NCBI GenBank assembly: GCA_029288895.1 | Contig: JARIGK010000001.1 | Location: 65,446 to 129,445 of the forward strand | From: Candidatus Adlerbacteria bacterium | GTDB lineage: Bacteria > Patescibacteriota > Minisyncoccia > Phycocordibacterales > SBAW01 | Direction: 5' to 3' | Length of the DNA: 64,000 nucleotides | Part shown: one piece after another, positions 1-64,000 of the stretch | How the letters are laid out: the number at the start of each line of letters is the position of its first letter | Numbering within the stretch: the stretch's first letter is position 1 | Notes under the pieces: generated by a model | The model's input: the letters and a program-made list of their open reading frames with translations, nothing else | Told to the model about the DNA's origin: nothing | Databases searched by the model: none | Translations under genes and position numbers: made by a program

Positions 1-1
1 A

Positions 2-2761
2 ACTGCAACAACTTCAATCAACGGTGTATTGACCCAAGGTACAGGCTCAACACAAACAATCTTCCGTAACGGTAACCAGTACATTGGCGCTTCAAGCTTC
101 TTTAACCTCTCATATATTGGTAACCCGCTAACAGAAGGAAGTGGCTACCATGCAAGCGTGTTTAACAACTCGGTTGGTAACCGCGGCGAAGTATTGCAGC
201 TTGGCGGTGCGATGGGATCAAACACTGGCGTCGGTAACTTTATCGGTGCACTCTCGTTCGTAAACTCAAATTCAAGCGGCGGTAACCCTGGCCAGACCGC
301 AACAATCTACGGCTTTAACGACACAGCAGCAAACAACGGTGCGATGGCCTTCTTTACGCAAAATACAAGCGGCACTGCAACAGAAGCAATGCGCATCAAC
401 AGCAGCCAGCAGGTTGGCATTGGCACCACAACGCCTGCGGCGGCACTTGATGTGCGTGGTTCAGGCGGTAACGTTGGCATATTCGAAGCTGACGGCACTG
501 CAACCAACCCGACCCAATTACAGATCCGCGGCGTATCAAATTACAACAAAGTTTTCCAGATCGGCTACAACACAACAAATAGTTACGGTTCGCTCCAGGC
601 GCAAACGGTTGGCTCCACCTTTGACCCAATCGCCCTCAACCCATTGGGCGGCAACGTTGGTATTGGTACAACGACGCCAGGCTCTCCGTTAACTGTGTCT
701 GGTGCTGGCCTTGTCAGTACGTTTTACAATACAAACACGAGTAGTGATCAGCCGGTGCGTATGCTCCAACCAAGCCTTTCTACAGGTAATTCCACATCGC
801 TCGATATTGGTACTGCATGGAATTCAAATTACAACTCCGGTCAATTGCAGTTCACTAACGCGGGAGGTACGGGTAGTCAGTCCAATTATATTGGATTGGG
901 AGTATGGGGACAGACAAATGGTCTTATTGTGAACGGCTTCGGCAATGTTGGTATCGGTACTACATCGCCTGTTGCGACACTTGGCATGACGGGCAGCATC
1001 GGCGTTAACTCGACGCAGCTCTCTATTAATGCAAACGGTAGCGTTGGCGTAGGTACAAATACAACAAATGCGAAATTTACTATCAACGGAACCGGCGGCA
1101 ATGCATCGCACGGCGAGTTGGAAATTTCGAACACAGCCGTTACTTCGAACCTCGGCATCATAGGTATCGAAACAGGAAATAACTCATTGGCAAACGGCGG
1201 CACCTTGGGCGATCTCTCTATCATATCGGCCGGAAGCCTCATTTTGCAGGCGGGCGGCGGGGGAACGGTAAAGTTTAATAACACATCGACGGGGCAGGCT
1301 CAATTCTTCGGCTGGTCACAGCTCGACACCGACCCTAGAAGCGGCGCGATATTCGTAGGCAGCAACTCAGGATTCCGCGGAGTAATCCAATACGGTGCCA
1401 ACCCTTCAAGTTCGCTTTCTATCGACAATACCTACGACTCATCTACGGGTATTGGTATCCAATTTAGAACTCGCACCTCCGGCACCTCAACGACAACTGC
1501 AATGGCTATTCTCAACAATGGCAACATCGGTGTCGGTACAACAAACCCTGGACAGAAATTAACGGTGGCGGGCGCTGACAACTCGGCAACAGTTTCTATT
1601 GGTTTGTTCCGCAGTTCGCTTGATTATGGCCTGCTGCTGTCGACTGTCGGTAGTACAGGCAATTCAAGCATTGTTGCCTCGGGCAGCGGTTCAAGTTTGA
1701 CTCTTGGTGCAAGCGGGACCTCACCTTTTGTAATAGCTTCAAACGGCAACGTCGGTATTGGTAGTACGTCGCCTTCGCGAATAATGTCTATCCAGTCTGC
1801 AGTGTCGACTGCGCAGATGACGGTTGCATACGACACATCGCGCTACACCGACTTCCTCACAAACTCTGTGGGCGACCTTACGATCACGCCGCAGGGCCAA
1901 GACATCTTCAGCAACGACAGCAACCTCTGGATCTGTTCTGGCGGCTCGTGCCCAAGCGGTACGCCAACTGGCACCGGTAACATCATTGTCGAAAACAACA
2001 TCGGTATTGGTACTACGACGCCGAAGTATCGTCTCACTATTGAATCGCAAAACAACACTGACAACCTCTTCCAGATTGCGTCGTCGACAAACCAGAGTAT
2101 CGTCGTTGTAAACGCAAACGGCCGTGTCGGTATCGGCACCTCGACTCCAAGCCAGCAGTTCTCGGTTGCAGACCGCCTCTTCGTTGGCGCAGGCGGTGCG
2201 TCGGGTATGGGTACTGCAACGTCGACCTTCCAAGGCGACATCAAGATCACCGGTAAGCTCGACGTCGGCACCATCGACCCTGTGTACACCATCGACGGCG
2301 TGAAGTACGCAACCTACGGCCACTCGACTGTGGGCCTCAAAGAAGAAGCTGTCGCCGTACTTGAGGTGACAGATAAAAATCCAAAGACCGGCAAGTACGA
2401 AAAGAAAATCTCATTCAAAGATTTGGACAAAGGAAGCGACCTCTGGCTCTTCTACCAAGTCACTGACTTTGGTGATAATTGGAAGAACCTTGTCATCAAC
2501 CTGACGGCGTCGTTCGACGGCTCGGTCTTCTATACCAAGGTGCCGAACGAGGCAGCGGTTGTCGTTTCGGCAGACCAGCCTGGCGAAGTCTCGGCGCGCT
2601 TTATCGCAAACCGCTTCGACTCCGACAAGTGGCCGAATATTCGCCCAGACCAAAACGGGCCGTATAAGGGCCATGAGCTCCAAACTACGCCGACAGGGCA
2701 GGCAACTGCCGTGGGCAGCATAATGCCAATTCGTGCCGATGCCTTTGATCCGGCACAGTAG
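2..2761 (+). CDS. 5'-partial giant extracellular repeat protein with about 40-aa periodic G-N-V-G-I-G-T-T-x-P repeats (tail-fibre-like or beta-helical surface protein). The reading frame is open to the window edge.
   Basis: More than 15 copies of GNVGIGTTTP / GSVGVGTNTT / NIGVGTTNP / RVGIGTSTP motifs at regular spacing. Gly/Asn/Ser/Thr-rich with no Cys until the C-terminus. No stop between position 2 and the annotated TTG at 29. Confidence 0.6.
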   Translation, partial: TATTSINGVLTQGTGSTQTIFRNGNQYIGASSFFNLSYIGNPLTEGSGYHASVFNNSVGNRGEVLQLGGAMGSNTGVGNFIGALSFVNSNSSGGNPGQTATIYGFNDTAANNGAMAFFTQNTSGTATEAMRINSSQQVGIGTTTPAAALDVRGSGGNVGIFEADGTATNPTQLQIRGVSNYNKVFQIGYNTTNSYGSLQAQTVGSTFDPIALNPLGGNVGIGTTTPGSPLTVSGAGLVSTFYNTNTSSDQPVRMLQPSLSTGNSTSLDIGTAWNSNYNSGQLQFTNAGGTGSQSNYIGLGVWGQTNGLIVNGFGNVGIGTTSPVATLGMTGSIGVNSTQLSINANGSVGVGTNTTNAKFTINGTGGNASHGELEISNTAVTSNLGIIGIETGNNSLANGGTLGDLSIISAGSLILQAGGGGTVKFNNTSTGQAQFFGWSQLDTDPRSGAIFVGSNSGFRGVIQYGANPSSSLSIDNTYDSSTGIGIQFRTRTSGTSTTTAMAILNNGNIGVGTTNPGQKLTVAGADNSATVSIGLFRSSLDYGLLLSTVGSTGNSSIVASGSGSSLTLGASGTSPFVIASNGNVGIGSTSPSRIMSIQSAVSTAQMTVAYDTSRYTDFLTNSVGDLTITPQGQDIFSNDSNLWICSGGSCPSGTPTGTGNIIVENNIGIGTTTPKYRLTIESQNNTDNLFQIASSTNQSIVVVNANGRVGIGTSTPSQQFSVADRLFVGAGGASGMGTATSTFQGDIKITGKLDVGTIDPVYTIDGVKYATYGHSTVGLKEEAVAVLEVTDKNPKTGKYEKKISFKDLDKGSDLWLFYQVTDFGDNWKNLVINLTASFDGSVFYTKVPNEAAVVVSADQPGEVSARFIANRFDSDKWPNIRPDQNGPYKGHELQTTPTGQATAVGSIMPIRADAFDPAQ

Positions 2762-2781
2762 GGAGGAGTATACTAACCACT

Positions 2782-2973
2782 ATGAGACGCGTGCTCGCAT
2801 TACTCACCCCATTGTCGCTTGTAGGCATACTGAGTTTCTACGGAATCTCGTGGCTCCATGCGGCGCCAGAGCCAACGATGTGCGCAGTTACAGACCATAC
2901 TGCTTCTGCAACGGTCCCACAGGCACACACAGACGAGAGAGTTTATTTTGTTGGGTGCGGCGGGCTTTTCTAA
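2782..2973 (+). CDS. 63-aa exported or membrane-anchored small peptide (cassette 1 peptide). Hydrophobic N-terminus, conserved C-terminus ...ERVYFVGCGGLF.
   Basis: The palindromic -10 box AGTATACT lies 7 nt upstream of the ATG. The stop overlaps the next ATG (TAATG). A paralogous peptide at 14802 has the same C-terminal motif. Confidence 0.6.
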   Translation: MRRVLALLTPLSLVGILSFYGISWLHAAPEPTMCAVTDHTASATVPQAHTDERVYFVGCGGLF

Positions 2974-3422
2974 TGAGCACCAAAGACCCACGGGATTGGC
3001 GGATTGTGCCCACTGTATATAAGGAGGGGGAGTACGCAGCGCCTATTGCACGTTTTGAACGGAGCGATTTTGTATGGGAAAAACTCGGCGCAACACTCGA
3101 TGCGCACCGCCCACACGGGCTCGGTATTATGCTTTCGTTTGCATGGCAGCTCCATACGTATGCATATAACGAAGCAAACAAACGAGGTGTGGTGACTGCG
3201 GTTGCCATGCCCACCAACGTAAGCGCCTTGTCGGGGCTTATGAAATCAGTGCCTATTGATGCAGTGCTGACAACAGACGAAGGTGCGCGCGCGTTTATGG
3301 ACGATCTGCGCGAGGTAGGTATGCTCGAGCGCATCAAGGTATGGATTATCGTTTCACCCAAAGATGCGCCTAGCTCATTCACCGCACCCGTCGGTGTCAC
3401 CGTGCATGACATACTCCCATGA
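2973..3422 (+). CDS. About 150-aa protein of unknown function (cassette 1 middle gene). It is translationally coupled to the peptide upstream and the ligase downstream.
   Basis: ATG overlaps the peptide stop (TAATG). Its stop overlaps the ligase start (ATGA). About 40% identical to the 15012..15335 product (GLGI[ML]L, VxAVA[ML]P[TS]x[VI]SAL[ST]GL and IKxW[IF]IV motifs). Confidence 0.6.
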   Translation: MSTKDPRDWRIVPTVYKEGEYAAPIARFERSDFVWEKLGATLDAHRPHGLGIMLSFAWQLHTYAYNEANKRGVVTAVAMPTNVSALSGLMKSVPIDAVLTTDEGARAFMDDLREVGMLERIKVWIIVSPKDAPSSFTAPVGVTVHDILP

Positions 3423-4702
3423 ATAATCAACACGCACTTCTTCAAACAGCGCTCGACTTCGCGCTCCGAAATCCGCACTCTGATTTTTATCGTCGGAAGT
3501 TTGGCGCATCGTGGGAACAGTATTTTGGCAAGCCAATAGAAGACATTCCATTTCTGGTGCGAAAAGAAATTGATGATGCGCCGATATTTGAACGGACGTT
3601 TGTACCGCGCGAGATGGTGCGTTTTATCCGCTCGACGTCAGGCTCGAGCGGGAAACATGTGATCGGGTTCCCGATGCTTGAAGAAGGGTTGTATCAAGAA
3701 TTTTTGCGTTCTATCGGGTATACGCATACACCGGGGCAGCTCTCGCGTTACTTCGAACCATACTTTACGCAGATGAATATACGCTCGATGCTGCTCTTTT
3801 CCGCTGGCGCGTTTGTGCATGAGGCTCGCGTGCGAGACATGGAAGGAAGGCAGTGTATCGCTGGAGAATTTTCGCAACCCAAACTTACGGCACAGCTCGG
3901 TACCGAAGCCGCTGTGGATGCAATTGTCGGCAACCCAAGCGGGCTGGTCGATTTTGCTCCGCATATGCGTGCTGCCGGGGGCCATACAGGCGTCCGCCTT
4001 ATTATCTCGGTTGGTGAGCGCCCCACGGCACTCCAGTTTGAAACACTCGAGACTTCGTTCCCGAATGCAAAAATTGCATTGCAGTATGGCCTTACAGAAT
4101 CGCAAGGATATGTTGGCTATACCTGTCCAGAAAAACTAAGCGTCGACCCCAAAGCGCTGCACTTGGCAGAGGGGACCCTCTTTATGGAACTTATCGACCC
4201 GGATACCGAAGCGGTATTGCCGCTCCAGCCTGGCACCGAAGGCGAGGTGGTTATAACTACGCACGAACCGCAAGGATTCCCACTTATACGCTATCGGACC
4301 GGAGATTTTGCACGCATTCGCGAAGAGTCCTGTAGCTGTACGGGGAGCCCCTTGTTGTTTGAATGTATGGGGAGGCTCGAGCTTGATCGCGTGCGCGTCC
4401 CCAAAGGCATGCTCACGATTGCAGCAATTGAGCATGCAATTTTTGGGTTTGGCGGCGTTCGCGAATTTGAAGCGAAGTGGAATACAGACGGTGGCCTGCC
4501 TCGATTGGAGATTTCTTTATATATGGAACACCGATACGCTGCAGAACATGTTATGGCCGATGAGCTTGCGTCGCGCATCCGTATTGCGCCCACAGTAACC
4601 TACAAAACAATAGTGGACGAAGGTCGCGCACTGCCACTGTCCGTAACGATACTGCCTCCCGAACAGTGGGTCGGCTGGAAAAAGAAAAAGCGATTGCGTT
4701 AG
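3419..4702 (+). CDS. PaaK / coenzyme F390 synthetase / CapK-like adenylate-forming enzyme (ANL superfamily). Cassette 1 ligase.
   Basis: P-loop-like RSTSGSSGKHV near residue 70, a YRTGD hinge motif and a C-terminal subdomain of about 100 aa. Total length 427 aa, typical of phenylacetate-CoA ligase-like enzymes. Confidence 0.75.
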   Translation: MNNQHALLQTALDFALRNPHSDFYRRKFGASWEQYFGKPIEDIPFLVRKEIDDAPIFERTFVPREMVRFIRSTSGSSGKHVIGFPMLEEGLYQEFLRSIGYTHTPGQLSRYFEPYFTQMNIRSMLLFSAGAFVHEARVRDMEGRQCIAGEFSQPKLTAQLGTEAAVDAIVGNPSGLVDFAPHMRAAGGHTGVRLIISVGERPTALQFETLETSFPNAKIALQYGLTESQGYVGYTCPEKLSVDPKALHLAEGTLFMELIDPDTEAVLPLQPGTEGEVVITTHEPQGFPLIRYRTGDFARIREESCSCTGSPLLFECMGRLELDRVRVPKGMLTIAAIEHAIFGFGGVREFEAKWNTDGGLPRLEISLYMEHRYAAEHVMADELASRIRIAPTVTYKTIVDEGRALPLSVTILPPEQWVGWKKKKRLR

Positions 4703-5151
4703 TTCGTAAGGGGGAGTAGGTCGCCTGCAACAACGGTGTTTGCCTCAAGGCGGCTGCGCTCGAGCGAATTGGTAAATTGAATATAGATCTGTTCGCCTAT
4801 TTGAAACCCTGTTTGTTCAAGCGGCTCTACTGATACGTTAGCAATGACGCCGTCTGCTCCTGGAGTTCCATGGATGCGTGACATGGTTGCGTTCGGGGCG
4901 AGCCATATTTTTGCTGTTGCTGTTCGCCCCATGCCAGCATCATACGAAATGATCATCCACCCCGCATCGGTATTATTTTGAAGCAGCGTTGCAGATCGTC
5001 TCGTGTCTTTTATGACGCCCACTACGTTTGCTTTCGCTCTTTGAAGGTTTGGGTCTTTTGTTGCGTTGGCCTGCATAACATTGAGCGTGATGCTGCCAGC
5101 AAGCAATGCGCTCAATGCAAACAAGAAGGGCGCTGTACTTTTCTGGGTCAT
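4699..5151 (-). CDS. Secreted hypothetical protein (150 aa) with a signal peptide.
   Basis: Hydrophobic N-terminus (MTQKSTAPFLFALSALLAGSITLNVMQA). Convergent with the ligase, with a 4-nt overlap. Confidence 0.45.
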   Translation of the reverse strand: MTQKSTAPFLFALSALLAGSITLNVMQANATKDPNLQRAKANVVGVIKDTRRSATLLQNNTDAGWMIISYDAGMGRTATAKIWLAPNATMSRIHGTPGADGVIANVSVEPLEQTGFQIGEQIYIQFTNSLERSRLEANTVVAGDLLPLTN

Positions 5152-5157
5152 AGGTAG

Positions 5158-5586
5158 TTACTGAGTTGGCGATATAAATATAATCATAGCGTATGGAGTA
5201 GTATTGTTCGGGCTAAGCCACACGGTAGTGCGTATTCGCAGCCCGCTTTTTATTGTTTTTGCTGTGTCCGTTTGGAGCAGCCGCGAATCGACAATTAGTC
5301 CTTGCTCGTCTTGTGTAATAGTACGTACAAGCATGGCCGTGTCATTGTCGTAGTGGATGAGAATCGTGCGCGACACCCGGCCGGGGTACGGGTCTTCTTT
5401 CAGGAGAAATGAATCAGAGGATACCCGAGTAACAGTGCCACTGAGCGATAGCGACATACTGTGTTGCAATGTAAGTGCCGCTGCGGCGCTGCTGTTGTCG
5501 GGCAAGACTAATATCCCCATTGTTGAAGCAACAATAGCTCCAACACAGACGCCAAAGACGATCGCCAATGCTGAAGAAACATTCAT
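5158..5586 (-). CDS. Exported or membrane-anchored hypothetical protein (142 aa).
   Basis: N-terminal TM/signal segment. A TATACT -10 box lies 6 nt upstream of its ATG, on the minus strand at 5593-5598. Confidence 0.45.
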   Translation of the reverse strand: MNVSSALAIVFGVCVGAIVASTMGILVLPDNSSAAAALTLQHSMSLSLSGTVTRVSSDSFLLKEDPYPGRVSRTILIHYDNDTAMLVRTITQDEQGLIVDSRLLQTDTAKTIKSGLRIRTTVWLSPNNTTPYAMIIFISPTQ

Positions 5587-5634
5587 CCGTCCAGTATAGC
5601 GCGCATAGAGAAACCTTTCGCGTATACTATATAT

Positions 5635-7089
5635 ATGCGTATAGTTCGCACGTTTCTGCCAGCACTGGCGCTCGTCCTTGTGTGCGTGGTTTACATGCTA
5701 TTGCCGTTAGCAACACAAGACGCAGGAGGCGCCCTCCTTTCATGTGCTGCTATAGGTGTCGTGTTGTTGGCCATACTGGCGTGGGGGTATGTGCCTAGCC
5801 CTCGCCACTGGCATGTATCCCAATGGCTGCTTGTGGCATGTATAGGTTCGGTTTTTGTATCTGTGCTTCTGTCAAAAAATTACGCCCATGCGTTATGGGG
5901 ATTTTCGTTCGACATGACATCCGCGTTCTTCCTTTTGTTTGTATTCGTACTCCCACTTATTGTGGGTGGGCTTCCGGTCCATGTGCGGAGAATTATTTTT
6001 TTGGCGTCTTGTGTATCGCTTGCATTGCTCTTGATATATCCGCTCGTGCGCTCGGAAGTGTATGTCCGCCCGTCGAACGATGCCACAATGGGAATTGAAG
6101 CTGCCTCGTATGCAGATGGCGGGACGCGTGCACTCCTTGTTGGTGTAGGGCCCAACTCATTTTTGTATGCCTGGCAAAAATACAGGCCAACTGCGGTACT
6201 CACAACGCCATTTTGGAATGAAGATTTTCCTGTAGGTGGTAGTGTGCTCGCAACACTCATGATCGAATGTGGCGTACTGAGTGTCTTGCTCTTGTGTCTC
6301 GCATACTTGTCTGCGTGTGCAGAGGAAGTATGGAGAAGTCTCACAGAGGAATATTCGATCATTAGAAAAAGTTTGTATACGTTGCCTGCGTGGATCGTTC
6401 TTGGCTCTTTGTTTGCTCTTATGTTTGCGGAGCCGTCGGCGCCGCTGGTGTTGGTGTGTGGAATGCTTCTTGGGTCATTTCGCTTTCATACAGAGCCACG
6501 GATTGTACTCGGCCCATGGACTCGCGGCGCAGGTGTTGTAGTGGGTGTTGCATACCTGTGCGTTGTGGCCTATATAGCAACCGCTGTTATATTTTATTTT
6601 TCTGCGTTCTCAAAAGTGCAAGCGCAAGATCTGACTTCGGCGCAACACACAGGAGAATATTCCTATCAGCTCTATAAAAATCCACAGACTGCACGATTTC
6701 TTTCGCAGACCTTCCGTTCGCTTGGTCATGAACTTGGGCGGACGCACGTAGGGCAGGACACAATCCAAGCTTCCTTCCATGCTGCGAGCGCATATGCCCG
6801 TGCAGCAACGGTGCAAGAACCACAGAATGGCCAAAATTGGAAATTGCTTGGTATCAGTCTCGCAGAAGAATTAGCGCTGCAAAAAAATGCCGCCTTTTTT
6901 AGTGAAGGTAAAAAAGCTTTTGATACAGCAGCGGTGCGTATTCCTGCTGACCCATCAATTTTCTTTTTCGAAGCCCAGCTATATATCTTGGCAGGGGACA
7001 GAGAGGGTGCAAAGTCCTTGCTTGATAAAGCGCTTGCTTTGAAGCCTGACTATACCGAAGCAAACGATCTGCGTACGGCCATACAGTAG
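5635..7089 (+). CDS. Polytopic membrane protein, O-antigen ligase/Wzy-like, with a C-terminal TPR-like region.
   Basis: At least 10 predicted TM helices followed by a soluble C-terminal helical-repeat region (KALALKPDYTEAND). A TATACT box lies 6 nt upstream of the ATG. Confidence 0.45.
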   Translation: MRIVRTFLPALALVLVCVVYMLLPLATQDAGGALLSCAAIGVVLLAILAWGYVPSPRHWHVSQWLLVACIGSVFVSVLLSKNYAHALWGFSFDMTSAFFLLFVFVLPLIVGGLPVHVRRIIFLASCVSLALLLIYPLVRSEVYVRPSNDATMGIEAASYADGGTRALLVGVGPNSFLYAWQKYRPTAVLTTPFWNEDFPVGGSVLATLMIECGVLSVLLLCLAYLSACAEEVWRSLTEEYSIIRKSLYTLPAWIVLGSLFALMFAEPSAPLVLVCGMLLGSFRFHTEPRIVLGPWTRGAGVVVGVAYLCVVAYIATAVIFYFSAFSKVQAQDLTSAQHTGEYSYQLYKNPQTARFLSQTFRSLGHELGRTHVGQDTIQASFHAASAYARAATVQEPQNGQNWKLLGISLAEELALQKNAAFFSEGKKAFDTAAVRIPADPSIFFFEAQLYILAGDREGAKSLLDKALALKPDYTEANDLRTAIQ

Positions 7090-7098
7090 GGCACTACT

Positions 7099-8643
7099 AT
7101 GAGAACAGCAGAACATCGAACGCTCTACGTCCGTATTTTTTTGAGCGCCATCTGTCTTGGTGTGTGTCTGTTGAGCGCACGAAATTATACTTCCACGCTG
7201 CCGCTTGGATATAACGTCGTACTTATAAGCATTGATAGTCTGCGCACCGATCATATGAGTTTGTACGGATATGAACGTCCGACAACCCCCACTATCGATG
7301 CGTATGCAAAGGGCGCGGCTGTATTCGACAACTATTTTTCGACGAGCATGATAACCCCGATAAGCGAGATGAGCGTACAAACAGGCACGTACCCATTTAC
7401 GAGCGGCCTCATCAATTTTGAATCCATTCTTTCTCCTAAAGTCGAAACTCTAGCCGAAGTGCTCCATGCACATGGATGGAAGACAGCGTCGTTTGGCTCT
7501 TCGGTCGAGTTCGACCTTCCGGTTTCGAAAATCGATTTCTCCAGAGGGTTTGATGCGTATGTTGGTAATGTCAATCTAAAAGAAAAACCATTGCCGTGGT
7601 TTGGGCGCAACGATTCGCATATAGATGAAGCGCTTGCGTGGGCGAGAAACGCATCATATGGCACGCAGCCGTTCTTTCTGTGGCTACGTATCGGCTCGGC
7701 TCATTGGCCGTATGGGTATGATGAACCTGCGCACGTTACGGACCCGGCCTACGATGGGCCGATGAAAGCAGACATGTCATCCCCTACAGAGCAGGAGATG
7801 ATATCTATGTTTAGCCAACGGTACGGCACTATTTGGAACGGCCGCGAGTATGGAGTGAATGCCGGCCGCAGTAGTGCAGGTGTGCAAGAAGATATTTCAT
7901 ATATTACTGATAGATATGACGATGGCATTATCAAAACAGATCGTGAGCTAGCGCCGCTTCTGGCGTTTCTTTCGCAAACGTATATCGCCGACAGAACGAT
8001 TGTCATTATTGAGTCCGAACACGGAGAAGGGTTAGGGGAAAGGGGATACGTAGCGCATTACGACATATCAGATGATGAAACTCATGTTCCACTTATTATC
8101 AAAGCACCCTTGCTGCGCCCACAAAACGTACAAGATTTGATTTCTGGCGTTGATGTATTCCCCACACTTATGGCCGCACTTCATCTTCCGCAGAAAAAAG
8201 TGGACGGGATAAATTTCCTCCCGCGGCTGTCGGGTGCATCAAGCACTACTCCACGCGGTGAGATATTTTTGACGCGCACGCCGCTGTGGGAGCGAATCTT
8301 GAGTACGGAGGTGCCGTGGCTTTTGCCGCTCGTACCCAAAGACAACGCTGCCAACTATCACGATACGGCACTACGAACAGATGAATGGAAGCTTGTGCAT
8401 CGCACTGCGCGCCAGGCAGAAGAGCAATACTCGTGGTACGGGCACATGAGCGGTGTGCCTGTCGTGCGCCCAGAGTACGAGCTGTACCACATGCCCACTG
8501 ACCCGCACGAGACTATGAATGTGTATGCAGAGTACCCACAGATCGCAGAGGCTCTCAAAGAAAAACTGCTTTCGTGGGAACGTATAACAGAGGGGCGTAG
8601 TACTATACAAATGAAACCAGGAAGCCTTCAGCCGTATTTTTAA
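7099..8643 (+). CDS. Alkaline-phosphatase-superfamily ('sulfatase-like') membrane-anchored enzyme with a Thr nucleophile motif. Likely a phosphodiesterase or phosphotransferase acting on an envelope polymer.
   Basis: N-terminal metal-binding motif ISIDSLRTDHMSLYGY. Nucleophile region ITPISEMSVQTGTYP resembles the NPP/EptA-type T-x-P...TG-x-YP motif, not the sulfatase C/S-x-P-x-R motif. Confidence 0.6.
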   Translation: MRTAEHRTLYVRIFLSAICLGVCLLSARNYTSTLPLGYNVVLISIDSLRTDHMSLYGYERPTTPTIDAYAKGAAVFDNYFSTSMITPISEMSVQTGTYPFTSGLINFESILSPKVETLAEVLHAHGWKTASFGSSVEFDLPVSKIDFSRGFDAYVGNVNLKEKPLPWFGRNDSHIDEALAWARNASYGTQPFFLWLRIGSAHWPYGYDEPAHVTDPAYDGPMKADMSSPTEQEMISMFSQRYGTIWNGREYGVNAGRSSAGVQEDISYITDRYDDGIIKTDRELAPLLAFLSQTYIADRTIVIIESEHGEGLGERGYVAHYDISDDETHVPLIIKAPLLRPQNVQDLISGVDVFPTLMAALHLPQKKVDGINFLPRLSGASSTTPRGEIFLTRTPLWERILSTEVPWLLPLVPKDNAANYHDTALRTDEWKLVHRTARQAEEQYSWYGHMSGVPVVRPEYELYHMPTDPHETMNVYAEYPQIAEALKEKLLSWERITEGRSTIQMKPGSLQPYF

Positions 8644-8648
8644 GTACT

Positions 8649-10091
8649 ATGAATCTCACGAAATTTTTCTCGACGCGGTCCGGTATACAAGTGTTAGTTG
8701 CGGTTGGTCTGTGTGTACTTGTAGGTTTTTTTATTTTTCTGGGAGAGCATAGATCTGCGTCGTCTGGCCCATCGTTTGGAGTTTGTCGCGGGTGCAACGT
8801 CCTTATCATAGGCGTTGATACACTCCGTGCTGACCGTTTGCATGTCTTTGGCTATAGCCGAAATACGACACCAACCATTGATGCCCTTGCCGCAAAAGGG
8901 TACGCCTTTTCAAATGCAATAGCGCCAGCAAGTTGGACTGTCCCTTCGTTTATGTCTATTTTTACGGGCACGTACCCTTCGGTGCATGGTGTTACAAATA
9001 AGTTTATTTCGTTTTCACAAGACCAAAAGCAACTTTCAAATTTGAAAATAACGGCTCCGCAAATCCAAACGCTTGCAGAAGTGCTCAAAGCAGAAGGCTA
9101 TGCAACGGGTGGCTTTACTGGAGACGCGGGCGTGTCGGGAAAGTTTGGATATAACCTTGGGTTTGATGCGTATACCGATGAGAAAGCGTTTGGAGGCTTA
9201 GAAAACAGCAAGAGCCACGCGTTAGCGTGGGCAGATCAGCTCGGCGACAAACATTTCTTTATGTTTTTCCACGGCTACGATTTGCATGGGCAATCGGCTC
9301 CGTCTGCTACAAACCCGTTTCTAGACTCTACGTATCACGGGCCCTACACCGGTAGTCCTCAAGAAGAATCAGTGTTGCGCGAGGGCGTGTTGACGCCCAA
9401 AGGCATCACGCTGACTCCGCAAGATGCGAAGTTTTGGAGCGATACGTATGACGGCAAAGTTGTACAGGCAGACAAAGAATTACAAACATTTTTGACAGAC
9501 ATGTCCGTGCGCGGATTGCTTAAGAACACACTCATCGTGTTGGTGTCAGACCATGGAGAGGAGTTTTATGAACACAAAGGGTTTGACCACGGACATACGC
9601 TCTATGACGAACTCGTACACGTCCCGCTTATCTTCGTTGTCCCAGGGATGCAGGGAGGCCAGATAATCAAGAGCCAAGTCAGTACCATGGATGTTATGCC
9701 GACCATCCTCTATCTCCTTGGGATTACCCCGCGCGGAGAGCTGTCCAATCAGTTGTCAGGCAGAGCGAATCTGGCATCGTACTTTACTGCCACATCAACG
9801 AAAGGGTATGACGTTTTTTCGGAAACTAACTACCGCGGGTACACCTATAAAAGGAGCGTGCGCACAGCGGATGGATGGAAGTATATTTTGACCCTCGAAA
9901 CCGGGAAAGAAGAACTATATAACCTCACTGTCGACAAAGGAGAGCATACGAATCTTGTTTTGACAGACGCAGATAAGGCAGAACAATTACGTGTTGAATT
10001 AAGGAATCATCTCGAGCAGGATCTACACTACGATATGTCGAAAACGCCAGCCGTTACATGCCTCCCTGTATATGACGGGGAATGTAAGTAA
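8649..10091 (+). CDS. Paralogous alkaline-phosphatase-superfamily enzyme with a Thr nucleophile motif, membrane-anchored.
   Basis: IIGVDTLRADRLHVFGY and SWTVPSFMSIFTGTYP motifs. It lies 6 nt after the previous paralog. Confidence 0.6.
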   Translation: MNLTKFFSTRSGIQVLVAVGLCVLVGFFIFLGEHRSASSGPSFGVCRGCNVLIIGVDTLRADRLHVFGYSRNTTPTIDALAAKGYAFSNAIAPASWTVPSFMSIFTGTYPSVHGVTNKFISFSQDQKQLSNLKITAPQIQTLAEVLKAEGYATGGFTGDAGVSGKFGYNLGFDAYTDEKAFGGLENSKSHALAWADQLGDKHFFMFFHGYDLHGQSAPSATNPFLDSTYHGPYTGSPQEESVLREGVLTPKGITLTPQDAKFWSDTYDGKVVQADKELQTFLTDMSVRGLLKNTLIVLVSDHGEEFYEHKGFDHGHTLYDELVHVPLIFVVPGMQGGQIIKSQVSTMDVMPTILYLLGITPRGELSNQLSGRANLASYFTATSTKGYDVFSETNYRGYTYKRSVRTADGWKYILTLETGKEELYNLTVDKGEHTNLVLTDADKAEQLRVELRNHLEQDLHYDMSKTPAVTCLPVYDGECK

Positions 10092-10148
10092 TCAAGAGCG
10101 TTTACAGGGCTCTTTGTGGCAGCTCCGGGTATACGGTATTCTTCTAGT

Positions 10149-10745
10149 ATGAGTACTCGTCCCATTCCTCGTCTTGTAGTCGGAGGAATACTGATGTGCC
10201 TTATATTTGCTCTCGCTCTTCAGGGTGGCGAGGCGTCTGCTGCAACACTTACGTCTCCGGTGACAGTGACAGGTAGTATTAGCGTGCTCGGCACGCTCTC
10301 CAAAGGTTCTGGTACATTCGTCATTGACCATCCGCTCGACCCTGCGAACGAATTGCTGTACCACTCCTTCGTCGAATCACCAGATGTAAAAAACCTCTAC
10401 GACGGCATCGCCACACTCGACAGCAAGGGGGAAGCGACAATTGTGTTGCCAGATTATTTTCTTGCACTCAATAAAGATTTTCGATATTTAGCAACACCCA
10501 TTGGCGCTCCTATGCCTACCTTGCATTTGGGCAAAGAGGTGGGCAAGCGCTGGTTTAATCTCTTTGGGGCAATACAATTTAAAATAACGGGTGGTGTGCC
10601 GGGCGGCCGCGTCTCATGGCAAGTCACGGGCATCCGCCACGACAAATTTATCGAGGACAATCCTATCCAGGTTGAAGTAGAAAAGACTGACGACACACTG
10701 GTAAAGAAGGGTGAATATCTTTTCCCTGAATTCTATGGACACTAA
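10149..10745 (+). CDS. Secreted protein with a conserved 'GSGTFVIDxPxDPANxLLYHSFVESPDVKN' domain (paralog 1 of 3).
   Basis: Signal/TM segment followed by the core KGSGTFVIDHPLDPANELLYHSFVESPDVKNLYDGIATLDSKGEATIVLPDYF, which is nearly identical in the next two genes. Confidence 0.55.
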   Translation: MSTRPIPRLVVGGILMCLIFALALQGGEASAATLTSPVTVTGSISVLGTLSKGSGTFVIDHPLDPANELLYHSFVESPDVKNLYDGIATLDSKGEATIVLPDYFLALNKDFRYLATPIGAPMPTLHLGKEVGKRWFNLFGAIQFKITGGVPGGRVSWQVTGIRHDKFIEDNPIQVEVEKTDDTLVKKGEYLFPEFYGH

Positions 10746-11292
10746 ACGAAACACTCTAAGAATTGGTGTAAGTATGTTAATACTGGCGATTCCCGTGCTC
10801 GCGTCTGCTGTCACCCTCACTGGAAACATACAATTTAAAGGAAATTTGGCGATAACAGGGGCGCTCTCGAAAGGCTCCGGCACCTTCGTCATCGATGATC
10901 CCATTGACCCTGCTAACAAACTGCTCTATCACTCGTTCGTCGAGTCGCCAGATGTAAAAAACATCTACGACGGCATCGCAACACTCGACAGCAAAGGGGA
11001 GGCAACTATTGTGCTGCCAGATTATTTCGATGCGTTGAACAAGGATTTTCGGTATGAATTTTTCCCGCTCGATAAGGCCGATCCAGGGCTCTATATAAAA
11101 ACTGGCGCCGACGTTGTGAAGAATCAATTTACGATTGCGGGCGGGACGCCAGGCGACCGCGTTTCGTGGCAAATCACTGGCATCCGCCACGACCCGTACA
11201 TTCTTGCGAACCCGGTTGTGGTAGAGGTTCCGAAAACCAACGATACTATTGTAAAAAAAGGCCAGTATCTATTTGAGGGGTATGAAAAATAA
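10735..11292 (+). CDS. Secreted conserved-domain protein (paralog 2 of 3).
   Basis: Same core domain with more than 85% identity over about 70 aa. The start is uncertain; either ATG 10735 or ATG 10774. Confidence 0.5.
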   Translation: MDTKRNTLRIGVSMLILAIPVLASAVTLTGNIQFKGNLAITGALSKGSGTFVIDDPIDPANKLLYHSFVESPDVKNIYDGIATLDSKGEATIVLPDYFDALNKDFRYEFFPLDKADPGLYIKTGADVVKNQFTIAGGTPGDRVSWQITGIRHDPYILANPVVVEVPKTNDTIVKKGQYLFEGYEK

Positions 11293-11986
11293 GACGATAT
11301 ATTTTTTTGCGCTTGCTTCACTTATATGTATGCCCATGGTGTGCGTGCACGCCTACGCTGAAGGCGGATATTACGGCCAAGGATATTATGAAGGGTATTA
11401 CCAAAGCTATTATCAGCCGTACTATCAGCCGTACTATCAGCCAACGTATCAAACGGTATTTACAAAAAATGCTGCTGCAAGCAAGACGGTGGCGGTTACG
11501 GGTAGCGTATCAAAAAGCTCCGGTACCTTCGTCATTGATGACCCAATCGACCCCGCTAACAAATTGCTTTACCACTCGTTCGTCGAGTCGCCTGACGTCA
11601 AAAACATCTACGATGGCATCGCAACACTCGACAGCAAGGGGGAAGCGACAATTGTGTTGCCCGATTATTTCGATGCGTTGAACAAGGATTTTAGATATCT
11701 GACGCGCCCAATTGGCGCCCCTATGCCAAACCTCTACATCAAAGATGAAGTGCACGACAACACATTTAGTATCGGTGGCGGGAGCCCTGGTGGACGTGTC
11801 TCATGGCAAGTCACTGGGATTCGCCACGATGCGTATATCGTTGCACACCCTATTGTCCCGGTGGTGGATAAAAGCAAAGACACAATCGTCGACCGTGGGA
11901 GCTATATCTATCCTGCAGGATTCACTTCATTTGGGAGTACATTCTTTGGATCTCTCTCGACGTTTTTTAATGCTATTTTCCACTAG
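11282..11986 (+). CDS. Secreted conserved-domain protein (paralog 3 of 3) with an N-terminal Tyr/Gln-rich low-complexity stretch.
   Basis: GGYYGQGYYEGYYQSYYQPYYQPYYQPTYQ followed by the same core domain. Confidence 0.5.
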   Translation: MKNKTIYFFALASLICMPMVCVHAYAEGGYYGQGYYEGYYQSYYQPYYQPYYQPTYQTVFTKNAAASKTVAVTGSVSKSSGTFVIDDPIDPANKLLYHSFVESPDVKNIYDGIATLDSKGEATIVLPDYFDALNKDFRYLTRPIGAPMPNLYIKDEVHDNTFSIGGGSPGGRVSWQVTGIRHDAYIVAHPIVPVVDKSKDTIVDRGSYIYPAGFTSFGSTFFGSLSTFFNAIFH

Positions 11987-11989
11987 CGC

Positions 11990-13177
11990 ATGAAGAAGTA
12001 TGTGCTTGTTGCGTGTGCCGGTGCGCTCCTTGTAGGAAGCGCAGCGCTGGTGTATGTAAAACACATACATACAACGCCCGAAGCATATGCCAAGAGTATT
12101 GTGGCTCGCTGCGCCAGTGCAGCCGACCGCACGCAGTGTTATGTGGACGAAGTGCCAAAACTTCTCGACCAAGGGGTAACGTTTGAACATTCGTTTGAAG
12201 TTGCGTACGACATCCAAGAACTCGACCAGACAGGCGAGTACTGCCATCGCATTGGGCACGCGCTTGGTGGGGCGGAAGTAGCAAAAGATCCTACTAAATG
12301 GAAAGAAGTTGCGCGCCGCACGCCGCTTGGCGAATGTCTTGCAGGAGGCTTGCATGGTGCGTTTGAAGAACATTTCAGTAAAGAGTCCCTTGCGCCTTCA
12401 GATATCCCAGCATTTAAACAAGAGATGCGCGGATTTTGCGATGTTCAGGCAGATATTCCATCATCGCCGGTGGATTTGACCATGTGTTCGCACGGTTTAG
12501 GCCATCTCTTTGTGTATGCAACAGCTGGAGATGTACAGGAATCGATCGACTTATGTTCTTCGATGAACTTTAAAACGGAAGGCGGCGTCACTGCAGAAGG
12601 CCAAGAGCTTTCCTGTTATGACGGTATGTTTATGCAGTTGCTTGAACCGCACGACAGTGAAGACGCAGCTCTTATTAAAGGGCATGAGCAAACAAAAGAT
12701 ACCGTGGGCGCCTACTGCAATGCATTCGCGCCGCTCGTACAAGCTGCATGTATCGCCCGAAGTGCCCCATTGTTTTATAAAGACTTAAATGCTGGTGCGC
12801 CCAAGCCGCTCGATTGCAATATGCTTGATAGCCAGCGTCGGCGTGACTCGTGCCTTTCGACACAGCTTCGTCTCTTTGCCCGTGATACGTTTTTTAACCT
12901 TGATGCCACGGACGACTACTGCGCTACCTACCCACAAAATAAACGGGGGTGGTGTTATGCGTCTGCTGGTTCGTTTGCGTTTATGTCCGGGTACGATTAC
13001 GAGCAGCCCTATCGTTTTTGTGCGCGGGCAGCAGCGCTTGGGGTTGGCGACCAATGCTATCAGACGCTTGCGAACATCATCCCTAACACATTCCGCGAAG
13101 ATGATCCGTCTCGTAAAGAGTTGTGCGAAAAGCTGCCCAGCGCTTATGTGCAGGCATGCATTGCGCAGCAGCAGTAA
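11990..13177 (+). CDS. Membrane-anchored, extracytoplasmic Cys/His-repeat protein (family member A). About 7 repeats of C-x-x-G... including C-x-HG-[LI]-GH.
   Basis: N-terminal TM segment. Motifs CHRIGHALG, CLAGGLHGAF, CSHGLGHLFVY, CYDGMFMQ and others. 16 Cys in total. Confidence 0.55.
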   Translation: MKKYVLVACAGALLVGSAALVYVKHIHTTPEAYAKSIVARCASAADRTQCYVDEVPKLLDQGVTFEHSFEVAYDIQELDQTGEYCHRIGHALGGAEVAKDPTKWKEVARRTPLGECLAGGLHGAFEEHFSKESLAPSDIPAFKQEMRGFCDVQADIPSSPVDLTMCSHGLGHLFVYATAGDVQESIDLCSSMNFKTEGGVTAEGQELSCYDGMFMQLLEPHDSEDAALIKGHEQTKDTVGAYCNAFAPLVQAACIARSAPLFYKDLNAGAPKPLDCNMLDSQRRRDSCLSTQLRLFARDTFFNLDATDDYCATYPQNKRGWCYASAGSFAFMSGYDYEQPYRFCARAAALGVGDQCYQTLANIIPNTFREDDPSRKELCEKLPSAYVQACIAQQQ

Positions 13178-13183
13178 AGCCCG

Positions 13184-14779
13184 TTATTTTCTAAGCTCGA
13201 GTAGTCGTGCTGTAAGTGGTGCGAATACTTCTGTGTGAGCGCGCGCATCCAGTGCTAGAAGGGTAGATAGTGCGTATGCAGATTGTAGGTCGCGTTTGTA
13301 CGAAAGTAGTGTATAGCCTGTAGGTGCAAGCTCCACTGTCGAGCGACTTTCAAATAATGATGTGCCAGGGGGGAATGGGCCCGTCTCATTTCCGATCATA
13401 AAGAGAGATGAAATGCCGCCGCGCAACATAAAAAACACGCTCGTCCGGTATGGGTCGTACGTGCCGGTAACATAGGTGCCAAGCGAAAGGTCATCGAAGT
13501 AACCTACGACACGCTCAAAATGTGCGCTTCCTGTGCGCGAAGCTAATACAAGGTTCCGAAGCGTTTCGAGTTGTTCGGCCCCAAGCATCGCAGGGAGTGT
13601 GCGTTGGTCTGTTGTAGTGAGGAGCCGTTCCGCACTTTGTATAAATGCTCGATACGATTGCTCGCGAGGCACATCTTCACTAATGAGTTCGTTTTGTGCA
13701 GCGAGCATATCATGTACGGTGGATGAGTTAGAAGGCATGAGCGGGACGATAGGATGTTGTTGCAATGTTTCGCGTGCGTCTTGTATCGACAGCAGAAGCC
13801 CAACGTCCTGGCCAAAATCTTGGCAAATATAGGCATTAAATGATTGGTTGGAATAGGTCGCCCCAGTGTTGTAGTACGCCTTGCTGTAGCGCACGGGTAT
13901 TTTCTTGAGGTCGTAAAAGAAAGAGTCGTTCAAGATTGTAAAATATTCCGCTGTCACGCCAGAAAGTATGGACGCGTGTGTTCCCACATCAACATATGCA
14001 GGAGTAAATGACGGATAGCATCGTGAATGAGAAAGTGCAACGGTGGTCGTGTCGGTAAGCGTTACGCCGAGGCGTGCAGTAAACGCACGCGCTGCAGTTT
14101 TGATATACGCCACATCGCTCGGGAGGTCGGTCGATGCAGGTAATGTGTTCTGTGCTGATGGAGAAGAGGCTCCTGATGGAGGCCAATACCTCCAGTGTGC
14201 GCACTCGAGCACGTTACCTTCTGCACACGAGTAGCGCCTATTTTCTTCTTTTCTCATTGCGATGAGCCCTTGTCTGCCTCGTTCGAGCACTGACATGATA
14301 TACCCTGAGCTTGTAGTGCCGCCAAAGGATTGAATGGTAGTTTTTTTGCCGACATCGAGCGCCGCAATATCGTGTGCGAGCGCTGCATCATATGAATCAA
14401 AAAGTGCGAGAAGGGCAGCGTGGTACGCGTCTGCATGTGCTGATGTCGGCTCTGTAAGGAGTGCTCTTCGTTTTTCTTCTGCCGAGGCGCTAGCTTCAAG
14501 AAATGCGATTGGGTAGACACCGTGGCTCCATGAGCCATCCGAATCGTCGCTGAAGGGGAGTACTGCAACGCGCGCACTTTTTTCGAGCTCTTGTGTCGCC
14601 GTGATCATATCAGGCAGCGATGTTCGAGGAAGCGCCATCATGGGATATTCCTCATGTTGCCGTGCATATCCGGCCCATCCATCTGCGTGTGCGGAGTAGA
14701 AGAAATACCCTAGAACTATAAGGATACAAAGGAGAAGTGCGAGACCAAGGCGGAGTGCACGTATTCTTGCAGCCTTCAT
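13184..14779 (-). CDS. 531-aa N-terminally membrane-anchored protein of unknown function (paralog of 16615..18246).
   Basis: Single N-terminal TM segment. Shares AEPT(S/Q)xHAxxYHAAL(L/H)AL and other blocks with the 546-aa paralog. Divergent from the cassette 2 peptide, sharing the AGTATACT palindrome. Confidence 0.55.
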   Translation of the reverse strand: MKAARIRALRLGLALLLCILIVLGYFFYSAHADGWAGYARQHEEYPMMALPRTSLPDMITATQELEKSARVAVLPFSDDSDGSWSHGVYPIAFLEASASAEEKRRALLTEPTSAHADAYHAALLALFDSYDAALAHDIAALDVGKKTTIQSFGGTTSSGYIMSVLERGRQGLIAMRKEENRRYSCAEGNVLECAHWRYWPPSGASSPSAQNTLPASTDLPSDVAYIKTAARAFTARLGVTLTDTTTVALSHSRCYPSFTPAYVDVGTHASILSGVTAEYFTILNDSFFYDLKKIPVRYSKAYYNTGATYSNQSFNAYICQDFGQDVGLLLSIQDARETLQQHPIVPLMPSNSSTVHDMLAAQNELISEDVPREQSYRAFIQSAERLLTTTDQRTLPAMLGAEQLETLRNLVLASRTGSAHFERVVGYFDDLSLGTYVTGTYDPYRTSVFFMLRGGISSLFMIGNETGPFPPGTSLFESRSTVELAPTGYTLLSYKRDLQSAYALSTLLALDARAHTEVFAPLTARLLELRK

Positions 14780-14801
14780 CAGAGACAGTATACTTTACTG
14801 C

Positions 14802-15002
14802 ATGAAGAGGAGATTCGCCCTCATACCACTATTTCTCCTTTCAGCCCTTGCTGTGGGAATGCTTTCTTCAAAAAGAGATGCAGCACTGAGCTGTGTCGAG
14901 CCTGGGGTGGGCGCATCTGCTCCGAACATGTCGAATTCTTCGTCGGTACAAGCAGAAGAGTCAGATCGAGTCTACAATATTTGGTGCGGAGGCGTTTTCT
15001 AA
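14802..15002 (+). CDS. 66-aa exported or membrane-anchored small peptide (cassette 2 peptide). C-terminus ...DRVYNIWCGGVF.
   Basis: Paralog of the 2782..2973 peptide. AGTATACT lies 7 nt upstream of the ATG. Confidence 0.6.
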   Translation: MKRRFALIPLFLLSALAVGMLSSKRDAALSCVEPGVGASAPNMSNSSSVQAEESDRVYNIWCGGVF

Positions 15003-15011
15003 AACGACGGT

Positions 15012-15335
15012 ATGGATGATGCACATAGGACGTCCGCGTGGCCCGCACTCGGGCGCATGCTTGATGATATCCAACCCAAAGGCCTTGGCATTTTGTTGCC
15101 CCCGATACTTCAACTCCATCGACCTGCATATCTTGAAGCGCGTGCGCGCACTATTGTAGTCGCTGTTGCGCTTCCGTCGCAGATTTCCGCACTTACTGGT
15201 CTGGTTGAAGAAGCTTCGATCGAAGCTGTTATAGCAACACAAGGAGCGGCGAATGAATTTGCTGCCGATTTGGAGCGAGTAGGGCTTACAACAAATATAA
15301 AAGCCTGGTTTATTGTCGACGAAAAACCACTATGA
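15012..15335 (+). CDS. 107-aa protein of unknown function (cassette 2 middle gene), paralog of 2973..3422.
   Basis: About 40% identity to the cassette 1 middle gene. Its stop overlaps the ligase start. Confidence 0.55.
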   Translation: MDDAHRTSAWPALGRMLDDIQPKGLGILLPPILQLHRPAYLEARARTIVVAVALPSQISALTGLVEEASIEAVIATQGAANEFAADLERVGLTTNIKAWFIVDEKPL

Positions 15336-16618
15336 CACCGCTCTCCCGCGCGCTTTCATTTGCGATTGAAAATCCGCATTCTGATTTTTACCGCCGCAAG
15401 TACGGCAAAGACTTTCGTGCGTATATACAAAAAGAACTTTCGGAGATTCCATTTCTGACAAGACAAGAAATAGATACAACGCCCGTGTTTGACCGCATCT
15501 TTGTTCCAAAAGAAATGGTCCGGTTTGTGCGTGCGACCTCAGGTTCGTCCGGGCGCGGCGCAGTTCTATTTCCAGCAGTCGAAGAGCCGGAGATGATGGA
15601 CTTCCGACGTTCGCTCGGGTTTAGCGGCGACGAAGGTGAGGCCGGGCGCTACTTCGGGCCCTATTTTAAAAAAGAAGATGCATATTCACTGTTGATGTTT
15701 TCTACGTCCGATGCTTTGCATCAAGCCTATTTTTCCGACTACGCTGGCCGGAGGGTTATCGCGGGCGACTATCAACACGCAGAAAAGACAGTTGCACTGT
15801 CGGCAGCTGCAGGCGTTGATTCGATATTTTCATTTCCGTCGCCGCTTATCAGCATTGCAGACACTTTCAAAAAAGATGGTTTTGCCTCGCGCATCAAGAT
15901 GATTGTGCTCATGGGTGAGCGTATGACAGAACTCCAGCGCAGAACGCTTGTTGCGCAGTTTCCTCATGCAAAGATCGTCACGCTCTATGCGTCCACTGAT
16001 GCACATGGAACGATGGGGAATACGTGCCCTGCTCGCGTGACAGAATTTCCTAACCATATTCATCCGTTTCCAACATATGCGCTTGAAGTTATTGACCCTG
16101 AGTCGGGCATGGCGCTCCCTATGCAGGCAGGCACGGAAGGAGAAGTGGTAATCACGGCACTCACGCCGATGGCGTTTCCGCTCATTCGATATCGCACCGG
16201 AGATTATGCGGTCGTGCACGCCAGCGGCCCATGTGCGTGCGGCAGTACTGAGCCGCTTCTTGAGATTTTGGGCAGAGTAGAACTCGATCGCATTAAACTG
16301 CTCCCGTATGGCGGCGTGAGCGTTGCGGCTATCGAAGAAGCAATTGCTGCCCTTCCATTTCCTGTTCTTGATTTTACTGCTGCATGGTCACAGAAGGGTC
16401 CGCTGCCGGGACTCTCGCTCGTGCTCTATACCGACGGGTCTGTACCTCATGATTCTGTCGCGCTCGTGGCAGAGAAAATCCAAGTCAGCGCGACCCATAC
16501 GTATCACGATGTAGTGGTGCGTGGTGCTGTCTTGCCACTTACAGTTTCTTTTGAACCTGCAGCGGGTGCGCGTGGTCCGCATCATGCAAAGCCTAAACGT
16601 CTGCAGATTATCCGTTAG
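15332..16618 (+). CDS. PaaK / F390-synthetase-like adenylate-forming enzyme (cassette 2 ligase).
   Basis: RATSGSSGRGAV P-loop, YRTGD hinge, 428 aa. About 50% identity to the 3419..4702 product. Confidence 0.75.
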   Translation: MTPLSRALSFAIENPHSDFYRRKYGKDFRAYIQKELSEIPFLTRQEIDTTPVFDRIFVPKEMVRFVRATSGSSGRGAVLFPAVEEPEMMDFRRSLGFSGDEGEAGRYFGPYFKKEDAYSLLMFSTSDALHQAYFSDYAGRRVIAGDYQHAEKTVALSAAAGVDSIFSFPSPLISIADTFKKDGFASRIKMIVLMGERMTELQRRTLVAQFPHAKIVTLYASTDAHGTMGNTCPARVTEFPNHIHPFPTYALEVIDPESGMALPMQAGTEGEVVITALTPMAFPLIRYRTGDYAVVHASGPCACGSTEPLLEILGRVELDRIKLLPYGGVSVAAIEEAIAALPFPVLDFTAAWSQKGPLPGLSLVLYTDGSVPHDSVALVAEKIQVSATHTYHDVVVRGAVLPLTVSFEPAAGARGPHHAKPKRLQIIR

Positions 16619-18246
16619 TGGCTAGTGTCTGTATGAGTGTGCGCGTAGCGAGCGCGAGCATCGAGAAGGGACGAAATAAAGCCTCCAAATACCTGTTGGC
16701 GGATCTGTATATCTTGGAGAAGTGTCTTTTGCAATTCGTTTCTTGAAAGTTCTTTGCTCACGTCGTGTGTATATGAACGGATAGTGCCATTAAGCAATGC
16801 ATTATTCGAATCGGATGCGGTTGCGCGCACCTCGACGAGTGAGCGGAAGATGGGCTCCACCGTTCTATTATTGAGTGCAAATAATTGCGAAAGCCCGCTG
16901 CGTGCAATAAGAAATGCTTGCGGCGAGCTTTTTCTGTATTGATATGGAATATAGCTGCCGACTTGGAGGTCGTCGAAATATCCAAGCACTTCGGCGAGAT
17001 CGGCGCTACGCGCTCTGCTTTGGGCTACTAGTTCGGTGAGACGCGCGGCTTCTTCGCTGCTGCCGAGATAGTGCGCTAACGCATCTATCCCGTAGATGCG
17101 CACCAGCATGGACGATGCTGATATAAACGCATTGTAGGTGCGTTGCGTGTATACATTTTCTTGCAGCACGTGTTTTTGTGCCTGTATAAATTGCTGCGCC
17201 GTTGGTGTCAGAGAGCCGGAAAATAGAAACGGCTTGGTTCGAAGAGACGCCGAGAGATTTGAAATAGCAAGAACGTCGCCGATGTCTTCGCCTGCATCAG
17301 GGCACAAATACACGTTGAAGGGCTGATACGTAAATGTGTCGCCTGCGCTGGCGAGCGCGTGGTAAAACGGATGGTCGGTACGGGTCGTGTCGTCGAGATA
17401 TATGTCGCTCAGTAGTACAACATTGGCTGCTGCGATTCCTGAAAGTCTGGATGAGGTCGTCGCGACTGCAAAATATATCGGCGCATAGGCGTAACATGCA
17501 GAGGACGAAAGTTCTATAAGAGGAGAGGAATCAAGAGAAGGATAGACTACTGTGAGTGTCTTCCTATTCTCTACCGCTTCTTCCGTGGATGAAGATTCCG
17601 ATTGAGATTCAAGCTCTTGTGCGCTATGGAGTGTGCCAAACGTTGCGCGTGCATATATGAGTGACTCGCACTGAGATGCGGTTCCTTGTTCGCACTGCCA
17701 GCGTCTGTCTTCTTGTGCGAGTAATGATTGAGCATCTGTCTGTGCGTGCGCAAGACGCTCTTCTATATGTGCGCTTGTGGTTTTGCCACTTAAAAAATCA
17801 AACTCTGCAGGATCGTTTTGTTGGAGAAGCACATTCCGCGCATTTCTCAGGTCGTCTATATACGAAGAGATAAGCGCGTGCAGTGCAGCGTGGTACATGG
17901 AGGCGTGTTCTTGTGTCGGCTCGGCAAGAAGAGCGCGTCGAGCTGTTTCGGTGCGTGGGAGTTGGTCCAAAAAACGAAATGGGTACAGCGCGTCGCGTGT
18001 GGCCTCGCCTTCGAGGTATGGAGGTACTGCAACCGCTGCGGAGAGTTTAAATTCGGACACCGCATGTGTAAGCGATTCGGGCGTACTTCCTGGGAATGCA
18101 AATAGTGGATCAAGCTGCTGCATCTGTGCGTATGCGGCCGCACTGCCTTGCATGGTGTACATTTCATGCAACCGCTCCCATGCGCCTATGCCAAAGAGGG
18201 CAGCCACCAACAGAAGGCAGAGGAGGCCGGTTTTGAGTCTATACAT
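16615..18246 (-). CDS. About 543-aa N-terminally membrane-anchored protein of unknown function (paralog of 13184..14779).
   Basis: Convergent with ligase 2, with a 4-nt overlap. Probable ATG at 18246. The track extends it to a TTG at 18255. Confidence 0.55.
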   Translation of the reverse strand: MYRLKTGLLCLLLVAALFGIGAWERLHEMYTMQGSAAAYAQMQQLDPLFAFPGSTPESLTHAVSEFKLSAAVAVPPYLEGEATRDALYPFRFLDQLPRTETARRALLAEPTQEHASMYHAALHALISSYIDDLRNARNVLLQQNDPAEFDFLSGKTTSAHIEERLAHAQTDAQSLLAQEDRRWQCEQGTASQCESLIYARATFGTLHSAQELESQSESSSTEEAVENRKTLTVVYPSLDSSPLIELSSSACYAYAPIYFAVATTSSRLSGIAAANVVLLSDIYLDDTTRTDHPFYHALASAGDTFTYQPFNVYLCPDAGEDIGDVLAISNLSASLRTKPFLFSGSLTPTAQQFIQAQKHVLQENVYTQRTYNAFISASSMLVRIYGIDALAHYLGSSEEAARLTELVAQSRARSADLAEVLGYFDDLQVGSYIPYQYRKSSPQAFLIARSGLSQLFALNNRTVEPIFRSLVEVRATASDSNNALLNGTIRSYTHDVSKELSRNELQKTLLQDIQIRQQVFGGFISSLLDARARYAHTHTDTSH

Positions 18247-18269
18247 GCGCTTCAAGTATACTAAATACC

Positions 18270-19517
18270 GTGACTATTCCGTTGTCTATGCGCCGAGTGA
18301 CGCCGCTCATTATCTCGGTCTTTATTCTTGGCGCTACTGCGTGCTACGGCTACTACACGCACCAGAGGACGCCGTACCCGGAACTCCAAGATTTGGCGCT
18401 CCATCCGCGAAGTTTCCCCGAACTCCAAACGTATTTTAAAAATCTTGCGCAACAAAAAGGTGCGCTCTATGCATACCAAATTTTGCGCGAGGCAGAGCTG
18501 CCGCCGCAGACAGACGTGCATCTCCTTGGGCACACCGTGGGAGATGAGTTGTATAAGCAGTATGGCAAAGATGCAATTTCATATTGTACGAATGAGTTCA
18601 GGAACGCGTGCTCTCATTCTGTCGTTATCGGACTTCTTCTCGAGTACGGAACGTCGGTGCTTGATGATATTAACGAGTCATGCAAAAAAGCGCCCGGCGG
18701 TATCGGCGCCTACACAATGTGTTTCCATGGGTTAGGACATGGCGTTCTTGCGTATGAACAGTACGATTTGCCGAAGACCATCGCGCTCTGCAAAAAAATG
18801 GGAACCGCGGCATATCATAACGAAGAGTATGGGCAGTGTGTTGGTGGCGCGATTATGGAAGGGATTGCCGGGGGCGGCCACGACAGGGCCTCGTGGGAAA
18901 AAGCACGTCCGCAGTATTACACTACTCAAGATCCGCTTTCGCCATGCGACCAGAGCTATATGCCACAAGAAGTCCGTACCTTCTGTTACATCTACATCAC
19001 GCCGCATTTGGTTGAGGCCGCTGGCGGCGATATGAATCATCCAGACCCGAGCGTTTTTCCAAAAGCATTCTCGTTCTGCCGGGCACTCCCCGAATCTGAC
19101 CATAACAGGGAAGTGTGCATGAACGGGTTTGGAAAAGAATTTGTTGGATGGGCTCGCCAGAGCGACCCGCGCAGCATCACAACGCTTACTGACCAAGAAA
19201 TGGAGTTGAGTTCTTCGTGGTGTGCACTTTCGGGTACTGCCAAAGATACCCGCTACTGCTTGCAGGGTATTCAGTCATATGTGTACTGGGGTGGAGAAAA
19301 TGACCCGCGCCCATCGGTCCGTTTTTGTTCTTTGTTATATGCGCAGGATCCAGACTCTGGGTCGACCTGTTACGAAGATTTGTCGCGTCTTATCGCAAAA
19401 TATGTTGTTGATCCGGATACGCGCAAAGCAACATGCGCATTGTTGCCTGAGTCTGTGCAACACGAATGCATGACATTTAAACAAACGTGGAACGGCGAGC
19501 CCGATGTGCTGCACTGA
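18270..19517 (+). CDS. Cys/His-repeat exported protein (family member B).
   Basis: GTG start 7 nt after AGTATACT. N-terminal TM segment. Motifs CSHSVVIG, CFHGLGHGVLAY, CVGGAIMEG, CMNGFGKEF, CLQGIQSY. Confidence 0.55.
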   Translation: MTIPLSMRRVTPLIISVFILGATACYGYYTHQRTPYPELQDLALHPRSFPELQTYFKNLAQQKGALYAYQILREAELPPQTDVHLLGHTVGDELYKQYGKDAISYCTNEFRNACSHSVVIGLLLEYGTSVLDDINESCKKAPGGIGAYTMCFHGLGHGVLAYEQYDLPKTIALCKKMGTAAYHNEEYGQCVGGAIMEGIAGGGHDRASWEKARPQYYTTQDPLSPCDQSYMPQEVRTFCYIYITPHLVEAAGGDMNHPDPSVFPKAFSFCRALPESDHNREVCMNGFGKEFVGWARQSDPRSITTLTDQEMELSSSWCALSGTAKDTRYCLQGIQSYVYWGGENDPRPSVRFCSLLYAQDPDSGSTCYEDLSRLIAKYVVDPDTRKATCALLPESVQHECMTFKQTWNGEPDVLH

Positions 19518-19527
19518 TATAGCCCAC

Positions 19528-20604
19528 ATGAGCGGAGCAATTACTAGGACAAAACAGTATACGGTAGGTCTCTTGTGTATAGCGCTTGTCGTATGCGCAG
19601 GGCTACTGCTGTATTCGAGATCTGCCGCCGCATCTCTACCAACGTTTGATTTACATACGCACGATGGTCTCGTGCAAGCAGAATCATTCTGGAACAAAGA
19701 GATTGCGCGTGTTGGCGGAGAAAAAGCGTACACTGAATTTCTCGAATTCTACGCAACTTCGACGCCTCAAGATCAGCATACTGCTGCGCATATCTTTGGC
19801 GGCAGTTTATTTACAGACGAAGGAGTGCCCGGGCTCGCGGTGTGTGACACATCTTTTTCGTACGGCTGTTTCCACGAATTCCTCGCGCGCGCGATACAGC
19901 AAAACGGACTCGGCAGCGTCGACATGCTTAACGAAGCGTGTTTCCAAGCGCTGGGGCCGGGGAAGTCACTTTCCTGCGCGCATGGGTTAGGCCACGGGAT
20001 TCAGTCGTACCTTGGATACAATAACGACGCGCTCAAAAAAAGCTTAGGTATTTGTAAAACTTTGCCGTACGGCGACCCAATAGGAGGCTGTCCAGGCGGC
20101 GTATTTATGGAATTCAATATGCGTACGATGGGATCTACGTCGGGCATTCCGACGCGGCCACTTGAGCCGGGTGGTTGGTACTATCCATGCAACACCTTAT
20201 CCGTTGACGACAAAGCAGTCTGCTACTACTGGCAAACACAGTGGTGGGCACAGGTTTTGAAAGGGCAAGGAAAGAATACGGATGAGTCGTTTGTAACGAT
20301 GGGGAGATTATGCGAAAGTATTTCTTCTTCGTATCGAGAAAAGTGTTTTTCCGGTATTGGCACCCTTATAGGCATTGATTCAGATTTTGATGTTGAGAAA
20401 GCAGGTACGTTATGCAGAGAAACCTCTCCTCTAGAAAGTCAGCAGAATGTGTGTCTTATAACCGGCGCAAGCTCTTTTTTTGCTGAGCCTACAGCCCGAG
20501 CTCGAGCGTCAGGTGTGTGCTTGAATATTGCAGAACCCTGGTACACGCGTTGTGTGCGATCTTCTTTAGGAAAATCAGAAGTACCGCCCCCTATGGGAGA
20601 TTAA
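19528..20604 (+). CDS. Cys/His-repeat exported protein (family member C).
   Basis: CAHGLGHGIQSY, CPGGVFMEF, CFSGIGTLIG. TGATAT -10-like box 7 nt upstream of ATG 19528. Confidence 0.55.
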   Translation: MSGAITRTKQYTVGLLCIALVVCAGLLLYSRSAAASLPTFDLHTHDGLVQAESFWNKEIARVGGEKAYTEFLEFYATSTPQDQHTAAHIFGGSLFTDEGVPGLAVCDTSFSYGCFHEFLARAIQQNGLGSVDMLNEACFQALGPGKSLSCAHGLGHGIQSYLGYNNDALKKSLGICKTLPYGDPIGGCPGGVFMEFNMRTMGSTSGIPTRPLEPGGWYYPCNTLSVDDKAVCYYWQTQWWAQVLKGQGKNTDESFVTMGRLCESISSSYREKCFSGIGTLIGIDSDFDVEKAGTLCRETSPLESQQNVCLITGASSFFAEPTARARASGVCLNIAEPWYTRCVRSSLGKSEVPPPMGD

Positions 20605-20610
20605 TACACT

Positions 20611-21846
20611 ATGACTGCGTTGCATCCAGAAAAAAAAATCTCATTGCGCGTACGCATCCTTGGGTTTGCTATGGTGTTTGTGCTCGCTGCGTTTTTTATT
20701 GTTGGGGCAAACCCGACGCTTTCCCAAAGCGCGGCACACCTTACGGCAAAAGCGTTCGTAATGTATTGCACGAAGCAGACTGACAATGCTGCGTGTTACG
20801 AACGTACCGTACCGCGGCTGTTATATATAAGCCCCATCAGCAGTGTCTTTTCAGTGGTGCGCGAAATCCAAGCGCAAGATTCGTCGTATCGTTTTTGCCA
20901 TGTACTTGGACATCAGCTTGGTGTGTTTGAAGTGCAGCGCGACCCTAACCATTGGATGGATCTTTTGCATAACAACCCGCCAGACGGCCTGTGCTCCAAC
21001 GGGTATATCCATGGCGTTATGGTGCAGAAGTTTAGTGAGACAGTATTTACTCCTGCACAAATTGATGCGATCGTCCCAGACCTCTCCCGGGCGTGCGAAC
21101 CGTCGCCGGGGTGGAACCCGAGCGATCTTGATAAAGCAATGTGCTACCACGGTATAGGGCATGTCCTCACGCACATGACAGACGCGAATATGCCGCTGGC
21201 AGTTTCGTACTGTAAACAAATTGCGATCAAGGGCAATGAAGACTACAGCCGGGTGTGTATTTCTGGAGTATTTATGCAGATATTTCAGCCCCTTGAGCCG
21301 GAAGATTACGCGCTTATCGCACGCTTGCCTGTGAAGCCGACAAAAGAAAATCTCGCATCGTTTTGTAGTGCGTACGCGACAGAGGAAGAGAGGAGTGCGT
21401 GTCTTGGTGAAGGGTGGCCGCTCTATCGCGAACAATTACAAACAGCAGAGGGGATAGAAAAGTTTTGCACGACCAGCACCGTACCCTCAACACAAAAAAA
21501 TTGCTTTATGACGGTGTTCTCCATTGGCGCACGCGGGTCTCTGGCTGATCCAGGGCCGCACGAGGCGCTCTGTACTTCATTGCCGGCGCCATATGCAGAA
21601 GAGTGCCGCGGCATTTTGGCTGAAGCGTTTATCGAAGAAGACAGAACTAAGGTCGCGAGTGCCGCTGCAGTATGCAGTCGTGCAGAAAGTAGCAGCGCGC
21701 AGGACGCCTGTTATGAATATCTGCTTGCCCGTGCAGCGTTTACCTTTGGTAATGACAAGAGTGCGCTGGAGCCTCTCTGTAAGGTATTTCCTGCATCGTG
21801 GGCTGCCCGATGCGAGGCGGGCGAACGGCCTGAAATTCAGCAATAG
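20611..21846 (+). CDS. Cys/His-repeat exported protein (family member D).
   Basis: CHVLGHQLG, CSNGYIHGV, CYHGIGHVLTH, CISGVFMQI, CFMTVFSIG. Confidence 0.55.
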   Translation: MTALHPEKKISLRVRILGFAMVFVLAAFFIVGANPTLSQSAAHLTAKAFVMYCTKQTDNAACYERTVPRLLYISPISSVFSVVREIQAQDSSYRFCHVLGHQLGVFEVQRDPNHWMDLLHNNPPDGLCSNGYIHGVMVQKFSETVFTPAQIDAIVPDLSRACEPSPGWNPSDLDKAMCYHGIGHVLTHMTDANMPLAVSYCKQIAIKGNEDYSRVCISGVFMQIFQPLEPEDYALIARLPVKPTKENLASFCSAYATEEERSACLGEGWPLYREQLQTAEGIEKFCTTSTVPSTQKNCFMTVFSIGARGSLADPGPHEALCTSLPAPYAEECRGILAEAFIEEDRTKVASAAAVCSRAESSSAQDACYEYLLARAAFTFGNDKSALEPLCKVFPASWAARCEAGERPEIQQ

Positions 21847-21874
21847 TAGGGTGGCGGCGTGATACCATATTTGT

Positions 21875-22393
21875 ATGAAAAAATTCTGGACTCTGTTGCT
21901 GTGGAGCGCGGTCTGCTTGCCGCTTGCTGTCTCTGCGCATAACACCGGCCGGTCATTCGAGAAGCAGATCGGCAACTACCTTGTTGATATTGGCTATAAC
22001 GTCGAGACTGAAATAGTCGCTGGCGAACCAGTCTATTTTGATTATGAGCTGTATCAGCGCGAACCAGCCCCGGGCGATGCTGCATATAGCGATGTGTGGG
22101 TGCGTATCTCACAAGCCAGCACGACGCTTTTTGCAACTGGCATTGCGCACATGACGTCTGGGCAGACAGGAATGATGTACACCTTTGATAGGCCCGGAAC
22201 ATACACTATGAGTGTCCGATATGAGCGGGGAGATACAACGCTTGCCGAAACGTCATTTCCGCTGGAAGTTGCGCCGGGAGGCCCTGCATCACCATCAGTC
22301 CCATATCCGACCCTCCTCATAGGGGCAGTAATTCTTTTGTGTGGAACGGTATTTCTCCTCTATAAGCAGAGGCGAGCGCGTGCTATCGTGTAG
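21875..22393 (+). CDS. Small exported protein with a signal peptide, a beta-sandwich-sized domain and a C-terminal TM anchor. The mature N-terminus is predicted to begin with His (CopC/YcnI-like architecture).
   Basis: Predicted cleavage LAVSA|HNTG. A domain of about 110 aa follows, then LLIGAVILLCGTVFLLYKQRRAR. Confidence 0.4.
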   Translation: MKKFWTLLLWSAVCLPLAVSAHNTGRSFEKQIGNYLVDIGYNVETEIVAGEPVYFDYELYQREPAPGDAAYSDVWVRISQASTTLFATGIAHMTSGQTGMMYTFDRPGTYTMSVRYERGDTTLAETSFPLEVAPGGPASPSVPYPTLLIGAVILLCGTVFLLYKQRRARAIV

Positions 22394-22395
22394 GT

Positions 22396-23340
22396 ATGCG
22401 CTGGTCGAATTTCTTCAAATACAACAACATCGTCCCTATTACGCTCTCGTTGTTGCTGCTGTCGTTCGGGACAACGCTTGCTGCAAGTCCAGACATCCGC
22501 TCGGATGTGGCAGCAAGTGTGCTTTCGACACAAACCAAAGTTGTTTCGATTGATAATACCTACCTCGTCAATAAAGATCTTTCCACGTACACGCCGCGCG
22601 CCGTCATTTCGAATGTGACTGAAGACTCTGATTTTTATTACGTGAACTATGCATTTAATACGATTGATATCAAAGACTCTATTTGGCAGGACGTAACAAA
22701 AAACGAAACGATAAAAGTCCAAAAGGAGGCGTTGAAGGGCGGCGACTTGGGGCTCTACGTCACGCACGAATTGCGCCAGCGCATCGACCGCGAACTTGAG
22801 TTGCTGCGCGAGACCCAAGATATCGAAAAAAATCATGTCTCGCAGGCGGTCGTTGCGACTGTGTACGGCGGGTTGATAGGGAAGTTCCTCGATGATAGTA
22901 CGCATACGCTTCCGGGCTATGTGCCTGTTGTGACGCCGCCACCCCCTCCGCCCTCAGACGACGTGGCGCCAGCGGATCCGCAATCGTCGGCACAACCACA
23001 GACGGCGCCACAGCCATCGCACGGCACAGGTATACCTCCAACGATACAAGTCCTTGGCGACAACCCATCACATTTGGATGTCGGGGTCACGTATTCAGAC
23101 CTTGGCATTGTTGTGACTGATTATCTTGGGCACGACCTTGGGTACACCATTTATTTTGATGGCGTTAAAACAACCGAGATCCAACTCGATACACGAACGG
23201 CAGGTACGCACACGATTCGCTATGTTGCAGTCGATACCGACGGCAATACAGCCGAGGCAACGCGCACCGTTATTGTTGGGAACCCGGCAGCTGACGCTTC
23301 CTCAACCCCAGCGACATCGTCGGCACCGACCACGCCGTAA
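22396..23340 (+). CDS. Membrane-anchored protein with a Pro-rich linker and a C-terminal bacterial Ig-like (DUF5011/HYR-like) domain.
   Basis: PPPPPPSDDVAPADPQ linker. C-terminal segment IQVLGDNPSHLDVGVTYSDLGIVVTD...HTIRYVAVDTDGNTAEATRTVIVGN. Confidence 0.5.
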   Translation: MRWSNFFKYNNIVPITLSLLLLSFGTTLAASPDIRSDVAASVLSTQTKVVSIDNTYLVNKDLSTYTPRAVISNVTEDSDFYYVNYAFNTIDIKDSIWQDVTKNETIKVQKEALKGGDLGLYVTHELRQRIDRELELLRETQDIEKNHVSQAVVATVYGGLIGKFLDDSTHTLPGYVPVVTPPPPPPSDDVAPADPQSSAQPQTAPQPSHGTGIPPTIQVLGDNPSHLDVGVTYSDLGIVVTDYLGHDLGYTIYFDGVKTTEIQLDTRTAGTHTIRYVAVDTDGNTAEATRTVIVGNPAADASSTPATSSAPTTP

Positions 23341-23367
23341 TTACAAAGCGTTTATACTAGAGAGAAT

Positions 23368-24405
23368 ATGGCGACAAAAGTTGCAATTAATGGGTTTGGC
23401 AGAATTGGGCGCGCGTTTATGCGCGTGGCGCACGAGCATCCAGAATTGGAAGTCGTTGCAATCAATGATTTAGGAAATGCAGAGAACTTGGCATACTTGC
23501 TCAAGTACGACAGCGTCTACGGAAAGGCAGCGTTCGATGTGTCGTCGAGCGAGCATTCGCTGATTGTCGACGGCCGCGATATCCCGGTATATGCAGAAGC
23601 GGACCCTGCGAAATTGCCGTGGGCAAAGTTGGGTATTGATATCGTTATTGAAAGCACAGGTTTTTTTACTAGCTTTGAGAAATCAAAAGTGCATTTGGAT
23701 GCTGGCGCTAAACGTGTGGTAATCACAGCGCCTGTTAAGGATGAGGCGCCAGAAGGGTTGGCGGGCGCAACAATTTTGGTTGGCATCAATGACGACAAAT
23801 TCTCTACTGTGCAGGTAAGCTCGAACGCATCGTGCACCACAAACGCATCAAGCCCGCTTATCCAAATTTTGGACGAGGCGCTTGGGATTGAGAAGGCAGT
23901 ACTTTCGACAACGCACGGCTACACTGCATCGCAGAACTTGGTCGATGGTCCCGTTAAAAAAGCAAAATACAAAGACGACTTCCGTGATGGACGCGCAGGT
24001 GCACACAACATTGTGCCGTCATCAACGGGCGCTGCTATTGCTGTCACCAAAGCCATTCCATCTTTGATGGGTAAGTTTGATGGCATCTCGTTGCGCGTGC
24101 CGATTATTGCAGGTTCAATCGTGGATGTAACGTTTATCTCAAAAAAGAACACAACTGCGGAAGAGGTAAATACCATGTTGAAGAAGGCGGCAGGGGACGA
24201 ACGATGGAAGCCGGTCTTTTCTGTAACAGACGAACCGCTGGTGTCGTCTGACATTGTAGGGAGCAAATATGCATCGATTGCCGACCTGTCGATGACCCGC
24301 GTGATCGATGGCAACTTGGTAAAAGTGCTTGCGTGGTACGACAACGAAATGGGGTATACGCATGCGCTTGTTGAGCATGTGCTGCGTTTGTCAAAACATA
24401 TATAA
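23368..24405 (+). CDS. gap: Glyceraldehyde-3-phosphate dehydrogenase, type I.
   Basis: NGFGRIGR NAD-binding motif and catalytic SNASCTTN. Confidence 0.93.
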   Translation: MATKVAINGFGRIGRAFMRVAHEHPELEVVAINDLGNAENLAYLLKYDSVYGKAAFDVSSSEHSLIVDGRDIPVYAEADPAKLPWAKLGIDIVIESTGFFTSFEKSKVHLDAGAKRVVITAPVKDEAPEGLAGATILVGINDDKFSTVQVSSNASCTTNASSPLIQILDEALGIEKAVLSTTHGYTASQNLVDGPVKKAKYKDDFRDGRAGAHNIVPSSTGAAIAVTKAIPSLMGKFDGISLRVPIIAGSIVDVTFISKKNTTAEEVNTMLKKAAGDERWKPVFSVTDEPLVSSDIVGSKYASIADLSMTRVIDGNLVKVLAWYDNEMGYTHALVEHVLRLSKHI

Positions 24406-24408
24406 GGT

Positions 24409-24846
24409 ATGAAGATTTTTATCGCATCCGACCACGCTGGGTTTGCGCTCAAACAGCACCTACTTATATTTTTGAGCCAGCAAGGGTACGAGGCAGAAGA
24501 TGCGGGGCCAGCCGCGCTTGTTGAAGGTGACGATTACCCAGACACCATCGCGCCCTTAGTTGCGTATGTGCAAGGGAACCCAGGGAGTTTCGGTATTGCT
24601 ATTGGCGGCTCAGGCCAAGGGGAGGCGATGGTGTGCAACCGCGAAAAAGGAATCCGTGCAATTGTATTTTATGGAGGTCCACTCGATATAGTGAAGCTCG
24701 GACGCGAACATAATGACGCAAATGTTCTTTCGTTCGGGGCACGATTTATTACGGAAAAAGATGCAGAGCGTGCAGTGCTTACGTTTGTGACAACACCATT
24801 TTCAAACGACGAACGTCACATCCGCCGTATTCAAAAATTAGGATAA
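24409..24846 (+). CDS. rpiB: Ribose-5-phosphate isomerase B (RpiB/LacAB family).
   Basis: MKIFIASDHAGFALK..., 145 aa. Confidence 0.88.
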   Translation: MKIFIASDHAGFALKQHLLIFLSQQGYEAEDAGPAALVEGDDYPDTIAPLVAYVQGNPGSFGIAIGGSGQGEAMVCNREKGIRAIVFYGGPLDIVKLGREHNDANVLSFGARFITEKDAERAVLTFVTTPFSNDERHIRRIQKLG

Positions 24847-24856
24847 AGAAAAGACC

Positions 24857-25132
24857 TCACTTACTGCGAGGTCTTGAGCAGATGCGGACGAGCCAGGCGA
24901 TAAACCACCCGACGAGGTAGACGATCGTTACGTAGCAGGCGAGTCCTGCAACGAGAACCACTATCTGGTCGGACTGTGGAACGTGGTCGGCCTTTAAACC
25001 ATTGCTCACGGCAATGAGGTAGAGTACGCCGACACCGAGTGCGATGCTGAGGCCAATCACCCAGAGGACTACTTTCACGGTACAACTCCCTTGCTTCTCT
25101 ACAGTAATACAACTTTTGTAACTCCAAGTCAA
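24857..25132 (-). CDS. Small two-TM membrane protein, hypothetical.
   Basis: Two hydrophobic helices. A minus-strand rho-independent hairpin at 24851-24875 overlaps its stop. Confidence 0.35.
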   Translation of the reverse strand: MTWSYKSCITVEKQGSCTVKVVLWVIGLSIALGVGVLYLIAVSNGLKADHVPQSDQIVVLVAGLACYVTIVYLVGWFIAWLVRICSRPRSK

Positions 25133-25151
25133 ATGGAGCTAGAATAGAGAC

Positions 25152-25820
25152 ATGATAGAAATCATTCCGGCAGTCTTGCCAAAGAATTTTACAGAACTTC
25201 AAGATGGGCTCGAGAAAGTGGTCGGCGTTGCGCCATTGGTGCAAATCGATTTGGTCGGGAATAAAAATATTTTAGAGGGCCACGATGAAATGCCGCTGTG
25301 GCAAGAGTTTAATTTTGAGTTTGACATTATGCTGCCCGACCCAGCTCGTGAAGTCGCTCGCTGCATCGATATGGGCGCCTCGCGCATTGTGGTACATGCG
25401 TCTGCAAAAACTTCCCGCGAAGCGCTCGAGAGTATGCAACACCTGCGTGGCGGCGAGTACCCCGTAGTGCTTGGGTTGGCATTGGCGGCTCATGATACAC
25501 CCGAGGCGCTCGTACCTTTCCAGGGTTTGTATGACTACGTGCAGGTGATGGGTATCGACACTATTGGTGTGCAAGGCCAGCCGCCAGACCCGCATCATAA
25601 AGAGTTAGAGCTGCTGCGTGCATTGCGCGAGTTGCATCCAAATTTGCCGTTGTCTGTTGATGGTGGCGTGGCAGCGCACCCACGCGAGCTTGTCGATGCT
25701 GGCGCCACAACGCTCATTGTTGGTTCGGCCATTGTGTTGGCAGACGACCCGCGTACTGCATACAAAGCGATATATACTAAAGTGAATGGCTCTCACGCAG
25801 AAGACAATACAAACGCTTGA
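25152..25820 (+). CDS. rpe: Ribulose-phosphate 3-epimerase (divergent).
   Basis: C-terminal LSVDGGV...LIVGSAI motif and (beta/alpha)8-barrel-like pattern. Sits between rpiB and tkt. Confidence 0.7.
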   Translation: MIEIIPAVLPKNFTELQDGLEKVVGVAPLVQIDLVGNKNILEGHDEMPLWQEFNFEFDIMLPDPAREVARCIDMGASRIVVHASAKTSREALESMQHLRGGEYPVVLGLALAAHDTPEALVPFQGLYDYVQVMGIDTIGVQGQPPDPHHKELELLRALRELHPNLPLSVDGGVAAHPRELVDAGATTLIVGSAIVLADDPRTAYKAIYTKVNGSHAEDNTNA

Positions 25821-26643
25821 GCAAAAAGCCGAAGCGATACGCGAGACAATCATTGAGATGCTTGTGGCCGCTGGCTCGGGCCACACCGCGGGGCCGCTTG
25901 GCATGGCCGACATCTTCGCTGCGTTTTATTTTTATATTTTGAAGCATGACCCAGCGCACCCAGACTGGGATGAGCGCGACAGATTAATCCTTTCAAACGG
26001 GCACATTGTGCCTGTGCGTTACGCTGCGATGGCACACGCGGGCTACTTCCCGGTATCCGAGTGTTTAACGCTGCGTAAATTTGGGTCGAGGCTCCAAGGC
26101 CACCCGGAGAGGCTGCGCCTGCCAGGCCTTGAAACAACGTCGGGGCCTTTGGGTTCGGGACTCTCTCAAGCTGCGGGCATAGCCTATGGGTTGCGGATGG
26201 ATGGAAAGAAAAATCGCGTGTACTGCGCCATGTCAGATGGCGAGCAAGATGCCGGGCAGGTATGGGAAGCGGCGATGTTTGCAGGTGCGAACAAGCTTTC
26301 GAACCTCACGGCGGTAATGGACCGCAATAACATCCAAATAAATGGCATGACAGAACATGTGATGCCGCTGGAAAATCTGCGTGCAAAATACGAAGCGTTT
26401 GGGTGGCACGTTATTGAAGTCGATGGCCACAACATCGCGGAGTTTATACATGCCATTGACCAGGCAAAAGCTATTTACGAGCGCCCGACGCTTATCCTGG
26501 CGCATACAATCCCCGGGAAAGGTATCAAAGAGATCGAATTTGATTACACCTGGCATGGCAAGCCGCCTACAAAAGAAGAAGCGAGAAAATTCTTGCACGA
26601 ACTACGCACGCTTCGCGGCAAAGTACTAGGCGAACACGAATAG
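25786..26643 (+). CDS. tkt: Transketolase, N-terminal subunit (split tkt).
   Basis: GSGHTAGPLGMADI thiamine-diphosphate-binding motif. Confidence 0.9.
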   Translation: MALTQKTIQTLEQKAEAIRETIIEMLVAAGSGHTAGPLGMADIFAAFYFYILKHDPAHPDWDERDRLILSNGHIVPVRYAAMAHAGYFPVSECLTLRKFGSRLQGHPERLRLPGLETTSGPLGSGLSQAAGIAYGLRMDGKKNRVYCAMSDGEQDAGQVWEAAMFAGANKLSNLTAVMDRNNIQINGMTEHVMPLENLRAKYEAFGWHVIEVDGHNIAEFIHAIDQAKAIYERPTLILAHTIPGKGIKEIEFDYTWHGKPPTKEEARKFLHELRTLRGKVLGEHE

Positions 26644-26644
26644 T

Positions 26645-27100
26645 ATGGCGAACCCGGACCTTATTTCGTATATCAAACAAAACAGCACGCAATTTTCGCG
26701 CCCGATTTTGACGCAGCATTTGGTTGCCGCGGGCTGGCAGCGCGCTGACATTGATGCAGCGTTTGCCGAAATTGACGGTGTACCTGGGGGCCCGATACAA
26801 ACTCCTACGCAAACAACGCCTGAGGCGAATGTGGATTTTATTGCACAGATGCAACAACGCCGCGAAGAAGCTGCGCGTGCGGGTACCGGCTCGATCATGG
26901 AGGGGAATACCGAAATCCGCCCCAATGCAGCGCCTGCGAATATGTATGCCGGGCAGCGTGCCGCGAATGCGGGCGAGCAAAAAGGCATCATCGGTATGCT
27001 TATCAAGACGGGTCTTGTAAAAACTGAAGCGCAGGCAAATATCGTGATGATAGTATTTATTATTGCGATGCTTGGGGCTACAGCGTGGCTCCTTCTGTAA
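26645..27100 (+). CDS. Tail-anchored hypothetical protein (151 aa) inserted between the two transketolase subunit genes.
   Basis: Soluble N-terminal domain, Pro/Thr linker, C-terminal TM helix (IVMIVFIIAMLGATAWLLL). 1-nt and 6-nt gaps to its neighbours. Confidence 0.5.
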   Translation: MANPDLISYIKQNSTQFSRPILTQHLVAAGWQRADIDAAFAEIDGVPGGPIQTPTQTTPEANVDFIAQMQQRREEAARAGTGSIMEGNTEIRPNAAPANMYAGQRAANAGEQKGIIGMLIKTGLVKTEAQANIVMIVFIIAMLGATAWLLL

Positions 27101-27106
27101 ATTTCT

Positions 27107-28093
27107 ATGCTTTCTCTCCAACAAAAACTTATCTCTAACATTCGTGATGTGCCTGAGCAGGCTATGACACGCGATGGGTTTGGTGATGCGCTGCTTGAAC
27201 TCGGGGAAACAAACAAAGATGTTGTTGCGCTCTGTGCTGATTTGGCCGAGTCGACACGTATGTTGGCATTTAAAGAAAAATTTCCTGACAGGTATATAGA
27301 GTTGGGTGTGGCAGAGCAAAACTTGGCGGGCGTCGCATCAGGGTTGGCTAACTACGGCAAGATCCCGTTTATTGCCTCGTACGCATCGTTTAGCCCGGGC
27401 CGCAATAACGAACAAATCCGCACCACCATTTCGCTAAATAATGTGCCCGTCAAAATTGTAGGCTCTCATGCTGGGCTTTCTGTCGGCCCCGACGGCGCGA
27501 CGCACCAAGCGCTCGAAGATATTGCGCTCATGCGCGTACAGCCAAATATGTGTGTGCTGTCGCCAGCCGATCGTGAGCAAGCCAAGAAGGCAACGCGTGC
27601 GGCGGCGGAACATCCAGGGCCTGTCTATATCCGCCTTGCGCGCGAAAAGACACCTACAGTCACAACAAAAGACACGCCATTTGAGATAGGGAAGGCACAG
27701 CTCCTGTGGCAAGGAGAAAACCCGCAAGTTGCCGTGTTTGTAACGGGAACCTTACTATGGAATGCACTACGTGCAGCAGAAGAATTGCAAAGCGAGATTG
27801 CGGTGACGGTGGTGAACGTGCATACGATCAAACCACTCGATGAAAAAACAATTACCCAGGCTGCCCGTGCTGCAGGCGCTGCTGTGACAGTCGAAGAACA
27901 TCAAGTTGCGGGCGGGTTTGGCAGCGCGGTCGCAGAAGTGCTTGCGCGCACGGCACCCGTGCCTCTCGAATTTGTTGGCGTGCACGACCGCTTTGGCCAG
28001 TCAGGCGAGATGCAGCAGCTGTGGAATGAGTACGGCTTGGGTGTGCCGCATATCAAAGAGGCAATCAAAAACGCCTTTGCGCGAAAATTTTAA
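27107..28093 (+). CDS. tkt: Transketolase, C-terminal subunit.
   Basis: Pyrimidine-binding and C-terminal domains (GVAEQNLAGVASGLA, GPDGATHQALEDIALMR). Confidence 0.9.
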   Translation: MLSLQQKLISNIRDVPEQAMTRDGFGDALLELGETNKDVVALCADLAESTRMLAFKEKFPDRYIELGVAEQNLAGVASGLANYGKIPFIASYASFSPGRNNEQIRTTISLNNVPVKIVGSHAGLSVGPDGATHQALEDIALMRVQPNMCVLSPADREQAKKATRAAAEHPGPVYIRLAREKTPTVTTKDTPFEIGKAQLLWQGENPQVAVFVTGTLLWNALRAAEELQSEIAVTVVNVHTIKPLDEKTITQAARAAGAAVTVEEHQVAGGFGSAVAEVLARTAPVPLEFVGVHDRFGQSGEMQQLWNEYGLGVPHIKEAIKNAFARKF

Positions 28094-28110
28094 TCTATAC
28101 TGAAACGACC

Positions 28111-28302
28111 ATGGATCTTACGCAGCGCAACGTCTCAATCTTTCAATCATGGATCAACCCGGTCATCAGCCTTTTGTTTGTGGGCTCTTTTGCGCTCGGT
28201 GCATTTTTGATCGTATACAAAGTCGCGTTTGGCGAAAACCCAATAGCAAACGCAATGGCTGCTGCAATGCAGCGCGAAACTGTACTTCCAAGCGATCAGT
28301 AA
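28111..28302 (+). CDS. 63-aa single-TM small membrane protein, hypothetical.
   Basis: One hydrophobic helix. Tight spacing after tkt. Confidence 0.3.
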   Translation: MDLTQRNVSIFQSWINPVISLLFVGSFALGAFLIVYKVAFGENPIANAMAAAMQRETVLPSDQ

Positions 28303-28305
28303 ATC

Positions 28306-29307
28306 TTAGAGCGGCGAGAGTTTGTACTCGTGCGGTGCTTTGGCGAGATAGTCTTCGAGCTGTGCCCGAGTAAGCAGGCCTTTTTGTGCGCCAACTTCTT
28401 GCACGACAGACATCGCGTTTATAGGGCCCCAGAGAAGTGCTTGTTCAAGTGGTAAGCCAGTTGCCAATGCTGCGGTGACACTTGAGGCAAACGCGTCGCC
28501 TGCGCCGGTACGCTCGAACGGGGCGCGTGCATCGGGATACATGGGCACGTACCAGTATGCACCGTCTGCTGAGCGCGCATACGCACCCTTTCTGTCGTCG
28601 GTAATGATTACAATCTTGGGGCCGAGTGCATGCAACGCGTCGAGCAATACTTTTTTATCATCGGTCGGCTCTTTGCCTAAAATACGTTCTGCTTCTTCTT
28701 TATTGCACACAAACAGTTCGGTGCGTTCGTAGATTCCTTTAAGTGCATCAATACCCAACTTCATCTGGAAGGTGCCAGGTTGGAACGCGAGTTTTACATT
28801 CGGGTTTTGTGCGAGCCACTCTGCGATTTGTTGGTGATAGGGAAGAGAGTTGTCAGCAAGTGATGAAAGGTAGAGCCACTTTGTGTCAGCGGGGATGTGG
28901 GGTAGGCGGTAATCGTAGTTTTCGTGGCGGACCAAAATAGTCCGCTCTGTTTCGTACCACAACACGTAGTGGTAGTTGGAGGGTCGCGATGGGTCTTTGA
29001 CCATAAACGTCGTGTCGACGCCTTCTGCTTTAAGGACAGCAAGGCAGTCTTCGCCGTACCTGTCTTCTCCTATATATGCACGCAAGACAGACTTGAGACC
29101 AAGGCGTGCTGCGGCCACGGCAGCGTTGGATGCGTTGCCTACGGCAGGCACCAGCACAAAGTGATCGTAGGGGATTTTGTCACCCCAGCGCATGCAGATT
29201 TCGCAGCGTTCGTTGTCGATAGTGCAATGCACGCTCGCTTCTTTGAGGCGGATAAACGGTTCGGTGACGATATCGCCAATAGCAAAGAAGTCGATAGAAG
29301 AATCCAT
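28306..29307 (-). CDS. PfkB-family carbohydrate kinase (ribokinase-like).
   Basis: GAGDAF motif and di-Gly motif. Probable ATG at 29307 (MDSSIDFFAIGD), with a TATACT box 6 nt upstream. Confidence 0.8.
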   Translation of the reverse strand: MDSSIDFFAIGDIVTEPFIRLKEASVHCTIDNERCEICMRWGDKIPYDHFVLVPAVGNASNAAVAAARLGLKSVLRAYIGEDRYGEDCLAVLKAEGVDTTFMVKDPSRPSNYHYVLWYETERTILVRHENYDYRLPHIPADTKWLYLSSLADNSLPYHQQIAEWLAQNPNVKLAFQPGTFQMKLGIDALKGIYERTELFVCNKEEAERILGKEPTDDKKVLLDALHALGPKIVIITDDRKGAYARSADGAYWYVPMYPDARAPFERTGAGDAFASSVTAALATGLPLEQALLWGPINAMSVVQEVGAQKGLLTRAQLEDYLAKAPHEYKLSPL

Positions 29308-29320
29308 GCACAAAGTATAT

Positions 29321-29355
29321 CGCAAAAGAAAAGCCCCACTCGGTAGTGGGGCTTT
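29321..29355 (-). terminator. Rho-independent terminator on the minus strand (10-bp stem AAGCCCCACT/AGTGGGGCTT followed by a T-run).
   Basis: Perfect inverted repeat followed by TTCTTTTG on the minus strand, directly after small ORF 29360..29554. Confidence 0.6.
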
Positions 29356-29359
29356 GATG

Positions 29360-29554
29360 TTAGCGTTCGTTGATTAAATTGCTGGCCGCTTGTTTGCATG
29401 CTGCGCAGACAGTGTCGCCGCCAACCAGTCGCAAACTATGTTGGATGGGGACGCTCTTGTGCGCACGATGTGATGTGGGTGGCGGGCCAGCCGGAATGCA
29501 GAGCAACTGGCCGCTCTGTGTCCGAATATGCGGTAAATCCGCAGATTGAGTCAT
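29360..29554 (-). CDS. Small ORF (64 aa) with a canonical sigma70-like promoter, Shine-Dalgarno sequence and terminator. It could instead be a small RNA.
   Basis: Minus strand reads TTGACA-16 nt-TATAAA...AGGAGG-8 nt-ATG. A terminator hairpin follows directly. The product has a C-terminal CAAC motif. Confidence 0.4.
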   Translation of the reverse strand: MTQSADLPHIRTQSGQLLCIPAGPPPTSHRAHKSVPIQHSLRLVGGDTVCAACKQAASNLINER

Positions 29555-29628
29555 GTACGTGTCCTCCTGTAATTTTTATATCATTAAATTAGTTTCTGTC
29601 AACTGGAACAGTGTGTCGTATAATAGAA

Positions 29629-30489
29629 TGCATGCAAACACTTCGGGAAGTCATTAACGAATATAAGGCGGCAGGGAAGGCGCTCGGGCATTTTAATTTT
29701 TCGGATTCAAATCAGCTCAAGGCAATCGCAGAAGCGGCAAAAGAAGTCGGTGTGCCAGTTGTTGTGGGGCTCTCCGAAGGCGAACGCGAATACTTTCCAT
29801 TGGCAGAGGCGCGTGCACTTATTGATTATTACAATGCCAGTGGTGCACAAATCTATGTAAATGCCGACCACACCTACAGTATTGAAAAGGTGCAGGAAGC
29901 GCTTGCTGCGGGCGTCGACTCTGTTGTGGTCGACGGTGCAAAACTCTCGTTTGAAGAAAATGTGATGCTCTTGGCGTCGGCAGTAAAGTACGCAAAGGCG
30001 GCAGGCGGTGACATTCTTGTCGAAGGCGAGCTTGGCTACATCGGTTCGGGCTCGGATGTAAAAGATACGCTCCCCGAAGGTGCAGCTGTAACAGAAGAGA
30101 TGATGACGAAGCCGGAAGAATTGCAGAAGTTTATACAAGAAACCGGTGTCGATTTGATGGCGCCTGCTGTCGGCAATATTCATGGCATTGTGCGCTCGGG
30201 CCAGCCAAAACTTTCCATCGATAGAATCAAACAATTGGCCGGGGTAAGTACGGCGCCGCTCGTACTCCACGGCGGCTCGGGCTCGTCCGACGAGGAATTC
30301 CGCGAAGCGGTCAAAGCCGGCATCGTCATGGTCCACATCAACACCGACCTCCGCGTTCTATATAAAGACAGTCTCAAAAACGCCTTGGCTGTTGGAGAAG
30401 ATGTCGCCCCATACAAGTTCCTAGGCCCGGCTGTGGCGGCTATGCAGGCATATGTGGCGGCCAAGCTCCGCCTGTTTGCAAATGCATAG
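29629..30489 (+). CDS. fba: Class II fructose/tagatose-bisphosphate aldolase.
   Basis: HGGSG and NTD motifs. ATG 29629 (MQTLREV) lies 7 nt after TATAAT. Confidence 0.88.
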   Translation, partial: CMQTLREVINEYKAAGKALGHFNFSDSNQLKAIAEAAKEVGVPVVVGLSEGEREYFPLAEARALIDYYNASGAQIYVNADHTYSIEKVQEALAAGVDSVVVDGAKLSFEENVMLLASAVKYAKAAGGDILVEGELGYIGSGSDVKDTLPEGAAVTEEMMTKPEELQKFIQETGVDLMAPAVGNIHGIVRSGQPKLSIDRIKQLAGVSTAPLVLHGGSGSSDEEFREAVKAGIVMVHINTDLRVLYKDSLKNALAVGEDVAPYKFLGPAVAAMQAYVAAKLRLFANA

Positions 30490-30513
30490 GTTTTCTTGTA
30501 TATTTCTCGAATC

Positions 30514-31161
30514 ATGCAATTGACGGTAGAAAAGCGCGATACAGCTAAAAATACGAACGGTATGCGCCGCGAGGGTGTTATGCCTGCAGTGGTCTATGGC
30601 CGCAGCGAAGAGTCGACCCCGATTTCCTTGTCTCGCAAGGAGTTCGAGAAGGTCTTTAAGCAGGGTGGTTCTTCGACCGTCATTACCTTGAAGGGCTTGG
30701 GTGAAGATAAAGACGCCCTTATCCACGATGTGGAATTCCACGCTGTTTCGGGCGAACCGCTCCACGCTGACTTCTACGCTATTGAAAAGGGCCAGACCGT
30801 TACTGTGTCTGTTCCGCTTGAGTTCGACGGTGTTTCGCCAGCAGTCAAAGATTTGGGCGGCATCTTGGTGAAAGTTATGCACGAAATCGAAATGGAAGTG
30901 CAGCCAAAAGATTTGCCTGCCGCAATCCATGTCGACATCTCGGCACTCACTGGCCTCGACAGCAAAATTTTTGTATCTGATTTGAAGTTCCCAAGCTCAG
31001 CAGTCTTGAGCGTACCAACCGACGAAGTTGTGGCCATGGTGGACACTGCCAAGGAAGAGACCGAAGAGGCAGCACCGATGGACCTCTCGTCTATCGAAAC
31101 CTCAGTCGAACGCGGCAAGAAGGAGGAAGAAGCTTCTGCTGGCGACGAATCGGCAGAGTAA
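30514..31161 (+). CDS. rplY: 50S ribosomal protein L25 / general stress protein Ctc.
   Basis: MQLTVEKRDTAKNTNGMRREGVMPAVVYG... with an acidic C-terminal extension. Confidence 0.85.
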   Translation: MQLTVEKRDTAKNTNGMRREGVMPAVVYGRSEESTPISLSRKEFEKVFKQGGSSTVITLKGLGEDKDALIHDVEFHAVSGEPLHADFYAIEKGQTVTVSVPLEFDGVSPAVKDLGGILVKVMHEIEMEVQPKDLPAAIHVDISALTGLDSKIFVSDLKFPSSAVLSVPTDEVVAMVDTAKEETEEAAPMDLSSIETSVERGKKEEEASAGDESAE

Positions 31162-31225
31162 CCCACACAATGAATTACACAGAGAGCCGGCCAACAAGGC
31201 CGGTTTTCTAGTTTACAATAGTAGG

Positions 31226-32599
31226 ATGTCTCTTACGGCAGGGCGGCTGTGCGCCGCGGTTCTCTTTCTTTGTGTACTTATGTTCGGGTCGCTCTCGGGG
31301 AGGCCGCCACTAGCGCAGGCGGATACGAACGTGGATGCGTATCGCGCGCAGCTGCAGGCGCAGTTAAGCGACCTCGAAGCGCAAATCGCCCAGCAGCAAA
31401 AGATTTTGGATGCCGCAACCACGCAAGAGGTGTCGCTCAAGCGCGACATCAGTATTTTGGATGCGCAGATCAAGCAGGCACAGCTAGCCATCCAAGCCCG
31501 CACGCTCGTGATTCAGCAATTAACCTCGAGCATTCAGGACAAGCAAAACCAGATCTTTGGGCTGAACTCGCAGTACAACGCCGAGCTTGAGTCGCTGGCG
31601 GCTATTATGCGCGAGAAAAATACGCTCGATACAACGTCGCTTGTAGTGGTGGCATTGTCGTCGCAAAGCCTCTCTGATTTCTTTGCTGATTTAGAGACGT
31701 TCGACCAGGTGAACGCCAAGATGCAATCATCATTTGTGCAGATAACCGATACGCGCACCGCCACGGAACAGGAAAAGGCCGATTTAGAAAACCAGCTCGA
31801 AGAGGAGACACAGCTCCGCCAGGTGCAGCAATTGCAGCAGCAGCAAATCCAGTCACAGCAAGACCAAAAGCAAAAAATTTTGGCAGACACCAAAGGCCAG
31901 GAAGCGGCGTACCAAAAGATCATTTCAGCAAACCAAAAGTCTGCGGCGCAGATCCGCACTGCACTCTTCCAGCTCACTGGCTCAGCTGCCATTCCGTTTA
32001 GTAAAGCGCTCGACTATGCAAACGAGGCAAGCAAAGCAACCGGCATCCGTGCTGCGTTCTTGCTCGGCATTATCGCGGAAGAAAGTAACTTGGGCGAAAA
32101 TGTCGGCACCGGTACCTGGACCGTCGACATGAAAGCGCCGCGCGACACCGTGCCGTTCCAAGCAATTACCTCAAGTTTGGGGTTGAACCCAGACACCATG
32201 CCCGTGTCGAAAAAGCCGTGGTATGGCTATGGCGGTGCGATGGGTCCGGCACAATTTATCCCGTCGACGTGGGCCTTGATGGCGGGCTATGTGGGCAGCG
32301 ACTTCCACTACGACGCGTCCAAAGACCGCGTGGGCAAGCGCACAGGTAACCAGCCGCCGAACCCATGGAATCCAGAAGATGCCTTTATGGCCGCGGCGCT
32401 CTACCTCACAGACAGCGTTAAGGCGCCGCAGGGGACGTCGGGCGAATTCAAGGCAGCCATGTGCTACCTGGCAGGCTGCGGCAACGTGAACAACGCGAGC
32501 CTCCAGTTTTATGGCAATACCGTGGCCTCATTGGCCAAGAAATACCAGTGCCAAATCGACATAATTAACGGAAATACCAACTCAAATTCCTGCAATTAA
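31226..32599 (+). CDS. Secreted coiled-coil protein with a C-terminal lytic-transglycosylase (SLT)-like domain. Peptidoglycan hydrolase candidate.
   Basis: Signal peptide, about 250 aa of Q/L-rich coiled coil, then GIIAEESNLG (catalytic E-S) ... AMGPAQFIPSTW. Confidence 0.6.
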   Translation: MSLTAGRLCAAVLFLCVLMFGSLSGRPPLAQADTNVDAYRAQLQAQLSDLEAQIAQQQKILDAATTQEVSLKRDISILDAQIKQAQLAIQARTLVIQQLTSSIQDKQNQIFGLNSQYNAELESLAAIMREKNTLDTTSLVVVALSSQSLSDFFADLETFDQVNAKMQSSFVQITDTRTATEQEKADLENQLEEETQLRQVQQLQQQQIQSQQDQKQKILADTKGQEAAYQKIISANQKSAAQIRTALFQLTGSAAIPFSKALDYANEASKATGIRAAFLLGIIAEESNLGENVGTGTWTVDMKAPRDTVPFQAITSSLGLNPDTMPVSKKPWYGYGGAMGPAQFIPSTWALMAGYVGSDFHYDASKDRVGKRTGNQPPNPWNPEDAFMAAALYLTDSVKAPQGTSGEFKAAMCYLAGCGNVNNASLQFYGNTVASLAKKYQCQIDIINGNTNSNSCN

Positions 32600-32632
32600 A
32601 GAGGCTTGCAAAAGGCATTTTTGAGTGCTACT

Positions 32633-32851
32633 ATGGGCAGCGTGAAAACCGAAACTCATCCTAAATACTTTGCTGACGCGAAAGTCACCTGCGTATGTGG
32701 CCGCACCTTTACTGTTGGCTCGACGAAAGAAAAACTTGAAGTCGAAATCTGCAGCGCATGCCATCCGTTCTACACTGGTAACGAAAAAATCCTCGACACC
32801 GCAGGCCGCGTCGAGAAATTCAAGGCACGCCGCGCAGCTGCAAAGAAGTAG
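32633..32851 (+). CDS. rpmE: 50S ribosomal protein L31.
   Basis: HPKY...CVCG...[10 protein letters not shown] zinc-ribbon pattern. Confidence 0.85.
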
Positions 32852-32890
32852 GTACCCGACGCTCGACGCCCCACGTCGAGCGTTTTTGCT

Positions 32891-33853
32891 ATGGACATAT
32901 CTAAATACAAAGACAATCCGAAGACCGCTTATTTTGCTCAAGAGCTTGAGCGTTTGCTTGCAGAGGAGGTAGAAGTAAAAGAACTCGCAGCGGGGGATTT
33001 GGGCGACTTGGCAAAAGATGATTTGGCCCGCATCGAAGAGCAGAAGAAGGCTCTTATTGATGAGATGGAGAAGATCCTCGAGAAAGAAAAGCAGGAAGAG
33101 GAATTCCCCAACGAGGCAATTATGGAAATTCGCGCAGGCGTCGGCGGGGAAGAGGCCGCGCTTTTTGCCGAAGAATTAGCGCATATGTACCGCGCCTACG
33201 CTGAACAGGAAGGCTGGCAGGTGCGCGTGCTGTCGGAAGCTAAAACTGACTTGGGTGGCTACAAAGAAGTGATGCTCGAATTAAAGGGCCTCGAAGTATA
33301 TAAACGCCTGCGTTACGAAACAGGCGTGCACCGCATCCAGCGCATCCCTGCGACAGAAAAAAGCGGCCGCGTGCATACCTCGACGGCGTCGGTGGCAATG
33401 CTTCCTATTCGCAAAAAGCACACAGTTGAAATAAATCCGGGTGATATTGAAATGGAATTCTCACGCGCAGGGGGCGCCGGCGGGCAAAACGTCAACAAAG
33501 TGGAGACGGCCGTACGCATCGTTCACAAACCAACAGGTTTGGAAGCGCGTTCGCAGTCGGAGCGCAACCAGCTTGGCAACCGCGAAAAAGCCATGGCGGT
33601 GCTGTTGGCAAAGCTCGAACAGTACGAAGAAGAAAAGGCGAGCGCCAAGCTTTCAGCCGACCGCAAGTCGCAAATCGGCACGGGCGACCGCTCGGAGAAG
33701 ATCCGCACCTACAACGTCCTTCAAGACCGCGTGACAGACCACCGGCTTAAAGAATCGTGGCACAATTTACCCCTTATATTTGAGGGTAATATTGGCCCTA
33801 TTATCGAAGCCCTAGGCGTAGCCGACGGAGGCAGCCTTGAAGTTGCAGAATAA
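32891..33853 (+). CDS. prfA: Peptide chain release factor 1.
   Basis: GGQ motif ([11 protein letters not shown]) and PAT tripeptide ([14 protein letters not shown]). Confidence 0.9.
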
Positions 33854-33883
33854 GGCCGTCCGTGGTACGTTAGGCAGGTCTCT

Positions 33884-34609
33884 ATGGAACAAAAAAACCC
33901 CGTAATTGATACACTTTTTAAATTGGGAGCACACTTCGGCTATTCGCCGTCGCGCCGCCACCCGTCCGTTTCGAAATACATCTTCGGCGCTAAAGGCGGC
34001 ACGGAGCTTTTTGACTTGGAACAGACCGCCGCTTCGATGGCGTCGGCACTCGAAGTTATTAAGACCTTGGCAGGCCAGCGCAAGAGCATTCTCTTTGTTG
34101 GCGGTAAAGCAGAAGCGCGCGAGCCATTGGCACGCGCAGCACAGCGTTTGAACTTGCCGTTTGTCGCATCTCGCTGGATCGGCGGTACGCTTACAAACTT
34201 TAGCGAAATCAAGAAGCGCTTGAACCTTTTGGCAGAGCAGACCGAGCAGCGCGAAAAAGGCGAGCTCGCAAAATTTACCAAGCACGAGCGCCTTCTCATT
34301 GACCGCAACATTGCAGATTTGGAGCGCATGTTTGGTGGTCTCAAAGGTATGAACAAAATCCCTGATGCACTTTTCATTGTCGACCCAAAGCAGGAGGCAG
34401 GTGCAGTTGCAGAAGCAAAGCAGCTTAACATCCCGATCATCGCACTCTTGAACACCGACTGCGACACCACGAATATTCAGCACCCAATCCCAGCAAACGA
34501 CTCGTCGGTACAGGTTGTCTCGTACGTACTCGACGAAGTTGCTAAGGCATACGAAAGCAACTTGGGCACCGCCCCGAACCCTGAATCGCTCGCAGCGGCC
34601 CAGGCGTAA
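33884..34609 (+). CDS. rpsB: 30S ribosomal protein S2.
   Basis: FKLGAHFGY...RWIGGTLTNF. Confidence 0.92.
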   Translation: MEQKNPVIDTLFKLGAHFGYSPSRRHPSVSKYIFGAKGGTELFDLEQTAASMASALEVIKTLAGQRKSILFVGGKAEAREPLARAAQRLNLPFVASRWIGGTLTNFSEIKKRLNLLAEQTEQREKGELAKFTKHERLLIDRNIADLERMFGGLKGMNKIPDALFIVDPKQEAGAVAEAKQLNIPIIALLNTDCDTTNIQHPIPANDSSVQVVSYVLDEVAKAYESNLGTAPNPESLAAAQA

Positions 34610-34657
34610 GCGTTCTCTCTTCGTTACCAAACAATTATTTTTAGACGTACTTTTTGT

Positions 34658-35113
34658 ATGGCAATCACTGCAGAAGCTGTTAAAGAACTTCGCGATAAGA
34701 CGGGCATTTCGATGATGGAGTGCAAGAAAGCACTCGAAGAAGCACAAGGCGACACAGCAAAAGCTATGGAGCTCTTGCAGGCACGTGCAGCGCATGTCGC
34801 CGCAAAGAAGGCCGACCGCGAGCTTGGAGCTGGCGTCGTTGCGTCGTACATCCACAATACCGGCCAGATCGGTGCCATGGTGTTGCTTGTCTGCGAGACA
34901 GACTTTGTGTCGAAGAACGATGAGTTTATGGCACTCGCAAAAGACATTGCAATGCATGTCTCTGCGATGCGCAACGAAGATGTTGAAGCGCTCATGTCTG
35001 AGCAGTTCATCAAAGATCCGTCGAAGACCATCAAAGATCTCCTTTCTGGCGCAACCCAGAAGTTTGGCGAGCGCGTCGAAGTCGCACGCGTCAGTTGTTT
35101 TTCGGTCCGCTAA
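34658..35113 (+). CDS. tsf: Elongation factor Ts, short form (151 aa).
   Basis: AVKELRDKTGISMMECKKAL UBA-like N-terminus. Truncated dimerisation region. Confidence 0.88.
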   Translation: MAITAEAVKELRDKTGISMMECKKALEEAQGDTAKAMELLQARAAHVAAKKADRELGAGVVASYIHNTGQIGAMVLLVCETDFVSKNDEFMALAKDIAMHVSAMRNEDVEALMSEQFIKDPSKTIKDLLSGATQKFGERVEVARVSCFSVR

Positions 35114-35132
35114 ACGATAGACTGAACAGTAT

Positions 35133-35552
35133 ATGGTGCTGTTTTTTGTCTGCCTGATGCTTGTCTCGATCGCGGGGATGGTATCGTTGCTCGTCATTAA
35201 GCGCTGGGAGCTTGAGACGGGCAATATGTTGTTTGGCGGTATCCGCCCACATGTTGGCAAAAAGGCACACTCGTTCCTTACATGGGTCGAACGTGCGCTG
35301 CCGGGGATTATTTCCGACTACAGCCTTCGCACCGGCCGCCGTGTCCAAGAAACTTTGCACCGCAAAATTGCGCAGGCGTTGCTTGCGACAGAGCATGGGC
35401 TTGAGCATTTGCTTAAGCAGCTTCGCGGGGTGACAGAACACCCCAAGAGCAACAAGCCAGCCTCGGACTTTTTGCGCGAGGTTGCAGAACATAAGCGCCA
35501 GCTTGTATCATCCAAGCAGGCCGAAATGCTCGCAGAAGTTTCGGAAGAATAG
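35133..35552 (+). CDS. Membrane-anchored hypothetical protein (139 aa).
   Basis: N-terminal TM helix followed by a charged helical region. Confidence 0.4.
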   Translation: MVLFFVCLMLVSIAGMVSLLVIKRWELETGNMLFGGIRPHVGKKAHSFLTWVERALPGIISDYSLRTGRRVQETLHRKIAQALLATEHGLEHLLKQLRGVTEHPKSNKPASDFLREVAEHKRQLVSSKQAEMLAEVSEE

Positions 35553-35649
35553 TTCGCCTTTTAAAACCACACGCCGCCTTAGGGCCGACGCTTCGGTCGG
35601 CCTCCCGACCCGCAAAGCGGCGTCGGGACTCAGTTGGTAGAATATATGT

Positions 35650-35910
35650 ATGGCCTGGGTATACATACTCCAGACAAAATCAGGGAAATACTACATCGGT
35701 AGTACGACTGATATAACGGAGCGTCTCAAACATCACTTCGGAGGCTTTACGCCGTCGACCAAAAGTCTGGGTGCAGAAGCTCTGTTGTTGAAGCAGAAAT
35801 ATCAAACTCTCAAAGAAGCGCGTTCTATAGAAGCGAAAATTAAAAAGCTTAAACGGAGCGACTATATTGAGAAAATGGTAAAAGATGGCTATATTAAGCT
35901 AGTTCCGTAA
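35650..35910 (+). CDS. GIY-YIG nuclease-family protein (UPF0213-like).
   Basis: WVYILQTKSGKYYIGSTTDITERLKHH. Confidence 0.8.
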   Translation: MAWVYILQTKSGKYYIGSTTDITERLKHHFGGFTPSTKSLGAEALLLKQKYQTLKEARSIEAKIKKLKRSDYIEKMVKDGYIKLVP

Positions 35911-35915
35911 TTAGT

Positions 35916-35991
35916 GCCGCCTTAGCTCAGTTGGTAGAGCAACTCTTTTGTAAAGAGAAGGTCCCCAGTTCAAGCCTGGGAGGCGGCTCCA
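35916..35991 (+). tRNA. tRNA-Thr (anticodon TGT), 76 nt with encoded CCA.
   Basis: Hand-folded cloverleaf: 7-bp acceptor stem GCCGCCT/AGGCGGC, D-arm GCTC-AGTTGGTA-GAGC, anticodon loop TT-TGT-AA, T-arm CCCAG-TTCAAGC-CTGGG, discriminator T, then CCA. Confidence 0.85.
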
Positions 35992-35999
35992 AAGAAAAT

Positions 36000-36605
36000 T
36001 TAGTGCGTGAGTTTGCCGAAAAAGCGCTCTTTGTCCTTGTCGACCATGGCAATGAGTTGCTCTAGTAATTCTGTAACTTCGGGGGAGTTCGCTGTTTTTG
36101 TACGTTTTTGTTCGACTACTTGGGTGTAGTGTAGGCCCTCAGATTTAATAGTGCGGCCGTCTTGAATGTATTGATTAAGGAGTGGCATTAGCTTATCGAG
36201 CGCGTGAACGAATACACTTTCCGCATCAGCACGTTCTTCGTAGTGCTTGATTGTGTCGTGGACACTGCCAATTTCTGGGAATTCGACAGCAAGCTTTTTC
36301 ATCGCCTCCTGCTCACGCTCGTGCTTTTTCTCTAAAAGTTCTGGGTTTTTGGTAAACGCGTCAACGTCTCCTGCGTACACCTCAACCAAGTCGTGTATCA
36401 GAGAATATTGAATCACTTTATGGAGGTTGAGCGTAAGTCCGAATGTTTCAATGACGTACCACGCTGCCATAGCGAGCAGGTAACTATGTTCGACATCGTT
36501 CTCGTGCCTGTCTTCGCCTGGCACATGGCCTACGCGCACAACACGCTGGAACTCATTGAGTAATGTGTAGAAGTTAAGGAGTTTTGTGACATCAAGCTCC
36601 TTCAT
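36000..36605 (-). CDS. HD-domain phosphohydrolase (YfbR-like 5'-nucleotidase family).
   Basis: H...HD...D metal motif (DVEHSYLLAMAAW...IHDLVEVYAGD). Confidence 0.7.
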   Translation of the reverse strand: MKELDVTKLLNFYTLLNEFQRVVRVGHVPGEDRHENDVEHSYLLAMAAWYVIETFGLTLNLHKVIQYSLIHDLVEVYAGDVDAFTKNPELLEKKHEREQEAMKKLAVEFPEIGSVHDTIKHYEERADAESVFVHALDKLMPLLNQYIQDGRTIKSEGLHYTQVVEQKRTKTANSPEVTELLEQLIAMVDKDKERFFGKLTH

Positions 36606-36620
36606 GGAAATGTGCGCGGT

Positions 36621-37304
36621 TTAGAACCCGCTCGTGGAGGTTGCTGCGGTAGATGAGGCGAGGGTTTTGAGTTCGGGGATAAGAGCCTGGAGCTCTTCGA
36701 TGGTTTTAAAGCCATAGACCGGCGGGCGGTTGTTGATGACAAACGCGGGGAGCGGGCCATTTAATTTTTGGAGCGCGACAAGCGTCCGGAGTGCCGAGAG
36801 GTCGAGGTTGTAGTCGAACGAATAGACGCGGAGCCCCGGATATTCGCCGCGGAGGTACGAGAGCTCTTCGCCAGTGCGCGAGCAGTCAGGGCAGTCGCCG
36901 GCATTGGAGTAGAAGTAGAGCACGAAGACTGGCTTAACCTTTTTGCACTTCTGCGACACCTGCTGGAGCAAAAGATAGTCTTTTATTTCGAGCAATGAAT
37001 ACTGCTGTTTCAACTGGATCACTTCTTTGTTAGTGCTGCCCAAGTTTTGCTCTGCCACAGAGAGGCGGCTCGCCAAGTCGTTGAGCTGGTCGGAAAGCAC
37101 GGGGTTTTCTGCAATGGTCGAGCAGTCGAGGCTGCCAAGAAGGTCAAACTGTGTCTCACTCGAGAGAATATCGATCGAGATATTTTCTTCCGTCGCACGG
37201 ATGTCAGCGATGCGCTGTGCGTCGATCCGCTGTGCGATATAAAACGCGGTGCCAAAGATTGCGGCCGTGATAATAAATGCGAGCGAATATTTTTGCCAAG
37301 CCAT
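36621..37304 (-). CDS. Membrane-anchored thioredoxin/DsbA-like thiol-disulfide oxidoreductase.
   Basis: N-terminal TM segment, coiled segment, then CPDC active-site motif. ATG at 37304. Confidence 0.6.
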   Translation of the reverse strand: MAWQKYSLAFIITAAIFGTAFYIAQRIDAQRIADIRATEENISIDILSSETQFDLLGSLDCSTIAENPVLSDQLNDLASRLSVAEQNLGSTNKEVIQLKQQYSLLEIKDYLLLQQVSQKCKKVKPVFVLYFYSNAGDCPDCSRTGEELSYLRGEYPGLRVYSFDYNLDLSALRTLVALQKLNGPLPAFVINNRPPVYGFKTIEELQALIPELKTLASSTAATSTSGF

Positions 37305-37321
37305 AGAGTTGTAGTAAAAAA

Positions 37322-38554
37322 TTATACGAGCCACCCGCGTTCGCGCGAAAGTACGGTGTCCCAGGCTGCGCGTGCGAGCCACAGCGGTGCGACAAACCCA
37401 AACAGCGCAAAGTACGAAATAAACGAAAGTGTCGAAAGGCGGGTCTTTGCGATACGCTGGCCAAGCACCACTGCTGTGAGCGTCATGCAGAGCGTTGCGA
37501 TAATAAGGAACGTAAGCATGTTGGTGTTGATGTAGAACCACTGCCATGACGGCGTGGGGAGGTGCGGCGGGATGTGGGTAAGCCACATATCGGTAAAGCG
37601 GGTCACGATATACGAAACAATGTGCCACAGCGCATAGCCTGCCGAGTAGAGGCCACCGAGGAAGGCGATAAGGCCAAACGGCAACACGAGCATGCCAAAG
37701 TTGCCGTAGGCAGGGTTAAAGTACATGTACGAGTAGTCGCGGGAATTTTCGAGGTAGCCACGCGACCAACGGGTGCGCTGTCGTACGAGTGCCGGCACAG
37801 TCTTTGGTACATTGGTGTAGACAATCGCGGTGTGGACGTTTACTAACTTCAACCCATTGGCGTGCATGCGGAAGGCCATCTCCATATCTTCGGTGTGGTG
37901 CGCTTTGCGGAAGCCGCCGATTTTCTCGAAGAGCGAACGGCGATAAATAGAAAACGGCCCAGGGAGGACCGAGATGGCAGCGAGATTATCAAACATTTTT
38001 TTGTAGAAAATACCGAAGGTGTATTCGACAGACTGCATCAGTTCAAGCACGTTCTTTGGATGATTGACCTTCATCGACGGCGCTGCAGCCATGACTGTTT
38101 CGTCTTCAAATGCTTTGACCATCTCAAGCAGTGCGTCTTTTGCAACAAACGAGTCTGCGTCGAGGCAGCCAACAAGGTCGCTGTGTGAGTGTGCCAAACC
38201 GAAGTTAAGTGCCGAATATTTGCTGCCCTCGTTCTGCTTTTGGAAGATATCGACCTGTGGGTGGCCCGCAAAGGTCTGGGCTGCTTCAAACGTGTTGTCT
38301 GTTGAGCCATCGTCGATGATGACAACCTTCAATTTGTCCTTGGGGTAGTCCATCGAAAGGAGCGACTCCACAGTTGGGATAAGGGTTGCACCCTTGTTCC
38401 AGCAGGGGACGAGGATAGCCACAGAGGGGTAGTGTGAGGGGAGGTTGGCACTCTTCTTTTCGGGGCGCTTCTCAAAAAAGGATATAAGAAGGAAGACCTC
38501 AAAATAGAGGCCTATAAACAGGCATACATAGATCCCAAGGGCCCCGATGTCCAT
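37322..38554 (-). CDS. Family-2 glycosyltransferase, processive type (cellulose/chitin-synthase-like), with C-terminal TM helices.
   Basis: DDGSTD, DAD and QRTRWSRG (QxxRW) motifs. ATG at 38554. Confidence 0.8.
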   Translation of the reverse strand: MDIGALGIYVCLFIGLYFEVFLLISFFEKRPEKKSANLPSHYPSVAILVPCWNKGATLIPTVESLLSMDYPKDKLKVVIIDDGSTDNTFEAAQTFAGHPQVDIFQKQNEGSKYSALNFGLAHSHSDLVGCLDADSFVAKDALLEMVKAFEDETVMAAAPSMKVNHPKNVLELMQSVEYTFGIFYKKMFDNLAAISVLPGPFSIYRRSLFEKIGGFRKAHHTEDMEMAFRMHANGLKLVNVHTAIVYTNVPKTVPALVRQRTRWSRGYLENSRDYSYMYFNPAYGNFGMLVLPFGLIAFLGGLYSAGYALWHIVSYIVTRFTDMWLTHIPPHLPTPSWQWFYINTNMLTFLIIATLCMTLTAVVLGQRIAKTRLSTLSFISYFALFGFVAPLWLARAAWDTVLSRERGWLV

Positions 38555-38583
38555 ATAGACGAGTATACGGTATACTGCCCTGT

Positions 38584-39348
38584 ATGAAAAGCGAGTTAAA
38601 TGAAGCAGCACAAGGCAAAAATCGCGGCTCGATGCACCCAATTTCTTCGCTCGTGCGCGAGGCAAACCGCATCTTTTTTGATATGGGCTTTGCGTTTGCG
38701 TCGGGGCCCCTTGTCGAAAGCGAGTGGTACAACTTTGATGCGTTGAATGTGCCCAAAGACCACCCTGCGCGCGACATGCAGGACACTTTTTTCTTGAAAG
38801 ACGAAAAAGAGACGGTCTTGCGCACGCACACAAGCCCGGTGCAGGTGCGTTATATGGAAGAGCAGTTGAAGAAAGGCGTCCAACCACCGTACCGCGTCAT
38901 TGTGCCAGGCAAAGTCTTCCGCAACGAGGCCACAGACATGACGCACGAAGCAGAATTCTTCCAAATCGAAGGGTTGGCAGTTGGAGAGGATGTTACCTTG
39001 GCGAACTTGAAGGGTACGCTCGAGCGATTCTTTAAAGAATTGTTCAAAGGTGTGAATGTCGAAGTGCGCTTCCGCCCAAGCTTCTTCCCATTCGTCGAGC
39101 CTGGTGTCGAGGTCGACATGCGTCTGGTGGGCGAGAATGTGCCAGAAAAGCTCAAGGGCCGCTGGATCGAGATGATGGGTGCGGGTATGGTGCACCCGAA
39201 CGTTATTAAAAACGCGGGGCTCGATCCAAAGAAATACCAAGGGTTTGCCTTTGGTATGGGCCTCGACCGTTTGGCCCTTTTGCGCTGGAGCATCGACGAT
39301 GTGCGCTTGATGCACTCGGCCGACCTCCGCTTCATCAACCAATTTTAA
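38584..39348 (+). CDS. pheS: Phenylalanine-tRNA ligase alpha subunit (short, 254 aa).
   Basis: Class II aaRS motifs (HPARDMQDTFF, FRNE, GAGMVHPNV). Confidence 0.92.
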   Translation: MKSELNEAAQGKNRGSMHPISSLVREANRIFFDMGFAFASGPLVESEWYNFDALNVPKDHPARDMQDTFFLKDEKETVLRTHTSPVQVRYMEEQLKKGVQPPYRVIVPGKVFRNEATDMTHEAEFFQIEGLAVGEDVTLANLKGTLERFFKELFKGVNVEVRFRPSFFPFVEPGVEVDMRLVGENVPEKLKGRWIEMMGAGMVHPNVIKNAGLDPKKYQGFAFGMGLDRLALLRWSIDDVRLMHSADLRFINQF

Positions 39349-39350
39349 GT

Positions 39351-41162
39351 ATGAAAATTTCTAAACCCTGGCTTGATAAATTCTTCGACGCGCCGCTGCC
39401 AGATGCAGATGCGCTTTCGGATGCGCTGACATTTCATGCGTTTGAAATTGACGGCGTCGACCGCGTTGGTGACGATGATGTGCTTGATGTAAAAGTTACG
39501 CCTAACCGCGGCCACGATTGTTTGTCGCACCGCGGCATTGCAAAAGAGTTATCGACAATCTTGAAACTCCCGCTTGCGCACGACCCGTTTGGTACCAAGC
39601 CTGCGCAAAACTTTTCCATCGGTTCTGCCGAACCGGGACAAAGTTCTGCTTCGGCATCCGCACTGTCTGTGGGTATCCAAACACCTCTATGCAAGCGCTA
39701 CATGGCAGCGTATATCAAGGGTGTAAAGGTGGGGCCGTCGCCTAAGTGGCTGCAAGAGCGGCTCGAAGCAATAGGCCAGCGCTCGATAAACAACGTTGTT
39801 GATGCAACAAACTTTGTGATGTTTAACACAGGCCAGCCGCTGCATGCATTTGATGCAAACCGCCTTGGCAGCCTTAACATTGGTGTGCGCATGGCGCAGG
39901 AAGGCGAGAAGCTCGAAGCGCTCGATAAAAAAGTCTACGACCTTACTCCCGCGATGCTTGTGATTACGGCAAACGACAGACCAGTCGGTATCGCCGGCAT
40001 TAAAGGTGGCGAGGCAGACAGAATCGACGAGACAACAGTAGATGTTGTTATTGAGTCGGCAAACTTCGACGGCGTTACGATCCGCAAAGGTTCACAGGCA
40101 TTGAAGTTGCGCACCGATGCCTCATCGCGTTTTGAGCAGGTACTTTCGCCAGAACTCTGCGTGTACGGTATGAACGGCATGCTCGAATTTATCGCCCATG
40201 TTTGTGGTGGCGACGTTGTCTCGCTTGTTGATGTATACCCAGAACCACAAAAACAAACTTATGTATCTGTCACGCTCGAGCATATAAACAAACTCTTGGG
40301 TACGAAGATCACCGCAGCGGATGTTGCCGATGTATTTACGCGCCTCGGGTTTGCATACAAAGAAGAGCAAGGCGTATTCGAAGTGCAGCCGCCAGCCGAG
40401 CGTTTGGATTTGGTGATTGCAGAAGATTTGATTGAAGAAGTTGGCCGCATCATCGGCTACGACAATGTGCCCGCGGTCGAGATGCCGGCGCTTTCAAAAG
40501 CCCCGGACGTAAACGCTGGGTTCTACGCAGCAGAAAAAACGCGCGAGGAATTGATTGCGCAGGGCTACTCAGAAGTATTTACGTCAGTCTTTGCTGAAAA
40601 AGGCGAGCGCACAGTGCTCAACAAAGTTGATGGTGTAAAACCTAACCTCCGCACGAACTTGAAAGACGGCTTGCTTGATGCGTGGAATAAAAATACCCCA
40701 AACAGAGAGTTGTTGGGGCTCAAAGAATTGAAGTTGTTCGAAATCGGCACTGTCTGGGCAAATGGCGGAGAAGAGATGCATATCGCAACAGTAAATGCGA
40801 AGGGTGCAGTAGAAGAAAAGAAGCTCGAGCCCATCGCGGCAGATGCATACGATGTATTGCCGCTTTCAGACGCTGAGCGTTACGAAACATTCTCGCGCTA
40901 CCCGTACATTGTGCGCGACGTCGCATTTTGGACACCTGCTGGTACTGACGAGGCAGAAGTAGAAAAGCTGATTACAGAAAAAGCAGGGGAGTTGTGCGTG
41001 CGCATCTCGCAATTCGACCGCTTCCAAAAAGGCGACAAAACCTCGCTCGCATACCGCCTTATCTTCCAGTCGTTTGAACGTACGCTTGAAGATGCAGAAG
41101 CAAACACTGCGATGGAGCAGGTCTACGCGAGCCTAAAAGAAAAAGGGTTCGAGATCAGATAA
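39351..41162 (+). CDS. pheT: Phenylalanine-tRNA ligase beta subunit (short form, 603 aa).
   Basis: Follows pheS with a 2-nt gap. B3/4 and B5 regions and C-terminal anticodon-binding domain. Confidence 0.88.
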   Translation: MKISKPWLDKFFDAPLPDADALSDALTFHAFEIDGVDRVGDDDVLDVKVTPNRGHDCLSHRGIAKELSTILKLPLAHDPFGTKPAQNFSIGSAEPGQSSASASALSVGIQTPLCKRYMAAYIKGVKVGPSPKWLQERLEAIGQRSINNVVDATNFVMFNTGQPLHAFDANRLGSLNIGVRMAQEGEKLEALDKKVYDLTPAMLVITANDRPVGIAGIKGGEADRIDETTVDVVIESANFDGVTIRKGSQALKLRTDASSRFEQVLSPELCVYGMNGMLEFIAHVCGGDVVSLVDVYPEPQKQTYVSVTLEHINKLLGTKITAADVADVFTRLGFAYKEEQGVFEVQPPAERLDLVIAEDLIEEVGRIIGYDNVPAVEMPALSKAPDVNAGFYAAEKTREELIAQGYSEVFTSVFAEKGERTVLNKVDGVKPNLRTNLKDGLLDAWNKNTPNRELLGLKELKLFEIGTVWANGGEEMHIATVNAKGAVEEKKLEPIAADAYDVLPLSDAERYETFSRYPYIVRDVAFWTPAGTDEAEVEKLITEKAGELCVRISQFDRFQKGDKTSLAYRLIFQSFERTLEDAEANTAMEQVYASLKEKGFEIR

Positions 41163-41176
41163 ATAAAAACAGAAAA

Positions 41177-41203
41177 CCGCCCACCAGATGAGCCAATGGG
41201 CGG
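41177..41203 (-). terminator. Hairpin terminator between convergent pheT and 41224..41541 (T-run on the minus strand).
   Basis: CCGCCCA...TGGGCGG 7-bp stem flanked by an A-run on the plus strand. Confidence 0.5.
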
Positions 41204-41223
41204 CTCTGTGCTCTGGTGAGCGG

Positions 41224-41541
41224 TTAAGCTTTGATGATTTGGGTCGAGGATGAAAGATCCCATCCGTCGAAGTGACGGGGGAATGCGGCTTTGAGTTTAC
41301 CGATGCACATCTCCTGGAATGCTCGAAAATCTTCCTTCGAGCCGCCGTGACTGTACACGAAATCGATGCCGAACCTACGTTCGCCGTCAGACCCGCGTAG
41401 AGCAAGTCTCAGGAACCTCTCGTCTGTGCCCCAGGCGTTATTGACGAAGTTCGCGACGGTTTGACGGTCAGCACCAGCGCCGAACTTGAAGACTCCTGAA
41501 GCGAGAGTGCCATCTTCAAATGGCATCATTTTGCTAGTCAT
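41224..41541 (-). CDS. Hypothetical protein (105 aa).
   Basis: ORF with a terminator downstream. No recognisable motif. Confidence 0.4.
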   Translation of the reverse strand: MTSKMMPFEDGTLASGVFKFGAGADRQTVANFVNNAWGTDERFLRLALRGSDGERRFGIDFVYSHGGSKEDFRAFQEMCIGKLKAAFPRHFDGWDLSSSTQIIKA

Positions 41542-41707
41542 CTTTACCTTCCCATGAAGAGGAACAACAGTACGGGAATTCCGTACGTATTAATTTAAAC
41601 ACTATTTTTATATCTGGTCAAGTAGCGAATTTACCTTATTTTGTAAGCTTCTTTTTACACATTTTTGCTTTTGTTAAGGGCATTTTTCTGATATAATTTA
41701 GGTACAA

Positions 41708-43801
41708 ATGGCAGCTGAAAAAACGAAAAAATCGAATTACGACGCATCGTCGATTACGGTGCTCGAGGGCTTGGAGGCTGTGCGTCGCCGCCCGGGCATG
41801 TACATCGGCACCACAGGGCCCGATGGCTTGCACCACCTTATCTGGGAAATCTTCGACAACTCACGCGACGAGGCGATGGGTGGTTTTGCAAATGACATCG
41901 AAGTCGTTTTGCTCCCACCAGAAAAGGAAGGCGAGGCTGCAATCGTCCGCGTTGCCGACAACGGCCGCGGTATCCCTGTCGACGTGCACAAAGCAACAAA
42001 AGTGTCGGCACTCGAAACAATTATGTCGACGCTCCACGCCGGCGGTAAGTTCGGAGGCGAGGGCTACAAAGTCTCAGGCGGTCTCCACGGCGTGGGCTCG
42101 TCTGTCGTTAACGCACTCTCGACCTTTTTGCGTGCAGAAGTACACCGCGACGGCGGCGTACACTACCAAGACTACTCAATAGGCAAGAAGAAAGCCGCTG
42201 TTAAAAAGGTTGGCTCGTCTAAATTGCACGGCACAGTTATTTCGTTTGCTGCCGACGGCTCGATCTTTTCAACACTCGACTTTAACTTCGACAAAATCGT
42301 CTCGCACCTCCGCGAGCAGGCCTACTTGGTAAAGGGTCTGCGCATCACTATCATCGATGCCCGGAAGAGCAATGCAAAATTGCCAAAGCCAGGCGAGGTC
42401 TTCTTTATGCGCGACGAGCTTTCGGACTGCCCGTCGCAGACCTTCTACTTTGAAGGCGGTTTGCGCTCGCTCGTCTCGTTCTACAACCGCTACCAAAAGC
42501 CGGTCCACAAAAATATCTTCTATATCGAAAAAGATTTCGTCCCGGCAGAAGGGCCAGACCATAGCGTCGCGGTGGAAATTGCGCTCCAGTACGTGGACGA
42601 TATTTCGTCGCGCGTTTTCCCATTCGCAAACAACATCTACAACGCCGAAGGTGGTACGCACGTCACTGGTTTTAAGACGGCGCTTACGCGTACGCTCAAT
42701 GCCTACGGCCGCAAGAACAATGTCTTGAAAGAAAGCGAAGAAAACCTCACGGGCGATGACGTGCTCGAAGGTCTCACTGTCGTTGTTTCAGTAAAGCTCC
42801 GCGAAATCCAGTTCGAAGGCCAGACAAAGGGCAAGCTCGGCTCTGTCGAGGCACAGCCTGCAGTGTCCAACGTTTTTGCTGATGCGTTTAATGAGTTCTT
42901 GGAAGAGAACCCAGACGATGCGCGTGCTATTTTGCAAAAGTCTATTTTGGCGCTCAAAGCCCGCAAGGCTGCAAAAGCCGCAAAGGACTCGGTGCTCCGC
43001 AAAGGTGCGCTTGAAGGCATGACGCTCCCGGGCAAATTGGCAGACTGCCAGAGCAAAGATGCATCAGAGTCGGAACTCTTTGTGGTAGAAGGCGACTCGG
43101 CAGGCGGCTCGGCAAAGATGGGCCGCGACCGCCGTACCCAGGCTATCCTCCCATTGCGCGGCAAAATCTTGAACGTTGAACGCGCGCGTTTGGACAAGAT
43201 GTTGGCATCAGAGCAGATCCGCAACTTGGTTGTGGCGCTTGGTACCGCTATTGGCGAGACGTTTAATATCGAAAAACTCCGCTACCACAAGATCATTATC
43301 GCGACCGATGCCGACGTCGACGGTGCGCACATCCGCACACTCTTGTTGACGCTTTTGTACCGCCACTTCCGCCCGATTGTTGATGGTGGGTTCGTCTATA
43401 TCGCACAGCCGCCGCTCTACAAAGTGCAGAAGGGTAAACAGGTAAACTACGTCTTCTCTGACGAAGAGAAAAATAAATTGATTGGCGACGAGCCGATTGA
43501 GGTAGAGGAAGAGGGTGCCGAAGAAGAGGCTCCTGAAGAAGCAGGGGAAGAAGAAACTGCAAAAGTTGCCGTTAAAAAAGCATCAAAAGTGCGCGTGCAG
43601 CGCTACAAAGGTTTGGGCGAAATGAACCCAGAGGAATTGTGGGAGACTACGATGAACCCAGAGAACCGCGTCTTGAAGCAAGTAAACATCGATGACGCTG
43701 CAGATGCAGACCGCATCTTCGACATCTTGATGGGCGAAGATGTGCCGTCGCGCAAATCGTTCATCCAGTCGAATGCAAAGCTCGCGAACTTGGATATCTA
43801 A
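41708..43801 (+). CDS. gyrB: DNA gyrase subunit B (GHKL ATPase plus TOPRIM). Contains an acidic insertion (EEEGAEEEAPEEAGEEE).
   Basis: HHLIWEIFDNSRDEA, GLHGVGSSVVNALS, EGDSAGGSAKMGRDR, PLRGKILNVERA. Confidence 0.88.
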   Translation: MAAEKTKKSNYDASSITVLEGLEAVRRRPGMYIGTTGPDGLHHLIWEIFDNSRDEAMGGFANDIEVVLLPPEKEGEAAIVRVADNGRGIPVDVHKATKVSALETIMSTLHAGGKFGGEGYKVSGGLHGVGSSVVNALSTFLRAEVHRDGGVHYQDYSIGKKKAAVKKVGSSKLHGTVISFAADGSIFSTLDFNFDKIVSHLREQAYLVKGLRITIIDARKSNAKLPKPGEVFFMRDELSDCPSQTFYFEGGLRSLVSFYNRYQKPVHKNIFYIEKDFVPAEGPDHSVAVEIALQYVDDISSRVFPFANNIYNAEGGTHVTGFKTALTRTLNAYGRKNNVLKESEENLTGDDVLEGLTVVVSVKLREIQFEGQTKGKLGSVEAQPAVSNVFADAFNEFLEENPDDARAILQKSILALKARKAAKAAKDSVLRKGALEGMTLPGKLADCQSKDASESELFVVEGDSAGGSAKMGRDRRTQAILPLRGKILNVERARLDKMLASEQIRNLVVALGTAIGETFNIEKLRYHKIIIATDADVDGAHIRTLLLTLLYRHFRPIVDGGFVYIAQPPLYKVQKGKQVNYVFSDEEKNKLIGDEPIEVEEEGAEEEAPEEAGEEETAKVAVKKASKVRVQRYKGLGEMNPEELWETTMNPENRVLKQVNIDDAADADRIFDILMGEDVPSRKSFIQSNAKLANLDI

Positions 43802-43815
43802 TCTAGAAGGCAATA

Positions 43816-43846
43816 AAAAATCCCCGGGGAACTCCCGGGGATTTTT
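43816..43846. terminator. Bidirectional rho-independent terminator between gyrB and the CARDB protein gene.
   Basis: AAAAATCCCCGGGG-AAC-TCCCGGGGATTTTT, a near-perfect 14-bp stem flanked by an A-run and a T-run. Confidence 0.8.
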
Positions 43847-43849
43847 CTT

Positions 43850-45043
43850 TTAGTAGCCTGCGTTTGCCGAGGCGGTGTTATTACTCTCGTTGCTTTCGTA
43901 GAGGTAGTTGTTTGGGTCAACCGTGATGCTTACCGAGCCGCCGTAGGTGTTGTAGTACGGCGTTGGCTGATACTGGTTGTAGTAATTGCCAGTGGTCTGG
44001 TAGCCCACGTACGTTGGGTAGTTGTAGACACTGCTGTTTGAAGGGCAGGTGTATGAGACGCCAGGGTAGTTGTACGCACCGTTGTAGGTGTAGTTATTGG
44101 TGTAGCTGCAGTTGCTGTAGGTGTACTGGTACGACGACGGGTACGAATTGTAGTACACGTTGTTGTAATTATTGTAGTCGTAGGTGTTGTAGCCGTAATA
44201 GTTGTTCATCGTAAAGCCCAAAGTGTAGACGACTTTGTCGCCGGGGTAGAGCTTCTGCTGCGCCTGTGATGTGTAGTTGTATGTTGGGCTCGTCGGCAAT
44301 GATGCGTTGAAGGTCCAGCCAGCTGGTGCCATATTGGTGCCAACGTTCTGCACAGTAAAGTTGACGCTGTAGCGGCCCGGTGCAGTCTGTGTGACGCTGT
44401 TGATGGACACTGCCAAGTCAGGCTGGCCAAACAAATTGGTGGTGCGATGCGACGCAACGTAGGTGCTGGTGCTCGACGTCGGCTTTGTGGTCGTTGTAGT
44501 TGTCGTCTTTGCTGGTGCCGATGCAGCCTTGCCCGCGGCAATTGTTACGATGCCGCTGCCTGAGGCACCCACTGTGTTGTTTGCCAAGTTGCGTGCCGCG
44601 ACAGTGACAGTAACTGCTGCTGCAGTAGCCGTAGAGTTGGTTGCTGTGAGCTGGATGTTTTGTGTTGCGTTCGTGTAGTTAAACGGCGTATTGCATGCAA
44701 CGGTTTGCATTTTGCCTGTTGGGAGCGGTGCCTGCATCGAGACGCCATCGGCGCACGAGTACGAAATGTCGTATGCAATGTTGGCGTTGTCGGCACCTGT
44801 GCGATTGAACGAGACGGTAAACGGCGAGCCCGAGTTTACGGTTGCAGGTACGGTGACTGCGACCTGTTCGGTCTGTGTCTGCTGCGTCGTAGTAGGGGAG
44901 TGCGTGCCCGTGTTACCGAGGAAGCCCCACAATACGAAGGCGAGCTGGATAATACCCCATGCGCCCAAGAGCAAAATGGCAATAAGGCCGATAACGGCTA
45001 CTACCTGAAGCGCCCTGTCTTTAAATGTTGAGTTTTGTGCCAT
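43850..45043 (-). CDS. Membrane-anchored surface protein with a CARDB-like domain and Thr-rich and Tyr/Asn-rich low-complexity regions.
   Basis: N-terminal TM segment, TTTTTTTKPTSS linker, NYYGYNTYDYNNYNN region, C-terminal ...SVSITVDPNNYLYESNESNN typical of CARDB. Confidence 0.55.
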   Translation of the reverse strand: MAQNSTFKDRALQVVAVIGLIAILLLGAWGIIQLAFVLWGFLGNTGTHSPTTTQQTQTEQVAVTVPATVNSGSPFTVSFNRTGADNANIAYDISYSCADGVSMQAPLPTGKMQTVACNTPFNYTNATQNIQLTATNSTATAAAVTVTVAARNLANNTVGASGSGIVTIAAGKAASAPAKTTTTTTTKPTSSTSTYVASHRTTNLFGQPDLAVSINSVTQTAPGRYSVNFTVQNVGTNMAPAGWTFNASLPTSPTYNYTSQAQQKLYPGDKVVYTLGFTMNNYYGYNTYDYNNYNNVYYNSYPSSYQYTYSNCSYTNNYTYNGAYNYPGVSYTCPSNSSVYNYPTYVGYQTTGNYYNQYQPTPYYNTYGGSVSITVDPNNYLYESNESNNTASANAGY

Positions 45044-45068
45044 GCGCGAAACGTATCACAGTGAATAT

Positions 45069-45119
45069 AGCTTGTCAAGCAAGGGTTTTTATGGTCTTAT
45101 GGGCCCTACTTGACAAGCT
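45069..45119. promoter_or_regulatory. Inverted repeat (AGCTTGTCAAGCAAGGG ... CCCTACTTGACAAGCT) that places a TTGACA -35 box on each strand. Divergent promoters: TTGACA-17-TAATAT on the plus strand for 45257.
   Basis: 16-17-bp arms with a 17-nt spacer. On the plus strand, -35 at 45110-45115 and -10 TAATAT at 45133-45138. Confidence 0.5.
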
Positions 45120-45256
45120 CTACAATTAGGTGTAATATAGTTATCGTACCAAGGGAACTCTGAATTATTGATGAGTTTCCTGGAAGACAATTTTTCGCTC
45201 TGTCACATAGCCCAATCTCGGGCTTTCTAACCCAGGTTTCTTGAAAGGAGACCACT

Positions 45257-45910
45257 ATGCCTGCAACGACTCCTACCGCTACTGTAACGCTGCCGATCGT
45301 GGGTCTTCCCAAGCTGGCGCCGAAGAATACTGCCACCTGGTGGACCCCGAAGGTTGCGTACAGCCTTCTCGGGGTTCTGGTTTTCCTGGTGTTGGTGGGG
45401 TTCGCGATCTTCATGATCGCACGCTTCACTAACCCGGCAGCGCCGCTGCAGATCACCTGCGCCGACCACACGGTCGCTTCCTCGCAAGGGGAATGCGATG
45501 CGCGTGCGGAGGCCAACCGCCAGAAGGCCGAAGCCGAGCGTCTCCTCCGGGAGAATCGTGAGGCCGAGGCTCGTCGCCAGCAGGAGCGTCGCGATGCGGA
45601 AGCGCAACGCGAAGCGGAACGCCGTGAGGCCGACGCCAAGCGCGAACGAGATCGTCTCCAAGACGAACTCAATCGCGAACGCAATCGGCAGCAGCCCGTG
45701 GTTCAACCCACGGTCTATACTCCGGCGCCGCCGCTCGTGATCCAGCAATCGACACCTGCCCCTTCGTCTCGCCGTTATGCCTACGGGTGCACGGCAGATG
45801 GAACCAGGGTTGTCGGCAGGGGAACCAACCCCTGTGCTTGCACGATCGATGTGGCGGTTGGGCAAAAGTGCCCTGTCATCCGCAACGATCCGAACTATCA
45901 CGGCGGCTAA
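45257..45910 (+). CDS. Membrane protein with an Arg/Glu-rich coiled-coil segment and a Cys-containing C-terminal domain. GC-rich with a canonical Shine-Dalgarno sequence.
   Basis: AAAGGAGA lies 6 nt upstream of the ATG, with a 5' UTR over 100 nt. AEAERLLRENREAEARRQQERRDAEAQREAERREADAKRERDR. Confidence 0.5.
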   Translation: MPATTPTATVTLPIVGLPKLAPKNTATWWTPKVAYSLLGVLVFLVLVGFAIFMIARFTNPAAPLQITCADHTVASSQGECDARAEANRQKAEAERLLRENREAEARRQQERRDAEAQREAERREADAKRERDRLQDELNRERNRQQPVVQPTVYTPAPPLVIQQSTPAPSSRRYAYGCTADGTRVVGRGTNPCACTIDVAVGQKCPVIRNDPNYHGG

Positions 45911-46060
45911 ATGATCTTTGTGGAGCGAGTGCAGTTTGGCACTCGCTCCCAGAGGGGTAAGAGTACTTTATAGAGTTTGTGCGTGACTTGTGTCTTGCGA
46001 ACTTCGGTTCGCGGACATTATGACCTGCACAAGGTCCAATTAATAAATAAAAGAATAAGT

Positions 46061-47089
46061 ATGACGAATACAAACAACATTTCAACTGCACGCCGCGCAC
46101 TTTTCGGCTCTTTCGCTATGCTTGTAGTCGCATCAATGTTCTCATTGGGGTTTGTGCACACTGCCCATGCCCAGGAAGACGGCGTCATCGGCTCATACGA
46201 TACTGATGGAAGTATCGGATCCTACGATACTGGGAGTATTGGATCGTACGCCCCTAATGGCACTATCGGTACTTATACAGACGGTGTAGTGGGGACATAC
46301 AACAATAACGTTGATGGTGTCGTTGGTACTTATTCTTCCAATGTTGATGGAGCTATCGGTACTTATGTCGATGGTGTAGTGGGGACATACAACAATAACG
46401 TTGATGGCGTTATTGGGACATATACTTCAGCCCCAACAACGTATGTTTCCGGTGGCTACGCTGGTTCCTACTATCCCGCATACTACGGTTACGGTGGTTA
46501 CTACGGCGGTGGTTCGTACTACGGCTCGACATATTACGGAACTTCGTACTACCCAACCTACACGCCTAACTACGGCACAAACACGTACAACAGCAGCACG
46601 ACCTATGTCTCGAACGGTTACGCTTCTAGCGGCTCGTCTGGCAGCAGCGTTATCTACAGCGGCTCGACGTATTCATACCCTGTCATCACCGGTGTGTACC
46701 CGGTCGCAATGGCAGGCGGCCCGTCAGTGAGCCTCTCGGCAATTCCGTACACTGGCCTCGACCTTGGCGTAGGCGGCACGATCGCATATTGGTCATTCCT
46801 TATCCTCTGGTGCCTCTTTGCGGCATACCTCATCACCGTCAAGCGCGTGCATAACAAACTTATAACGATGCTCTTCGGCGAAAAGGATGCGCACGTGGCT
46901 GTCGCAGCGCACCAGGTGCACGAAGCAGTTGCTCACAAAGAGCAGGCACACGCGGGCCATGGGCACGATACACACGGCGCGTCGCACGCAAAACCTCACG
47001 CTCACGCACCAGTTGCAGCAGCTACCCAGGTAATCGACCCAATCGACCCCTTCATCCAATCGCAGATTGCGAACCGTACCGAAAAGTAA
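46061..47089 (+). CDS. Secreted low-complexity surface protein, probable sortase substrate 1. DG[VA][IV]GTY repeats, Gly/Tyr-rich, C-terminal IPYTGLDLG-TM-KRVH...LFGE module plus a His-rich tail.
   Basis: Signal peptide, about 11 DGxxGTY repeats, then SAIPYTGLDLGVGGTIAYWSFLILWCLFAAYLITVKRVHNKLITMLFGE and HVAVAAHQVHEAVAHKEQAHAGHGHDTHGASHAKPHAHA. Confidence 0.6.
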   Translation: MTNTNNISTARRALFGSFAMLVVASMFSLGFVHTAHAQEDGVIGSYDTDGSIGSYDTGSIGSYAPNGTIGTYTDGVVGTYNNNVDGVVGTYSSNVDGAIGTYVDGVVGTYNNNVDGVIGTYTSAPTTYVSGGYAGSYYPAYYGYGGYYGGGSYYGSTYYGTSYYPTYTPNYGTNTYNSSTTYVSNGYASSGSSGSSVIYSGSTYSYPVITGVYPVAMAGGPSVSLSAIPYTGLDLGVGGTIAYWSFLILWCLFAAYLITVKRVHNKLITMLFGEKDAHVAVAAHQVHEAVAHKEQAHAGHGHDTHGASHAKPHAHAPVAAATQVIDPIDPFIQSQIANRTEK

Positions 47090-47109
47090 ATACGGTACTA
47101 TAGAACAGA

Positions 47110-47790
47110 TTGACACGGCGCCCTCAACGGCGTAGGTTGTCCGCAGACGATATGGCTGCACAAAAAGGTATAGTCAATGAAATAGGAGAACGACGCGGCG
47201 CTTTTGCGGCCGCGTTTGTCGTGATTTTTGTCGCGATGGTTGTCTTTCTTGGGAGTGTTGATGCGCTGCCAAATCCTATCCACCCGTCGGTCTCTGAGGA
47301 GCCGGGCGTGAGTGGGGAAGTGCGCCAGACAGCATCCAGCACGCCGCAAGCGCCTGTGCGCATTGTTGCGCGCGACATTAGCCTCGATGCGACGGTTTCA
47401 AACCCGACATCAGTCGACGTTGATGTACTCGACCAAGCACTGCTTACAGGCGCGGTGCGCTACCCAACATCGGCACTCTTGGGTGTCGACGGTACGCTGC
47501 TTATGTTTGGCCACAGCAGTTACTTGCCCGTGGTGCACAACCAGGCGTACAAGACCTTCGACGATATACAAAAATTGAAGACGGGTTCTATCGTAAGTGT
47601 CTATTCATCCGACACGCGCTACGATTACAGTGTTGTGGATGTCCGTGTTGCAAACGCAAACGAAGACTCTATTACGCTCGACCCAGTGGGCAAGCATCTG
47701 ACGCTTGTCACCTGCGACTCGTTCGCCTCCAAGAGCAATCGTTTCATTGTCGTCGCCGATTTTGTTGGGGCCTACAGCCTCGTTCATTAA
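47110..47790 (+). CDS. Sortase-family transpeptidase, membrane-anchored.
   Basis: N-terminal TM segment. Catalytic His (LLMFGHSSY), TLxTC Cys motif (HLTLVTCDSF) and a downstream Arg (SNRFIVVADF) at sortase-typical spacing. Confidence 0.75.
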   Translation: MTRRPQRRRLSADDMAAQKGIVNEIGERRGAFAAAFVVIFVAMVVFLGSVDALPNPIHPSVSEEPGVSGEVRQTASSTPQAPVRIVARDISLDATVSNPTSVDVDVLDQALLTGAVRYPTSALLGVDGTLLMFGHSSYLPVVHNQAYKTFDDIQKLKTGSIVSVYSSDTRYDYSVVDVRVANANEDSITLDPVGKHLTLVTCDSFASKSNRFIVVADFVGAYSLVH

Positions 47791-47911
47791 AGCTTCATCT
47801 GCTCCACGGTACGTTTCTGTGAGTCCATCATTGAGAATCTCCCTCAGAGGTTTTTAGTGATGCTCTCGCAATCGCGGGAGTGTTCGCAACCACATACAGG
47901 GGAGACCCTCG

Positions 47912-48430
47912 ATGTATAAGTTCTTTTCGGTCTTTGCTCTCCTGCTTGGTATTTCGGTACCTTGTGTGGCGAGCGCTCAGGCGGTCGACTGCAGTTTGCC
48001 TGCGTTCATGTACTCCGAGTCATGTCGGATGCATGGTCGTACGGCTCATGGGCCTATACCCTACAAGCTGCCGATGATCTGCACCATTATTCGCATCGCT
48101 CAGCCGGTGCGAAAGGTGACGTTCGTCGTTCGGGATGCTGCCGGCAACGTCCTCAACCCGCCCGAGGTGGAAACTCAGCACACGTCCGATAAAAAGGACC
48201 ATGAAGTGTTCTGTGTTGGCCGCCACTGGTGGGAGAAAGCTCGGGACACCGGAGGCACCGTTGAGTTCTGTATCGAACCTGAGCCCGAGCGTGGCCTCGT
48301 TGAGAATTTCCACCGCAAGCGTTGGACATTCCGCACCTTCGAGGTCACCGAGCGTCTCAAGTATGGTGAGCGAGATTATGGAGCAATGGCAAAATATTAC
48401 GCCGCTCTTAAGACACCGTTCCCCAAGTAG
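47912..48430 (+). CDS. Secreted hypothetical protein (172 aa) with a signal peptide and 8 Cys.
   Basis: MYKFFSVFALLLGISVPCVASAQA signal peptide. Lies between the sortase and substrate 2. Confidence 0.45.
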   Translation: MYKFFSVFALLLGISVPCVASAQAVDCSLPAFMYSESCRMHGRTAHGPIPYKLPMICTIIRIAQPVRKVTFVVRDAAGNVLNPPEVETQHTSDKKDHEVFCVGRHWWEKARDTGGTVEFCIEPEPERGLVENFHRKRWTFRTFEVTERLKYGERDYGAMAKYYAALKTPFPK

Positions 48431-48498
48431 TCTGTGGAACCTGCGAGCGCATTTGAGCGCTCGCAGGACCACATTTTTTCTGAACATATAAACACCTT

Positions 48499-49380
48499 AT
48501 GACAAAAGCACACACAACCGCATCCATTTTTAAGACACTGATCGTGCCGCTTTTTGTCGCGCTGTATTTTATTGGTGGTGTTTCGTTTGCGATGCATCGC
48601 GCAGCATTCAACTCATTTTTTGATATTCATATTGCACACGCAGAAGGTGACGGCGGCGGCGACGGCGGAGGCGGTGATGGTGGTGGCGACGGTGGAGGTG
48701 GTGGTGACGGAGGTGGTAGCTCAGGTGACGCAGGAGGCAGCTCTGGCGGCGGCTCTGCTGGTGATGGCACTGGTGATGGTGAAGGTGATGCCGGAGTTGG
48801 CGATAGCGATGGGTGCTGCGGCCCGTCAGGCCCAGATGCGCCATCTGCTCCAGATTCACCAGCATCACCTTCTTCACCAGGGCCCGGTCCTGGTTCGGGC
48901 GATGGCGGCGGCGATTATATATTCCCGCCGACTCCTCCAGCGCCTGGTTGCACCACAAATTGCAATCCGGTCCCTCCTGTTTGCCCAGCAGGCACTACAG
49001 GCACATATCCAAACTGCACAACGCCGCCTGGTGGCTGCACTACAAACTGCAACCCACCTCCGCCGCCGGGTTGTACAACAAACTGCAATCCAACGCCTCC
49101 GCCCCCGCCTCCCGGCGGTGGAGGGTGCAGCTTTGGCTGCGGTGGTGGCGGTGGTTCATTTGCCTACAATTACTATCCGCCAACACTGAGTTACTACGCG
49201 ATCCCGCAAGTTACTCTTACGCAAGTGCCATACACCGGCCTTGATATGGGGCCACTTGCAACAGCGCTCTACTGGCTCTTCCTTGGCGTGTGGACGCTGC
49301 TTGGCGCTTACATGATCATCATCAAGCGCATGCATACAACTATTGCACAGAGAATGAACACCTTACTGTTCGGCGAATAA
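48499..49380 (+). CDS. Secreted low-complexity protein, probable sortase substrate 2. Gly/Asp-rich, Pro-rich, with GCTTNCNP repeats and a C-terminal VPYTGLDMG-TM-KRMH...LLFGE module.
   Basis: GDGGGDGGGG... region. Three GCTTNCNP(P) repeats. C-terminus QVPYTGLDMGPLATALYWLFLGVWTLLGAYMIIIKRMHTTIAQRMNTLLFGE. Confidence 0.6.
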   Translation: MTKAHTTASIFKTLIVPLFVALYFIGGVSFAMHRAAFNSFFDIHIAHAEGDGGGDGGGGDGGGDGGGGGDGGGSSGDAGGSSGGGSAGDGTGDGEGDAGVGDSDGCCGPSGPDAPSAPDSPASPSSPGPGPGSGDGGGDYIFPPTPPAPGCTTNCNPVPPVCPAGTTGTYPNCTTPPGGCTTNCNPPPPPGCTTNCNPTPPPPPPGGGGCSFGCGGGGGSFAYNYYPPTLSYYAIPQVTLTQVPYTGLDMGPLATALYWLFLGVWTLLGAYMIIIKRMHTTIAQRMNTLLFGE

Positions 49381-49390
49381 AAACACATAC

Positions 49391-49428
49391 GAAAAACCCC
49401 TCGAGAATCTCGAGGGGTTTTTTGTTTT
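49391..49428. terminator. Bidirectional rho-independent terminator between substrate 2 and thrS.
   Basis: GAAAAA-CCCCTCGAG-AAT-CTCGAGGGG-TTTTTTGTTTT. Confidence 0.8.
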
Positions 49429-50641
49429 ATATATTCGCGCGTTCACGGATGCGTTCGAGCATTGGCTCTACAAATTCATTCAGTGAGACAGTTTGTTTAT
49501 CGCCATTGCGATTATTTTCAACAGTCACTGTTTGGTCGGCAACTTCTTTGTCGCCCACAACAATGGTGCAGGGGATCTTGCCTGTCTTTGCTTCGCGGAT
49601 GCGTTTGCCAAGCGAGTCGTCGGCCAACATCTGCACGCGGACGCCGCGGCCCTTCAATGTACTAACGATGCTTTGTGCGTATGCGTTATGTGCTTCACCC
49701 ACGGGGAGCACGGCAACCTGCACAGGCGAGAGCCAGAGGGGGAGTGCGCCGTCGAAGTGCTCGAGCAAGATAGCAGCGCAGCGCTCAAGCGAGCCTGCGA
49801 TAGCCGCATGGATCATCACGATACGTTCCTTCTGGCCTTGTTCGTTGATGCAGGTCAAATCAAAACGTTCAGGGATGTTCATGTCGAGCTGAATCGTTGC
49901 AACTTGCCACTCGCGGCCTGCCGAGTTCTTTGCCATAAAGTCGAGCTTCGGGCCGTACAGCGCCGCTTCACCCGGACCTTCAAAGGTGTCTGCACCGCGC
50001 TCTTCTGCCAAGCTGCGCAACTCGCCTTCTGCAGTATCCCAAATGGCCGGTGTGCCGATGTATTTCTCTGGCGTTGCCGGGTCGCGGAACGAAAGGCGCA
50101 CGCGCAAGGTAAAGCCAAACTTTTTGTAGAAGGTGTCGATGATATCCCAGATCTTCAAGAACTCTTCGCGTACTTGGGTGGTGCGGCAAAAGACGTGCGC
50201 GTCATCTTGGGTAATTGAAAGCACGCGTGTGAGGCCGCCCAATTCACCCGACTGCTCGTCGCGATACACCATCGTTGTTTCTGCGTAGCGTTGCGGCATC
50301 TCGCGATAGCTGTGCGGTTTGCGGTCGAAGATCTGCGTGTGGTGCGGGCAGTTCATCGGCTTCATCGCATACTCGCGGCCTTCGCGCGAGGTAATTTTGA
50401 AGAGATCTTCAGCAAATTTTTCCCAGTGGCCAGAGGTGACATAGAGTTCTTTTTTTGTGATATGGGGGATGGTTACCTTTTCGTAGCCGCGCGCTTCGCG
50501 CATCTCCCAAATAAATTTATCGAGCTCGTTGCGGAAAATAGTCCCTTTAGGGGTCCACAGTGGGAGCCCAGGGCCTACCAATTCTGAAAATGTAAACAGG
50601 TCCTGCTCTTTGCCAATGACGCGATGATCTCGTTCTTCCAT
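49427..50641 (-). CDS. thrS: Threonine-tRNA ligase, catalytic core plus anticodon-binding domain only (404 aa; no N-terminal TGS or editing domains).
   Basis: Class II motifs (FRNELDKF motif 1, YAMKPMNCPHH, GTIQLD-like motif 3) and a C-terminal anticodon-binding domain. Preceded by a T-box leader. Confidence 0.85.
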   Translation of the reverse strand: MEERDHRVIGKEQDLFTFSELVGPGLPLWTPKGTIFRNELDKFIWEMREARGYEKVTIPHITKKELYVTSGHWEKFAEDLFKITSREGREYAMKPMNCPHHTQIFDRKPHSYREMPQRYAETTMVYRDEQSGELGGLTRVLSITQDDAHVFCRTTQVREEFLKIWDIIDTFYKKFGFTLRVRLSFRDPATPEKYIGTPAIWDTAEGELRSLAEERGADTFEGPGEAALYGPKLDFMAKNSAGREWQVATIQLDMNIPERFDLTCINEQGQKERIVMIHAAIAGSLERCAAILLEHFDGALPLWLSPVQVAVLPVGEAHNAYAQSIVSTLKGRGVRVQMLADDSLGKRIREAKTGKIPCTIVVGDKEVADQTVTVENNRNGDKQTVSLNEFVEPMLERIRERANI

Positions 50642-50830
50642 ATAATTTTTATGTAGTAGTAAATAAAATCACCCTAGTGAAAACACGAGTGCTCGTGTAC
50701 TCACTAGGGCGATCTCACTGCTGACCGCGGTTCCACCTAGTTTCCCCGTATGGGGCACTTTAGTATCGGATTAGGCTCTCGCTCCCATCTGGGACTTCGG
50801 GTGGTAGCCGAAGCAATTTCCGTTTGTCTA
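50642..50830 (-). ncRNA. T-box riboswitch leader upstream of thrS (candidate).
   Basis: Minus strand contains AAACTAGGTGGAACCGCGG, matching the T-box consensus AAnUAGGGUGGnACCGCG. The UGGA bulge is complementary to the UCCA 3' end of the tRNA-Thr found in this window. A 10-bp terminator stem GCCCTAGTGA...TCACTAGGGT is followed by GATTTTATTT. An AGAGA-like GAGAG element and ACC/ACU codons lie in the 5' stem region. An upstream TTGACA-16-TACGAT promoter is present. Confidence 0.6.
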
Positions 50831-50860
50831 TCGTATCGTGCATAGAAAGGATGTCAATAA

Positions 50861-50884
50861 AGAAAAAGCGGCCTTAATGGCCGC
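50861..50884 (-). terminator. Rho-independent terminator (minus strand) for 50891..51409.
   Basis: GCGGCC-TTAAT-GGCCGC followed by a T-run on the minus strand. Confidence 0.6.
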
Positions 50885-50890
50885 GTTCGC

Positions 50891-51409
50891 TTAAGATTTC
50901 TTTTTGCGAGAGGTTTTCCTCTTGGGCAAAGCATTTTCTTGCATGCGCTTGAGGCCTTTGGTAAACGCCTCGTACATGTTCTTCTCTGAAGCTTCAAGCC
51001 CTGCTCGACGCATCAAATAGGCGATGGCCGGCTGCTGCATGTTGCCGATAGGCTTTTTGCCACCAGCAAAAGCATCCAATGCTCCTGGGATGTTATACAG
51101 ATGCTTGTTGATCATGTTCGCAACAGGGTCGCGATGCACGACAGTCGACACGCCGAGAGAGGTCACAAAGTGCTGTTCACGCGCACCTGAGCCGCTGTTT
51201 GCAGACTCGCGCAACTGCCCTATCACGTCTTTGACCGCTTTGCGATCCTTGGCGGTCACGGACTTCGGGGCTTTTTCCAGAGCCTCGATTGCCCGTGCAT
51301 ACAAAGGGAACTCCGTACGGTTTTCCCACGTAGCGAGCGAGAGATGAGGAGGTTTGGGAATTGGTTTCCTGAGATCTTTTACGTGTTGTTCAAGTCCTGC
51401 AACGTCCAT
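50891..51409 (-). CDS. Hypothetical protein (172 aa) with a basic C-terminal tail.
   Basis: ORF bounded by a terminator. No recognisable motif. Confidence 0.4.
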   Translation of the reverse strand: MDVAGLEQHVKDLRKPIPKPPHLSLATWENRTEFPLYARAIEALEKAPKSVTAKDRKAVKDVIGQLRESANSGSGAREQHFVTSLGVSTVVHRDPVANMINKHLYNIPGALDAFAGGKKPIGNMQQPAIAYLMRRAGLEASEKNMYEAFTKGLKRMQENALPKRKTSRKKKS

Positions 51410-51457
51410 GATTAGCCTCCACAGCTAGAATTCAAGAACTTTTGTACTATAAATATC

Positions 51458-54400
51458 CTACAAAGCTTTCAGTGCTTCGGCAACCAGCGAAAGTTCGCCG
51501 TTGCGGTTGGAGAGTCGGCCTTTGAGCGCGATGCAGGTTTCGGGTTTGATGATGTCTTTGTGCTCGACAAAGTTTTTGGGGAAGACGACGGCCTCAATAG
51601 AGCCGTCGAAGTCGGAGAGTTTGATAAACGCCATCTGGTCGCCGCCGCGAGTGAGGATAGTACGTACGTCTTCTATCATGCCGGCGGCAACCGCGGTTTG
51701 GCCTGGCATAATGCGCTGCTTCATCTGGCCGATGGTCATCGGGCGCTTCGACAATTTTTCGCGGAAGCGGTCGAGCGGGTGGCCCGACACGTAGAGGCCA
51801 AGCAACTCTTTTTCCCACGCCAATTTTTCTTGCTGTGATGCTTCGGGCGCTGGAGATAATGTGATGCCGCCCGTGCTTTCTGCCATGCCGGCAAAGAGCG
51901 AGTCTTGTGCTTGCTCGGCGCCTGCGTCGCGTTGGAATTGCAGCATCAACTCCAAGTTCGCCATCATCTGCCCGCGCTCACCAAACGAGTCGAGCGCACC
52001 GCACTGGATCAGCGACTCGAGACCCTTTTTGTTCATTGTGCTGCCGGCAGTGCGTTTCAAAAAGTCAGAAAGGGAAGTAAACGGCCCGTTTGCTTTGCGC
52101 TCGGCAATCAATGCGTCCGCAACGCCTTGGCCAAAGTTTTTGATTGAGTAGAGACCGAAGCGAATTGCATCGCCTTTCAAATCGCCCGCAAGCGACGCTG
52201 CTTTTGCGCTACGCTCCTCATTGTTTGAGCCAAGCAAGGCGGTAAATGTACCGAAGCTTTCGTTCACGTCGGGCGGCAACACCTCGATACCCATGCGCTT
52301 ACATTCAGCAACAAGTATCGATACTTTGTCGACGTCGCCGGCGTCTGCTGTGAGCGCAGCCGAGAGATATTCCACTCCGTAGTTGGCTTTCAGATACGCG
52401 GTTTGGTACGAGACGCGGCCGTAGCTCGCCGAGTGCGCTTTATTAAAGCCGTATGCGGCGAATGGTTCGATCCAGGCCCAGACACGTTCTGCCTTCGCGC
52501 GCGGCCACCCCGACGTGGTGACGCAGCCTTCAATAAATTTCTCTTTCTGCTTCTGCATTTCTTCCGGGATTTTTTTACCGACGGCTTTGCGGAATTTGTC
52601 CACCTCGCCCCAGCTGTAACCCGCGAGTTGGTTTGCCATCATGAGCAAGTCGTCTTGGTACACCAAAATGCCGTAGGTCTGTTTTAAGATCGGCTCCATC
52701 GCTGGGTCTAAGTACGAAATCAAGTTCGGGTTGTGTTTGCGTTCGATATAGTTCGGGATAAATTGCATCGGCCCCGGGCGGTAGAGCGCCACCATTGCGT
52801 TGATGTCGTGGATAGTCGAGGGGCGGAGTTCTTTCAGCGCACGCGTCATGCCGCCACCGTTTAACTGGAAGGTTGCTTCAGTCTCACCGCGTGCGAGCAT
52901 TTCGAATGTTTTGGTGTCGTCGAGCGGTATCGTTTCAATATCGAGCTCTTTGCCGCGTGTCGTTTTAATAAGTTCGACGGCGTCGGCCAGCATCGTGAGG
53001 TTTTTGATACCAAGGAAGTCGAACTTGGTGAGGCCCACGCCGTCTTCGCCCACGCTGTACATGTCGTACTGCGTAATCAGCTTGCCGCCCTTGGGGTCTT
53101 TTTGGAGCGGCGCATATTCGACGAGTGGTTTGGGTGCGATAACGACGCCCGCGGCATGCACACCGACGTGGCGCGCGCAGCCTTCAATTATCTTTCCCAA
53201 GTCGATGATTTCTTTGGTCTCTGGTTCTTTCTTGTACATCTCGCCGAGCGCGGGGTTTTCCACGAGTGCGCGCTCAAGTGTCATGGGGAAGCCTTGTGAG
53301 CCCATCGGGATTTCTTTTGCGATGCGGTCGCCCAAGCCGTAGGGCTGGCCAAGCGCGCGGGCGACGTCGCGCACTACGCCGCGGGCAAGCATCGTACCGA
53401 AGGTGCCGATTTGGGCCACATGGTCGTCGCCATATTTTTTGCGCGCGTACTCAATCACCTCGTCGCGTCTATTGTCGGCGAAGTCCATGTCGATATCTGG
53501 CGCTGAGGGGCGCTCGGGGTTCAAGAAGCGCTCGAATGGGATCTTGTATTCAAGAGGGTCAATCTTGGTGATCTGCAACAAGTAGGTCGTCATTGAACCG
53601 GCGACCGAACCGCGGATGTTGGTGTAGATATTGTTCTCGCGCGCAAAGCGGATCAAATCTTCCACCACCAAAAAGTACGCGGCATAGCCCTTAAATTTAA
53701 TGATGCCAAGTTCGTAGTCGAGACGCTCGAGCACATCCTCACGGCCCTCGAGCCCGCGGGCTTTTAAACCTCTCATGCACAACTCGCGCAACAGGTCGTC
53801 TCCGGTTTTGCCCGGGGGAAGCGGGAATTCGGGGAAGATAAATTTACCGATGGTGAGTTCGACATTGCAGCGCTCGGCAATCGCCACTGTTTGTGCGAGC
53901 GCCTCTTTGCCAAACGTCGATTCCATCTCGCCGCCCGAAGGGAAGTAGTGTTCGACATCGTCGTCAGCCAAGCCGCCGTCATCGCCACCGCGGTTTTCGA
54001 TAGCGCGCATTACGTCCCACGCGCGCGCATCAGATGGCTCGAGATAAAAAATCTCCCACAGTGCTGCGTCAGTGTAGACATTCCCTTTACCAAATATCTT
54101 TTCTACTTCTGCTGAACGCTCGCCGCGGATGGTGGGCACGACAGCAATCAGCCCGTCTCTATGTTTCTTAATCAGTTCAAGCGAATAGACACCTTCGTGC
54201 TCGACTTGTACTTCAGTAACCAGTTTGAGCAAGCTCTGGTAGCCGGTGTTGTTCTCGCAGAGTAGGAGCAAACGCGACGCTTCAAGCGGCACTTCGATGC
54301 CGATGATCGGTTTGATGTCGTTATCGACGCATTCTTTATAAAAATCGATGGCGCCATAGAGGTTGCCGATGTCTGTCAGTGCCAGCGCCTCCAAACCCTC

Positions 54401-54496
54401 CTTTTTTGCCCGGGCCACAAGTTGTGGGATTTTGGGGAGCGCCTTCAGCAGTGAGTAGTGCGAATGGACATGGAGATGTGCGTACTTCGCAGACAT
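51458..54496 (-). CDS. dnaE: DNA polymerase III alpha subunit (1012 aa, compact).
   Basis: N-terminal PHP domain (HLHVHSHYSLL), polymerase core, OB-fold C-terminus. Confidence 0.9.
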   Translation of the reverse strand: MSAKYAHLHVHSHYSLLKALPKIPQLVARAKKEGLEALALTDIGNLYGAIDFYKECVDNDIKPIIGIEVPLEASRLLLLCENNTGYQSLLKLVTEVQVEHEGVYSLELIKKHRDGLIAVVPTIRGERSAEVEKIFGKGNVYTDAALWEIFYLEPSDARAWDVMRAIENRGGDDGGLADDDVEHYFPSGGEMESTFGKEALAQTVAIAERCNVELTIGKFIFPEFPLPPGKTGDDLLRELCMRGLKARGLEGREDVLERLDYELGIIKFKGYAAYFLVVEDLIRFARENNIYTNIRGSVAGSMTTYLLQITKIDPLEYKIPFERFLNPERPSAPDIDMDFADNRRDEVIEYARKKYGDDHVAQIGTFGTMLARGVVRDVARALGQPYGLGDRIAKEIPMGSQGFPMTLERALVENPALGEMYKKEPETKEIIDLGKIIEGCARHVGVHAAGVVIAPKPLVEYAPLQKDPKGGKLITQYDMYSVGEDGVGLTKFDFLGIKNLTMLADAVELIKTTRGKELDIETIPLDDTKTFEMLARGETEATFQLNGGGMTRALKELRPSTIHDINAMVALYRPGPMQFIPNYIERKHNPNLISYLDPAMEPILKQTYGILVYQDDLLMMANQLAGYSWGEVDKFRKAVGKKIPEEMQKQKEKFIEGCVTTSGWPRAKAERVWAWIEPFAAYGFNKAHSASYGRVSYQTAYLKANYGVEYLSAALTADAGDVDKVSILVAECKRMGIEVLPPDVNESFGTFTALLGSNNEERSAKAASLAGDLKGDAIRFGLYSIKNFGQGVADALIAERKANGPFTSLSDFLKRTAGSTMNKKGLESLIQCGALDSFGERGQMMANLELMLQFQRDAGAEQAQDSLFAGMAESTGGITLSPAPEASQQEKLAWEKELLGLYVSGHPLDRFREKLSKRPMTIGQMKQRIMPGQTAVAAGMIEDVRTILTRGGDQMAFIKLSDFDGSIEAVVFPKNFVEHKDIIKPETCIALKGRLSNRNGELSLVAEALKAL

Positions 54497-54502
54497 ATAG
54501 TG

Positions 54503-54510
54503 AGTATACT
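54503..54510. promoter_or_regulatory. Palindromic AGTATACT -10-like element shared by divergent dnaE and rnhB. Each start codon is 6 nt away, implying leaderless mRNAs.
   Basis: The dnaE ATG ends at 54496. The rnhB GTG is at 54517. The same palindrome recurs at 2767, 14787 and 18255. Confidence 0.55.
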
Positions 54511-54516
54511 AGGAAG

Positions 54517-55101
54517 GTGAAAAAACTCCTCATTGGCGTTGATGAAGCCGGCAGAGGGCCCTTGGCGGGGCCGGTTTCTGTTGGTGTTGTCGCAGTAGAG
54601 AAAGACTTTGATATCAAAGCGGCATTTCCGGGCGTTGGAGATTCGAAAGCCCTCAGCGAGAAAAAGAGGGAAGAGTTGTTCGCTATTGCTGAGGCGCTGC
54701 AACAGAGAGGTGACATTTCCTACGTCGTGGTATTTGCCTCGGCAGAAGAAATTGATAGGGACGGCATCGTGCCGGCAATCCGGGCTTCTGTATATAAAGG
54801 AGTAGAACAGCTGGCGCCTGAAGCCCTCGGCGTGCACGTGTTGCTTGATGGATTGTTAAACGCACCGCCCGCATATTCTCAACAAACGATCATCAAAGGC
54901 GATGCCACCGAACCGGTCATTTCACTGGCATCAATTTTAGCCAAAGTGTCGCGCGACCGTGTGATGGTTTCATTGGCAAAAATGCACCCCGAGTACGGGT
55001 TTGAAAAGCACAAAGGCTATGGGACAAAGGCCCATATTGAAGCCATCCAAAAATTTGGCCTCTCGCCAATGCACAGGCGGAGCTACTGCCGTTCCTTGTA
55101 A
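54517..55101 (+). CDS. rnhB: Ribonuclease HII.
   Basis: VDEAGRGPLAGPV catalytic motif. GTG start 6 nt after AGTATACT. Confidence 0.85.
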   Translation: MKKLLIGVDEAGRGPLAGPVSVGVVAVEKDFDIKAAFPGVGDSKALSEKKREELFAIAEALQQRGDISYVVVFASAEEIDRDGIVPAIRASVYKGVEQLAPEALGVHVLLDGLLNAPPAYSQQTIIKGDATEPVISLASILAKVSRDRVMVSLAKMHPEYGFEKHKGYGTKAHIEAIQKFGLSPMHRRSYCRSL

Positions 55102-55130
55102 TATTTGGACCTTTTTGGTATGGTGGGGCC

Positions 55131-55355
55131 ATGGTAGTCCGCATGAGACACACACGTGCACACACGGCAAACCGCCGTTCGCACCACGCGCTCAAGTCGC
55201 AGACGCTCGCAAAATGCGAGTGTGGCGCACCGCGCGTATCTCACCGCGCATGCGCGGAATGTGGCCGCTACCGTGGGCGCGTTGTCGTTGATATGGCAGC
55301 GAAGGCCAAGAAGAAGGCAGCGAAAGCTGGAAGCAAGAGCGAGGCAGCTAAGTAA
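55131..55355 (+). CDS. rpmF: 50S ribosomal protein L32 with a Lys/Ala-rich C-terminal extension.
   Basis: MVVRMRHTRAHTANRRSHHALK... CxxC...CxxC. Confidence 0.75.
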   Translation: MVVRMRHTRAHTANRRSHHALKSQTLAKCECGAPRVSHRACAECGRYRGRVVVDMAAKAKKKAAKAGSKSEAAK

Positions 55356-55415
55356 TATCTCGGTTCGCTCTTGGGTCTAATCTCGTTCGATTCTCGTTCT
55401 CGTGTTCTATAACAT

Positions 55416-56315
55416 ATGGCGAATAGACATCTTTCACGGTCGGTCGTACTCCAAACCCTGTTTGAATGGGACTTTCGCAATTGTTCAAAAGAGCAACTTT
55501 CTGAGTCGCTTCTTCGTAATGCGGGTGAGTTCGCGCCCGGCGCGGGCGATATGCCGTTTATGGAAGAGCTCCTCCAGGGCGTTGTCGACAGAAAGGCCGA
55601 TCTCGACTTGGTGATAGAAAAAGCTGCACCGGAGTGGCCGCTTGAACGTATCGCATTAGTCGACAGAAATGTCCTCCGCCTTGGCCTCTACGAATTGCTC
55701 TTTTCTGATCGAGAAAAAGTGCCGGCAAAAGTTGCAATCAACGAAGCTATCGAACTTGCTAAAAGCTTTGGCGGCGAAAACAGCGGACGCTTTGTAAACG
55801 GTGTGCTCGGTGCTGTCTACAAAGAGCTTGGCGAGCCAGGCAAAGACGAAGTCTCTAAAAAGAAAAAAGATGTTCCGTACGAGCAACTGCCAGTGCAGAA
55901 GCTTGGCGGCGCTATAGTGTACGCGCGCCACAATGGTGAAGTGTATTTGGCGCTGGTGCACGATATCTTCGGCCACTGGACGCTGTCGAAAGGAAAAATT
56001 GGCGATAAGGAGGAGTTTGCAAACGAGACGGTCGAGGAGGGAACCATCCGCGAGATCAAAGAAGAGATGGGCCTCGACATCAAACTGATAGAAAAGGTGG
56101 GCGAGAACGAGTACGTAGCGTCGGACCCTAAAACGGGCAAGAAGCGCAAGCATGTGGTGTATTTCTTGGCAGAGGCGCCCTATGGCGAAATAAGTTTAAA
56201 GGTGACAGGCGGGCTCGACGATGCACGATGGTTCAAAGTGTCGGATGCGCTTGAGCTTAATTTTTATGACGATATGTTGCCGCTTGTTACAAAAGCATTG
56301 CAGCAGATTAAATAA
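55416..56315 (+). CDS. nusB: NusB antitermination factor fused to a C-terminal NUDIX hydrolase domain.
   Basis: N-terminal 140 aa NusB-like (RSVVLQTLFEWDF...RFVNGVLGAVYKEL). The C-terminal part has the Nudix box GKIGDKEEFANETVEEGTIREIKEEMGL. Confidence 0.75.
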   Translation: MANRHLSRSVVLQTLFEWDFRNCSKEQLSESLLRNAGEFAPGAGDMPFMEELLQGVVDRKADLDLVIEKAAPEWPLERIALVDRNVLRLGLYELLFSDREKVPAKVAINEAIELAKSFGGENSGRFVNGVLGAVYKELGEPGKDEVSKKKKDVPYEQLPVQKLGGAIVYARHNGEVYLALVHDIFGHWTLSKGKIGDKEEFANETVEEGTIREIKEEMGLDIKLIEKVGENEYVASDPKTGKKRKHVVYFLAEAPYGEISLKVTGGLDDARWFKVSDALELNFYDDMLPLVTKALQQIK

Positions 56316-56320
56316 CACAC

Positions 56321-57016
56321 ATGGCAGACAAAGATTTTGGTTCGTTCGAGCGCACGCTTGGGCTCCAGTTTAATGACGTACAGATTTTGCGCCAGGCATT
56401 TACGCATCGCTCGTACATCAACGAGCATCGCGGCGAGACGCTTGGGCATAACGAACGCCTCGAGTTTTTGGGCGATGCTGTGCTCGAACTTATTTCGACC
56501 CACTTTTTGTATGAACAGTATCCAGACAAACCAGAGGGCGACCTCACCGCGTACCGCGCAGCACTTGTAAACGCCGTGACGCTCGGCGATTTGGCAGCGC
56601 AGCTTGGAATGAATGACTACCTTTTGCTTTCAAAAGGCGAGTCAAAAGACACGGGCCGCGCACGCCAAGTGCTTTTGGCAAATGCGTTTGAGGCAGTTGT
56701 TGGCGCCATCTACTTGGATTTGGGCTACGATGCCGCAAAGAAATTTATAGAAGAGCATTTGTTCCCGAAGATGGACGACATCATCAAAAAGCGCCTGTGG
56801 CAGGATGCAAAGTCGGCACTCCAAGAAAAAGTGCAAGAACAAGAGGGCACAACGCCGCACTACTCGGTGCTTAAAGAAACGGGCCCCGACCACGACAAAC
56901 ATTTCCTTGTTGGCGTCTACGCGGCTAGCCATATGCTTGCCCAAGGCGAAGGCCGCTCCAAACAAGAAGCCGAACAATCTGCAGCAAGAGCCGCACTTGA
57001 AGCGAAGGGATGGTAG
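56321..57016 (+). CDS. rnc: Ribonuclease III.
   Basis: HRSYINEH...ERLEFLGDAVLEL signature and a C-terminal dsRBD. Confidence 0.9.
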   Translation: MADKDFGSFERTLGLQFNDVQILRQAFTHRSYINEHRGETLGHNERLEFLGDAVLELISTHFLYEQYPDKPEGDLTAYRAALVNAVTLGDLAAQLGMNDYLLLSKGESKDTGRARQVLLANAFEAVVGAIYLDLGYDAAKKFIEEHLFPKMDDIIKKRLWQDAKSALQEKVQEQEGTTPHYSVLKETGPDHDKHFLVGVYAASHMLAQGEGRSKQEAEQSAARAALEAKGW

Positions 57017-57132
57017 ATATTGCTTTTTAAAATATTTGTGTTAAATTATTGGTCAGAACAGAAGTTTGGAAAATCTTTAAATTCTTCCTGAATTATATAA
57101 ATTCCACCCACTCACACCGACTGGAGGCACTC

Positions 57133-57450
57133 ATGCCTAGTGAAAACAAGGAGAAGCAAGACCTACATCAACGTCTTGTCGGCTGGCATGCCCATAAATT
57201 TGGTCTTAGCCATGAAGCCGATGAAGATGAGGTGATGGATCACGATCGGAAGTTGCGCGCGCAGGCGCAAAACCTTCCTGAAGACGCCAATTGGTTCCGT
57301 GTCTTTTGTGCTGAGCTCAAGTCAGGAATCAAAAATCCCACCATCCTTGCGTTCTGGGATTCGGATGGGGGATTGAGTTGGTCCGACGATCCTTCAATGG
57401 CGCTTGATCCTGCTCGGGAAGCGCATACAATTTTCTGCAAGGAAGAATAG
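57133..57450 (+). CDS. Hypothetical protein (about 105 aa). Start uncertain; the track ORF begins at 57049.
   Basis: GGAGG lies 5 nt upstream of ATG 57133. No recognisable motif. Confidence 0.3.
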   Translation: MPSENKEKQDLHQRLVGWHAHKFGLSHEADEDEVMDHDRKLRAQAQNLPEDANWFRVFCAELKSGIKNPTILAFWDSDGGLSWSDDPSMALDPAREAHTIFCKEE

Positions 57451-57506
57451 TGTTTAAGCTCCGCGACATGCGTCGCGGAGCTTTTTCTTTGCTACAATGT
57501 GAGGCA

Positions 57507-59720
57507 ATGCGGCTGAAGTCGATAGAACTCACGGGGTTTAAGTCATTTGCGCGCAAGACGGAATTGCAATTTGCGTCGGCTATTACTGCTATCGTGGGAC
57601 CAAATGGTTCTGGTAAATCGAACATCGCTGAGTCGTTCCGCTTTGTGCTTGGCGAGCAGTCGATGAAGTCTATGCGCGGCAAGCGCGGTGAAGATATGAT
57701 CTGGAACGGTTCAGGTGCGGTGCCGCGTGGCGGCCGTGCGTCCGTTAAACTGGTCTTCGACAATAGCGACCGCGCACTCAATTTGGATTTTGATGAAGTA
57801 ACGCTCGAGCGTGTCGTGTACCGCGACGGCGGTAACGACTATTTGCTTAACGGTAGTCAGGTGCGCTTGCGCGATATCTCGGAATTGTTGGCGCAGGCAA
57901 ACATTGGCGCATCGGGCCACCATATTATTTCGCAAGGCGAGGCAGACAGGATACTTTCGTCATCATCAAAAGAGCGCCGCGAGATGCTCGAAGACGCACT
58001 TGGCCTCACCGCCTATTTGTATAAAAAAGAAGAAGCAGAGAAAAAGTTAGAGAAAACTGCCGAGAACATGCGCGAGGTCGAAAGCTTGCGCCGCGAATTG
58101 GCACCGCATCTGCGCTTTTTGCAAACACAGGTAAAGAAAATAGAGCAGTCGCAGAAATTACGCGAAGAAACAACACTCGCCTATATCGAATACTTTAAAC
58201 GCGAAAGCGTCTACTTGAATGTCGCAGGTGCCATGCTCCGCGAAGAAAAGAGCGCACCACAAAGCGAATATACAAATCTGCAGGGCCGCATCGAACATTT
58301 GCGCGCCGAAGTCGCCAAAAAGCAGGGCGACACAGGGGCGTCCGAACTAGTGGCGCTCGAAGCTGAGGGTCGGGCTGCTGCCTCGCGCGAGGCGTCGCTT
58401 GTTCGCGACATTGGCCGCATCGAAGGAGAGATTTCTGCACACGAACGCATTGCACATACGGTGCAAGACTCTGTGCCTGGTGCTGAAGCGCGCGCATTTG
58501 CGCAGCGCGTCGAGCGTGATTTGGAAAGCGCACTCCAAGGTGGCGACATGCACGCAACACTGTCGGCGCTTATTGCATTGGCAAAAGATTTTTTGCATAA
58601 GATTACGCGCGTCCAAGAGCAGACCGGCGACTCTGTTGAGGATTTGAAGCAGAAGAAAGAATCTTTAGAACGTGAACTTGAGACGCTGCGCGCAACCCAA
58701 GAGGGCATCCAAGCAAAAGTCCGCGAATTGCGCACCAAGATCGAAGGCGAAAAGGATGCCAACCGCGAAGCCGAGCGCGAATTGTTCCAAGCAATGGCAA
58801 AGCGAAGCGAGTTGGAAGCAGTGCTTTCAAACCTGCGCAACAGGGAAGATATGCTCGCGCGCGACGAAGCGCAGTTTAAACAAGAATTGGGCGAGGCTGC
58901 TGCACTCTTGGGCCGCGAAGTTGCAGAGTACGAACAGACAAATGTATATGCCGAAAACGGCGGGGCTATTTCCGATGCCGAAATTGCAGACGAGCCGCGG
59001 CAAAACCAAGAAGAGCGCCGCCGTGCACTTGAGCGAAAGAAGATTCGTTTGGAGGAGCTTGGTGCCGGCAACTCGAGCGAGGTATTGAAAGAGCACAAAG
59101 AAACAACCGAACGCGATGAATTTTTGGCGCGCGAATTGAACGACCTCGAGGCATCGGCAGTGTCACTCAAACAGTTGATTGTGGAACTCACGGAGACATT
59201 GTCTGTCCGCTTTACCGAAGGTGTCGACAAAATCAACAGCGAGTTCGATCGCTTCTTTAAGTTGATGTTTGGCGGCGGCTCGGCAGCCTTGAATATCGTC
59301 AAAGAAAAGAAATTTGCTCGTGGTGAAGAAAATAATGAGAGTGATGAAGACAACGAAGATGTTGAAGAGGGTGTGGAAATTGGTATCTCGCTGCCCCACA
59401 AGCGCATCAAGGGGTTGCACATGCTTTCGGGCGGCGAACGCGCGCTTACATCCATTGCGCTTATCTTTGCGATGAGCCAGGTAAACCCGCCGCCATTTTT
59501 GATCTTGGATGAAACAGAAGCTGCCCTCGACGAAGCAAACTCACGCCGCTATGGCGACATGATAGAAAGTTTGGCAGAAAAATCGCAGCTTATTTTGATC
59601 ACGCACAACCGCGAAACAATGTCGCGCGCAGGTATCCTCTACGGCATCACGATGGGCTCCGACGGCGTCTCCAAACTCCTCTCCGTTAAATTCGAAGATG
59701 CACTCGCGGTGGCGAAGTAA
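57507..59720 (+). CDS. smc: SMC-family chromosome segregation ATPase, unusually short (about 738 aa).
   Basis: N-terminal MRLKSIELTGFKSF and Walker A GPNGSGKSN. Coiled-coil middle. C-terminal LSGGERALTSIALIFA signature plus Walker B LILDETEAALD. Synteny rnc-smc. Confidence 0.75.
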   Translation: MRLKSIELTGFKSFARKTELQFASAITAIVGPNGSGKSNIAESFRFVLGEQSMKSMRGKRGEDMIWNGSGAVPRGGRASVKLVFDNSDRALNLDFDEVTLERVVYRDGGNDYLLNGSQVRLRDISELLAQANIGASGHHIISQGEADRILSSSSKERREMLEDALGLTAYLYKKEEAEKKLEKTAENMREVESLRRELAPHLRFLQTQVKKIEQSQKLREETTLAYIEYFKRESVYLNVAGAMLREEKSAPQSEYTNLQGRIEHLRAEVAKKQGDTGASELVALEAEGRAAASREASLVRDIGRIEGEISAHERIAHTVQDSVPGAEARAFAQRVERDLESALQGGDMHATLSALIALAKDFLHKITRVQEQTGDSVEDLKQKKESLERELETLRATQEGIQAKVRELRTKIEGEKDANREAERELFQAMAKRSELEAVLSNLRNREDMLARDEAQFKQELGEAAALLGREVAEYEQTNVYAENGGAISDAEIADEPRQNQEERRRALERKKIRLEELGAGNSSEVLKEHKETTERDEFLARELNDLEASAVSLKQLIVELTETLSVRFTEGVDKINSEFDRFFKLMFGGGSAALNIVKEKKFARGEENNESDEDNEDVEEGVEIGISLPHKRIKGLHMLSGGERALTSIALIFAMSQVNPPPFLILDETEAALDEANSRRYGDMIESLAEKSQLILITHNRETMSRAGILYGITMGSDGVSKLLSVKFEDALAVAK

Positions 59721-59951
59721 GTTGTGTTTCGAACAAAACTGTTTTATATAAAAAGAGACCTCAACAGAGGCCGATGTTTATTTGGGAGAAGGTAGTATGG
59801 TTGGTCAGAATCTGCTCTTCAGCGGCGAATTTCTTTACCGGCGTGTGGGTCTGGGCATCTTCAGGCGCTCCATTGGAGTGGCGCCTGGCCCTTGGCTCCA
59901 GTCGGATGACATCTCTATCCCCGACACGGTTAAGAAGTTTTTCGGAATCGC

Positions 59952-60041
59952 TTAGTCGACAAGTTCGAAATCAGCGGTTCGAGCGGCCAAATCGGTCGCA
60001 GTAAGTTTTACGCGCGCGGTATCACCGAGCGCGTATTTTTT
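59952..60041 (-). pseudogene. Fragment duplicating the last 30 codons of rnr (HKKYALGDTARVKLTATDLAARTADFELVD*). It carries a plus-strand terminator hairpin downstream of smc.
   Basis: About 80% nucleotide identity to 60455..60548, with 36/37 identity over the hairpin and T-tract. Stop codons lie on both sides of the 30-codon remnant. Confidence 0.6.
60009..60041 (+). terminator. Rho-independent terminator for smc (TACGCGC...GCGCGTA plus T6).
   Basis: 7-bp stem, 13-nt loop, TTTTTT. Confidence 0.6.
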
Positions 60042-60057
60042 ATGCTAGGCTAACCGT

Positions 60058-60426
60058 ATGAATACAAGAGGCATTTTTGAAAATATACTCGATGTGCTTA
60101 TTTTTGTTATCGTTACTCTACCTATTAGCCTCATGCTTTTCTTTAGTACGTTCTGTACAGGAGACGAAGGTGATCTCGGTACTTGCGCTATTAGCCTATT
60201 CACCCCTGTGTTCAATGCAGTGTCTGCCTTCTTGCTCTTGGCGGCCTTTACAGGGATCGTTTGGATACCGTTCGTTTTTGCAGGTCTTATAATTTCGCTT
60301 GTAATAAAAGTGCGCCGCTATCGTTCAGGAGGATTCCCAAAACCCGTTGGCAAACGTGTCGTTGAATGTATAACACTTTTGCCTTTTGTGGTCGTTTTGG
60401 TCGTTTTGTACTTCTCCTACCAGTAG
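60058..60426 (+). CDS. Small polytopic membrane protein (122 aa, about 4 TM helices), hypothetical. Flanked by the duplicated rnr 3'-end element.
   Basis: Hydrophobic helices (ILDVLIFVIVTLPISLMLFF, AFLLLAAFTGIVWIPFVFAGLIISLVI, LLPFVVVLVVLYF). Confidence 0.5.
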   Translation: MNTRGIFENILDVLIFVIVTLPISLMLFFSTFCTGDEGDLGTCAISLFTPVFNAVSAFLLLAAFTGIVWIPFVFAGLIISLVIKVRRYRSGGFPKPVGKRVVECITLLPFVVVLVVLYFSYQ

Positions 60427-60454
60427 CCTCGTTTATTGGCAAACTGATGAGCCA

Positions 60455-62413
60455 CTAGGCATTGACCAATTCGAAATCTGCAGTGCGGGCCGCTAGGTCC
60501 GTTGCAACGAGTTTTACGCGCACGGTATCACCGAGCGCGTATTTTTTTTGCGTGCGCTGGCCGACGACAGCGTATTCTTTTGGTTTGTGTTCGAAAAAGT
60601 CTTTACCGATTGCCTTCATACGGACGAGGCCTTCTGATGCAGAAATTTTATCTTCCACATAAATGCCCCAGTCGGTAACGCCAGAAATAACCGCATCAAA
60701 TTCTTGCCCGACGCGTGCGCTCAAATACTCCACCTGTTTGTAGCGGATAGAATCGCGCTCGGCCGAGACGGCCTTCGCTTCCTGTTCGCTTGCCGTGAGG
60801 CACATCTTTTCCAATGTCGAATACTCGCGGCGGGTAATTGGTTTGCCGTCCAAGTGCGACGCTAAGATGCGGTGCACGAGCATGTCCGGATAGCGGCGGA
60901 TAGGCGAGGTAAAGTGCGTGTAGTAGTCGAACGCCAAGCCGAAGTGCCCGATGTTGCGTGTCGAGTAAATAGCTTTCGCCATCGAGCGCAAGGTTGCTGT
61001 GCGGATCAAATGTTCCTCAGGTGTGCCTTTGATGTCGTCCAACAATTTGCCGATATCTTTTGCAGACGGCTTTCTTTTCTTGTTAGAAAATTCGTAGCCT
61101 ATTGCGCGCACAAACGTTGCCAATTCGTCGATGCGGTCGGCCTTTGGGTCGTCGTGGATGCGGTAGAGGAAGACCAGACCGTGTTCTGGATTCTTTTCTG
61201 CCAACTTGGAGACATACTTTGCCACCTCGCGGTTGGCCAAGAGCATGAACTCTTCAATAAGAAGGTTGGTCTCGATACGCACTTTGCGCACGACGCCCAC
61301 AGGCACACCTTTTTCGTCGAGCTGGAATTTTACTTCGTTATCGCCGAAGTCTATTGCGCCCTGCTGTTCGCGCTGCTTGCGCATGATGCGCGCCAAATCT
61401 CGAAGAATAGTAAGCGCTTCGATATGTTCGCCCTCATTTTTATCTAAAATTTCTTGTGCCTGCTCGTACGTAAAGCGTTTGTTAGAACGGATGATTGATT
61501 TGGCAAACGAGCGTTCGAGTACGTCGCCCCCTTTGGTGATTTTGAATACTGCCGAAAAGGCGAGGCGATCTTCGTCGGCCTTCAAGCTGCAGACGTTGCC
61601 CGACAACTCGTGCGGGAGCATCGGGATGGTTGCATCAACAAGGTATACAGACGTGCCGCGTTTTACTGCCTCGTCATCTATAGCGGTGCCAGGTGCGCAG
61701 AAGTAGGTTGCATCGGCGATGTGTACGCCGATTTCATAATTACCATCTGGCAGCGTTTCAATCGAAAGTGCATCGTCGAAGTCCTTTGCATCCACGGGGT
61801 CGATAGTAAAGGTGAGTTTGTCGCGATAATCGGCACGCTTCTTCGCCTCTTCTTCAATAATCTGTGCGTGATTCTTTTCTATCTCTTGTGCCTCGCGCAT
61901 CACTTCGGGCGGGAAGGTGGTAGAGAAGCCGTGCTCGAGCACGATGGCGTTCATCTCCACACGATGTTGGCCCGCTTCGCCGATATTCTGCATCACGCGA
62001 CCTTTTGCCGTAGTGCCATCAAACGATACAAGTTCAACCAAAAGCTTCTCGCCTTCTTTGAATTTTTGGCCCACATCAATTGCGGTCTGGAAGCGCATGT
62101 CGTCGGGCATGACAAGGCCTGCCTTTACCGTGCAGACAAAACGCGTCTTTGCACGCTGTGCGATGTTGATGACGCGGCCGCGCGGGCGAGGGAAGAGCGA
62201 AAGCAGTTCCACCTCGACCTGGTCGCCGTTTAATGCGCCATTGAGCTTCTCTGGGAAAATCTCGATATCTTCTTTCTCTTTCTGTGGCTTGTCTGCCTTT
62301 TCATCAACAGGCCACGCGAGGTACCCCGTGCCTTTGCGGGTTACTTGGACAATGCCTGAAATATGCTTCTTTTCGCCCTTCTGGCGCCCCTGGGGAGTCA
62401 TTAATAACCTCAT
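60455..62413 (-). CDS. rnr: Ribonuclease R / RNase II-family 3'-5' exoribonuclease.
   Basis: N-terminal cold-shock/OB domains, RNB domain (HFGLAFDYYTHFTSPIRRYPDMLVHR), C-terminal S1 domain. Confidence 0.88.
   Translation of the reverse strand: MRLLMTPQGRQKGEKKHISGIVQVTRKGTGYLAWPVDEKADKPQKEKEDIEIFPEKLNGALNGDQVEVELLSLFPRPRGRVINIAQRAKTRFVCTVKAGLVMPDDMRFQTAIDVGQKFKEGEKLLVELVSFDGTTAKGRVMQNIGEAGQHRVEMNAIVLEHGFSTTFPPEVMREAQEIEKNHAQIIEEEAKKRADYRDKLTFTIDPVDAKDFDDALSIETLPDGNYEIGVHIADATYFCAPGTAIDDEAVKRGTSVYLVDATIPMLPHELSGNVCSLKADEDRLAFSAVFKITKGGDVLERSFAKSIIRSNKRFTYEQAQEILDKNEGEHIEALTILRDLARIMRKQREQQGAIDFGDNEVKFQLDEKGVPVGVVRKVRIETNLLIEEFMLLANREVAKYVSKLAEKNPEHGLVFLYRIHDDPKADRIDELATFVRAIGYEFSNKKRKPSAKDIGKLLDDIKGTPEEHLIRTATLRSMAKAIYSTRNIGHFGLAFDYYTHFTSPIRRYPDMLVHRILASHLDGKPITRREYSTLEKMCLTASEQEAKAVSAERDSIRYKQVEYLSARVGQEFDAVISGVTDWGIYVEDKISASEGLVRMKAIGKDFFEHKPKEYAVVGQRTQKKYALGDTVRVKLVATDLAARTADFELVNA
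60515..60549 (+). terminator. Plus-strand rho-independent terminator embedded in the 3' coding end of rnr (minus strand). It terminates the 60058..60426 transcript.
   Basis: TACGCGC-ACGGTATCACCGA-GCGCGTA followed by T8. Confidence 0.55.
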
Positions 62414-62491
62414 ACTAGTCTATTTATTGACGTTTTGCCAGCGGCCTGCTAAAGTGCATGCATCCCCGTTCGGGGCATTTTAATTCAGTAT

Positions 62492-62872
62492 ATGTTGACC
62501 ATCAGACTCAGCCGCGTAGGACGCAAGAACGACCCGTCATTCCGGGTTATTGTTGTTGAAAGCAAGCGCAAGCCTCAGCCAGGTAATTATTTGGAAATGG
62601 TTGGTTCGTACAACCCGAAAGCAGGTACTGTCACTTTGAAGGCAGACCGCATTAAGTACTGGCTCTCGCAGGGCGTCACTGTGTCTGACACCGTGCACAA
62701 CATGCTCGTCTCGAACAAGATCATCGACGCAAAGAAGATAAATATTTTGCCAGCATTTGTAGCGCCGGCAGTTGAAGCGGCTCCAGAAGCCCCGGCGCCT
62801 GCAGCAGAAGCAGCTCCAGCAGAAGAGGCACCTGTGGAAACTCCAGTTGCTGAAGCAACCCCAGAAGCATAA
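62492..62872 (+). CDS. rpsP: 30S ribosomal protein S16 with an Ala/Pro/Glu-rich C-terminal extension.
   Basis: MLTIRLSRVGRKNDPSFRVIVVESKRKPQPGNYLEMVGSYNP. Confidence 0.9.
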   Translation: MLTIRLSRVGRKNDPSFRVIVVESKRKPQPGNYLEMVGSYNPKAGTVTLKADRIKYWLSQGVTVSDTVHNMLVSNKIIDAKKINILPAFVAPAVEAAPEAPAPAAEAAPAEEAPVETPVAEATPEA

Positions 62873-62907
62873 ACTTCTAGTAGTGCGAACTAACAGCTAA
62901 ATATACT

Positions 62908-63282
62908 GTGATGCCAGAGAAAGATCAGGAATTTTTGGAGTTCGTCGTGAAGGGTTTGGTCGACCACCCAGAGGAGGTCAAGATCACCCGCACGGTCGAC
63001 GAGATGGGCGTTTTGCTCATGCTTGATTTGAATCAGGAAGATATGGGTAAGGTGATTGGCCGCTCGGGCAACACCGCAAAAGCTATCCGCACGCTCCTCC
63101 GCGTTGTCGGGATGAAGCACAATGCCCGCGTCAATTTGAAGATCAATGAGCCAGTTGGTGGCCGCTCACCAGAAGCTGGCGGTGGTTCAGGGAACACTGG
63201 CTGGGATGGCTCACACGAAGCTGCCGCAGCTCCGCAAATGAAGTCGATCGATGAGGCAATGGAATCCCTCGGCGATTTCTAA
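62908..63282 (+). CDS. KH-domain RNA-binding protein (YlqC/UPF0109 family).
   Basis: KVIGRSGNTAKAIRTLL (GxxG KH motif). The family is commonly found downstream of rpsP. Confidence 0.8.
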   Translation: MMPEKDQEFLEFVVKGLVDHPEEVKITRTVDEMGVLLMLDLNQEDMGKVIGRSGNTAKAIRTLLRVVGMKHNARVNLKINEPVGGRSPEAGGGSGNTGWDGSHEAAAAPQMKSIDEAMESLGDF

Positions 63283-63336
63283 AACTCTTTTGCAAAAGAA
63301 AATGCCCTCGGAGTTTCCTCCGGGGGCGTTTTTGTT

Positions 63337-63981
63337 TTAGGCGGCCAACAGAGTGGGCTCAGTCGGCGTCTCGACGAAAGGTACGAGAAGCCTGTCGAGC
63401 ATGCCTTCTATGCAATTGCGAGCAATCAAAGGATCGCTCTGCAGGAGATTGACCCAGTGCTCCACCTGCTTGCTCAGCAACTTTCGTTGACGCCGCTTTG
63501 TGCGATTTGTCTTGTACGTTTCGGAAGCCGCAGAAACAGCACGACGAAGTTCGACAAGGCGGTCGAACTCGGAAATGTGTCCTTCGGGTATCGACGGACG
63601 AATAAGTGCCACCGTCCCCAAGCAAAAAGTCGATTTGTTGTTCCTGAAGAAACGAAGGAACGCTTTTTCGACTAAAGACTTGAGTGTCGGCGCCGGAATG
63701 GTCCGAGTGAGGTTATAGAGAACCCCCGGCTTCTCGATGAAGATATCGATAGCCCGATTGAGATTGCGGCTCGGCAGCCGGTATTCGACGATGAATTCGC
63801 CGAACCACGAAGTGAACTCGGGATAGGCAAGCATGAAGGGAGCCATCCTCGCGTTCTGCGGACCGATAAGGTAGCGACGAAATTTCTCCTTGCGGGCCGC
63901 AGTGAAGCCAGCCAGCATTTTTTTCGCAAGTCTATGCGGAAGAAAGAAATCCATTGGCAAATCGTGGCGATTGCCCAACAT
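63337..63981 (-). CDS. Hypothetical protein. The reading frame is open beyond the annotated ATG to the window edge, so it may be 5'-partial.
   Basis: 214-aa ORF with no stop between 63982 and 64000 in frame. Confidence 0.35.
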   Translation of the reverse strand: MLGNRHDLPMDFFLPHRLAKKMLAGFTAARKEKFRRYLIGPQNARMAPFMLAYPEFTSWFGEFIVEYRLPSRNLNRAIDIFIEKPGVLYNLTRTIPAPTLKSLVEKAFLRFFRNNKSTFCLGTVALIRPSIPEGHISEFDRLVELRRAVSAASETYKTNRTKRRQRKLLSKQVEHWVNLLQSDPLIARNCIEGMLDRLLVPFVETPTEPTLLAA

Positions 63982-64000
63982 GAAATCACGCTCTTCCGTC

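Follow-up and report, generated by a model that had tools for sequence, protein, structure and literature searches.

Tandem arrays of cysteine- and histidine-rich repeat proteins in a Candidatus Adlerbacteria genome: a candidate surface metal system of CPR bacteria

Four paralogous genes and their neighbours

The window, a 64,000-nt stretch of a Candidatus Adlerbacteria contig, contains four related ORFs on the + strand, which we refer to as CH1–CH4. CH1 (11990..13177; 395 aa, subfamily c1) combines an N-terminal anchor with 18 extracytoplasmic Cys and a set of five His. CH2 (18270..19517; 415 aa, subfamily c2), CH3 (19504..20604; 366 aa, subfamily c3, seven Cys pairs) and CH4 (20611..21846; 411 aa, subfamily c4, nine Cys pairs) follow one another closely, with the CH2 and CH3 ORFs overlapping by 14 nt and 6 nt lying between the end of CH3 and the start of CH4. 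The initial annotation had described four genes of 366–415 aa, one on its own and three in tandem, each with an N-terminal transmembrane (TM) anchor; all four ORFs are present as described, and every one of them carries an N-terminal hydrophobic segment with K/R residues upstream, which in an AlphaFold model of CH4 forms a helix spanning residues 12–33. A profile of the family scored 357, 127.7, 88.6 and 412 bits against CH1, CH2, CH3 and CH4, respectively, and in a four-protein alignment they proved to be true paralogues of 20–27 % identity. This alignment has 21 invariant columns, including H-x3-H-x2-G, C-x-HG-x-GH and 13 Cys, the last of these settling the initial concern that the Cys positions might not be conserved amongst the paralogues.

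CH2 opens a conserved c2-c3-c4-Y gene unit, which in the window ends with a gene for a 172-aa protein, Y (21875..22393, + strand). Two nucleotides after Y begins a co-oriented gene for a 314-aa Ig-like surface protein (22396..23340, + strand; Pfam Bact_surface_Ig-like, E = 7.7e-11). The corresponding slot is occupied in 14 related loci, and it is uncertain whether this protein forms part of the CH system. Envelope enzymes are also encoded in the neighbourhood, namely two sulfatase-family proteins and one SLT-domain protein, and a TPR-bearing membrane protein lies nearby.

Distribution and gene arrangement

Searching with CH4 returned 551 homologous matches, all of them hypothetical proteins and none with Pfam domains; clustering at 50 % identity gives no fewer than 6,020 clusters that match the family at E ≤ 1e-3. 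No Pfam family was matched consistently among 114 family members, and for the family as a whole there was neither an NCBIfam match nor a match in a PDB profile search. Members that could be traced to a named organism all belong to CPR/Patescibacteria, mainly Parcubacteria, and the 79 genome loci bear CPR labels throughout, save for generic MAG labels. These loci hold 364 copies (median of five per locus), with adjacent pairs on the same strand in 193 of 207 cases and separated by a median gap of −4 nt. Adjacency of c2 to c3 was seen in 31 loci, and the gene order c2-c3-c4/c1-Y recurs; the window has exactly CH2-CH3-CH4-Y, tightly packed. Chains of 5–11 modules also occur in the family, and in one protein the CH module comes after a Wzy_C O-antigen-ligase domain.

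Predicted fold and internal repeats

The AlphaFold model of CH4 (pLDDT 93, pTM 0.88) is all-alpha, with 23 helices that form about ten helix hairpins. As modelled, the ectodomain is a solenoid of about ten helix-turn-helix hairpins, with one N-terminal helix holding the protein in the membrane, and we infer that the solenoid is placed outside the cytoplasm. Towards the C-terminus, the hairpins are genuine internal repeats, the blocks R8/R10, R8/R9 and R7/R9 being related with 94, 93 and 73 % probability, respectively, in a profile comparison. Both the hairpins and the related blocks uphold the repeat architecture that the initial annotation had proposed and had left to structure prediction to decide; its estimate of about seven Cys-led repeats did not hold, the actual figures being 7–9 Cys pairs (14–18 Cys) and some ten hairpins. 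Gly at +3 from Cys, given as a feature of every repeat, is confined to three consecutive helices (C128/G131, C178/G181 and C216/G219 in CH4) and is missing from the C-terminal repeats. Similarly, C-x-HG-x-GH does recur across the paralogues, each protein having only a single copy.

With the CH4 model, Foldseek returned only open ARM/HEAT/PPR solenoids and no toroids among the 50 best matches listed, at weak similarity (TM 0.13–0.27, best E 6e-3). The best structural matches were SPAG6-type central-pair proteins, Vac8, importins and designed ARM and PPR proteins, which differ from CH in being cytoplasmic and in having neither disulfides nor a His cluster. As solenoids are typical binding modules, the CH proteins could be metal-free surface scaffolds for peptides, glycans or host-surface ligands, with a ladder of His serving as ligand-contact strip and each paralogue contributing its own specificity to attachment or to the assembly of the envelope, in analogy to TPR, Sel1-like and ARM proteins. 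The divergence of the C-terminal repeats amongst the paralogues (20–27 % identity), the multi-copy arrays and chains of 5–11 modules, the module behind the Wzy_C domain and the TPR-bearing membrane protein nearby would all suit such a role, which we nevertheless consider rather unlikely in view of the His conservation and the partner domain described below.

Cysteine pairing

Cys accounts for 4.5 % of CH1–CH4, versus 0.64 % of 18 cytoplasmic and 0.69 % of nine other exported proteins in the same window, and 14–18 Cys are conserved per paralogue. Outside the anchor, the number of Cys is even in 358 of 365 relatives (98 %; binomial p = 4e-96), and these residues are arranged as consecutive C-x(7-16)-C pairs at a spacing of about 34 residues. 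Because the counts are even and the pairs consecutive and short-range, we take the Cys to be disulfide staples rather than metal ligands; judging from this pattern, each hairpin is probably held by its own disulfide, which would stabilize the fold outside the cell. CPR genomes have been found to be enriched in MdbA-like oxidoreductase plus VKOR (bioRxiv 10.1101/335083).

The initial annotation had also drawn a speculative comparison with LanC-like alpha/alpha-toroid zinc enzymes, with which CH proteins share a comparable length, many helices and conserved Cys/His/Gly motifs. This resemblance was abandoned. Membership of PF05147 (LANC_like) was rejected, with no profile match at E ≤ 1 in the four paralogues or in 114 members, nor was there any other consistent Pfam match or a PDB sequence match; a closed toroid of seven helix pairs was rejected on the grounds that the Foldseek matches listed for the pLDDT-93 model are all open solenoids. 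A LanC-type Zn site, which consists of one His and a pair of free Cys thiols, was likewise set aside, because 98 % of members have an even number of Cys, implying pairing. A LanC-like enzyme is thus exceedingly improbable, whilst the minimal reading offered alongside it was borne out and can be sharpened to an exported, expanded repeat family that is apparently disulfide-rich and plausibly metal-binding.

HcpB and HcpC of Helicobacter and mitochondrial COA7 are likewise exported or intermembrane-space alpha/alpha solenoids, with about 30–36 residues per repeat, and the spacing of the CH pairs and their even Cys counts suggest a similar build; in COA7, the disulfides are Cys28–37, 62–71, 100–111, 142–150 and 179–187 (PMC8892353). 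Tandem alpha/alpha hairpins of ∼30–40 residues, as in Sel1-like repeats, are present in the CH model. The CH proteins might also be pictured as COA7-type solenoids with a haem-binding or thiol-redox function, tethered by disulfides, ligating haem through His/Met and passing electrons to, for example, copper chaperones. The Hcp/COA7 solenoids have one disulfide per repeat with Cys 8–11 residues apart and ligate haem by His/Met, COA7 acts on copper-relay proteins (PMC8892353), and CH has His together with a Met that most members keep. However, Sel1 (PF08238) was matched by none of 114 members and TPR_8 by only two of 114 (E = 0.11), the Hcp proteins and COA7 are absent among the 50 Foldseek matches listed, and CH differs from them in its N-terminal membrane anchor, five-His site, cupredoxin partner and tandem arrays. 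Furthermore, five conserved His exceed the need of an axial pair, Met gives way to Asn precisely in the cupredoxin-fused subfamily and, to our knowledge, haem synthesis is generally absent from CPR bacteria, making a COA7-type function very unlikely.

A conserved set of five histidines

Hairpins 2–4 hold five conserved His: an H-x3-H pair, one movable His and a C-x-H-G-x-G-H pair, with a Met or Asn on the next helix. By motif scan, the first pair (H-x3-H-x2-G) of CH1 was located at 12245..12271 (HRIGHALG) and the second (C-x-HG-x-GH) at 12485..12505 (CSHGLGH). The same scan placed the corresponding pairs at 18519..18545 (HLLGHTVG) and 18720..18740 (CFHGLGH) in CH2, 19777..19803 (HTAAHIFG) and 19975..19995 (CAHGLGH) in CH3, and 20899..20925 (HVLGHQLG; H97 and H101) and 21142..21162 (CYHGIGH; H180 and H184) in CH4, all on the + strand. 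In CH4, a C-x-x-G-x-x-M motif (CISGVFM; 21256-21276, + strand) containing M222 comes after the second pair.

Among 365 relatives, the two columns of the first pair hold His in 99 and 98 %, conservation is 98 % for H180 as well as for H184, and G183 is present in 100 %. The His of the third helix occupies one of two mutually exclusive positions a helical turn apart (H134 only in 301 relatives, H130 only in 58, both in two and neither in four), and in CH2 it is shifted by one turn (C-S-H type). All five slots are filled in 352 of the 365, and rare degenerate copies drop several His together, with H101D, H180R and H184N occurring jointly in three loci; L036 and L015 have lost four or five slots. 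The position of M222 is Met in 66 % and Asn in 23 % of members, and the swap falls exactly in the cupredoxin-fused subfamily.

Helix register would bring the five His together along the second-helix row, from which we infer that they make up one functional metal site; the metal at this predicted site is most probably copper. Type-3 copper centres (tyrosinase, hemocyanin) are all-helical, His-only sites in which H-x3-H is joined by another His, contributed by an adjacent helix. The H-x3-H and neighbouring-helix His of CH may be analogous, with the differences that there is no Pfam match and, among the 50 best Foldseek matches listed, no fold match, that CH has five His rather than six and that it is a solenoid rather than a four-helix bundle. 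Counting against a metal site, no invariant Glu or Asp was seen beside the His in the family, and Met occupies the M222 position in only 66 % of members. For the specificity surface of a metal-free scaffold, on the other hand, it would be unusual to keep five His at 98–99 % when paralogues are only ∼20 % identical, and the relocation of the third-helix His by one turn and the joint loss of His would be equally unusual.

Exported proteins with a cluster of His could also be Zn-dependent surface hydrolases (peptidases, glycanases, nucleases or lipases) that scavenge building blocks for an auxotrophic CPR cell, with one substrate per paralogue. CPR bacteria rely on external nutrients, and envelope enzymes abound in the neighbourhood, with its two sulfatase-family proteins and SLT-domain protein. 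Family conservation, however, shows no HExxH or other acid-base residue beside the His, no hydrolase was matched by Pfam, by PDB profile or among the 50 best Foldseek matches listed, and a cupredoxin partner would not be expected; such an activity therefore appears clearly unlikely.

A cupredoxin-like partner domain in relatives

In 46 loci, a total of 84 ORFs have CH fused to a cupredoxin-like domain, and this domain, fused or standalone, is found in 54 of the 79 CH loci. When the search was reversed and begun from the cupredoxin domain, CH was present in 72 of 80 metagenome loci, and 46 of 108 cupredoxin ORFs proved to be fused to it. Two of five fusions exceeded the Pfam cutoff of 27 bits for Cupredoxin_1 (31.8 and 28.1 bits) and one of the five the cutoff of 21 bits for Cu-oxidase_3 (23.4 bits). 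Invariant HP.H and HDH motifs are kept in the partner domain, the profile of which matched amicyanin (E = 1.3e-8), the D of HDH lying opposite its ligand Cys (Cys92) in the alignment, and also two-domain laccases across the HDH segment. The likeness to amicyanin and to domain 1 of multicopper oxidases lies in the cupredoxin fold; that to two-domain laccases lies in an aligned G-x-W-x-[YF]-H-D-H segment, which resembles a W-Y-H-D-H peptide in a bacterial laccase (PMC10536042).

Two assignments of this domain were rejected. A blue (type-1) copper protein has the ligand set His...Cys-x(n)-His-x(n)-Met, which is lost here: Asp stands in place of Cys92, and neither His95 nor Met98 has a conserved counterpart. 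A multicopper oxidase has two or three cupredoxin domains with four H-x-H motifs that make up a trinuclear cluster, whereas here there is one domain, with a single HP.H and a single HDH, fused to an alpha-solenoid. In laccase, W-Y-H-D-H is a ligand motif of the trinuclear cluster.

No cupredoxin-like gene was found in the 64,000-nt window, and the link to copper therefore rests on relatives. Amongst these, CH is almost obligatorily paired with a cupredoxin domain rich in His, which points to metal or redox chemistry and again speaks against a metal-free scaffold.

The Y protein

Y has a signal peptide (...AVSA|H), an Ig/FN3-like beta-sandwich, a C-terminal TM helix and a basic tail; the AlphaFold model (pLDDT 88.8) comprises the beta-sandwich and the TM helix. 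By tblastn, it was detected in 41 of 83 loci, and in 26 of 27 loci carrying it, Y lies no more than two genes from CH or cupredoxin genes. H22, the first residue after the predicted A-x-A cleavage site, is invariant in 25 sequences and conserved in at least 90 % of 68; E29/E30 and W75 are also conserved. A conserved His directly after the signal peptide is reminiscent of YcnI/DUF1775 and CopC-type proteins, and YcnI binds Cu(II) through His27, Glu50 and Trp137 (10.1101/2021.06.11.448128). With its beta-sandwich, conserved Glu and Trp and C-terminal TM helix, Y matches the architecture of YcnI, and a copper role is putative. It differs from YcnI in that none of 25 Y-family members matched DUF1775 at E ≤ 1 and in that its Foldseek matches were generic FN3/PKD folds; of the matches listed, CrdA ranked 37th and YcnI did not appear.

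Proposed function

Because the CH family is found with a copper-protein-like domain in relatives, we read it as a surface metal, likely copper, system. That CH1–CH4 in particular form an extracytoplasmic His-cluster metalloprotein system, probably for copper, seems to us a roughly even prospect. The predicted His site would cooperate with the cupredoxin-like domain, whether to transfer electrons or copper or to form a multinuclear site shared by the two, and Y, by way of its N-terminal His, would be a copper-handling partner. The paralogues may act jointly, or on separate substrates, at the cell surface. It counts against copper that the majority of Parcubacteria are considered fermentative and that few copper enzymes are known from them.

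In a more specific and decidedly doubtful version, the solenoid would contribute its five His and the cupredoxin-like domain its four (HP.H and HDH) to a multinuclear copper centre at the cupredoxin–solenoid interface. HP.H and HDH are the type of motif by which multicopper oxidases hold one half of their trinuclear cluster. Y would be the copper donor, and standalone paralogues, such as the four in the window, would find their cupredoxin subunits in trans. The family is very large, uncurated and unnamed, and probably constitutes a surface metal system so far undescribed; should the multinuclear centre prove true, it would represent a new architectural class that only CPR bacteria have, either of copper oxidases or of oxygen-reducing enzymes at the cell surface.

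Four Cys/His-rich paralogs

The four ORFs that the initial annotation had described as a family of exported Cys/His-repeat proteins were all recovered at exactly the positions then assigned to them, with lengths of 366–415 aa: CH1 (11990–13177, +, 395 aa), CH2 (18270–19517, +, 415 aa), CH3 (19504–20604, +, 366 aa) and CH4 (20611–21846, +, 411 aa). In each, basic residues at the start lead into a hydrophobic stretch (helix 12–33 in the CH4 model), which bears out the N-terminal anchor that had been proposed, and on the positive-inside rule this arrangement argues for an N-terminus inside the cell and the bulk of the protein outside. The paralogs were found to be 20–27 % identical to one another and to share 21 invariant columns, 13 of them Cys, with the motifs H-x3-H-x2-G, C-x-HG-x-GH and C-x-x-G-x-x-M invariant in all four. 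The second of these had been described as recurring; it is present, but only once per protein, and the rule of Cys with Gly at +3 holds for three consecutive helices but not for the repeats as a whole. Cysteine makes up 4.5 % of CH1–CH4, versus 0.64 % of 18 cytoplasmic and 0.69 % of nine other exported proteins from the same window. Neither the four proteins nor a 114-member alignment gave a sequence match in Pfam, NCBIfam or PDB chains, and PDB profile searches with the 4-sequence and 114-sequence profiles returned nothing even at E ≤ 10; absent from all three, the family is new to curated databases, and no description of it was found in the literature. Membership of the Sel1/TPR family is not supported, no profile match having been obtained among the 114 members.

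Predicted fold and cysteine pairing

An alignment of 56 homologs was built and used for an AlphaFold2 model of CH4 (mean pLDDT 93, pTM 0.88), which is all-alpha, its 23 helices pairing beyond the anchor as ∼10 helix–turn–helix hairpins. The Foldseek matches listed from the PDB were exclusively open solenoids (best E = 6e-3, TM-scores ≤ 0.27), namely ARM-repeat central-pair proteins, Vac8, importins, and designed ARM and PPR proteins, with no alpha/alpha toroid such as LanC among them. Comparison of hairpin-block profiles gave probabilities of 94 % for R8/R10, 93 % for R8/R9 and 73 % for R7/R9, and the C-terminal hairpins are by this measure true internal repeats, from which the His-bearing hairpins R2–R4 have diverged.

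For the cysteines we used a set of 365 distinct full-length CH proteins drawn from 79 genome loci, of which 358 had even Cys totals outside the anchor, most often 14, 16, 18 or 20 (binomial p = 4e-96). These are arranged as consecutive C-x(7–16)-C pairs spaced by ∼34 residues, found in CH4 at 252/264, 286/298, 321/332, 355/367 and 390/401, with the first Cys of each pair at the end of the hairpin's short first helix and the second in the early turns of the long second helix. The plain reading of this pattern is that one disulfide staples each hairpin, the connectivity being that predicted from the pairing; for CH4 the prediction also includes 53/62, 96/128, 162/178 and 201/216, nine pairs in all. 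The earlier suggestion of a LanC-like toroid was discarded in view of this pairing, the lack of any Pfam match and the solenoids, rather than toroids, among the Foldseek matches listed, and a LanC-like protein now seems to us scarcely credible. One disulfide per repeat is seen in Helicobacter Hcp proteins and COA7 (PMC8892353), and the stapling predicted for the CH hairpins would be of this type. A COA7-like haem or thiol-redox protein is a reading that we regard as very improbable. As for the origin of such bonds, an MdbA-like oxidoreductase with VKOR has been reported as enriched in CPR genomes (bioRxiv 10.1101/335083), and the two could be the makers of the CH disulfides.

Distribution and gene order

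A word-indexed search returned 551 CH homologs, all annotated as 'hypothetical', from Adler-, Kaiser-, Pace- and other Parcubacteria, and an exhaustive profile search extended this to at least 6,020 clusters at 50 % identity (3,602 at E ≤ 1e-10). The 79 loci were obtained by scanning a single genome for each species and, with organism labels taken as deposited, all belong to Patescibacteria save for the generic labels of some automated MAGs; no relative was found on viral contigs. Clustering of ORFs within ±10 kb, with gene starts in related loci taken from a simple ORF caller, gave 364 CH copies (median five per locus, maximum 10), a count that leaves out ∼35 small cupredoxin-like 'mini' proteins. 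Typically, the family takes the form of five tandem genes in genomes of <1 Mb. Adjacent copies lie on the same strand in 193 of 207 pairs, at a median gap of −4 nt, and their subfamilies, which are old, recur in a set order: c2, c3, c1 or c4, sometimes copies of type E (the subfamily to which nearly all fusions with a cupredoxin-like domain belong), and then Y, a partner gene that in the window encodes 172 aa (21875–22393, +). The c2→c3 adjacency was seen in 31 loci and the full triad in 25. The window's CH2–CH3–CH4–Y matches this core order exactly, with spacings of −14, +6 and +28 nt. The gene for an Ig-like surface protein starts 2 nt downstream of Y. As judged from gene order, these genes probably form an ancient co-transcribed paralog set and not a recent local expansion, and the conserved c2–c3–c4 order is suggestive of joint or sequential action by the paralogs.

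A scan for promoters and terminators gave promoter-like sites below the shuffled expectation and terminator-like sites ∼2 SD above it, none of either being convincing. At 18255–18270 the start codons of CH2 (+) and the divergent X2 (−) are just 14 nt apart, so that either their promoters lie within coding sequence or the annotated starts are too far upstream. A related Adlerbacteria locus (L001) has the same divergent layout at ∼23 nt, and in the window 18233–18262 holds a weak promoter-like site. Elsewhere, five relatives (P0145, of 3580 aa, P0229, P0259, P0243 and P0267) carry 5–11 CH modules in one polypeptide, and in P0186 an O-antigen-ligase (Wzy_C) membrane domain precedes a complete CH module that keeps its anchor helix, an arrangement that may reflect either genuine fusion or two genes merged during gene calling.

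Neighbouring genes

The X genes encode two anchored paralogs of 531 and 546 aa (13184–14779, −, and X2 at 16615–18255, −) that are 30 % identical and gave no database match, PDB and NCBIfam included. They flank a PaaK/F390-synthetase-like adenylate-forming enzyme (15332–16618, +), 42 % identical to a twin at 3419–4702 (+). The X genes and this ligase lie amid the CH coordinates and are unrelated to the Cys/His family, and an X-type protein and ligase co-occur with CH arrays in ∼17–19 loci. Directly upstream of CH1 is a triplet of tandem paralogs, T (10116–11986; 209, 193 and 237 aa), each with a signal or anchor sequence and the strongly conserved core GSGTFVID.P.DPANKLLYHSFVESPDVKN.YDG...LDSKGEAT.VLPDYF.ALNKDFRY, the third copy having a Tyr/Gln/Gly-rich low-complexity stretch. 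T proteins matched nothing in Pfam, NCBIfam or the PDB, and a T triplet likewise precedes the CH arrays of 16 related loci. Upstream of the CH genes there is also an envelope-enzyme block (5635–10091), comprising a 484-aa protein with C-terminal TPR and two anchored proteins of the sulfatase/alkaline-phosphatase family (E = 5e-35 and 1e-40). The remainder of the window holds CPR housekeeping genes (GAPDH, RpiB, transketolase halves, FBA, RF, PheT, GyrB, DnaE, NusB–NUDIX, RNase III, SMC, RNase R and one tRNA-Thr). In four other loci (L066:2904–3983, −; L038, L045 and L070) the arrays adjoin a 360-aa family with no Pfam or NCBIfam match, whose HH-I-V-L-F and A-H-T-H-P motifs are reminiscent of the CuH and CuM ligand motifs in peptidylglycine and dopamine monooxygenases.

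A conserved five-histidine site

Among the 365 relatives, conservation (in CH4 numbering) reached 99 % for H97, 98 % each for H101, H180 and H184, 100 % for G183 and 99 % for G219; M222 is kept in 66 % and is Asn in 23 %. A fifth His lies on the helix between the two His pairs, either at 134 or one helical turn earlier at 130 (H134 only, n = 301; H130 only, n = 58; both, n = 2; neither, n = 4), and all five slots are filled in 352 of the 365. CH1 and CH4 are of the H134 type and CH2 and CH3 of the H130 type, and in these two proteins the neighbouring predicted disulfide is re-wired as well. The few degenerate copies lack several His at once: H101D, H180R and H184N occur together in three loci, four slots are lost in L036 and five in L015. 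In position, all five histidines fall within two turns of the start of the second helix in consecutive hairpins (C+1/+2 and C+5/+6), with small Gly residues alongside. The pattern is one expected of a metal or catalytic site and not of a variable binding surface, and the five residues appear to behave as one functional site in which they would cluster in space. A metal-free binding scaffold would agree with the fold class and with the single Wzy_C fusion, but it sits poorly with this pattern and we consider it unlikely.

Cupredoxin-like domain and the Y protein

The ∼35 small proteins of the CH loci consist of a membrane anchor and a cupredoxin-like domain with invariant W-P-A-S-x-x-H-P-x-H and G-x-W-x-x-H-D-H motifs. 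The same domain is fused ahead of the CH module in 84 CH proteins from 46 loci, with few exceptions members of the E subfamily, and split versions occur as adjoining genes; fused or standalone (e.g. L009:4920–5330, L042:11767–12162 and L059:17960–19432), it is found in 54 of the 79 loci. One relative (P0253) has a single such domain followed by two CH modules. When the cupredoxin motif was used for a reciprocal search of metagenomes, CH was present at 72 of 80 loci, the other eight being contigs of just 1.1–3.5 kb, and 46 of 108 cupredoxin ORFs were fused to CH. No cupredoxin-like gene is present in the 64-kb window; in related Adlerbacteria a fused copy lies just upstream of the T genes. Another small anchored family, f5 (L046:3362–3889 and 18 others), is often the first gene of CH arrays. 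Its C-terminal beta domain is a distant relative of the cupredoxin-like one (hhalign probability 84 %) and has two conserved Cys but none of the His motifs.

In Pfam, the fused domain matched Cupredoxin_1 (31.8 and 28.1 bits; cutoff 27) and, in one fusion, Cu-oxidase_3 (23.4 bits; cutoff 21), and a PDB profile search found amicyanin at E = 1.3e-8. Unlike blue-copper proteins, however, it lacks the Cys/His/Met ligands: in the alignment, Asp of H-D-H stands in place of amicyanin Cys92, and neither the His95 nor the Met98 ligand is conserved. The H-D-H segment also matched two-domain laccases, and motifs of the W-Y-H-D-H type ligate the trinuclear cluster of multicopper oxidases. The W-Y-H-D-H peptide itself occurs in a bacterial laccase (PMC10536042). 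The boldest reading compatible with the data, in which the solenoid histidines and the cupredoxin H-x-H motifs together complete one multicopper-oxidase-like cluster, strikes us as improbable.

Of 27 loci with Y, 26 place it no more than two genes away from a CH or cupredoxin gene. Searched as a single sequence, Y recovered nothing but itself, and its relatives were gathered by profile search. Its signal peptide ends in A-x-A and a conserved His comes next, with Glu29/30, Asp38 and Trp75 also conserved; in the model (pLDDT 88.8) an Ig/FN3-like sandwich precedes a TM helix at the C-terminus. YcnI, which binds Cu(II) via His27, Glu50 and Trp137 (10.1101/2021.06.11.448128), shares this architecture of N-terminal His, Glu, Trp, sandwich and TM helix, but Y has no DUF1775 match and YcnI is not among the Foldseek matches listed. 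Assignment of Y to YcnI/CopC is thus unsupported by Pfam or Foldseek, and by analogy Y may work in a YcnI-like manner without being a member of that family. At its C-terminus (residues 146–167), a hydrophobic helix with a basic tail gave a sub-threshold match to the LPxTATN sortase sorting-signal model (20.7 bits; cutoff 32), and a sortase gene is present at 47110–47790, so Y may be a sortase substrate and not just a membrane-anchored protein.

Proposed function and significance

We propose, with roughly even confidence, that CH proteins are membrane-anchored, disulfide-stapled solenoids with a metal-binding five-His site, the metal most probably being copper. One disulfide per hairpin would keep the solenoid rigid outside the cell, so presenting the histidines for metal binding. 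Copper is favoured because the candidate ligands are His only, with an optional Met, the site would be extracytoplasmic, and the family is partnered by a degenerate cupredoxin and a protein with an N-terminal His. A zinc hydrolase seems to us a rather poor prospect. Exported, disulfide-stabilised alpha/alpha repeat solenoids are an already known kind of protein; to this the CH family adds the conserved five-His site, a near-obligatory cupredoxin partner and the conserved tandem paralogy.

The CPR/Patescibacteria account for a large share of bacterial diversity. Their genomes are tiny, and the surface proteins specific to these lineages mostly lack an assigned role. CH is an abundant family among them that comes with a clear, testable biochemical hypothesis. 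Were the site metal-free, the family would still represent a new stabilised repeat scaffold; if copper is bound, it would point to a widespread extracytoplasmic copper or redox system in supposedly fermentative cells, with a bearing on how CPR cells cope with oxygen or interact with their hosts.

Follow-up and report, generated by a model that had tools for sequence, protein, structure and literature searches.

The two membrane-anchored proteins of 531 and 543 amino acids that flank the second peptide-ligase cassette of this Candidatus Adlerbacteria genome are ancient paralogs of a single large unannotated family, a conclusion drawn from sequence comparison. The gene of such a protein forms a module with the genes of a two-Cys peptide, a PaaK-like ligase and a truncated, degenerate copy of the ligase. 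Functional linkage of the family to the peptide-ligase cassette is well supported, and the data suggest a conserved module at the cell surface, its chemistry unknown. Much of bacterial diversity belongs to the Patescibacteria, which are found attached to other cells and whose surface proteins are mostly of unknown function. An anonymous pair of "hypothetical membrane proteins" can now be placed in a defined four-gene module. The features of the window, i.e., of the whole 64,000-nt stretch of DNA that was analysed, are collected in Table 1.

Table 1. Module genes, accessory genes and promoter boxes in the window.
Feature	Position	Strand	Remarks
AGTATACT box upstream of peptide 1	2767..2774	.	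7 nt from the peptide 1 start codon
Peptide 1 (63 aa), cassette 1	2782..2973	+	C-terminus ...ERVYFVGCGGLF
Cassette-1 pseudo-ligase (149 aa)	2973..3422	+	ATG overlaps the peptide stop (TAATG)
PaaK-like ligase 1 (427 aa), cassette 1	3419..4702	+	42% identical to ligase 2
Two small N-terminally anchored proteins (150, 142 aa)	4699..5586	-	Recurrent accessory pair
Polytopic membrane protein, C-terminal TPR (484 aa)	5635..7089	+	Recurrent accessory
Cys-rich membrane-anchored protein (395 aa, 19 Cys)	11990..13177	+	Convergent with family member 1
Family member 1 (531 aa, ATG)	13184..14779	-	N-terminal membrane anchor and ~495-aa ectodomain; family HMM E 3e-133
AGTATACT palindrome, apparently a shared bidirectional -10-like box	14787..14794	.	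7 nt from each divergent start codon
Peptide 2 (66 aa)	14802..15002	+	Basic and hydrophobic N-terminus, Cys31, C-terminus ...DRVYNIWCGGVF
Degenerate PaaK-like N-domain fragment (pseudo-ligase, 107 aa)	15012..15335	+	Matches ligase HMM positions 127-180
PaaK-like adenylate-forming ligase 2 (428 aa)	15332..16618	+	Best PDB sequence match PaaK 2y27, E 3e-15
Family member 2 (543 aa)	16615..18246	-	N-terminal membrane anchor and ectodomain; family HMM E 2.9e-137; orthologues P0005, P0006
Second AGTATACT box	18255..18262	.	Flanked by the start codons of the 543-aa gene (ATG 18246, -) and the Cys-rich operon (GTG 18270, +)
Three tandem Cys-rich membrane-anchored paralogs (415, 366, 411 aa)	18270..21846	+

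The paralogous pair and its family

Both open reading frames, 13184..14779(-) and 16615..18255(-), are present in the window. A reading made earlier from the sequence alone had called their products related, and BLASTP of the 531-aa against the 543-aa protein agreed, with 30% identity across 504 aa (E 2e-57), a resemblance that, as judged from the alignment, far exceeds chance. The single N-terminal transmembrane (TM) segment and large domain described in that reading were likewise recovered, as in both paralogs a single hydrophobic segment comes after a basic N-terminus. Residues 2-32 of the 531-aa protein form a single long helix in the AlphaFold2 (AF2) model, and 134 of 151 family representatives have an N-terminal TM segment. 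The length of 546 aa given for the second paralog had to be corrected: translation from the ATG yields 543 aa, the size of the database entry P0004, and the TTG (18255) from which the longer version is read overlaps with the AGTATACT box. For the first gene, the 531-aa call was retained in preference to the public annotation P0001 (484 aa): with its start at Met48 the annotated protein lacks the membrane anchor, which all homologues possess.

Family members, ~480-600 aa long, are uniform in their full-length architecture: the N-terminus carries a single membrane anchor, a strongly conserved unstructured motif comes directly after it, and the ectodomain is of the alpha/beta type. C185, C254 and C319 occur in all of 106 diverse members and C193 in at least 90% of them. 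The placement of these four Cys is consistent with two structural disulfides, although the pairing is unconfirmed, and together with the N-terminal anchor it fits an ectodomain exposed to an oxidising, extracytoplasmic environment. Conserved polar residues are E101, R104, Y119, R182, Q312, Y317, R453 and N464. No recognisable catalytic or binding motif was found in the family ectodomain.

By profile search the family comprises 570 clusters at 50% identity. Word-indexed homology searches returned only three matches per paralog, and the same three were obtained by this route when the 106-sequence alignment was used as the query; the impression of a tiny family that these searches gave was overturned by the profile search. 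All taxonomically labelled contigs that carry the family are from Patescibacteria, and the others are unlabelled metagenomic contigs. A search for related loci in GTDB genomes and JGI metagenomes with one set of family sequences found nothing, and two other sets were too varied to yield a search pattern. Neither paralog matched Pfam-A or NCBIfam at E ≤ 0.01, a scan of 20 diverse members at E ≤ 1 revealed no recurrent Pfam family, and the family profile gave no significant match to PDB sequences (best E 0.31). The AF2 model of the 531-aa protein was confident (pLDDT 84.5). When it was used as a Foldseek query, the best E-values were 0.48 against PDB (TM below 0.2) and 0.21 against BFVD, and the top matches were dismissed as non-significant helical-bundle or transporter noise. 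As far as the predicted structure allows a judgement, the family has no detectable structural neighbour in PDB or BFVD. It resembles, and may be among, the 106 families enriched in the candidate phyla radiation (CPR), of which 76 have one or more TM helices and most lack annotation (Meheust et al. 2019, PMC6744442), in being membrane-anchored and of unknown function, but an obligate tie to a peptide-ligase module is not described there.

Linkage to the peptide-ligase cassette

The divergent and convergent arrangements noted in the sequence-only reading are both real. The starts of the 531-aa protein (14779) and of the peptide (14802) are 22 nt apart with AGTATACT between them, and the ends of the ligase gene (16618) and of the second paralog (16615) overlap by 4 nt. 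From this tight linkage a functional connection had been inferred, with processing, export, immunity or target named as examples. Synteny supports the connection without resolving which of these roles applies. The ligase and/or the peptide gene adjoins the family gene in 21 of 28 non-redundant loci, and the remaining seven are on contigs that end within ~520 bp on one side. Where at least 2.4 kb was available on both sides, a PaaK-like ligase gene was found within 1.9 kb and a two-Cys peptide gene within 3.3 kb in every case; there are 14 such family genes. The peptide gene is at most 270 bp from the family gene in 14 loci. The linkage persists at ~20-23% identity, while the order varies, the family gene lying upstream or downstream of the peptide gene or diverging from it. 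At loci L020 and L021 the four-gene module stands alone between the housekeeping genes for EF-Ts and rpsB/RF-1. Widespread occurrence of homologues without an adjacent cassette would have refuted the connection; the family is indeed widespread, yet no counter-example was found.

The copy numbers of family, peptide and ligase genes usually match (2/2/2 in the window and in L019, 1/1/1 in L020 and L005), but not universally, as L016 has three ligase-like genes for two family genes. Cassettes without a family gene in the stretches examined were seen in L007, L008, L011 and L013 and in cassette 1 of the window, so the family is not required beside every cassette. The context sample is biased toward the content of the sequence collections and several contigs are short, those of L017 and L022 too short to inform on gene context.

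The AGTATACT box occurs four times in the window against 0.3 expected. It is retained in L001, L002 and L006 in the gap that separates family gene and peptide gene, where L003 has GTATACT. Around the box at 18255..18262 a promoter scan gave TTGAGT-18-TATACT. Use of the box as a module-specific operator was ruled out, as dnaE has the box in front of it too and many first genes in the window carry TAnAnT at -12/-13. Judging by these positions, AGTATACT is apparently a shared bidirectional -10 box and the mRNAs are apparently leaderless; a literature search on leaderless promoters in Patescibacteria found nothing relevant.

The peptides and the ligases

Peptide 2 is one of 24 distinct homologous peptides that share one layout. 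They are 60-90 aa long with an N-terminus resembling a signal or anchor, and the N-terminal flank has a zero or positive charge in 23 of the 24. Each has exactly two Cys, 14-31 residues apart, after the hydrophobic segment, and ends in the motif Φ-x-x-C-[GSA]-G-Φ-Φ(-D/E/N). In 15 of 24 the Cys of the motif is five residues from the C-terminus with two hydrophobic residues at the end, and in the other nine one or two extra D/E/N residues lie beyond the motif. Sortase or exosortase substrates were ruled out, since the motif forms the extreme C-terminus (0-2 residues beyond) and the hydrophobic segment is N-terminal. The peptides share an N-terminal hydrophobic helix and a C-terminal two-Cys loop with type IV pilins, but a type IV pilin or pseudopilin was ruled out as well, the prepilin motif G|F/M-x-x-x-E being present in 0 of 24.

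The ligases score under the family cut-offs for PF00501 and NF045666 and, with 94-102 bits against 300, far below every NCBIfam equivalog cut-off. They retain the P-loop-like TSGSSG and the YRTGD motifs and share fold-family motifs with PaaK-like enzymes, including the NatL2/AjiA1 and CapK-like types, the best solved relatives being PaaK 2y27 and NatL2/AjiA1. They differ from known PaaK-like enzymes in being paired with a degenerate half-copy. The two pseudo-ligases of the window are 47% identical, and in distant loci versions of 265-284 aa match various parts of HMM positions 3-296. This comparison concerns the neighbouring ligases only and not the two membrane proteins. PaaK-type enzymes convert acyl-adenylates to thioesters. 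To our knowledge, no PaaK system with a two-Cys, signal-bearing peptide or an anchored ectodomain protein is known, and literature searches for a PaaK/peptide system in CPR, or for thiolactones in connection with PaaK, returned nothing relevant.

Comparison with known peptide systems

With the agr system (AgrD/AgrB) the module shares a small peptide with a membrane-associating N-terminus and an adjacent membrane-protein gene. The peptides also resemble the autoinducing peptides (AIPs) in the Cys five before a hydrophobic C-terminus (C-x-x-Φ-Φ) that is sometimes followed by acidic residues. AgrB, in contrast, is a polytopic membrane peptidase, while the family pairs a single TM segment with a 500-aa ectodomain and is not similar to AgrB; the absence of an AgrB Pfam match and the single N-terminal TM segment ruled out an AgrB-type maturation protein. 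Ring closure in agr needs no ATP-dependent ligase. No histidine kinase, and no two-component genes of the AgrC/AgrA type, were found in the annotated neighbourhoods (the window, L001, L003, L005, L016 and L018-L021). As a separate observation, a receiver-like ORF lies two genes from the peptide gene in L011.

A short peptide gene, an enzyme gene directly after it and a conserved core-like C-terminal motif are reminiscent of clusters for ribosomally synthesised and post-translationally modified peptides (RiPPs), and the pseudo-ligase could be compared with a recognition subunit. The RiPP criterion of an adjacent precursor peptide and/or modifying enzyme is met in 21 of 28 loci. The N-terminus of the peptides, however, resembles a Sec signal or anchor and not a RiPP leader. 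Pfam and NCBIfam revealed no peptidase, ABC-transporter/exporter or RRE domain in the family proteins, and no RiPP class that uses a PaaK-like ligase with this type of peptide was found in the literature. If the ligase really modifies the peptide, the module would represent a new class of ribosomal peptide chemistry and might, in addition, be a means of conjugation at the cell surface with relevance to epibiotic life.

Possible roles of the family

The family gene usually adjoins the peptide gene directly, and in this lineage one palindromic -10 box is common to both. The explanation that we favour, at about even confidence, is that the family protein pairs 1:1 with the peptide outside the cytoplasm, as its docking or processing partner, and that the ligase pair acts on the peptide; this biochemical role is inferred. 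The cytoplasmic ligase pair would act before or during Sec/YidC-type export, a timing that is proposed because proteins so short must be finished before targeting. Outside the membrane, the family protein would dock, hold or process the Cys-containing C-terminal motif of the peptide at the cell surface. The two paralogs, both sited at cassette 2, may serve the two peptides of the genome, those of cassettes 1 and 2. Direct evidence of a physical interaction between ectodomain and peptide is absent, the substrate of the ligase need not be the peptide, and the cassettes without a family gene, the copy mismatch in L016 and the lack of a recognisable motif in the ectodomain also speak against such a partnership.

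The family protein could instead be an extracytoplasmic enzyme (such as a transferase, cyclase or protease) that spends a high-energy bond which the peptide has received from the ligase. Made in the cytoplasm, for example as a Cys thioester or C-terminal thiolactone, the bond would power ligation or cleavage of the peptide outside, where no ATP is available. PaaK being the nearest solved relative of the ligases, thioester chemistry would be in character, the Cys five from the C-terminus in 15 of 24 peptides has the ring geometry of staphylococcal AIP thiolactones, and the near-invariant polar residues and the conserved post-anchor motif would suit an enzyme. We nevertheless consider this unlikely, if still worth keeping in mind: the family has no conserved His/Ser/Asp triad or free catalytic Cys, its four conserved Cys are consistent with structural disulfides (again, with unconfirmed pairing), the extra residues after the motif in nine peptides would make the ring size vary, and the presence of another conserved Cys in the peptide points to a simple disulfide. 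An elaboration to which we give only a small chance would have the ATP-spending ligase form an internal thioester or thiolactone from the C-terminal C-[GSA]-G-Φ-Φ motif of the peptide, with the pseudo-ligase as peptide-recognition subunit, so that an AIP-like ring would be made by an ANL enzyme in place of AgrB. The peptide would then leave the cell by its Sec-type N-terminus, and the family protein, as a transferase of new fold, would use the stored thioester to attach it to a surface or host acceptor. If true, the module would be a new pathway of peptide conjugation, seen until now on hardly any contigs other than those of Patescibacteria. Ordinary CPR surface proteins or adhesins, co-regulated in a surface-protein island and without direct interaction with peptide or ligase, would account for a region full of anchored and secreted proteins of unknown function, for the abundance of unannotated membrane families in CPR genomes (PMC6744442) and for a AGTATACT element that is a general promoter element rather than module-specific. 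This is distinctly unlikely, as the adjacency survives ~20% identity and varied orders and orientations, the neighbours in L020/L021 are housekeeping genes with no surface island, and the family copy numbers track those of peptide and ligase.

Bacteriocins and their immunity proteins usually show the layout of a peptide with an adjacent membrane protein, and a 1:1 pairing of peptides and family genes would fit a self-protection factor against a toxic, bacteriocin-like secreted peptide. Known immunity proteins are, however, small and usually polytopic, so that a 500-aa ectodomain on a single anchor is atypical in both size and topology; the C-terminal motif is conserved radiation-wide, whereas toxins and immunity factors usually diversify, and a dedicated exporter is absent, which leaves this explanation very improbable. 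Scarcely any weight can be given to the purely speculative alternative that the family protein is itself the acceptor to which the ligase-activated peptide is covalently attached, in a small-subunit/large-subunit complex. The 1:1 copy numbers and immediate adjacency would allow it, and a precedent is the QHNDH gamma subunit, a small peptide that receives its modifications in the cytoplasm before it joins large subunits in the periplasm, but among the invariant positions no Lys, Ser or Thr stands out as acceptor.

Accessory genes

The window region is dense in anchored or secreted proteins of unknown function. The family of the Cys-rich 395-aa protein has invariant HxxxHxxG and CxHGxGH motifs and is conserved beside the module in L003, L005, L008, L010, L016, L018 and L019. 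The AF2 model of the 411-aa Cys-rich copy (pLDDT 74) is a repeat made of helices only, for which Foldseek gave nothing beyond weak HEAT/ARM-like matches, and a generic solenoid of this kind was dropped as an uninformative clue to function.

In the sequence-only reading, two small secreted proteins were said to occupy, in copy 1, the position that the family gene has downstream of cassette 2. Both proteins, of 150 and 142 aa, exist and have N-terminal hydrophobic segments, but they are not positional substitutes for the family. A pair of this type is present alongside a family member in L001 and L005, so the shared position is only positional; given this co-occurrence and the lack of detectable similarity, fragments or equivalents of the family were ruled out. 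Homologues of the pair are found in L013 and L001, and anchored pairs of the same sizes occupy the equivalent place in L005 and L019, a match in size for which homology is not established. The 484-aa TPR membrane protein has homologues in L001, L005, L007 and L013.

Two paralogous anchored proteins flank cassette 2

The window carries two cassettes, each made up of genes for a two-cysteine peptide, a small pseudo-ligase and a PaaK-like ligase, and two related membrane-anchored proteins (the family) are encoded beside cassette 2. These share 30% identity across 504 residues (E 2e-57), and each opens on a basic stretch that leads into a single hydrophobic segment, the remainder being hydrophilic, which bears out an earlier sequence-only reading of two paralogs with a single N-terminal transmembrane (TM) segment and a large domain. 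That reading placed the second gene correctly, but its length of 546 aa did not hold, as the ATG gives 543 aa; a TTG at 18255 is an unlikely start because it overlaps a promoter-like box. The gene arrangement had been described exactly: the 531-aa gene diverges from the peptide 2 gene over 22 nt containing the palindrome AGTATACT, and the 543-aa gene converges with the ligase 2 gene with a 4-nt overlap. In the public annotation (P0001) the 531-aa protein is given as 484 aa starting at Met48, without the conserved N-terminal membrane anchor. All homologues retain the anchor and so favour the 531-aa start.

Features of the window and of related loci (L numbers, loci from other genomes or metagenome contigs)
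Feature	Location	Strand	Remarks
Family member 1	13184..14779	-	ORF, 531 aa, ATG start
Family member 2	ORF 16615..18255, ATG at 18246	-	543 aa from ATG
Cassette 1	2782..4702		same three-part build as cassette 2
Peptide 1			cassette 1, ending ...ERVYFVGCGGLF
Small protein, cassette 1	2973-3422		149 aa, start at TAATG overlap
Peptide 2	14802..15002		cassette 2, 66 aa, ending ...DRVYNIWCGGVF
Small protein, cassette 2	15012-15335		107 aa
PaaK-like ligase 2	15332..16618		cassette 2
Pseudo-ligases elsewhere	L005 7054-7908; L011 3608-4432; L020 7750-8547		
Two small anchored proteins	4699..5586		
Polytopic TPR protein	5635..7089		
Four Cys-rich anchored paralogs	11990-13177; 18270-19517; 19504-20604; 20611-21846		17-19 cysteines each
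AGTATACT	2767-2774		7 nt before peptide 1 ATG
AGTATACT	14787-14794		7 nt from both 531-aa gene and peptide 2 starts
AGTATACT	18255-18262		8 nt from 543-aa start, 7 nt from Cys-rich operon start
AGTATACT	54503-54510		6 nt before dnaE
TAnAnT at -12/-13	starts 5586(-), 5635, 23368, 25152, 25786, 35650		
Order: family divergent from peptide	window, L001-L003, L006, L020, L030, L032		
Order: peptide then family	L018, L019, L027, L028		
Order: family then peptide	L005, L010		
Order: family, ligase, peptide	L025		

A large family without annotation

Searches of Pfam, NCBIfam and PDB sequences gave no match to the two proteins, and membership tests for RiPP accessory domains, AgrB, pilins and sortase-type signals were each negative. 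The sole name that any source gives to any member is 'hypothetical protein'. Structure prediction, which had been proposed as a check, produced a confident AlphaFold2 model from a 6-sequence alignment (pLDDT 84.5, pTM 0.85), with an N-terminal helix (residues 2-32) and a mainly helical ectodomain containing a small sheet (residues 242-312). Foldseek detected no significant neighbour of this model in PDB (best E 0.48, TM below 0.2) or in BFVD. Word-indexed searches returned just 2-3 relatives; when 1.84 billion cluster representatives were searched exhaustively with a profile, the family came to 570 clusters at E<=1e-3 (486 at E<=1e-10), and almost every member is 480-600 aa long and matches end to end. 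The TM segment is present in 134 of the 151 best members. Among 106 diverse members, P46, C185, C254, and C319 are invariant, and conservation reaches at least 90% at C193, P90, L94, E101, R104, Y119, G154, R182, Q312, Y317, R453, and N464. The positions of the four cysteines in the modeled secondary structure are consistent with two structural disulfides, of which C185/C193 would staple a helical hairpin and C254/C319 lie near the sheet. This arrangement would fit an extracytoplasmic domain, an inference from secondary structure alone.

Linkage to the peptide and the ligase

A functional link between family and cassette had been suggested, to be refuted if homologues were widespread without cassettes. 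Genomic contexts came from three mutually independent routes: family representatives of different clades were located by exact look-up, GTDB genomes were scanned for a DNA pattern of the peptide C-terminus, and metagenomes were scanned with a distant sub-clade of the family. Scoring of the loci used a family HMM, a ligase HMM and a regular expression for the peptide. In loci reaching at least 2.4 kb to each side, every family gene (14 of 14) has a ligase no more than 1.9 kb and a peptide no more than 3.3 kb away. A ligase and/or peptide was present at 21 of the 28 non-redundant family loci, and the remaining seven are cut within ~520 bp on one side; the suggested link thus survived. L026 stops 223 bp past the family gene, and its relative L025 has both ligase and peptide downstream. 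The linkage is kept down to ~20-23% identity and across several gene orders. In L020/L021, pseudo-ligase, ligase, peptide and family gene stand alone between EF-Ts and rpsB/RF-1 as a self-contained four-gene module. Family, peptide and ligase have equal copy numbers in most loci (2/2/2 in the window and L019, 1/1/1 in L005, L018, and L020); L016 has 2/2/3.

The converse linkage is weaker. The family gene was absent from the 8 kb fetched in four of six genuine motif-scan peptide loci (L007, L008, L011, L013), and cassette 1 of the window likewise has no adjoining family gene. Since cassettes occur without a nearby family gene, the family depends on the cassette and not the cassette on the family, or else the partners of both cassettes are encoded together at one locus, an arrangement seen in this window and in a Saccharibacteria MAG (L006/L013). 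The L011 cassette (JBLIMJ010000008.1, 3170-5676) has a genuine peptide (...EIYFVGCGGFF), pseudo-ligase and ligase, and adjoins uvrB and ABC-transporter-like genes in a MAG labelled Acidimicrobiales (Actinomycetota); if this is not a binning error, the cassette is present outside Patescibacteria.

Cassette components and their expression

The two window ligases are 42% identical, match PF00501 and NF045666 with scores below the cut-offs, and have PaaK as solved-structure match (E 3e-15). The small proteins, 47% identical to each other, are truncated, degenerate paralogs of the ligase N-domain: versions in distant genomes have 265-284 aa and match parts of ligase-HMM positions 3-296, and those of the window's lineage are reduced to 107-149 aa, the 107-aa protein matching positions 127-180. 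The P-loop position of the L005 copy reads SSLNINS. The small protein may be a pseudo-enzyme or a peptide-recognition subunit.

The 24 distinct peptides collected have an N-terminus that is usually basic and then a hydrophobic segment, and those of close relatives show a plausible signal-peptidase site (e.g., ...ASA|AQC). Each has exactly two cysteines past this segment, spaced 14-31 residues apart, and ends in [FYL]-x-x-C-[GSA]-G-[FILVY]-[FLYI] followed by 0-2 D/E/N. The positive-inside rule places the C-terminal part on the outer face of the membrane, where the family ectodomain also lies. Such short proteins have to be fully synthesized ahead of targeting to the membrane; by inference, this could let a cytoplasmic ligase act on the peptide first.

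AGTATACT occurs four times in the window (0.3 expected). It was ruled out as a module-specific operator, as it also precedes dnaE and TAnAnT at -12/-13 is frequent for first genes of the window. Given the latter, AGTATACT is best read as a putative bidirectional -10 box for leaderless mRNAs. Two divergent gene pairs each have a single 8-bp palindrome as their common -10 box. Many first genes have a TATACT-type box 6-8 nt before the start codon, and because this leaves no space for a Shine-Dalgarno sequence, the spacing suggests that leaderless mRNAs may be widespread in this genome. The conservation of AGTATACT between family and peptide genes in L001, L002, and L006 (GTATACT in L003) implies their co-expression.

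Possible role of the family

The paralogy, the size of the family, its topology signals and a model with no detectable structural neighbour are shown, as is a synteny with peptide and ligase pair that is consistent yet plastic. From these we infer, at roughly even odds, that the family protein would be a dedicated extracytoplasmic partner of the peptide, for docking or processing. An enzyme using a thioester installed by the ligase is attractive because thioester formation is PaaK chemistry and the peptide cysteine, 5 residues from a hydrophobic C-terminus, resembles that of AIP rings, but no catalytic signature is visible in the family and we consider this unlikely. The family protein could also be a co-located yet independent surface protein, which seems less probable still. 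We give little credence to an immunity factor and marginally less to a covalent acceptor of the peptide.

The tests for membership of a known family by Pfam, NCBIfam, PDB sequence and PDB fold all failed. Likeness of the module to RiPP clusters is limited to the generic 'peptide + enzyme + accessory' layout. No description of the module was found in the literature; Meheust et al. (PMC6744442) report many unannotated CPR membrane families, not this module. Both the family and the module are unannotated, with the mechanism unidentified.

Neighbouring genes

The two small anchored proteins following cassette 1 had been noted in the downstream position that a family gene has at cassette 2. They are additional parts and do not replace the family: L001 and L005 have them alongside family members, and they are not similar to it in sequence. 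L019 has two genes of the same sizes. The Cys-rich proteins recur beside the module in many loci, share ~12 cysteines and have two invariant motifs, HxxxHxxG and CxHGxGH, that may form a metal site. They had no match in Pfam or PDB, and their model is a disulfide-rich helical solenoid with only weakly HEAT/ARM-like matches. In L005, a polytopic protein of 428 aa that weakly matches MauE (4480-5766) lies between the ligase and a Cys-rich protein and may be linked to disulfide/redox handling of Cys-rich exported components. ABC-transporter genes adjoin the cassette in two distant loci, L016 (1064-4174; permease and ATPase by Pfam, and an unannotated flanking protein) and L011 (5722-7970; a polytopic and an anchored protein, with no Pfam assignment behind the label), and could serve to take up the unidentified acid substrate of the ligase.

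The window resembles a Patescibacteria genome, with split transketolase genes and few Pfam matches among its many anchored proteins; among named genomes, the nearest relative is a 'Candidatus Saccharibacteria' MAG. The gene just upstream of cassette 1 (29-2761) encodes a surface-type protein, 910 aa or longer, without Pfam match and with many Gly/Ser/Thr-rich repeats containing 'NVGIGTTTP'-like units; its ORF may continue past the window start. Two tandem sulfatase-family (PF00884) genes (7099-10091) separate the cassette 1 accessory genes from a tandem array of three paralogs, secreted or anchored and ~190-240 aa long (10116-11986). The latter, without Pfam match, have a nearly identical core (…SKGSGTFVIDxPxDPANxLLYHSFVESPDVKNxYDGIATLDSKGEATIVLPDYFxALNKDFRY…), and the third carries a Tyr/Gln/Pro-rich repeat after the signal segment.

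Follow-up and report, generated by a model that had tools for sequence, protein, structure and literature searches.

A gene for a 66-aa peptide, a gene for a small middle protein (MID) and a gene for a PaaK-like ligase follow one another tightly in a 64,000-nucleotide stretch of DNA from a Candidatus Adlerbacteria bacterium (the window), and the same order of genes recurs within it. This raises the question of why a short peptide should be kept beside an adenylate-forming enzyme and what that enzyme may do to it. The answer tentatively proposed here is that the cassette is part of a conserved, undescribed cell-envelope system in which the ligase loads an acid onto a cysteine of the peptide as a thioester. 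CPR bacteria are mostly uncultured with a large share of genes of no known function, and neither an annotation nor a paper describing a peptide-MID-ligase system was found in the literature searched. The two cassettes comprise the following features.

2745..2774, forward strand, sigma-70-like promoter TTGATC-18-TATACT, ending 7 nt 5′ of the cassette-1 peptide ATG
2782..2973, forward strand, cassette-1 peptide, 63 aa, tail ERVYFVGCGGLF
2973..3422, forward strand, cassette-1 MID, 149 aa, its ATG overlapping the peptide TAA
3419..4702, forward strand, cassette-1 PaaK-like ligase, 427 aa
14789..14794, forward strand, TATACT -10-like box read from the sequence, 7 nt 5′ of the cassette-2 peptide ATG
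14802..15002, forward strand, cassette-2 peptide, 66 aa, tail DRVYNIWCGGVF
15012..15335, forward strand, cassette-2 MID, 107 aa, after a 9-nt gap
15332..16618, forward strand, cassette-2 PaaK-like adenylate-forming ligase, 428 aa, cytoplasmic, with a 4-nt ATGA overlap with MID

Two copies of one gene set

The reading frames of cassette 2, its 9-nt gap and its 4-nt overlap lie exactly where the original prediction had put them, and the recurrence of the gene order reflects a true, diverged duplicate with cassette 1 (2782..4702) lying 12 kb upstream. The similarity between the enzymes and between the middle proteins was also correctly seen but the figures change, with the ligases, given as about 50% identical, aligning at 42% identity over 425 aa (E 4e-115) and the MIDs, given as about 40%, at 47% over 96 aa (E 9e-28). 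Pairwise alignment of the two peptides gives 33% identity overall (E 1e-8 as a single comparison), concentrated in the C-terminal motif (D/E)RVYxxxCGG(V/L)F. Judged from these alignments the cassettes are two old, diverged paralogous copies of one gene set, and they hold the only two members of the peptide family within the window. For the cassette-1 MID, a 229-aa ORF with a GTG start was set aside in favour of the 149-aa ATG start.

The spacing of the cassette-1 promoter is such that the transcript would be leaderless or nearly so. At cassette 2 the -35 region (TTGCAG) is too weak and a consensus scan reports no promoter there. In each of the eight CPR type-A loci, the type to which the window's system belongs, a TATACT hexamer precedes the peptide ATG by 7-14 nt, and the peptide-MID-ligase operon, with its 9-nt or overlapping junctions, is likewise kept in eight such loci. 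Rfam and tRNA scans detected no RNA element near the cassettes.

A peptide family with a fixed cysteine

Peptide ORFs occur at the same position in eight related CPR loci, with a dN/dS of 0.20 between loci L002 and L009 (dS 0.58) and of 0.27 between cassette 1 and L011. The peptide ORFs are real genes under purifying selection, in keeping with the original prediction that they are genuinely coding, with both position and motif kept in related genomes. Across the fetched loci and the window, 36 of 9,685 small ORFs end in C[GNSAT][GSTAN][LIVFM][FYLIVMW], against an average of 1.95 matches among residue-shuffled ORFs and 3.5 matches when the same pattern was set 1-20 residues before the end, placing the likeness of the peptides above chance. 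The search for further copies also returned 102 database clusters matching the family profile, of which 98 reach E ≤ 2e-5, the best value being 8.7e-17. No peptide matched a Pfam or NCBIfam model above threshold. That these are chance ORFs of coincidental likeness draws on the finding that the exact window peptide sequences are not recorded as called genes in a collection of 15 billion proteins; selection at a dN/dS of 0.20-0.27, the 36 ORFs against some 2-3.5 expected, the 102 cluster matches and the conserved -10 box rule it out, and we give it practically no credence.

The shared tail motif stands but CGG[LV]F, on which the original prediction had fixed, is too narrow to define the family. 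Orthologues of the cassette-2 peptide (L001/2, L003, L008 and L009) end in (V/I)WCGG(V/I)(F/Y), those of the cassette-1 peptide (L004 and L011) in VGCGGLF and the sister-clade peptides in CNSIL, CSSIL or CNGFF, the family pattern being C-[GNS]-[GST]-hydrophobic-hydrophobic after an N-terminal membrane helix. The cysteine stands exactly five residues from the stop in 102 of 102 database clusters and in the 36 locus ORFs, and with one extra residue allowed the only tail variants found were an added terminal Asp in L018 and in the second L108 copy. The defining feature of the peptide is this invariant cysteine five residues from the C-terminus, Cys(-5).

The hydrophobic N-terminus of the original prediction is confirmed but is a membrane helix or signal anchor of 17-22 residues rather than a cytoplasmic leader of the RiPP type. 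It was detected by the helix test of this analysis in 34 of the 36 tail-matching ORFs; the L095 ORF fails the test yet keeps the C-terminal context of the family, and the L074 ORF looks like a chance match. The cassette-2 peptide has its helix at residues 3-21, a mid cysteine at Cys31 and the tail cysteine five residues from the end. Because the N-terminus is a membrane helix or signal anchor and not a cytoplasmic leader, the conserved tail probably comes to lie outside the cell. The charge distribution suggests an N-in/C-out arrangement for the CPR type-A peptides, being ambiguous or reversed for some others such as that of L006.

Of 26 aligned peptides 24 have two cysteines, as do 93 of the 102 database clusters. 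The mid cysteine, absent from the L006 and L095 peptides which both have Cys(-5), follows the helix at a distance of some 10-20 residues, with S, M, F, N or Q as the residue before it. A lipoprotein reading of this residue was rejected as there is no lipobox ([LVI][ASTVI][GAS]C) directly after the hydrophobic region. CaaX-like prenylation of the peptide, prompted by the isoprenylcysteine-methyltransferase-like, UbiA and polyprenyl synthase genes of the type-B loci (see below), is a possibility given no rank here, the motif being Cys+4 and not Cys+3 and those genes being absent from type A.

The ligase, MID and the surrounding genes

Among solved structures the ligase matches PaaK (2y27, E 3e-15; 2y4o, E 7e-14; 4r1l, E 2e-12), and this homology to ANL and PaaK structures together with its P-loop, YRTGD hinge and C-terminal Lys places it in the ANL superfamily. 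Across 13 homologues there is no variation in TSGSSG, YRTGD, CxCG or the C-terminal Lys420, the invariant residues including T69, S70, G71, S72 and G74, R288, T289, G290 and D291, and K420, the last assigned by position as the putative catalytic Lys. The original description of the enzyme as PaaK-like therefore holds for fold and motifs, although it falls below the curated thresholds for PaaK and all other named families. It scores 25.6 bits against a gathering score of 29.9 for Pfam AMP-binding, 93.8 (cassette 2) and 101.8 (cassette 1) against a cutoff of 300 for the best NCBIfam model, DVU_1553 (NF045666), and 55.3 against 646.3 and 60.5 against 700 for the PaaK models TIGR02155 and NF041878. 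It shares with PaaK, FlxY, BagE/FevW, AjiA1 and DVU_1553 the fold family, a length of ~430 aa, the P-loop, YRTGD, CxCG and the C-terminal Lys but is less than about 30% identical to them, has no paa operon and has as partners a membrane peptide and a truncated, dead paralogue, its acceptor being probably not CoA. On this comparison the ligase is an adenylate-forming enzyme of PaaK-like kind, intact but very distant and not PaaK itself, and it looks active given that ATP-binding and catalytic motifs are kept. It has no membrane helix, and its nearest named relatives (PaaK, FlxY and BagE) activate small aryl acids.

Ligases reach 108 bits or more against the family profile in 47 loci; 33 of these loci have the peptide, and the other 14 are in our reading mostly short contigs or cases with the ligase at a contig edge. 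No peptide was found in any listed PaaK-like locus scoring below 108 bits, and searches started from the ligases and from the peptides found the peptide family only beside this ligase subfamily. It is this gene linkage that makes the peptide a candidate substrate of the ligase.

Profile comparison with hhalign aligns MID residues 31-102 to ligase residues 125-194 (probability 66%, E 5e-5) and the long MIDs of non-CPR loci to ligase residues 139-306 (probability 90.7%, E 1.3e-6). Having neither a P-loop nor a C-terminal domain, MID is on these alignments a truncated, catalytically dead paralogue of the ligase and not an independent family. It matches no Pfam or NCBIfam family above threshold, and the sole match of its profile to PDB sequences, to a designed repeat, was discarded as spurious. 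Neither in the ligase nor in MID did Pfam and NCBIfam detect a PqqD-like RiPP recognition element, MID aligning to the ligase N-domain instead.

The original prediction had treated the three genes as the unit, whereas the conserved unit was found to be larger and takes in the neighbouring BIG and 415-family genes.

11990..13177, forward strand, 415-family paralogue, one of four, Cys/His-rich and membrane-anchored
13184..14779, reverse strand, BIG protein, 531 aa, N-terminal membrane anchor and large extracytoplasmic helical domain, divergent from cassette 2
16615..18255, reverse strand, BIG protein, 546 aa, convergent with the cassette-2 ligase with a 4-nt overlap
18270..19517, forward strand, 415-family paralogue in tandem
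19504..20604, forward strand, 415-family paralogue in tandem
20611..21846, forward strand, 415-family paralogue in tandem

The two BIG proteins are paralogues (30% identity, E 1e-56) of a family with 555 representatives at 50% identity, for which an exhaustive HMMER search was needed as a word-indexed search gave 4 matches only. BIG adjoins the cassette in L003, L006, L008, L088, L090 and L108, and its fold, predicted with high confidence, matches no solved structure. The 415 family, recognised by all-vs-all clustering, co-occurs with the cassette in L001, L003, L006, L008, L009 and L090 and matches no Pfam or NCBIfam family; its alignment shows invariant HxxxH and CxHGxGH motifs and 13 invariant Cys, with the protein at 11990..13177 having 19 Cys and an N-terminal membrane helix.

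Among the genes examined at 29..23340 only MID and the ligase are without an N-terminal hydrophobic segment, two ORFs being set apart from this count, the first (29..2761), whose start may be miscalled, and that at 21875..22393, which has an evident signal-like N-terminus. Nearly all neighbouring gene products are thus predicted to be extracytoplasmic, and since MID and the ligase lack the segment that nearly all their neighbours carry, the ATP-dependent chemistry would precede export. Two genes between the cassettes labelled 'Sulfatase' were rejected as true sulfatases as they have no C/S-x-P-x-R motif. Neither the window nor the other type-A loci hold an enzyme supplying an acid, and the conserved type-A gene set is without small-molecule pathway genes. 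The scans of window proteins brought up no lyase, and in the 28 neighbouring ones searched against Pfam neither an AgrB-like nor a kinase family appeared.

Candidate chemistry of the peptide tail

In the proposed mechanism the 66-aa product would be made in the cytoplasm as a signal-anchored peptide, with MID acting as an adaptor paired with the ligase, which would use ATP to adenylate a small carboxylic acid. The acyl group would pass to the thiol of the invariant Cys(-5), rather than to coenzyme A, giving an S-acyl (thioester) peptide whose N-terminal helix would then bring the charged tail to the outer side of the membrane. Outside, BIG and the 415 family, joined in sister clades by an Lnt-like acyltransferase, may use or process the charged tail.

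The sister clades suggest that the acid is an aryl acid. In type-B loci a lyase gene adjoins the peptide gene, being co-directional with it in L020, L104, L109, L111, L167 and L169, and the L020 lyase, the sole one scored against NCBIfam, reaches 622 bits for the flexirubin tyrosine ammonia-lyase FlxA against 450 for histidine ammonia-lyase. As the ligase is the only candidate adenylating enzyme recognised in the inspected loci L017, L018, L020 and L167-L169, p-coumarate would be the natural substrate of the type-B ligase. Type-B loci often carry an isoprenylcysteine-carboxyl-methyltransferase-like enzyme and also have UbiA prenyltransferase, polyprenyl synthase and caffeoyl-CoA-O-methyltransferase-like genes. 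The Lnt-like acyltransferase gene is dedicated to the system and found in the sister clade only; its type-B product has both the Lys and the Cys of a nitrilase triad, the local alignment with solved Lnt not reaching the catalytic Glu region. A third clade has a dehydroquinate-synthase-like enzyme and an arylsulfotransferase.

Several known systems resemble parts of this arrangement. The chromophore of PYP depends on a tyrosine ammonia-lyase (TAL), a p-coumarate ligase and a thioester at Cys69 (PMC12826048), and FlxA/FlxY of flexirubin synthesis follow the same lyase and ligase logic (PMC3992019). Type-B loci share with these a FlxA-like TAL, this ligase and an invariant-Cys polypeptide, but the acceptor here would be a 60-80-aa membrane peptide and not a PAS domain, the ligase is PaaK-like and not 4CL-like, and the TAL is confined to the type-B sister loci with none in the window's type-A system. 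In the D-alanylation of teichoic acid an acyl group is carried by DltX, a small membrane protein with one helix, on a short conserved motif at its extracytoplasmic C-terminus, in a pathway that begins with the ANL enzyme DltA and ends at a membrane-anchored extracellular protein (PMC13653941). The peptide resembles DltX in its small size, single helix and short conserved C-terminal motif; its candidate acyl site is however a Cys, recharging it outside the cell would not be possible and Pfam scans of the neighbours found no MBOAT (DltB) or carrier protein (DltC). In DAG-RiPPs a C-terminal motif is modified in the cytoplasm and the product, exported via a signal peptide, is membrane-bound, with Lnt taking part (PMC13056109), whereas the present peptides have no lipobox, the enzyme is ANL and not MNIO and the Lnt-like gene is in the sister clade only. 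As in RiPP clusters generally, a short precursor gene with a conserved recognition part and a variable part lies beside a putative modifying enzyme.

Acid loading does not by itself explain why the cysteine is fixed at exactly -5 in every peptide. This, the strongest regularity of the family, would be explained if the ligase adenylated the C-terminal carboxylate of the peptide itself and the Cys lying four positions earlier closed a five-residue AIP-like thiolactone ring, the step from carboxylate to thioester being standard chemistry for an adenylate-forming ligase. The ring residues, small-small-hydrophobic-hydrophobic (GGLF, NSIL, SSIL), resemble those of AIP-II (GVNACSSLF), and Agr AIPs share the Cys plus four residues, small after the Cys with two hydrophobic at the end, as well as an N-terminal membrane-directing segment. 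A thiolactone would also suit a conserved type-A gene set without an acid source, an absence that, in the window too, counts against acid loading. The ring-closing energy of the Agr system comes from cleavage of a C-terminal tail by AgrB, whereas here the peptide stops at the last ring residue with no such tail and the energy would come from the ATP-dependent ligase. A PaaK-like enzyme acting on the C-terminus of a peptide is not known to us, and neither AgrB, AgrC nor a receptor kinase was found among the neighbours scanned, nor did any NCBIfam AgrD model match the peptides. ATP-dependent ring closure on a RiPP has a precedent in GrcB, a ThiF-like/E1-like enzyme with a RiPP recognition element that forms a thiolactone from a Glu side chain to a C-terminal Cys (PMC12250964). 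The proposed common feature is an ATP-dependent adenylating enzyme acting on a ribosomal peptide to give a Cys thioester, but the enzyme here is of the ANL superfamily and no recognition element was found. The type-B loci also weigh against a thiolactone, which would leave the lyase beside the peptide gene without a role, no other activating enzyme being evident there, while their isoprenylcysteine-carboxyl-methyltransferase-like enzyme, if acting on the peptide, implies a free C-terminal carboxylate. It is because a tyrosine ammonia-lyase adjoins the peptide gene in these sister loci that acid loading is favoured, and self-cyclisation is considered unlikely.

The link between ligase and peptide could also be functional rather than chemical, with the ligase making an ordinary acyl-CoA or acyl-AMP for an envelope lipid or pigment and the tail serving as a recognition, sorting or cleavage signal for BIG, the 415 family or the Lnt-like protein. 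The type-B UbiA, polyprenyl synthase and caffeoyl-CoA-O-methyltransferase-like genes together resemble a pathway to prenylated phenolics, the predicted position of the tail outside the cell puts it beyond the reach of the ligase, and the Lnt-like protein with its nitrilase-triad Lys and Cys could cleave or transfer at the tail. Such an indirect link is nonetheless doubtful in view of the tight operon kept in eight loci, the peptide never being seen with other PaaK-like ligases and the lack of small-molecule pathway genes in the type-A set. Harder still to credit is a peptide that carries no modification and serves as a small subunit or regulator in the membrane, tethering or gating ligase-MID or BIG for example, with its two cysteines forming an extracellular disulfide. 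The presence of two cysteines in most peptides and the Cys-rich extracytoplasmic neighbours, which fit an oxidising compartment, would agree with this, but the L006 and L095 peptides have lost the mid Cys and kept Cys(-5), and a stop codon fixed relative to a Cys is unusual for a plain disulfide loop. Loading of an acid onto Cys(-5), the preferred reading, has difficulties of its own in that exposed peptide thioesters are labile, an acceptor exported after a single loading would be consumed stoichiometrically and the inferred N-in/C-out charge pattern is not uniform, as in L006.

A more speculative extension, to which we attach rather low confidence, is that these are 'pre-charged' peptides, in which a thioester made with ATP, either S-aryl-acyl or a thiolactone of AIP size, would be stored on a tail that is then exported to the outside of the cell, where no ATP is available. 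There enzymes of new fold (BIG or the His/Cys-rich 415 family) or a dedicated Lnt-like acyltransferase would draw on the stored energy to ligate, cyclise or transfer the group, making this a new ribosomal-peptide class of envelope modification or signalling, widespread in CPR/Patescibacteria and also in other phyla. The system joins four unannotated families, the peptide (at least 102 database clusters), MID, BIG and the 415 family, with the Cys fixed five residues from a free C-terminus as the common clue. To our knowledge no PaaK-like enzyme acts on a ribosomal peptide, and if the ligase charges the Cys it would be the first known to us to do so. Peptides with a thioester or thiolactone would then be reached by a new route, as an ATP-driven analogue of Agr signalling or as an aryl chromophore borne on a peptide, and the system would show how cells of minimal metabolism bring activated acyl groups to their surface.

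Two related cassettes in the window

Cassette 2 and its paralogous copy, cassette 1, each consist of genes for a short peptide, a small middle protein (MID) and a PaaK-like ligase.

14802..15002, + strand, cassette-2 peptide, 66-aa ORF
15012..15335, + strand, cassette-2 MID, 107 aa, after a 9-nt gap from the peptide
15332..16618, + strand, cassette-2 ligase, 428 aa, overlapping MID by 4 nt
2782..2973, + strand, cassette-1 peptide, 12 kb upstream of cassette 2
2973..3422, + strand, cassette-1 MID, 149 aa from an ATG overlapping the peptide stop
3419..4702, + strand, cassette-1 ligase

The three cassette-2 ORFs, with their gap and overlap, lie where the original prediction placed them. The ligases are indeed duplicates, at 42% identity (E 4e-115) rather than the claimed 50% or so, and so are the MIDs, with 47% identity over 96 aa, for which about 40% was slightly low. 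The peptides have the proposed common ends, sharing 33% identity (E 1e-8), most of it within the hydrophobic N-terminus and the motif (D/E)RVYxxxCGG(V/L)F, with a C-terminal pattern scan of small ORFs finding exactly two such peptides in the window. The true start of the cassette-1 MID is the ATG of the 149-aa ORF, not that of a 229-aa GTG ORF. Two cassettes ~12 kb apart also occur in CALREW01 (fetched loci L003 and L004) and CAYGIN01 (L008 and L011), and each paralogue lineage retains its own tail (VGCGGLF vs (V/I)WCGG(V/I)(F/Y)), so the duplication is old and not a local accident.

That the small ORFs are truly coding, as had been argued, is borne out by the retention of position and tail in related loci and by purifying selection. 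In all close loci with enough flank (L001/2, L003, L004, L008, L009 and L011) an ORF of 62-80 aa lies directly upstream of the MID gene and ligase, with an N-terminal hydrophobic helix and the tail ...(R/K)(V/I)Yx(V/I)(W/G)CGG(L/V/I)(F/Y)-stop. The peptide dN/dS was 0.20 between L002 and L009 (dS 0.58; ligase of the same pair, 0.09) and 0.27 between cassette 1 and L011 (dS 1.0), and a chance-ORF reading is excluded. A TATACT box lies 7-14 nt 5′ of the peptide ATG in 8/8 candidate phyla radiation (CPR) loci, with a full TTGATC-18-TATACT found on scanning the cassette-1 promoter, suggesting that the peptide genes have a promoter of their own and a transcript with little or no leader. Neither window peptide, at its exact boundaries, has a record in a collection of 15 billion proteins, which does hold the cassette-2 MID and ligase adjoining one of them; the peptide genes were probably left uncalled in the source genome. 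In the NCBI assembly of L001 a frameshift breaks MID into fragments of 50 and 51 aa (3700..4004), while L002, an independent Logan assembly with an identical ligase, has an intact 131-aa MID (327..722), such that the split is probably an assembly error rather than a pseudogene.

The ligase, MID and the wider peptide family

The ligase is a distant PaaK-like adenylate-forming enzyme, matching 2y27 in the PDB (E 3e-15) with NCBIfam scores all far under cutoff (DVU_1553, 94 of 300 bits; PaaK, 55 of 646; FlxY, 60 of 520). Only ~13 close relatives were found among 5.8 billion proteins, the few source names and the locus records being CPR (among them Adlerbacteria, Nomurabacteria and 'Saccharibacteria'). 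TSGSSG, YRTGD, CxCG and the C-terminal Lys are invariant across 13 homologues and no membrane helix is predicted, and we regard the ligase as a cytoplasmic enzyme that is catalytically competent. MID matched no Pfam or NCBIfam family. In profile comparisons CPR MIDs map to ligase residues 125-194 (probability 66%), and those of non-CPR loci, which are longer (238-308 aa) and mostly retain the CxCG end, map to residues 139-306 (probability 90.7%, E 1.3e-6). This mapping, with the P-loop and C-terminal domain absent from all MIDs, identifies MID as a paralogue of the ligase that is truncated and dead, its most plausible role being that of an adaptor or heterodimer partner.

Around ligase relatives, 166 loci were fetched from genomes and metagenomes, and of the 9,685 small ORFs in these loci and the window, 36 finish with the pattern C-[GNSAT]-[GSTAN]-[LIVFM]-[FYLIVMW], compared with ~2-3.5 in controls. 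By our own helix test 34 of the 36 have an N-terminal hydrophobic helix; nearly all carry an aromatic residue 3 or 4 positions before the Cys and most a second, mid-peptide Cys. With a profile built from 26 of these ORFs, 102 database clusters were found (56-94 aa); they are free of Pfam domains and named, where at all, 'hypothetical' or 'uncharacterized membrane protein'. All 102 have Cys at position -5 (CNSIL in 66, CNSII in 18, CSSLI in 4, and others), preceded by HFSG in 81, and the sole departures found were one added terminal Asp, in L018 and in the second copy of L108. The further copies for which a search of the genome and metagenomes had been suggested do exist, and their tails are not limited to CGG[LV]F, with CNSIL, CNSII, CSSLI and CNGFF also occurring.

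The linkage of peptide and ligase is sharp. Where the ligase reaches 108 bits or more against the family profile (47 loci), 33 loci have a peptide, the other 14 being, in our reading, mostly short contigs or ligases at a contig edge. Among the PaaK-like loci listed with lower scores, no peptide occurs. Searching in reverse from three peptide clusters gave at each locus a ligase-sized gene (409-414 aa, without a Pfam domain) directly adjoining an Lnt-like gene. Copy number varies elsewhere: L088 has three ligase paralogues and one MID in a row (2884..7549), L108 another ligase-like gene together with a further peptide, ending ...CGGFLD (4857..5981), and L032 two identical peptide genes (819..1028 and 2240..2449).

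Neighbouring genes and sister architectures

Neighbour clustering gave a conserved set (type A) of peptide, MID, ligase and two anchored families, BIG and 415.

13184..14779 and 16615..18255, two BIG copies, ~535 aa, N-terminal anchor
11990..13177, 18270..19517, 19504..20604 and 20611..21846, four 415 paralogues, membrane-anchored

The set also occurs at L006, L088, L090 and L108, whose remaining genes are not CPR-like and where the ligase is only ~30% identical with the peptide tail still ...CGG(F/I)(Y/F). BIG (555 representatives at 50% identity) has a confidently predicted fold (pLDDT 94.5, pTM 0.92) for which no solved structural relative was found. The 415 paralogues, a family without known annotation that accompanies the cassette even at L006, have 17-19 Cys each with HxxxH and CxHGxGH invariant, residues which may form an extracytoplasmic metal site. 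Among the genes examined at 29..23340, a signal or anchor is clearly missing only from MID and ligase.

Other window genes include two membrane-anchored proteins matching Pfam 'Sulfatase' (7099..8643 and 8649..10091), rejected as true sulfatases on having DSLRTD and DTLRAD in place of the C/S-x-P-x-R formylglycine motif; we take them to look more like LtaS/EptA-type transferases. Three tandem secreted paralogues without annotation (10116..10745, 10711..11292 and 11273..11986, the third with a (Y/Q)YQP repeat) have long near-identical stretches in common (...SGTFVIDDPIDPANKLLYHSFVESPDVKNIYDGIATLDSKGEATIVLPDYF.ALNKDFRY...), suggestive of gene conversion in the recent past, and this family also adjoins the cassette in L001, L004 and L009. 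A 910-aa protein (29..2761), assigned to no Pfam family and containing the recurring motif ...NVGIGTT(T/S)P..., is encoded immediately upstream of cassette 1, and L004 and L011 have relatives of it in the corresponding place. The rest of the window is given over to housekeeping: genes at 23368..33853 comprise GAPDH, RpiB, ribulose-phosphate epimerase and a peptide release factor, with putative split transketolase halves and putative fructokinase-like and aldolase-like ORFs; PheT, GyrB, SMC and RNase R follow the release factor, with a single tRNA-Thr at 35916..35991. This reduced content fits a small CPR genome.

In a sister clade (type B: L013, L015-L018, L020, L032, L098, L101, L104, L107, L109, L111 and L167-L169) tails read ...HFSGC(N/S)S(I/L)(L/I), and in 13/13 clustered loci the ligase gene shares an overlap with that of a dedicated Lnt-like acyltransferase (LNT_N + CN_hydrolase). 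One Lnt-like member reached 125.7 bits with TIGR00546, whose cutoff is 132.9, and all of these proteins keep Lys and Cys of the nitrilase triad. An aromatic amino-acid lyase gene adjoins the type-B peptide gene, co-directionally in L020, L104, L109, L111, L167 and L169; that of L020, the only one scored against NCBIfam, has as its best match FlxA, the tyrosine ammonia-lyase of flexirubin (622 bits; histidine ammonia-lyase, 450). Isoprenylcysteine-carboxyl-methyltransferase-like membrane enzymes, caffeoyl-CoA-O-methyltransferase-like enzymes, UbiA prenyltransferase and polyprenyl synthase are frequent extras. In a third type (L014 and L110) tails end ...VGCNGFF and the ligase occurs with a dehydroquinate-synthase-like enzyme, L014 additionally having an arylsulfotransferase and a BIG protein.

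Possible chemistry at the peptide tail

In the databases and literature searched, neither a paper nor a source annotation, nor any model of Pfam or NCBIfam, was found to describe the peptide, MID, BIG, the 415 family or the association among them. The enzyme class and chemistry proposed here are of known kinds, and a categorically new mechanism of pre-charged exported peptides is improbable.

Thioester formation is the chemistry that joins an adenylate-forming ligase with an invariant Cys. In the leading, tentative reading the ligase would adenylate a small, probably aromatic, acid and then transfer the acyl group with Cys(-5) of the new peptide as acceptor in place of CoA, the helix would export the tail and extracytoplasmic proteins would then act on it; everything mechanistic beyond gene content, conservation, intact motifs and the predicted topology is inferred. 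It draws on the ligase being the only candidate activator of the lyase product recognised in the inspected type-B loci. Lyase and ligase form an established pair in FlxA/FlxY (PMC3992019) and, with a Cys acceptor, in photoactive yellow protein (PMC12826048). Ribosomal peptides modified in the cytoplasm and then exported via a signal peptide exist (PMC13056109), and, as DltX illustrates, an acyl group can be borne outside the cell on the C-terminal motif of a small membrane protein (PMC13653941). Two points weaken the S-acylation reading: the -5 spacing is unaccounted for and type A lacks an acid source.

That spacing, with the small-small-hydrophobic-hydrophobic ring, is accounted for perfectly by the main rival. 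In it the C-terminus of the peptide itself would be activated by the ligase, with ATP driving formation of a thiolactone whose size matches that of staphylococcal autoinducing peptides, and GrcB is a precedent for ATP-dependent thiolactone formation (PMC12250964). This rival leaves the lyase without explanation, and we regard it as rather unlikely. Two other readings keep the peptide out of the ligase active site: the tail as a sorting or cleavage signal, which is doubtful, and the peptide as a plain membrane subunit, which is very unlikely. The main hints to function come from the sister architectures.
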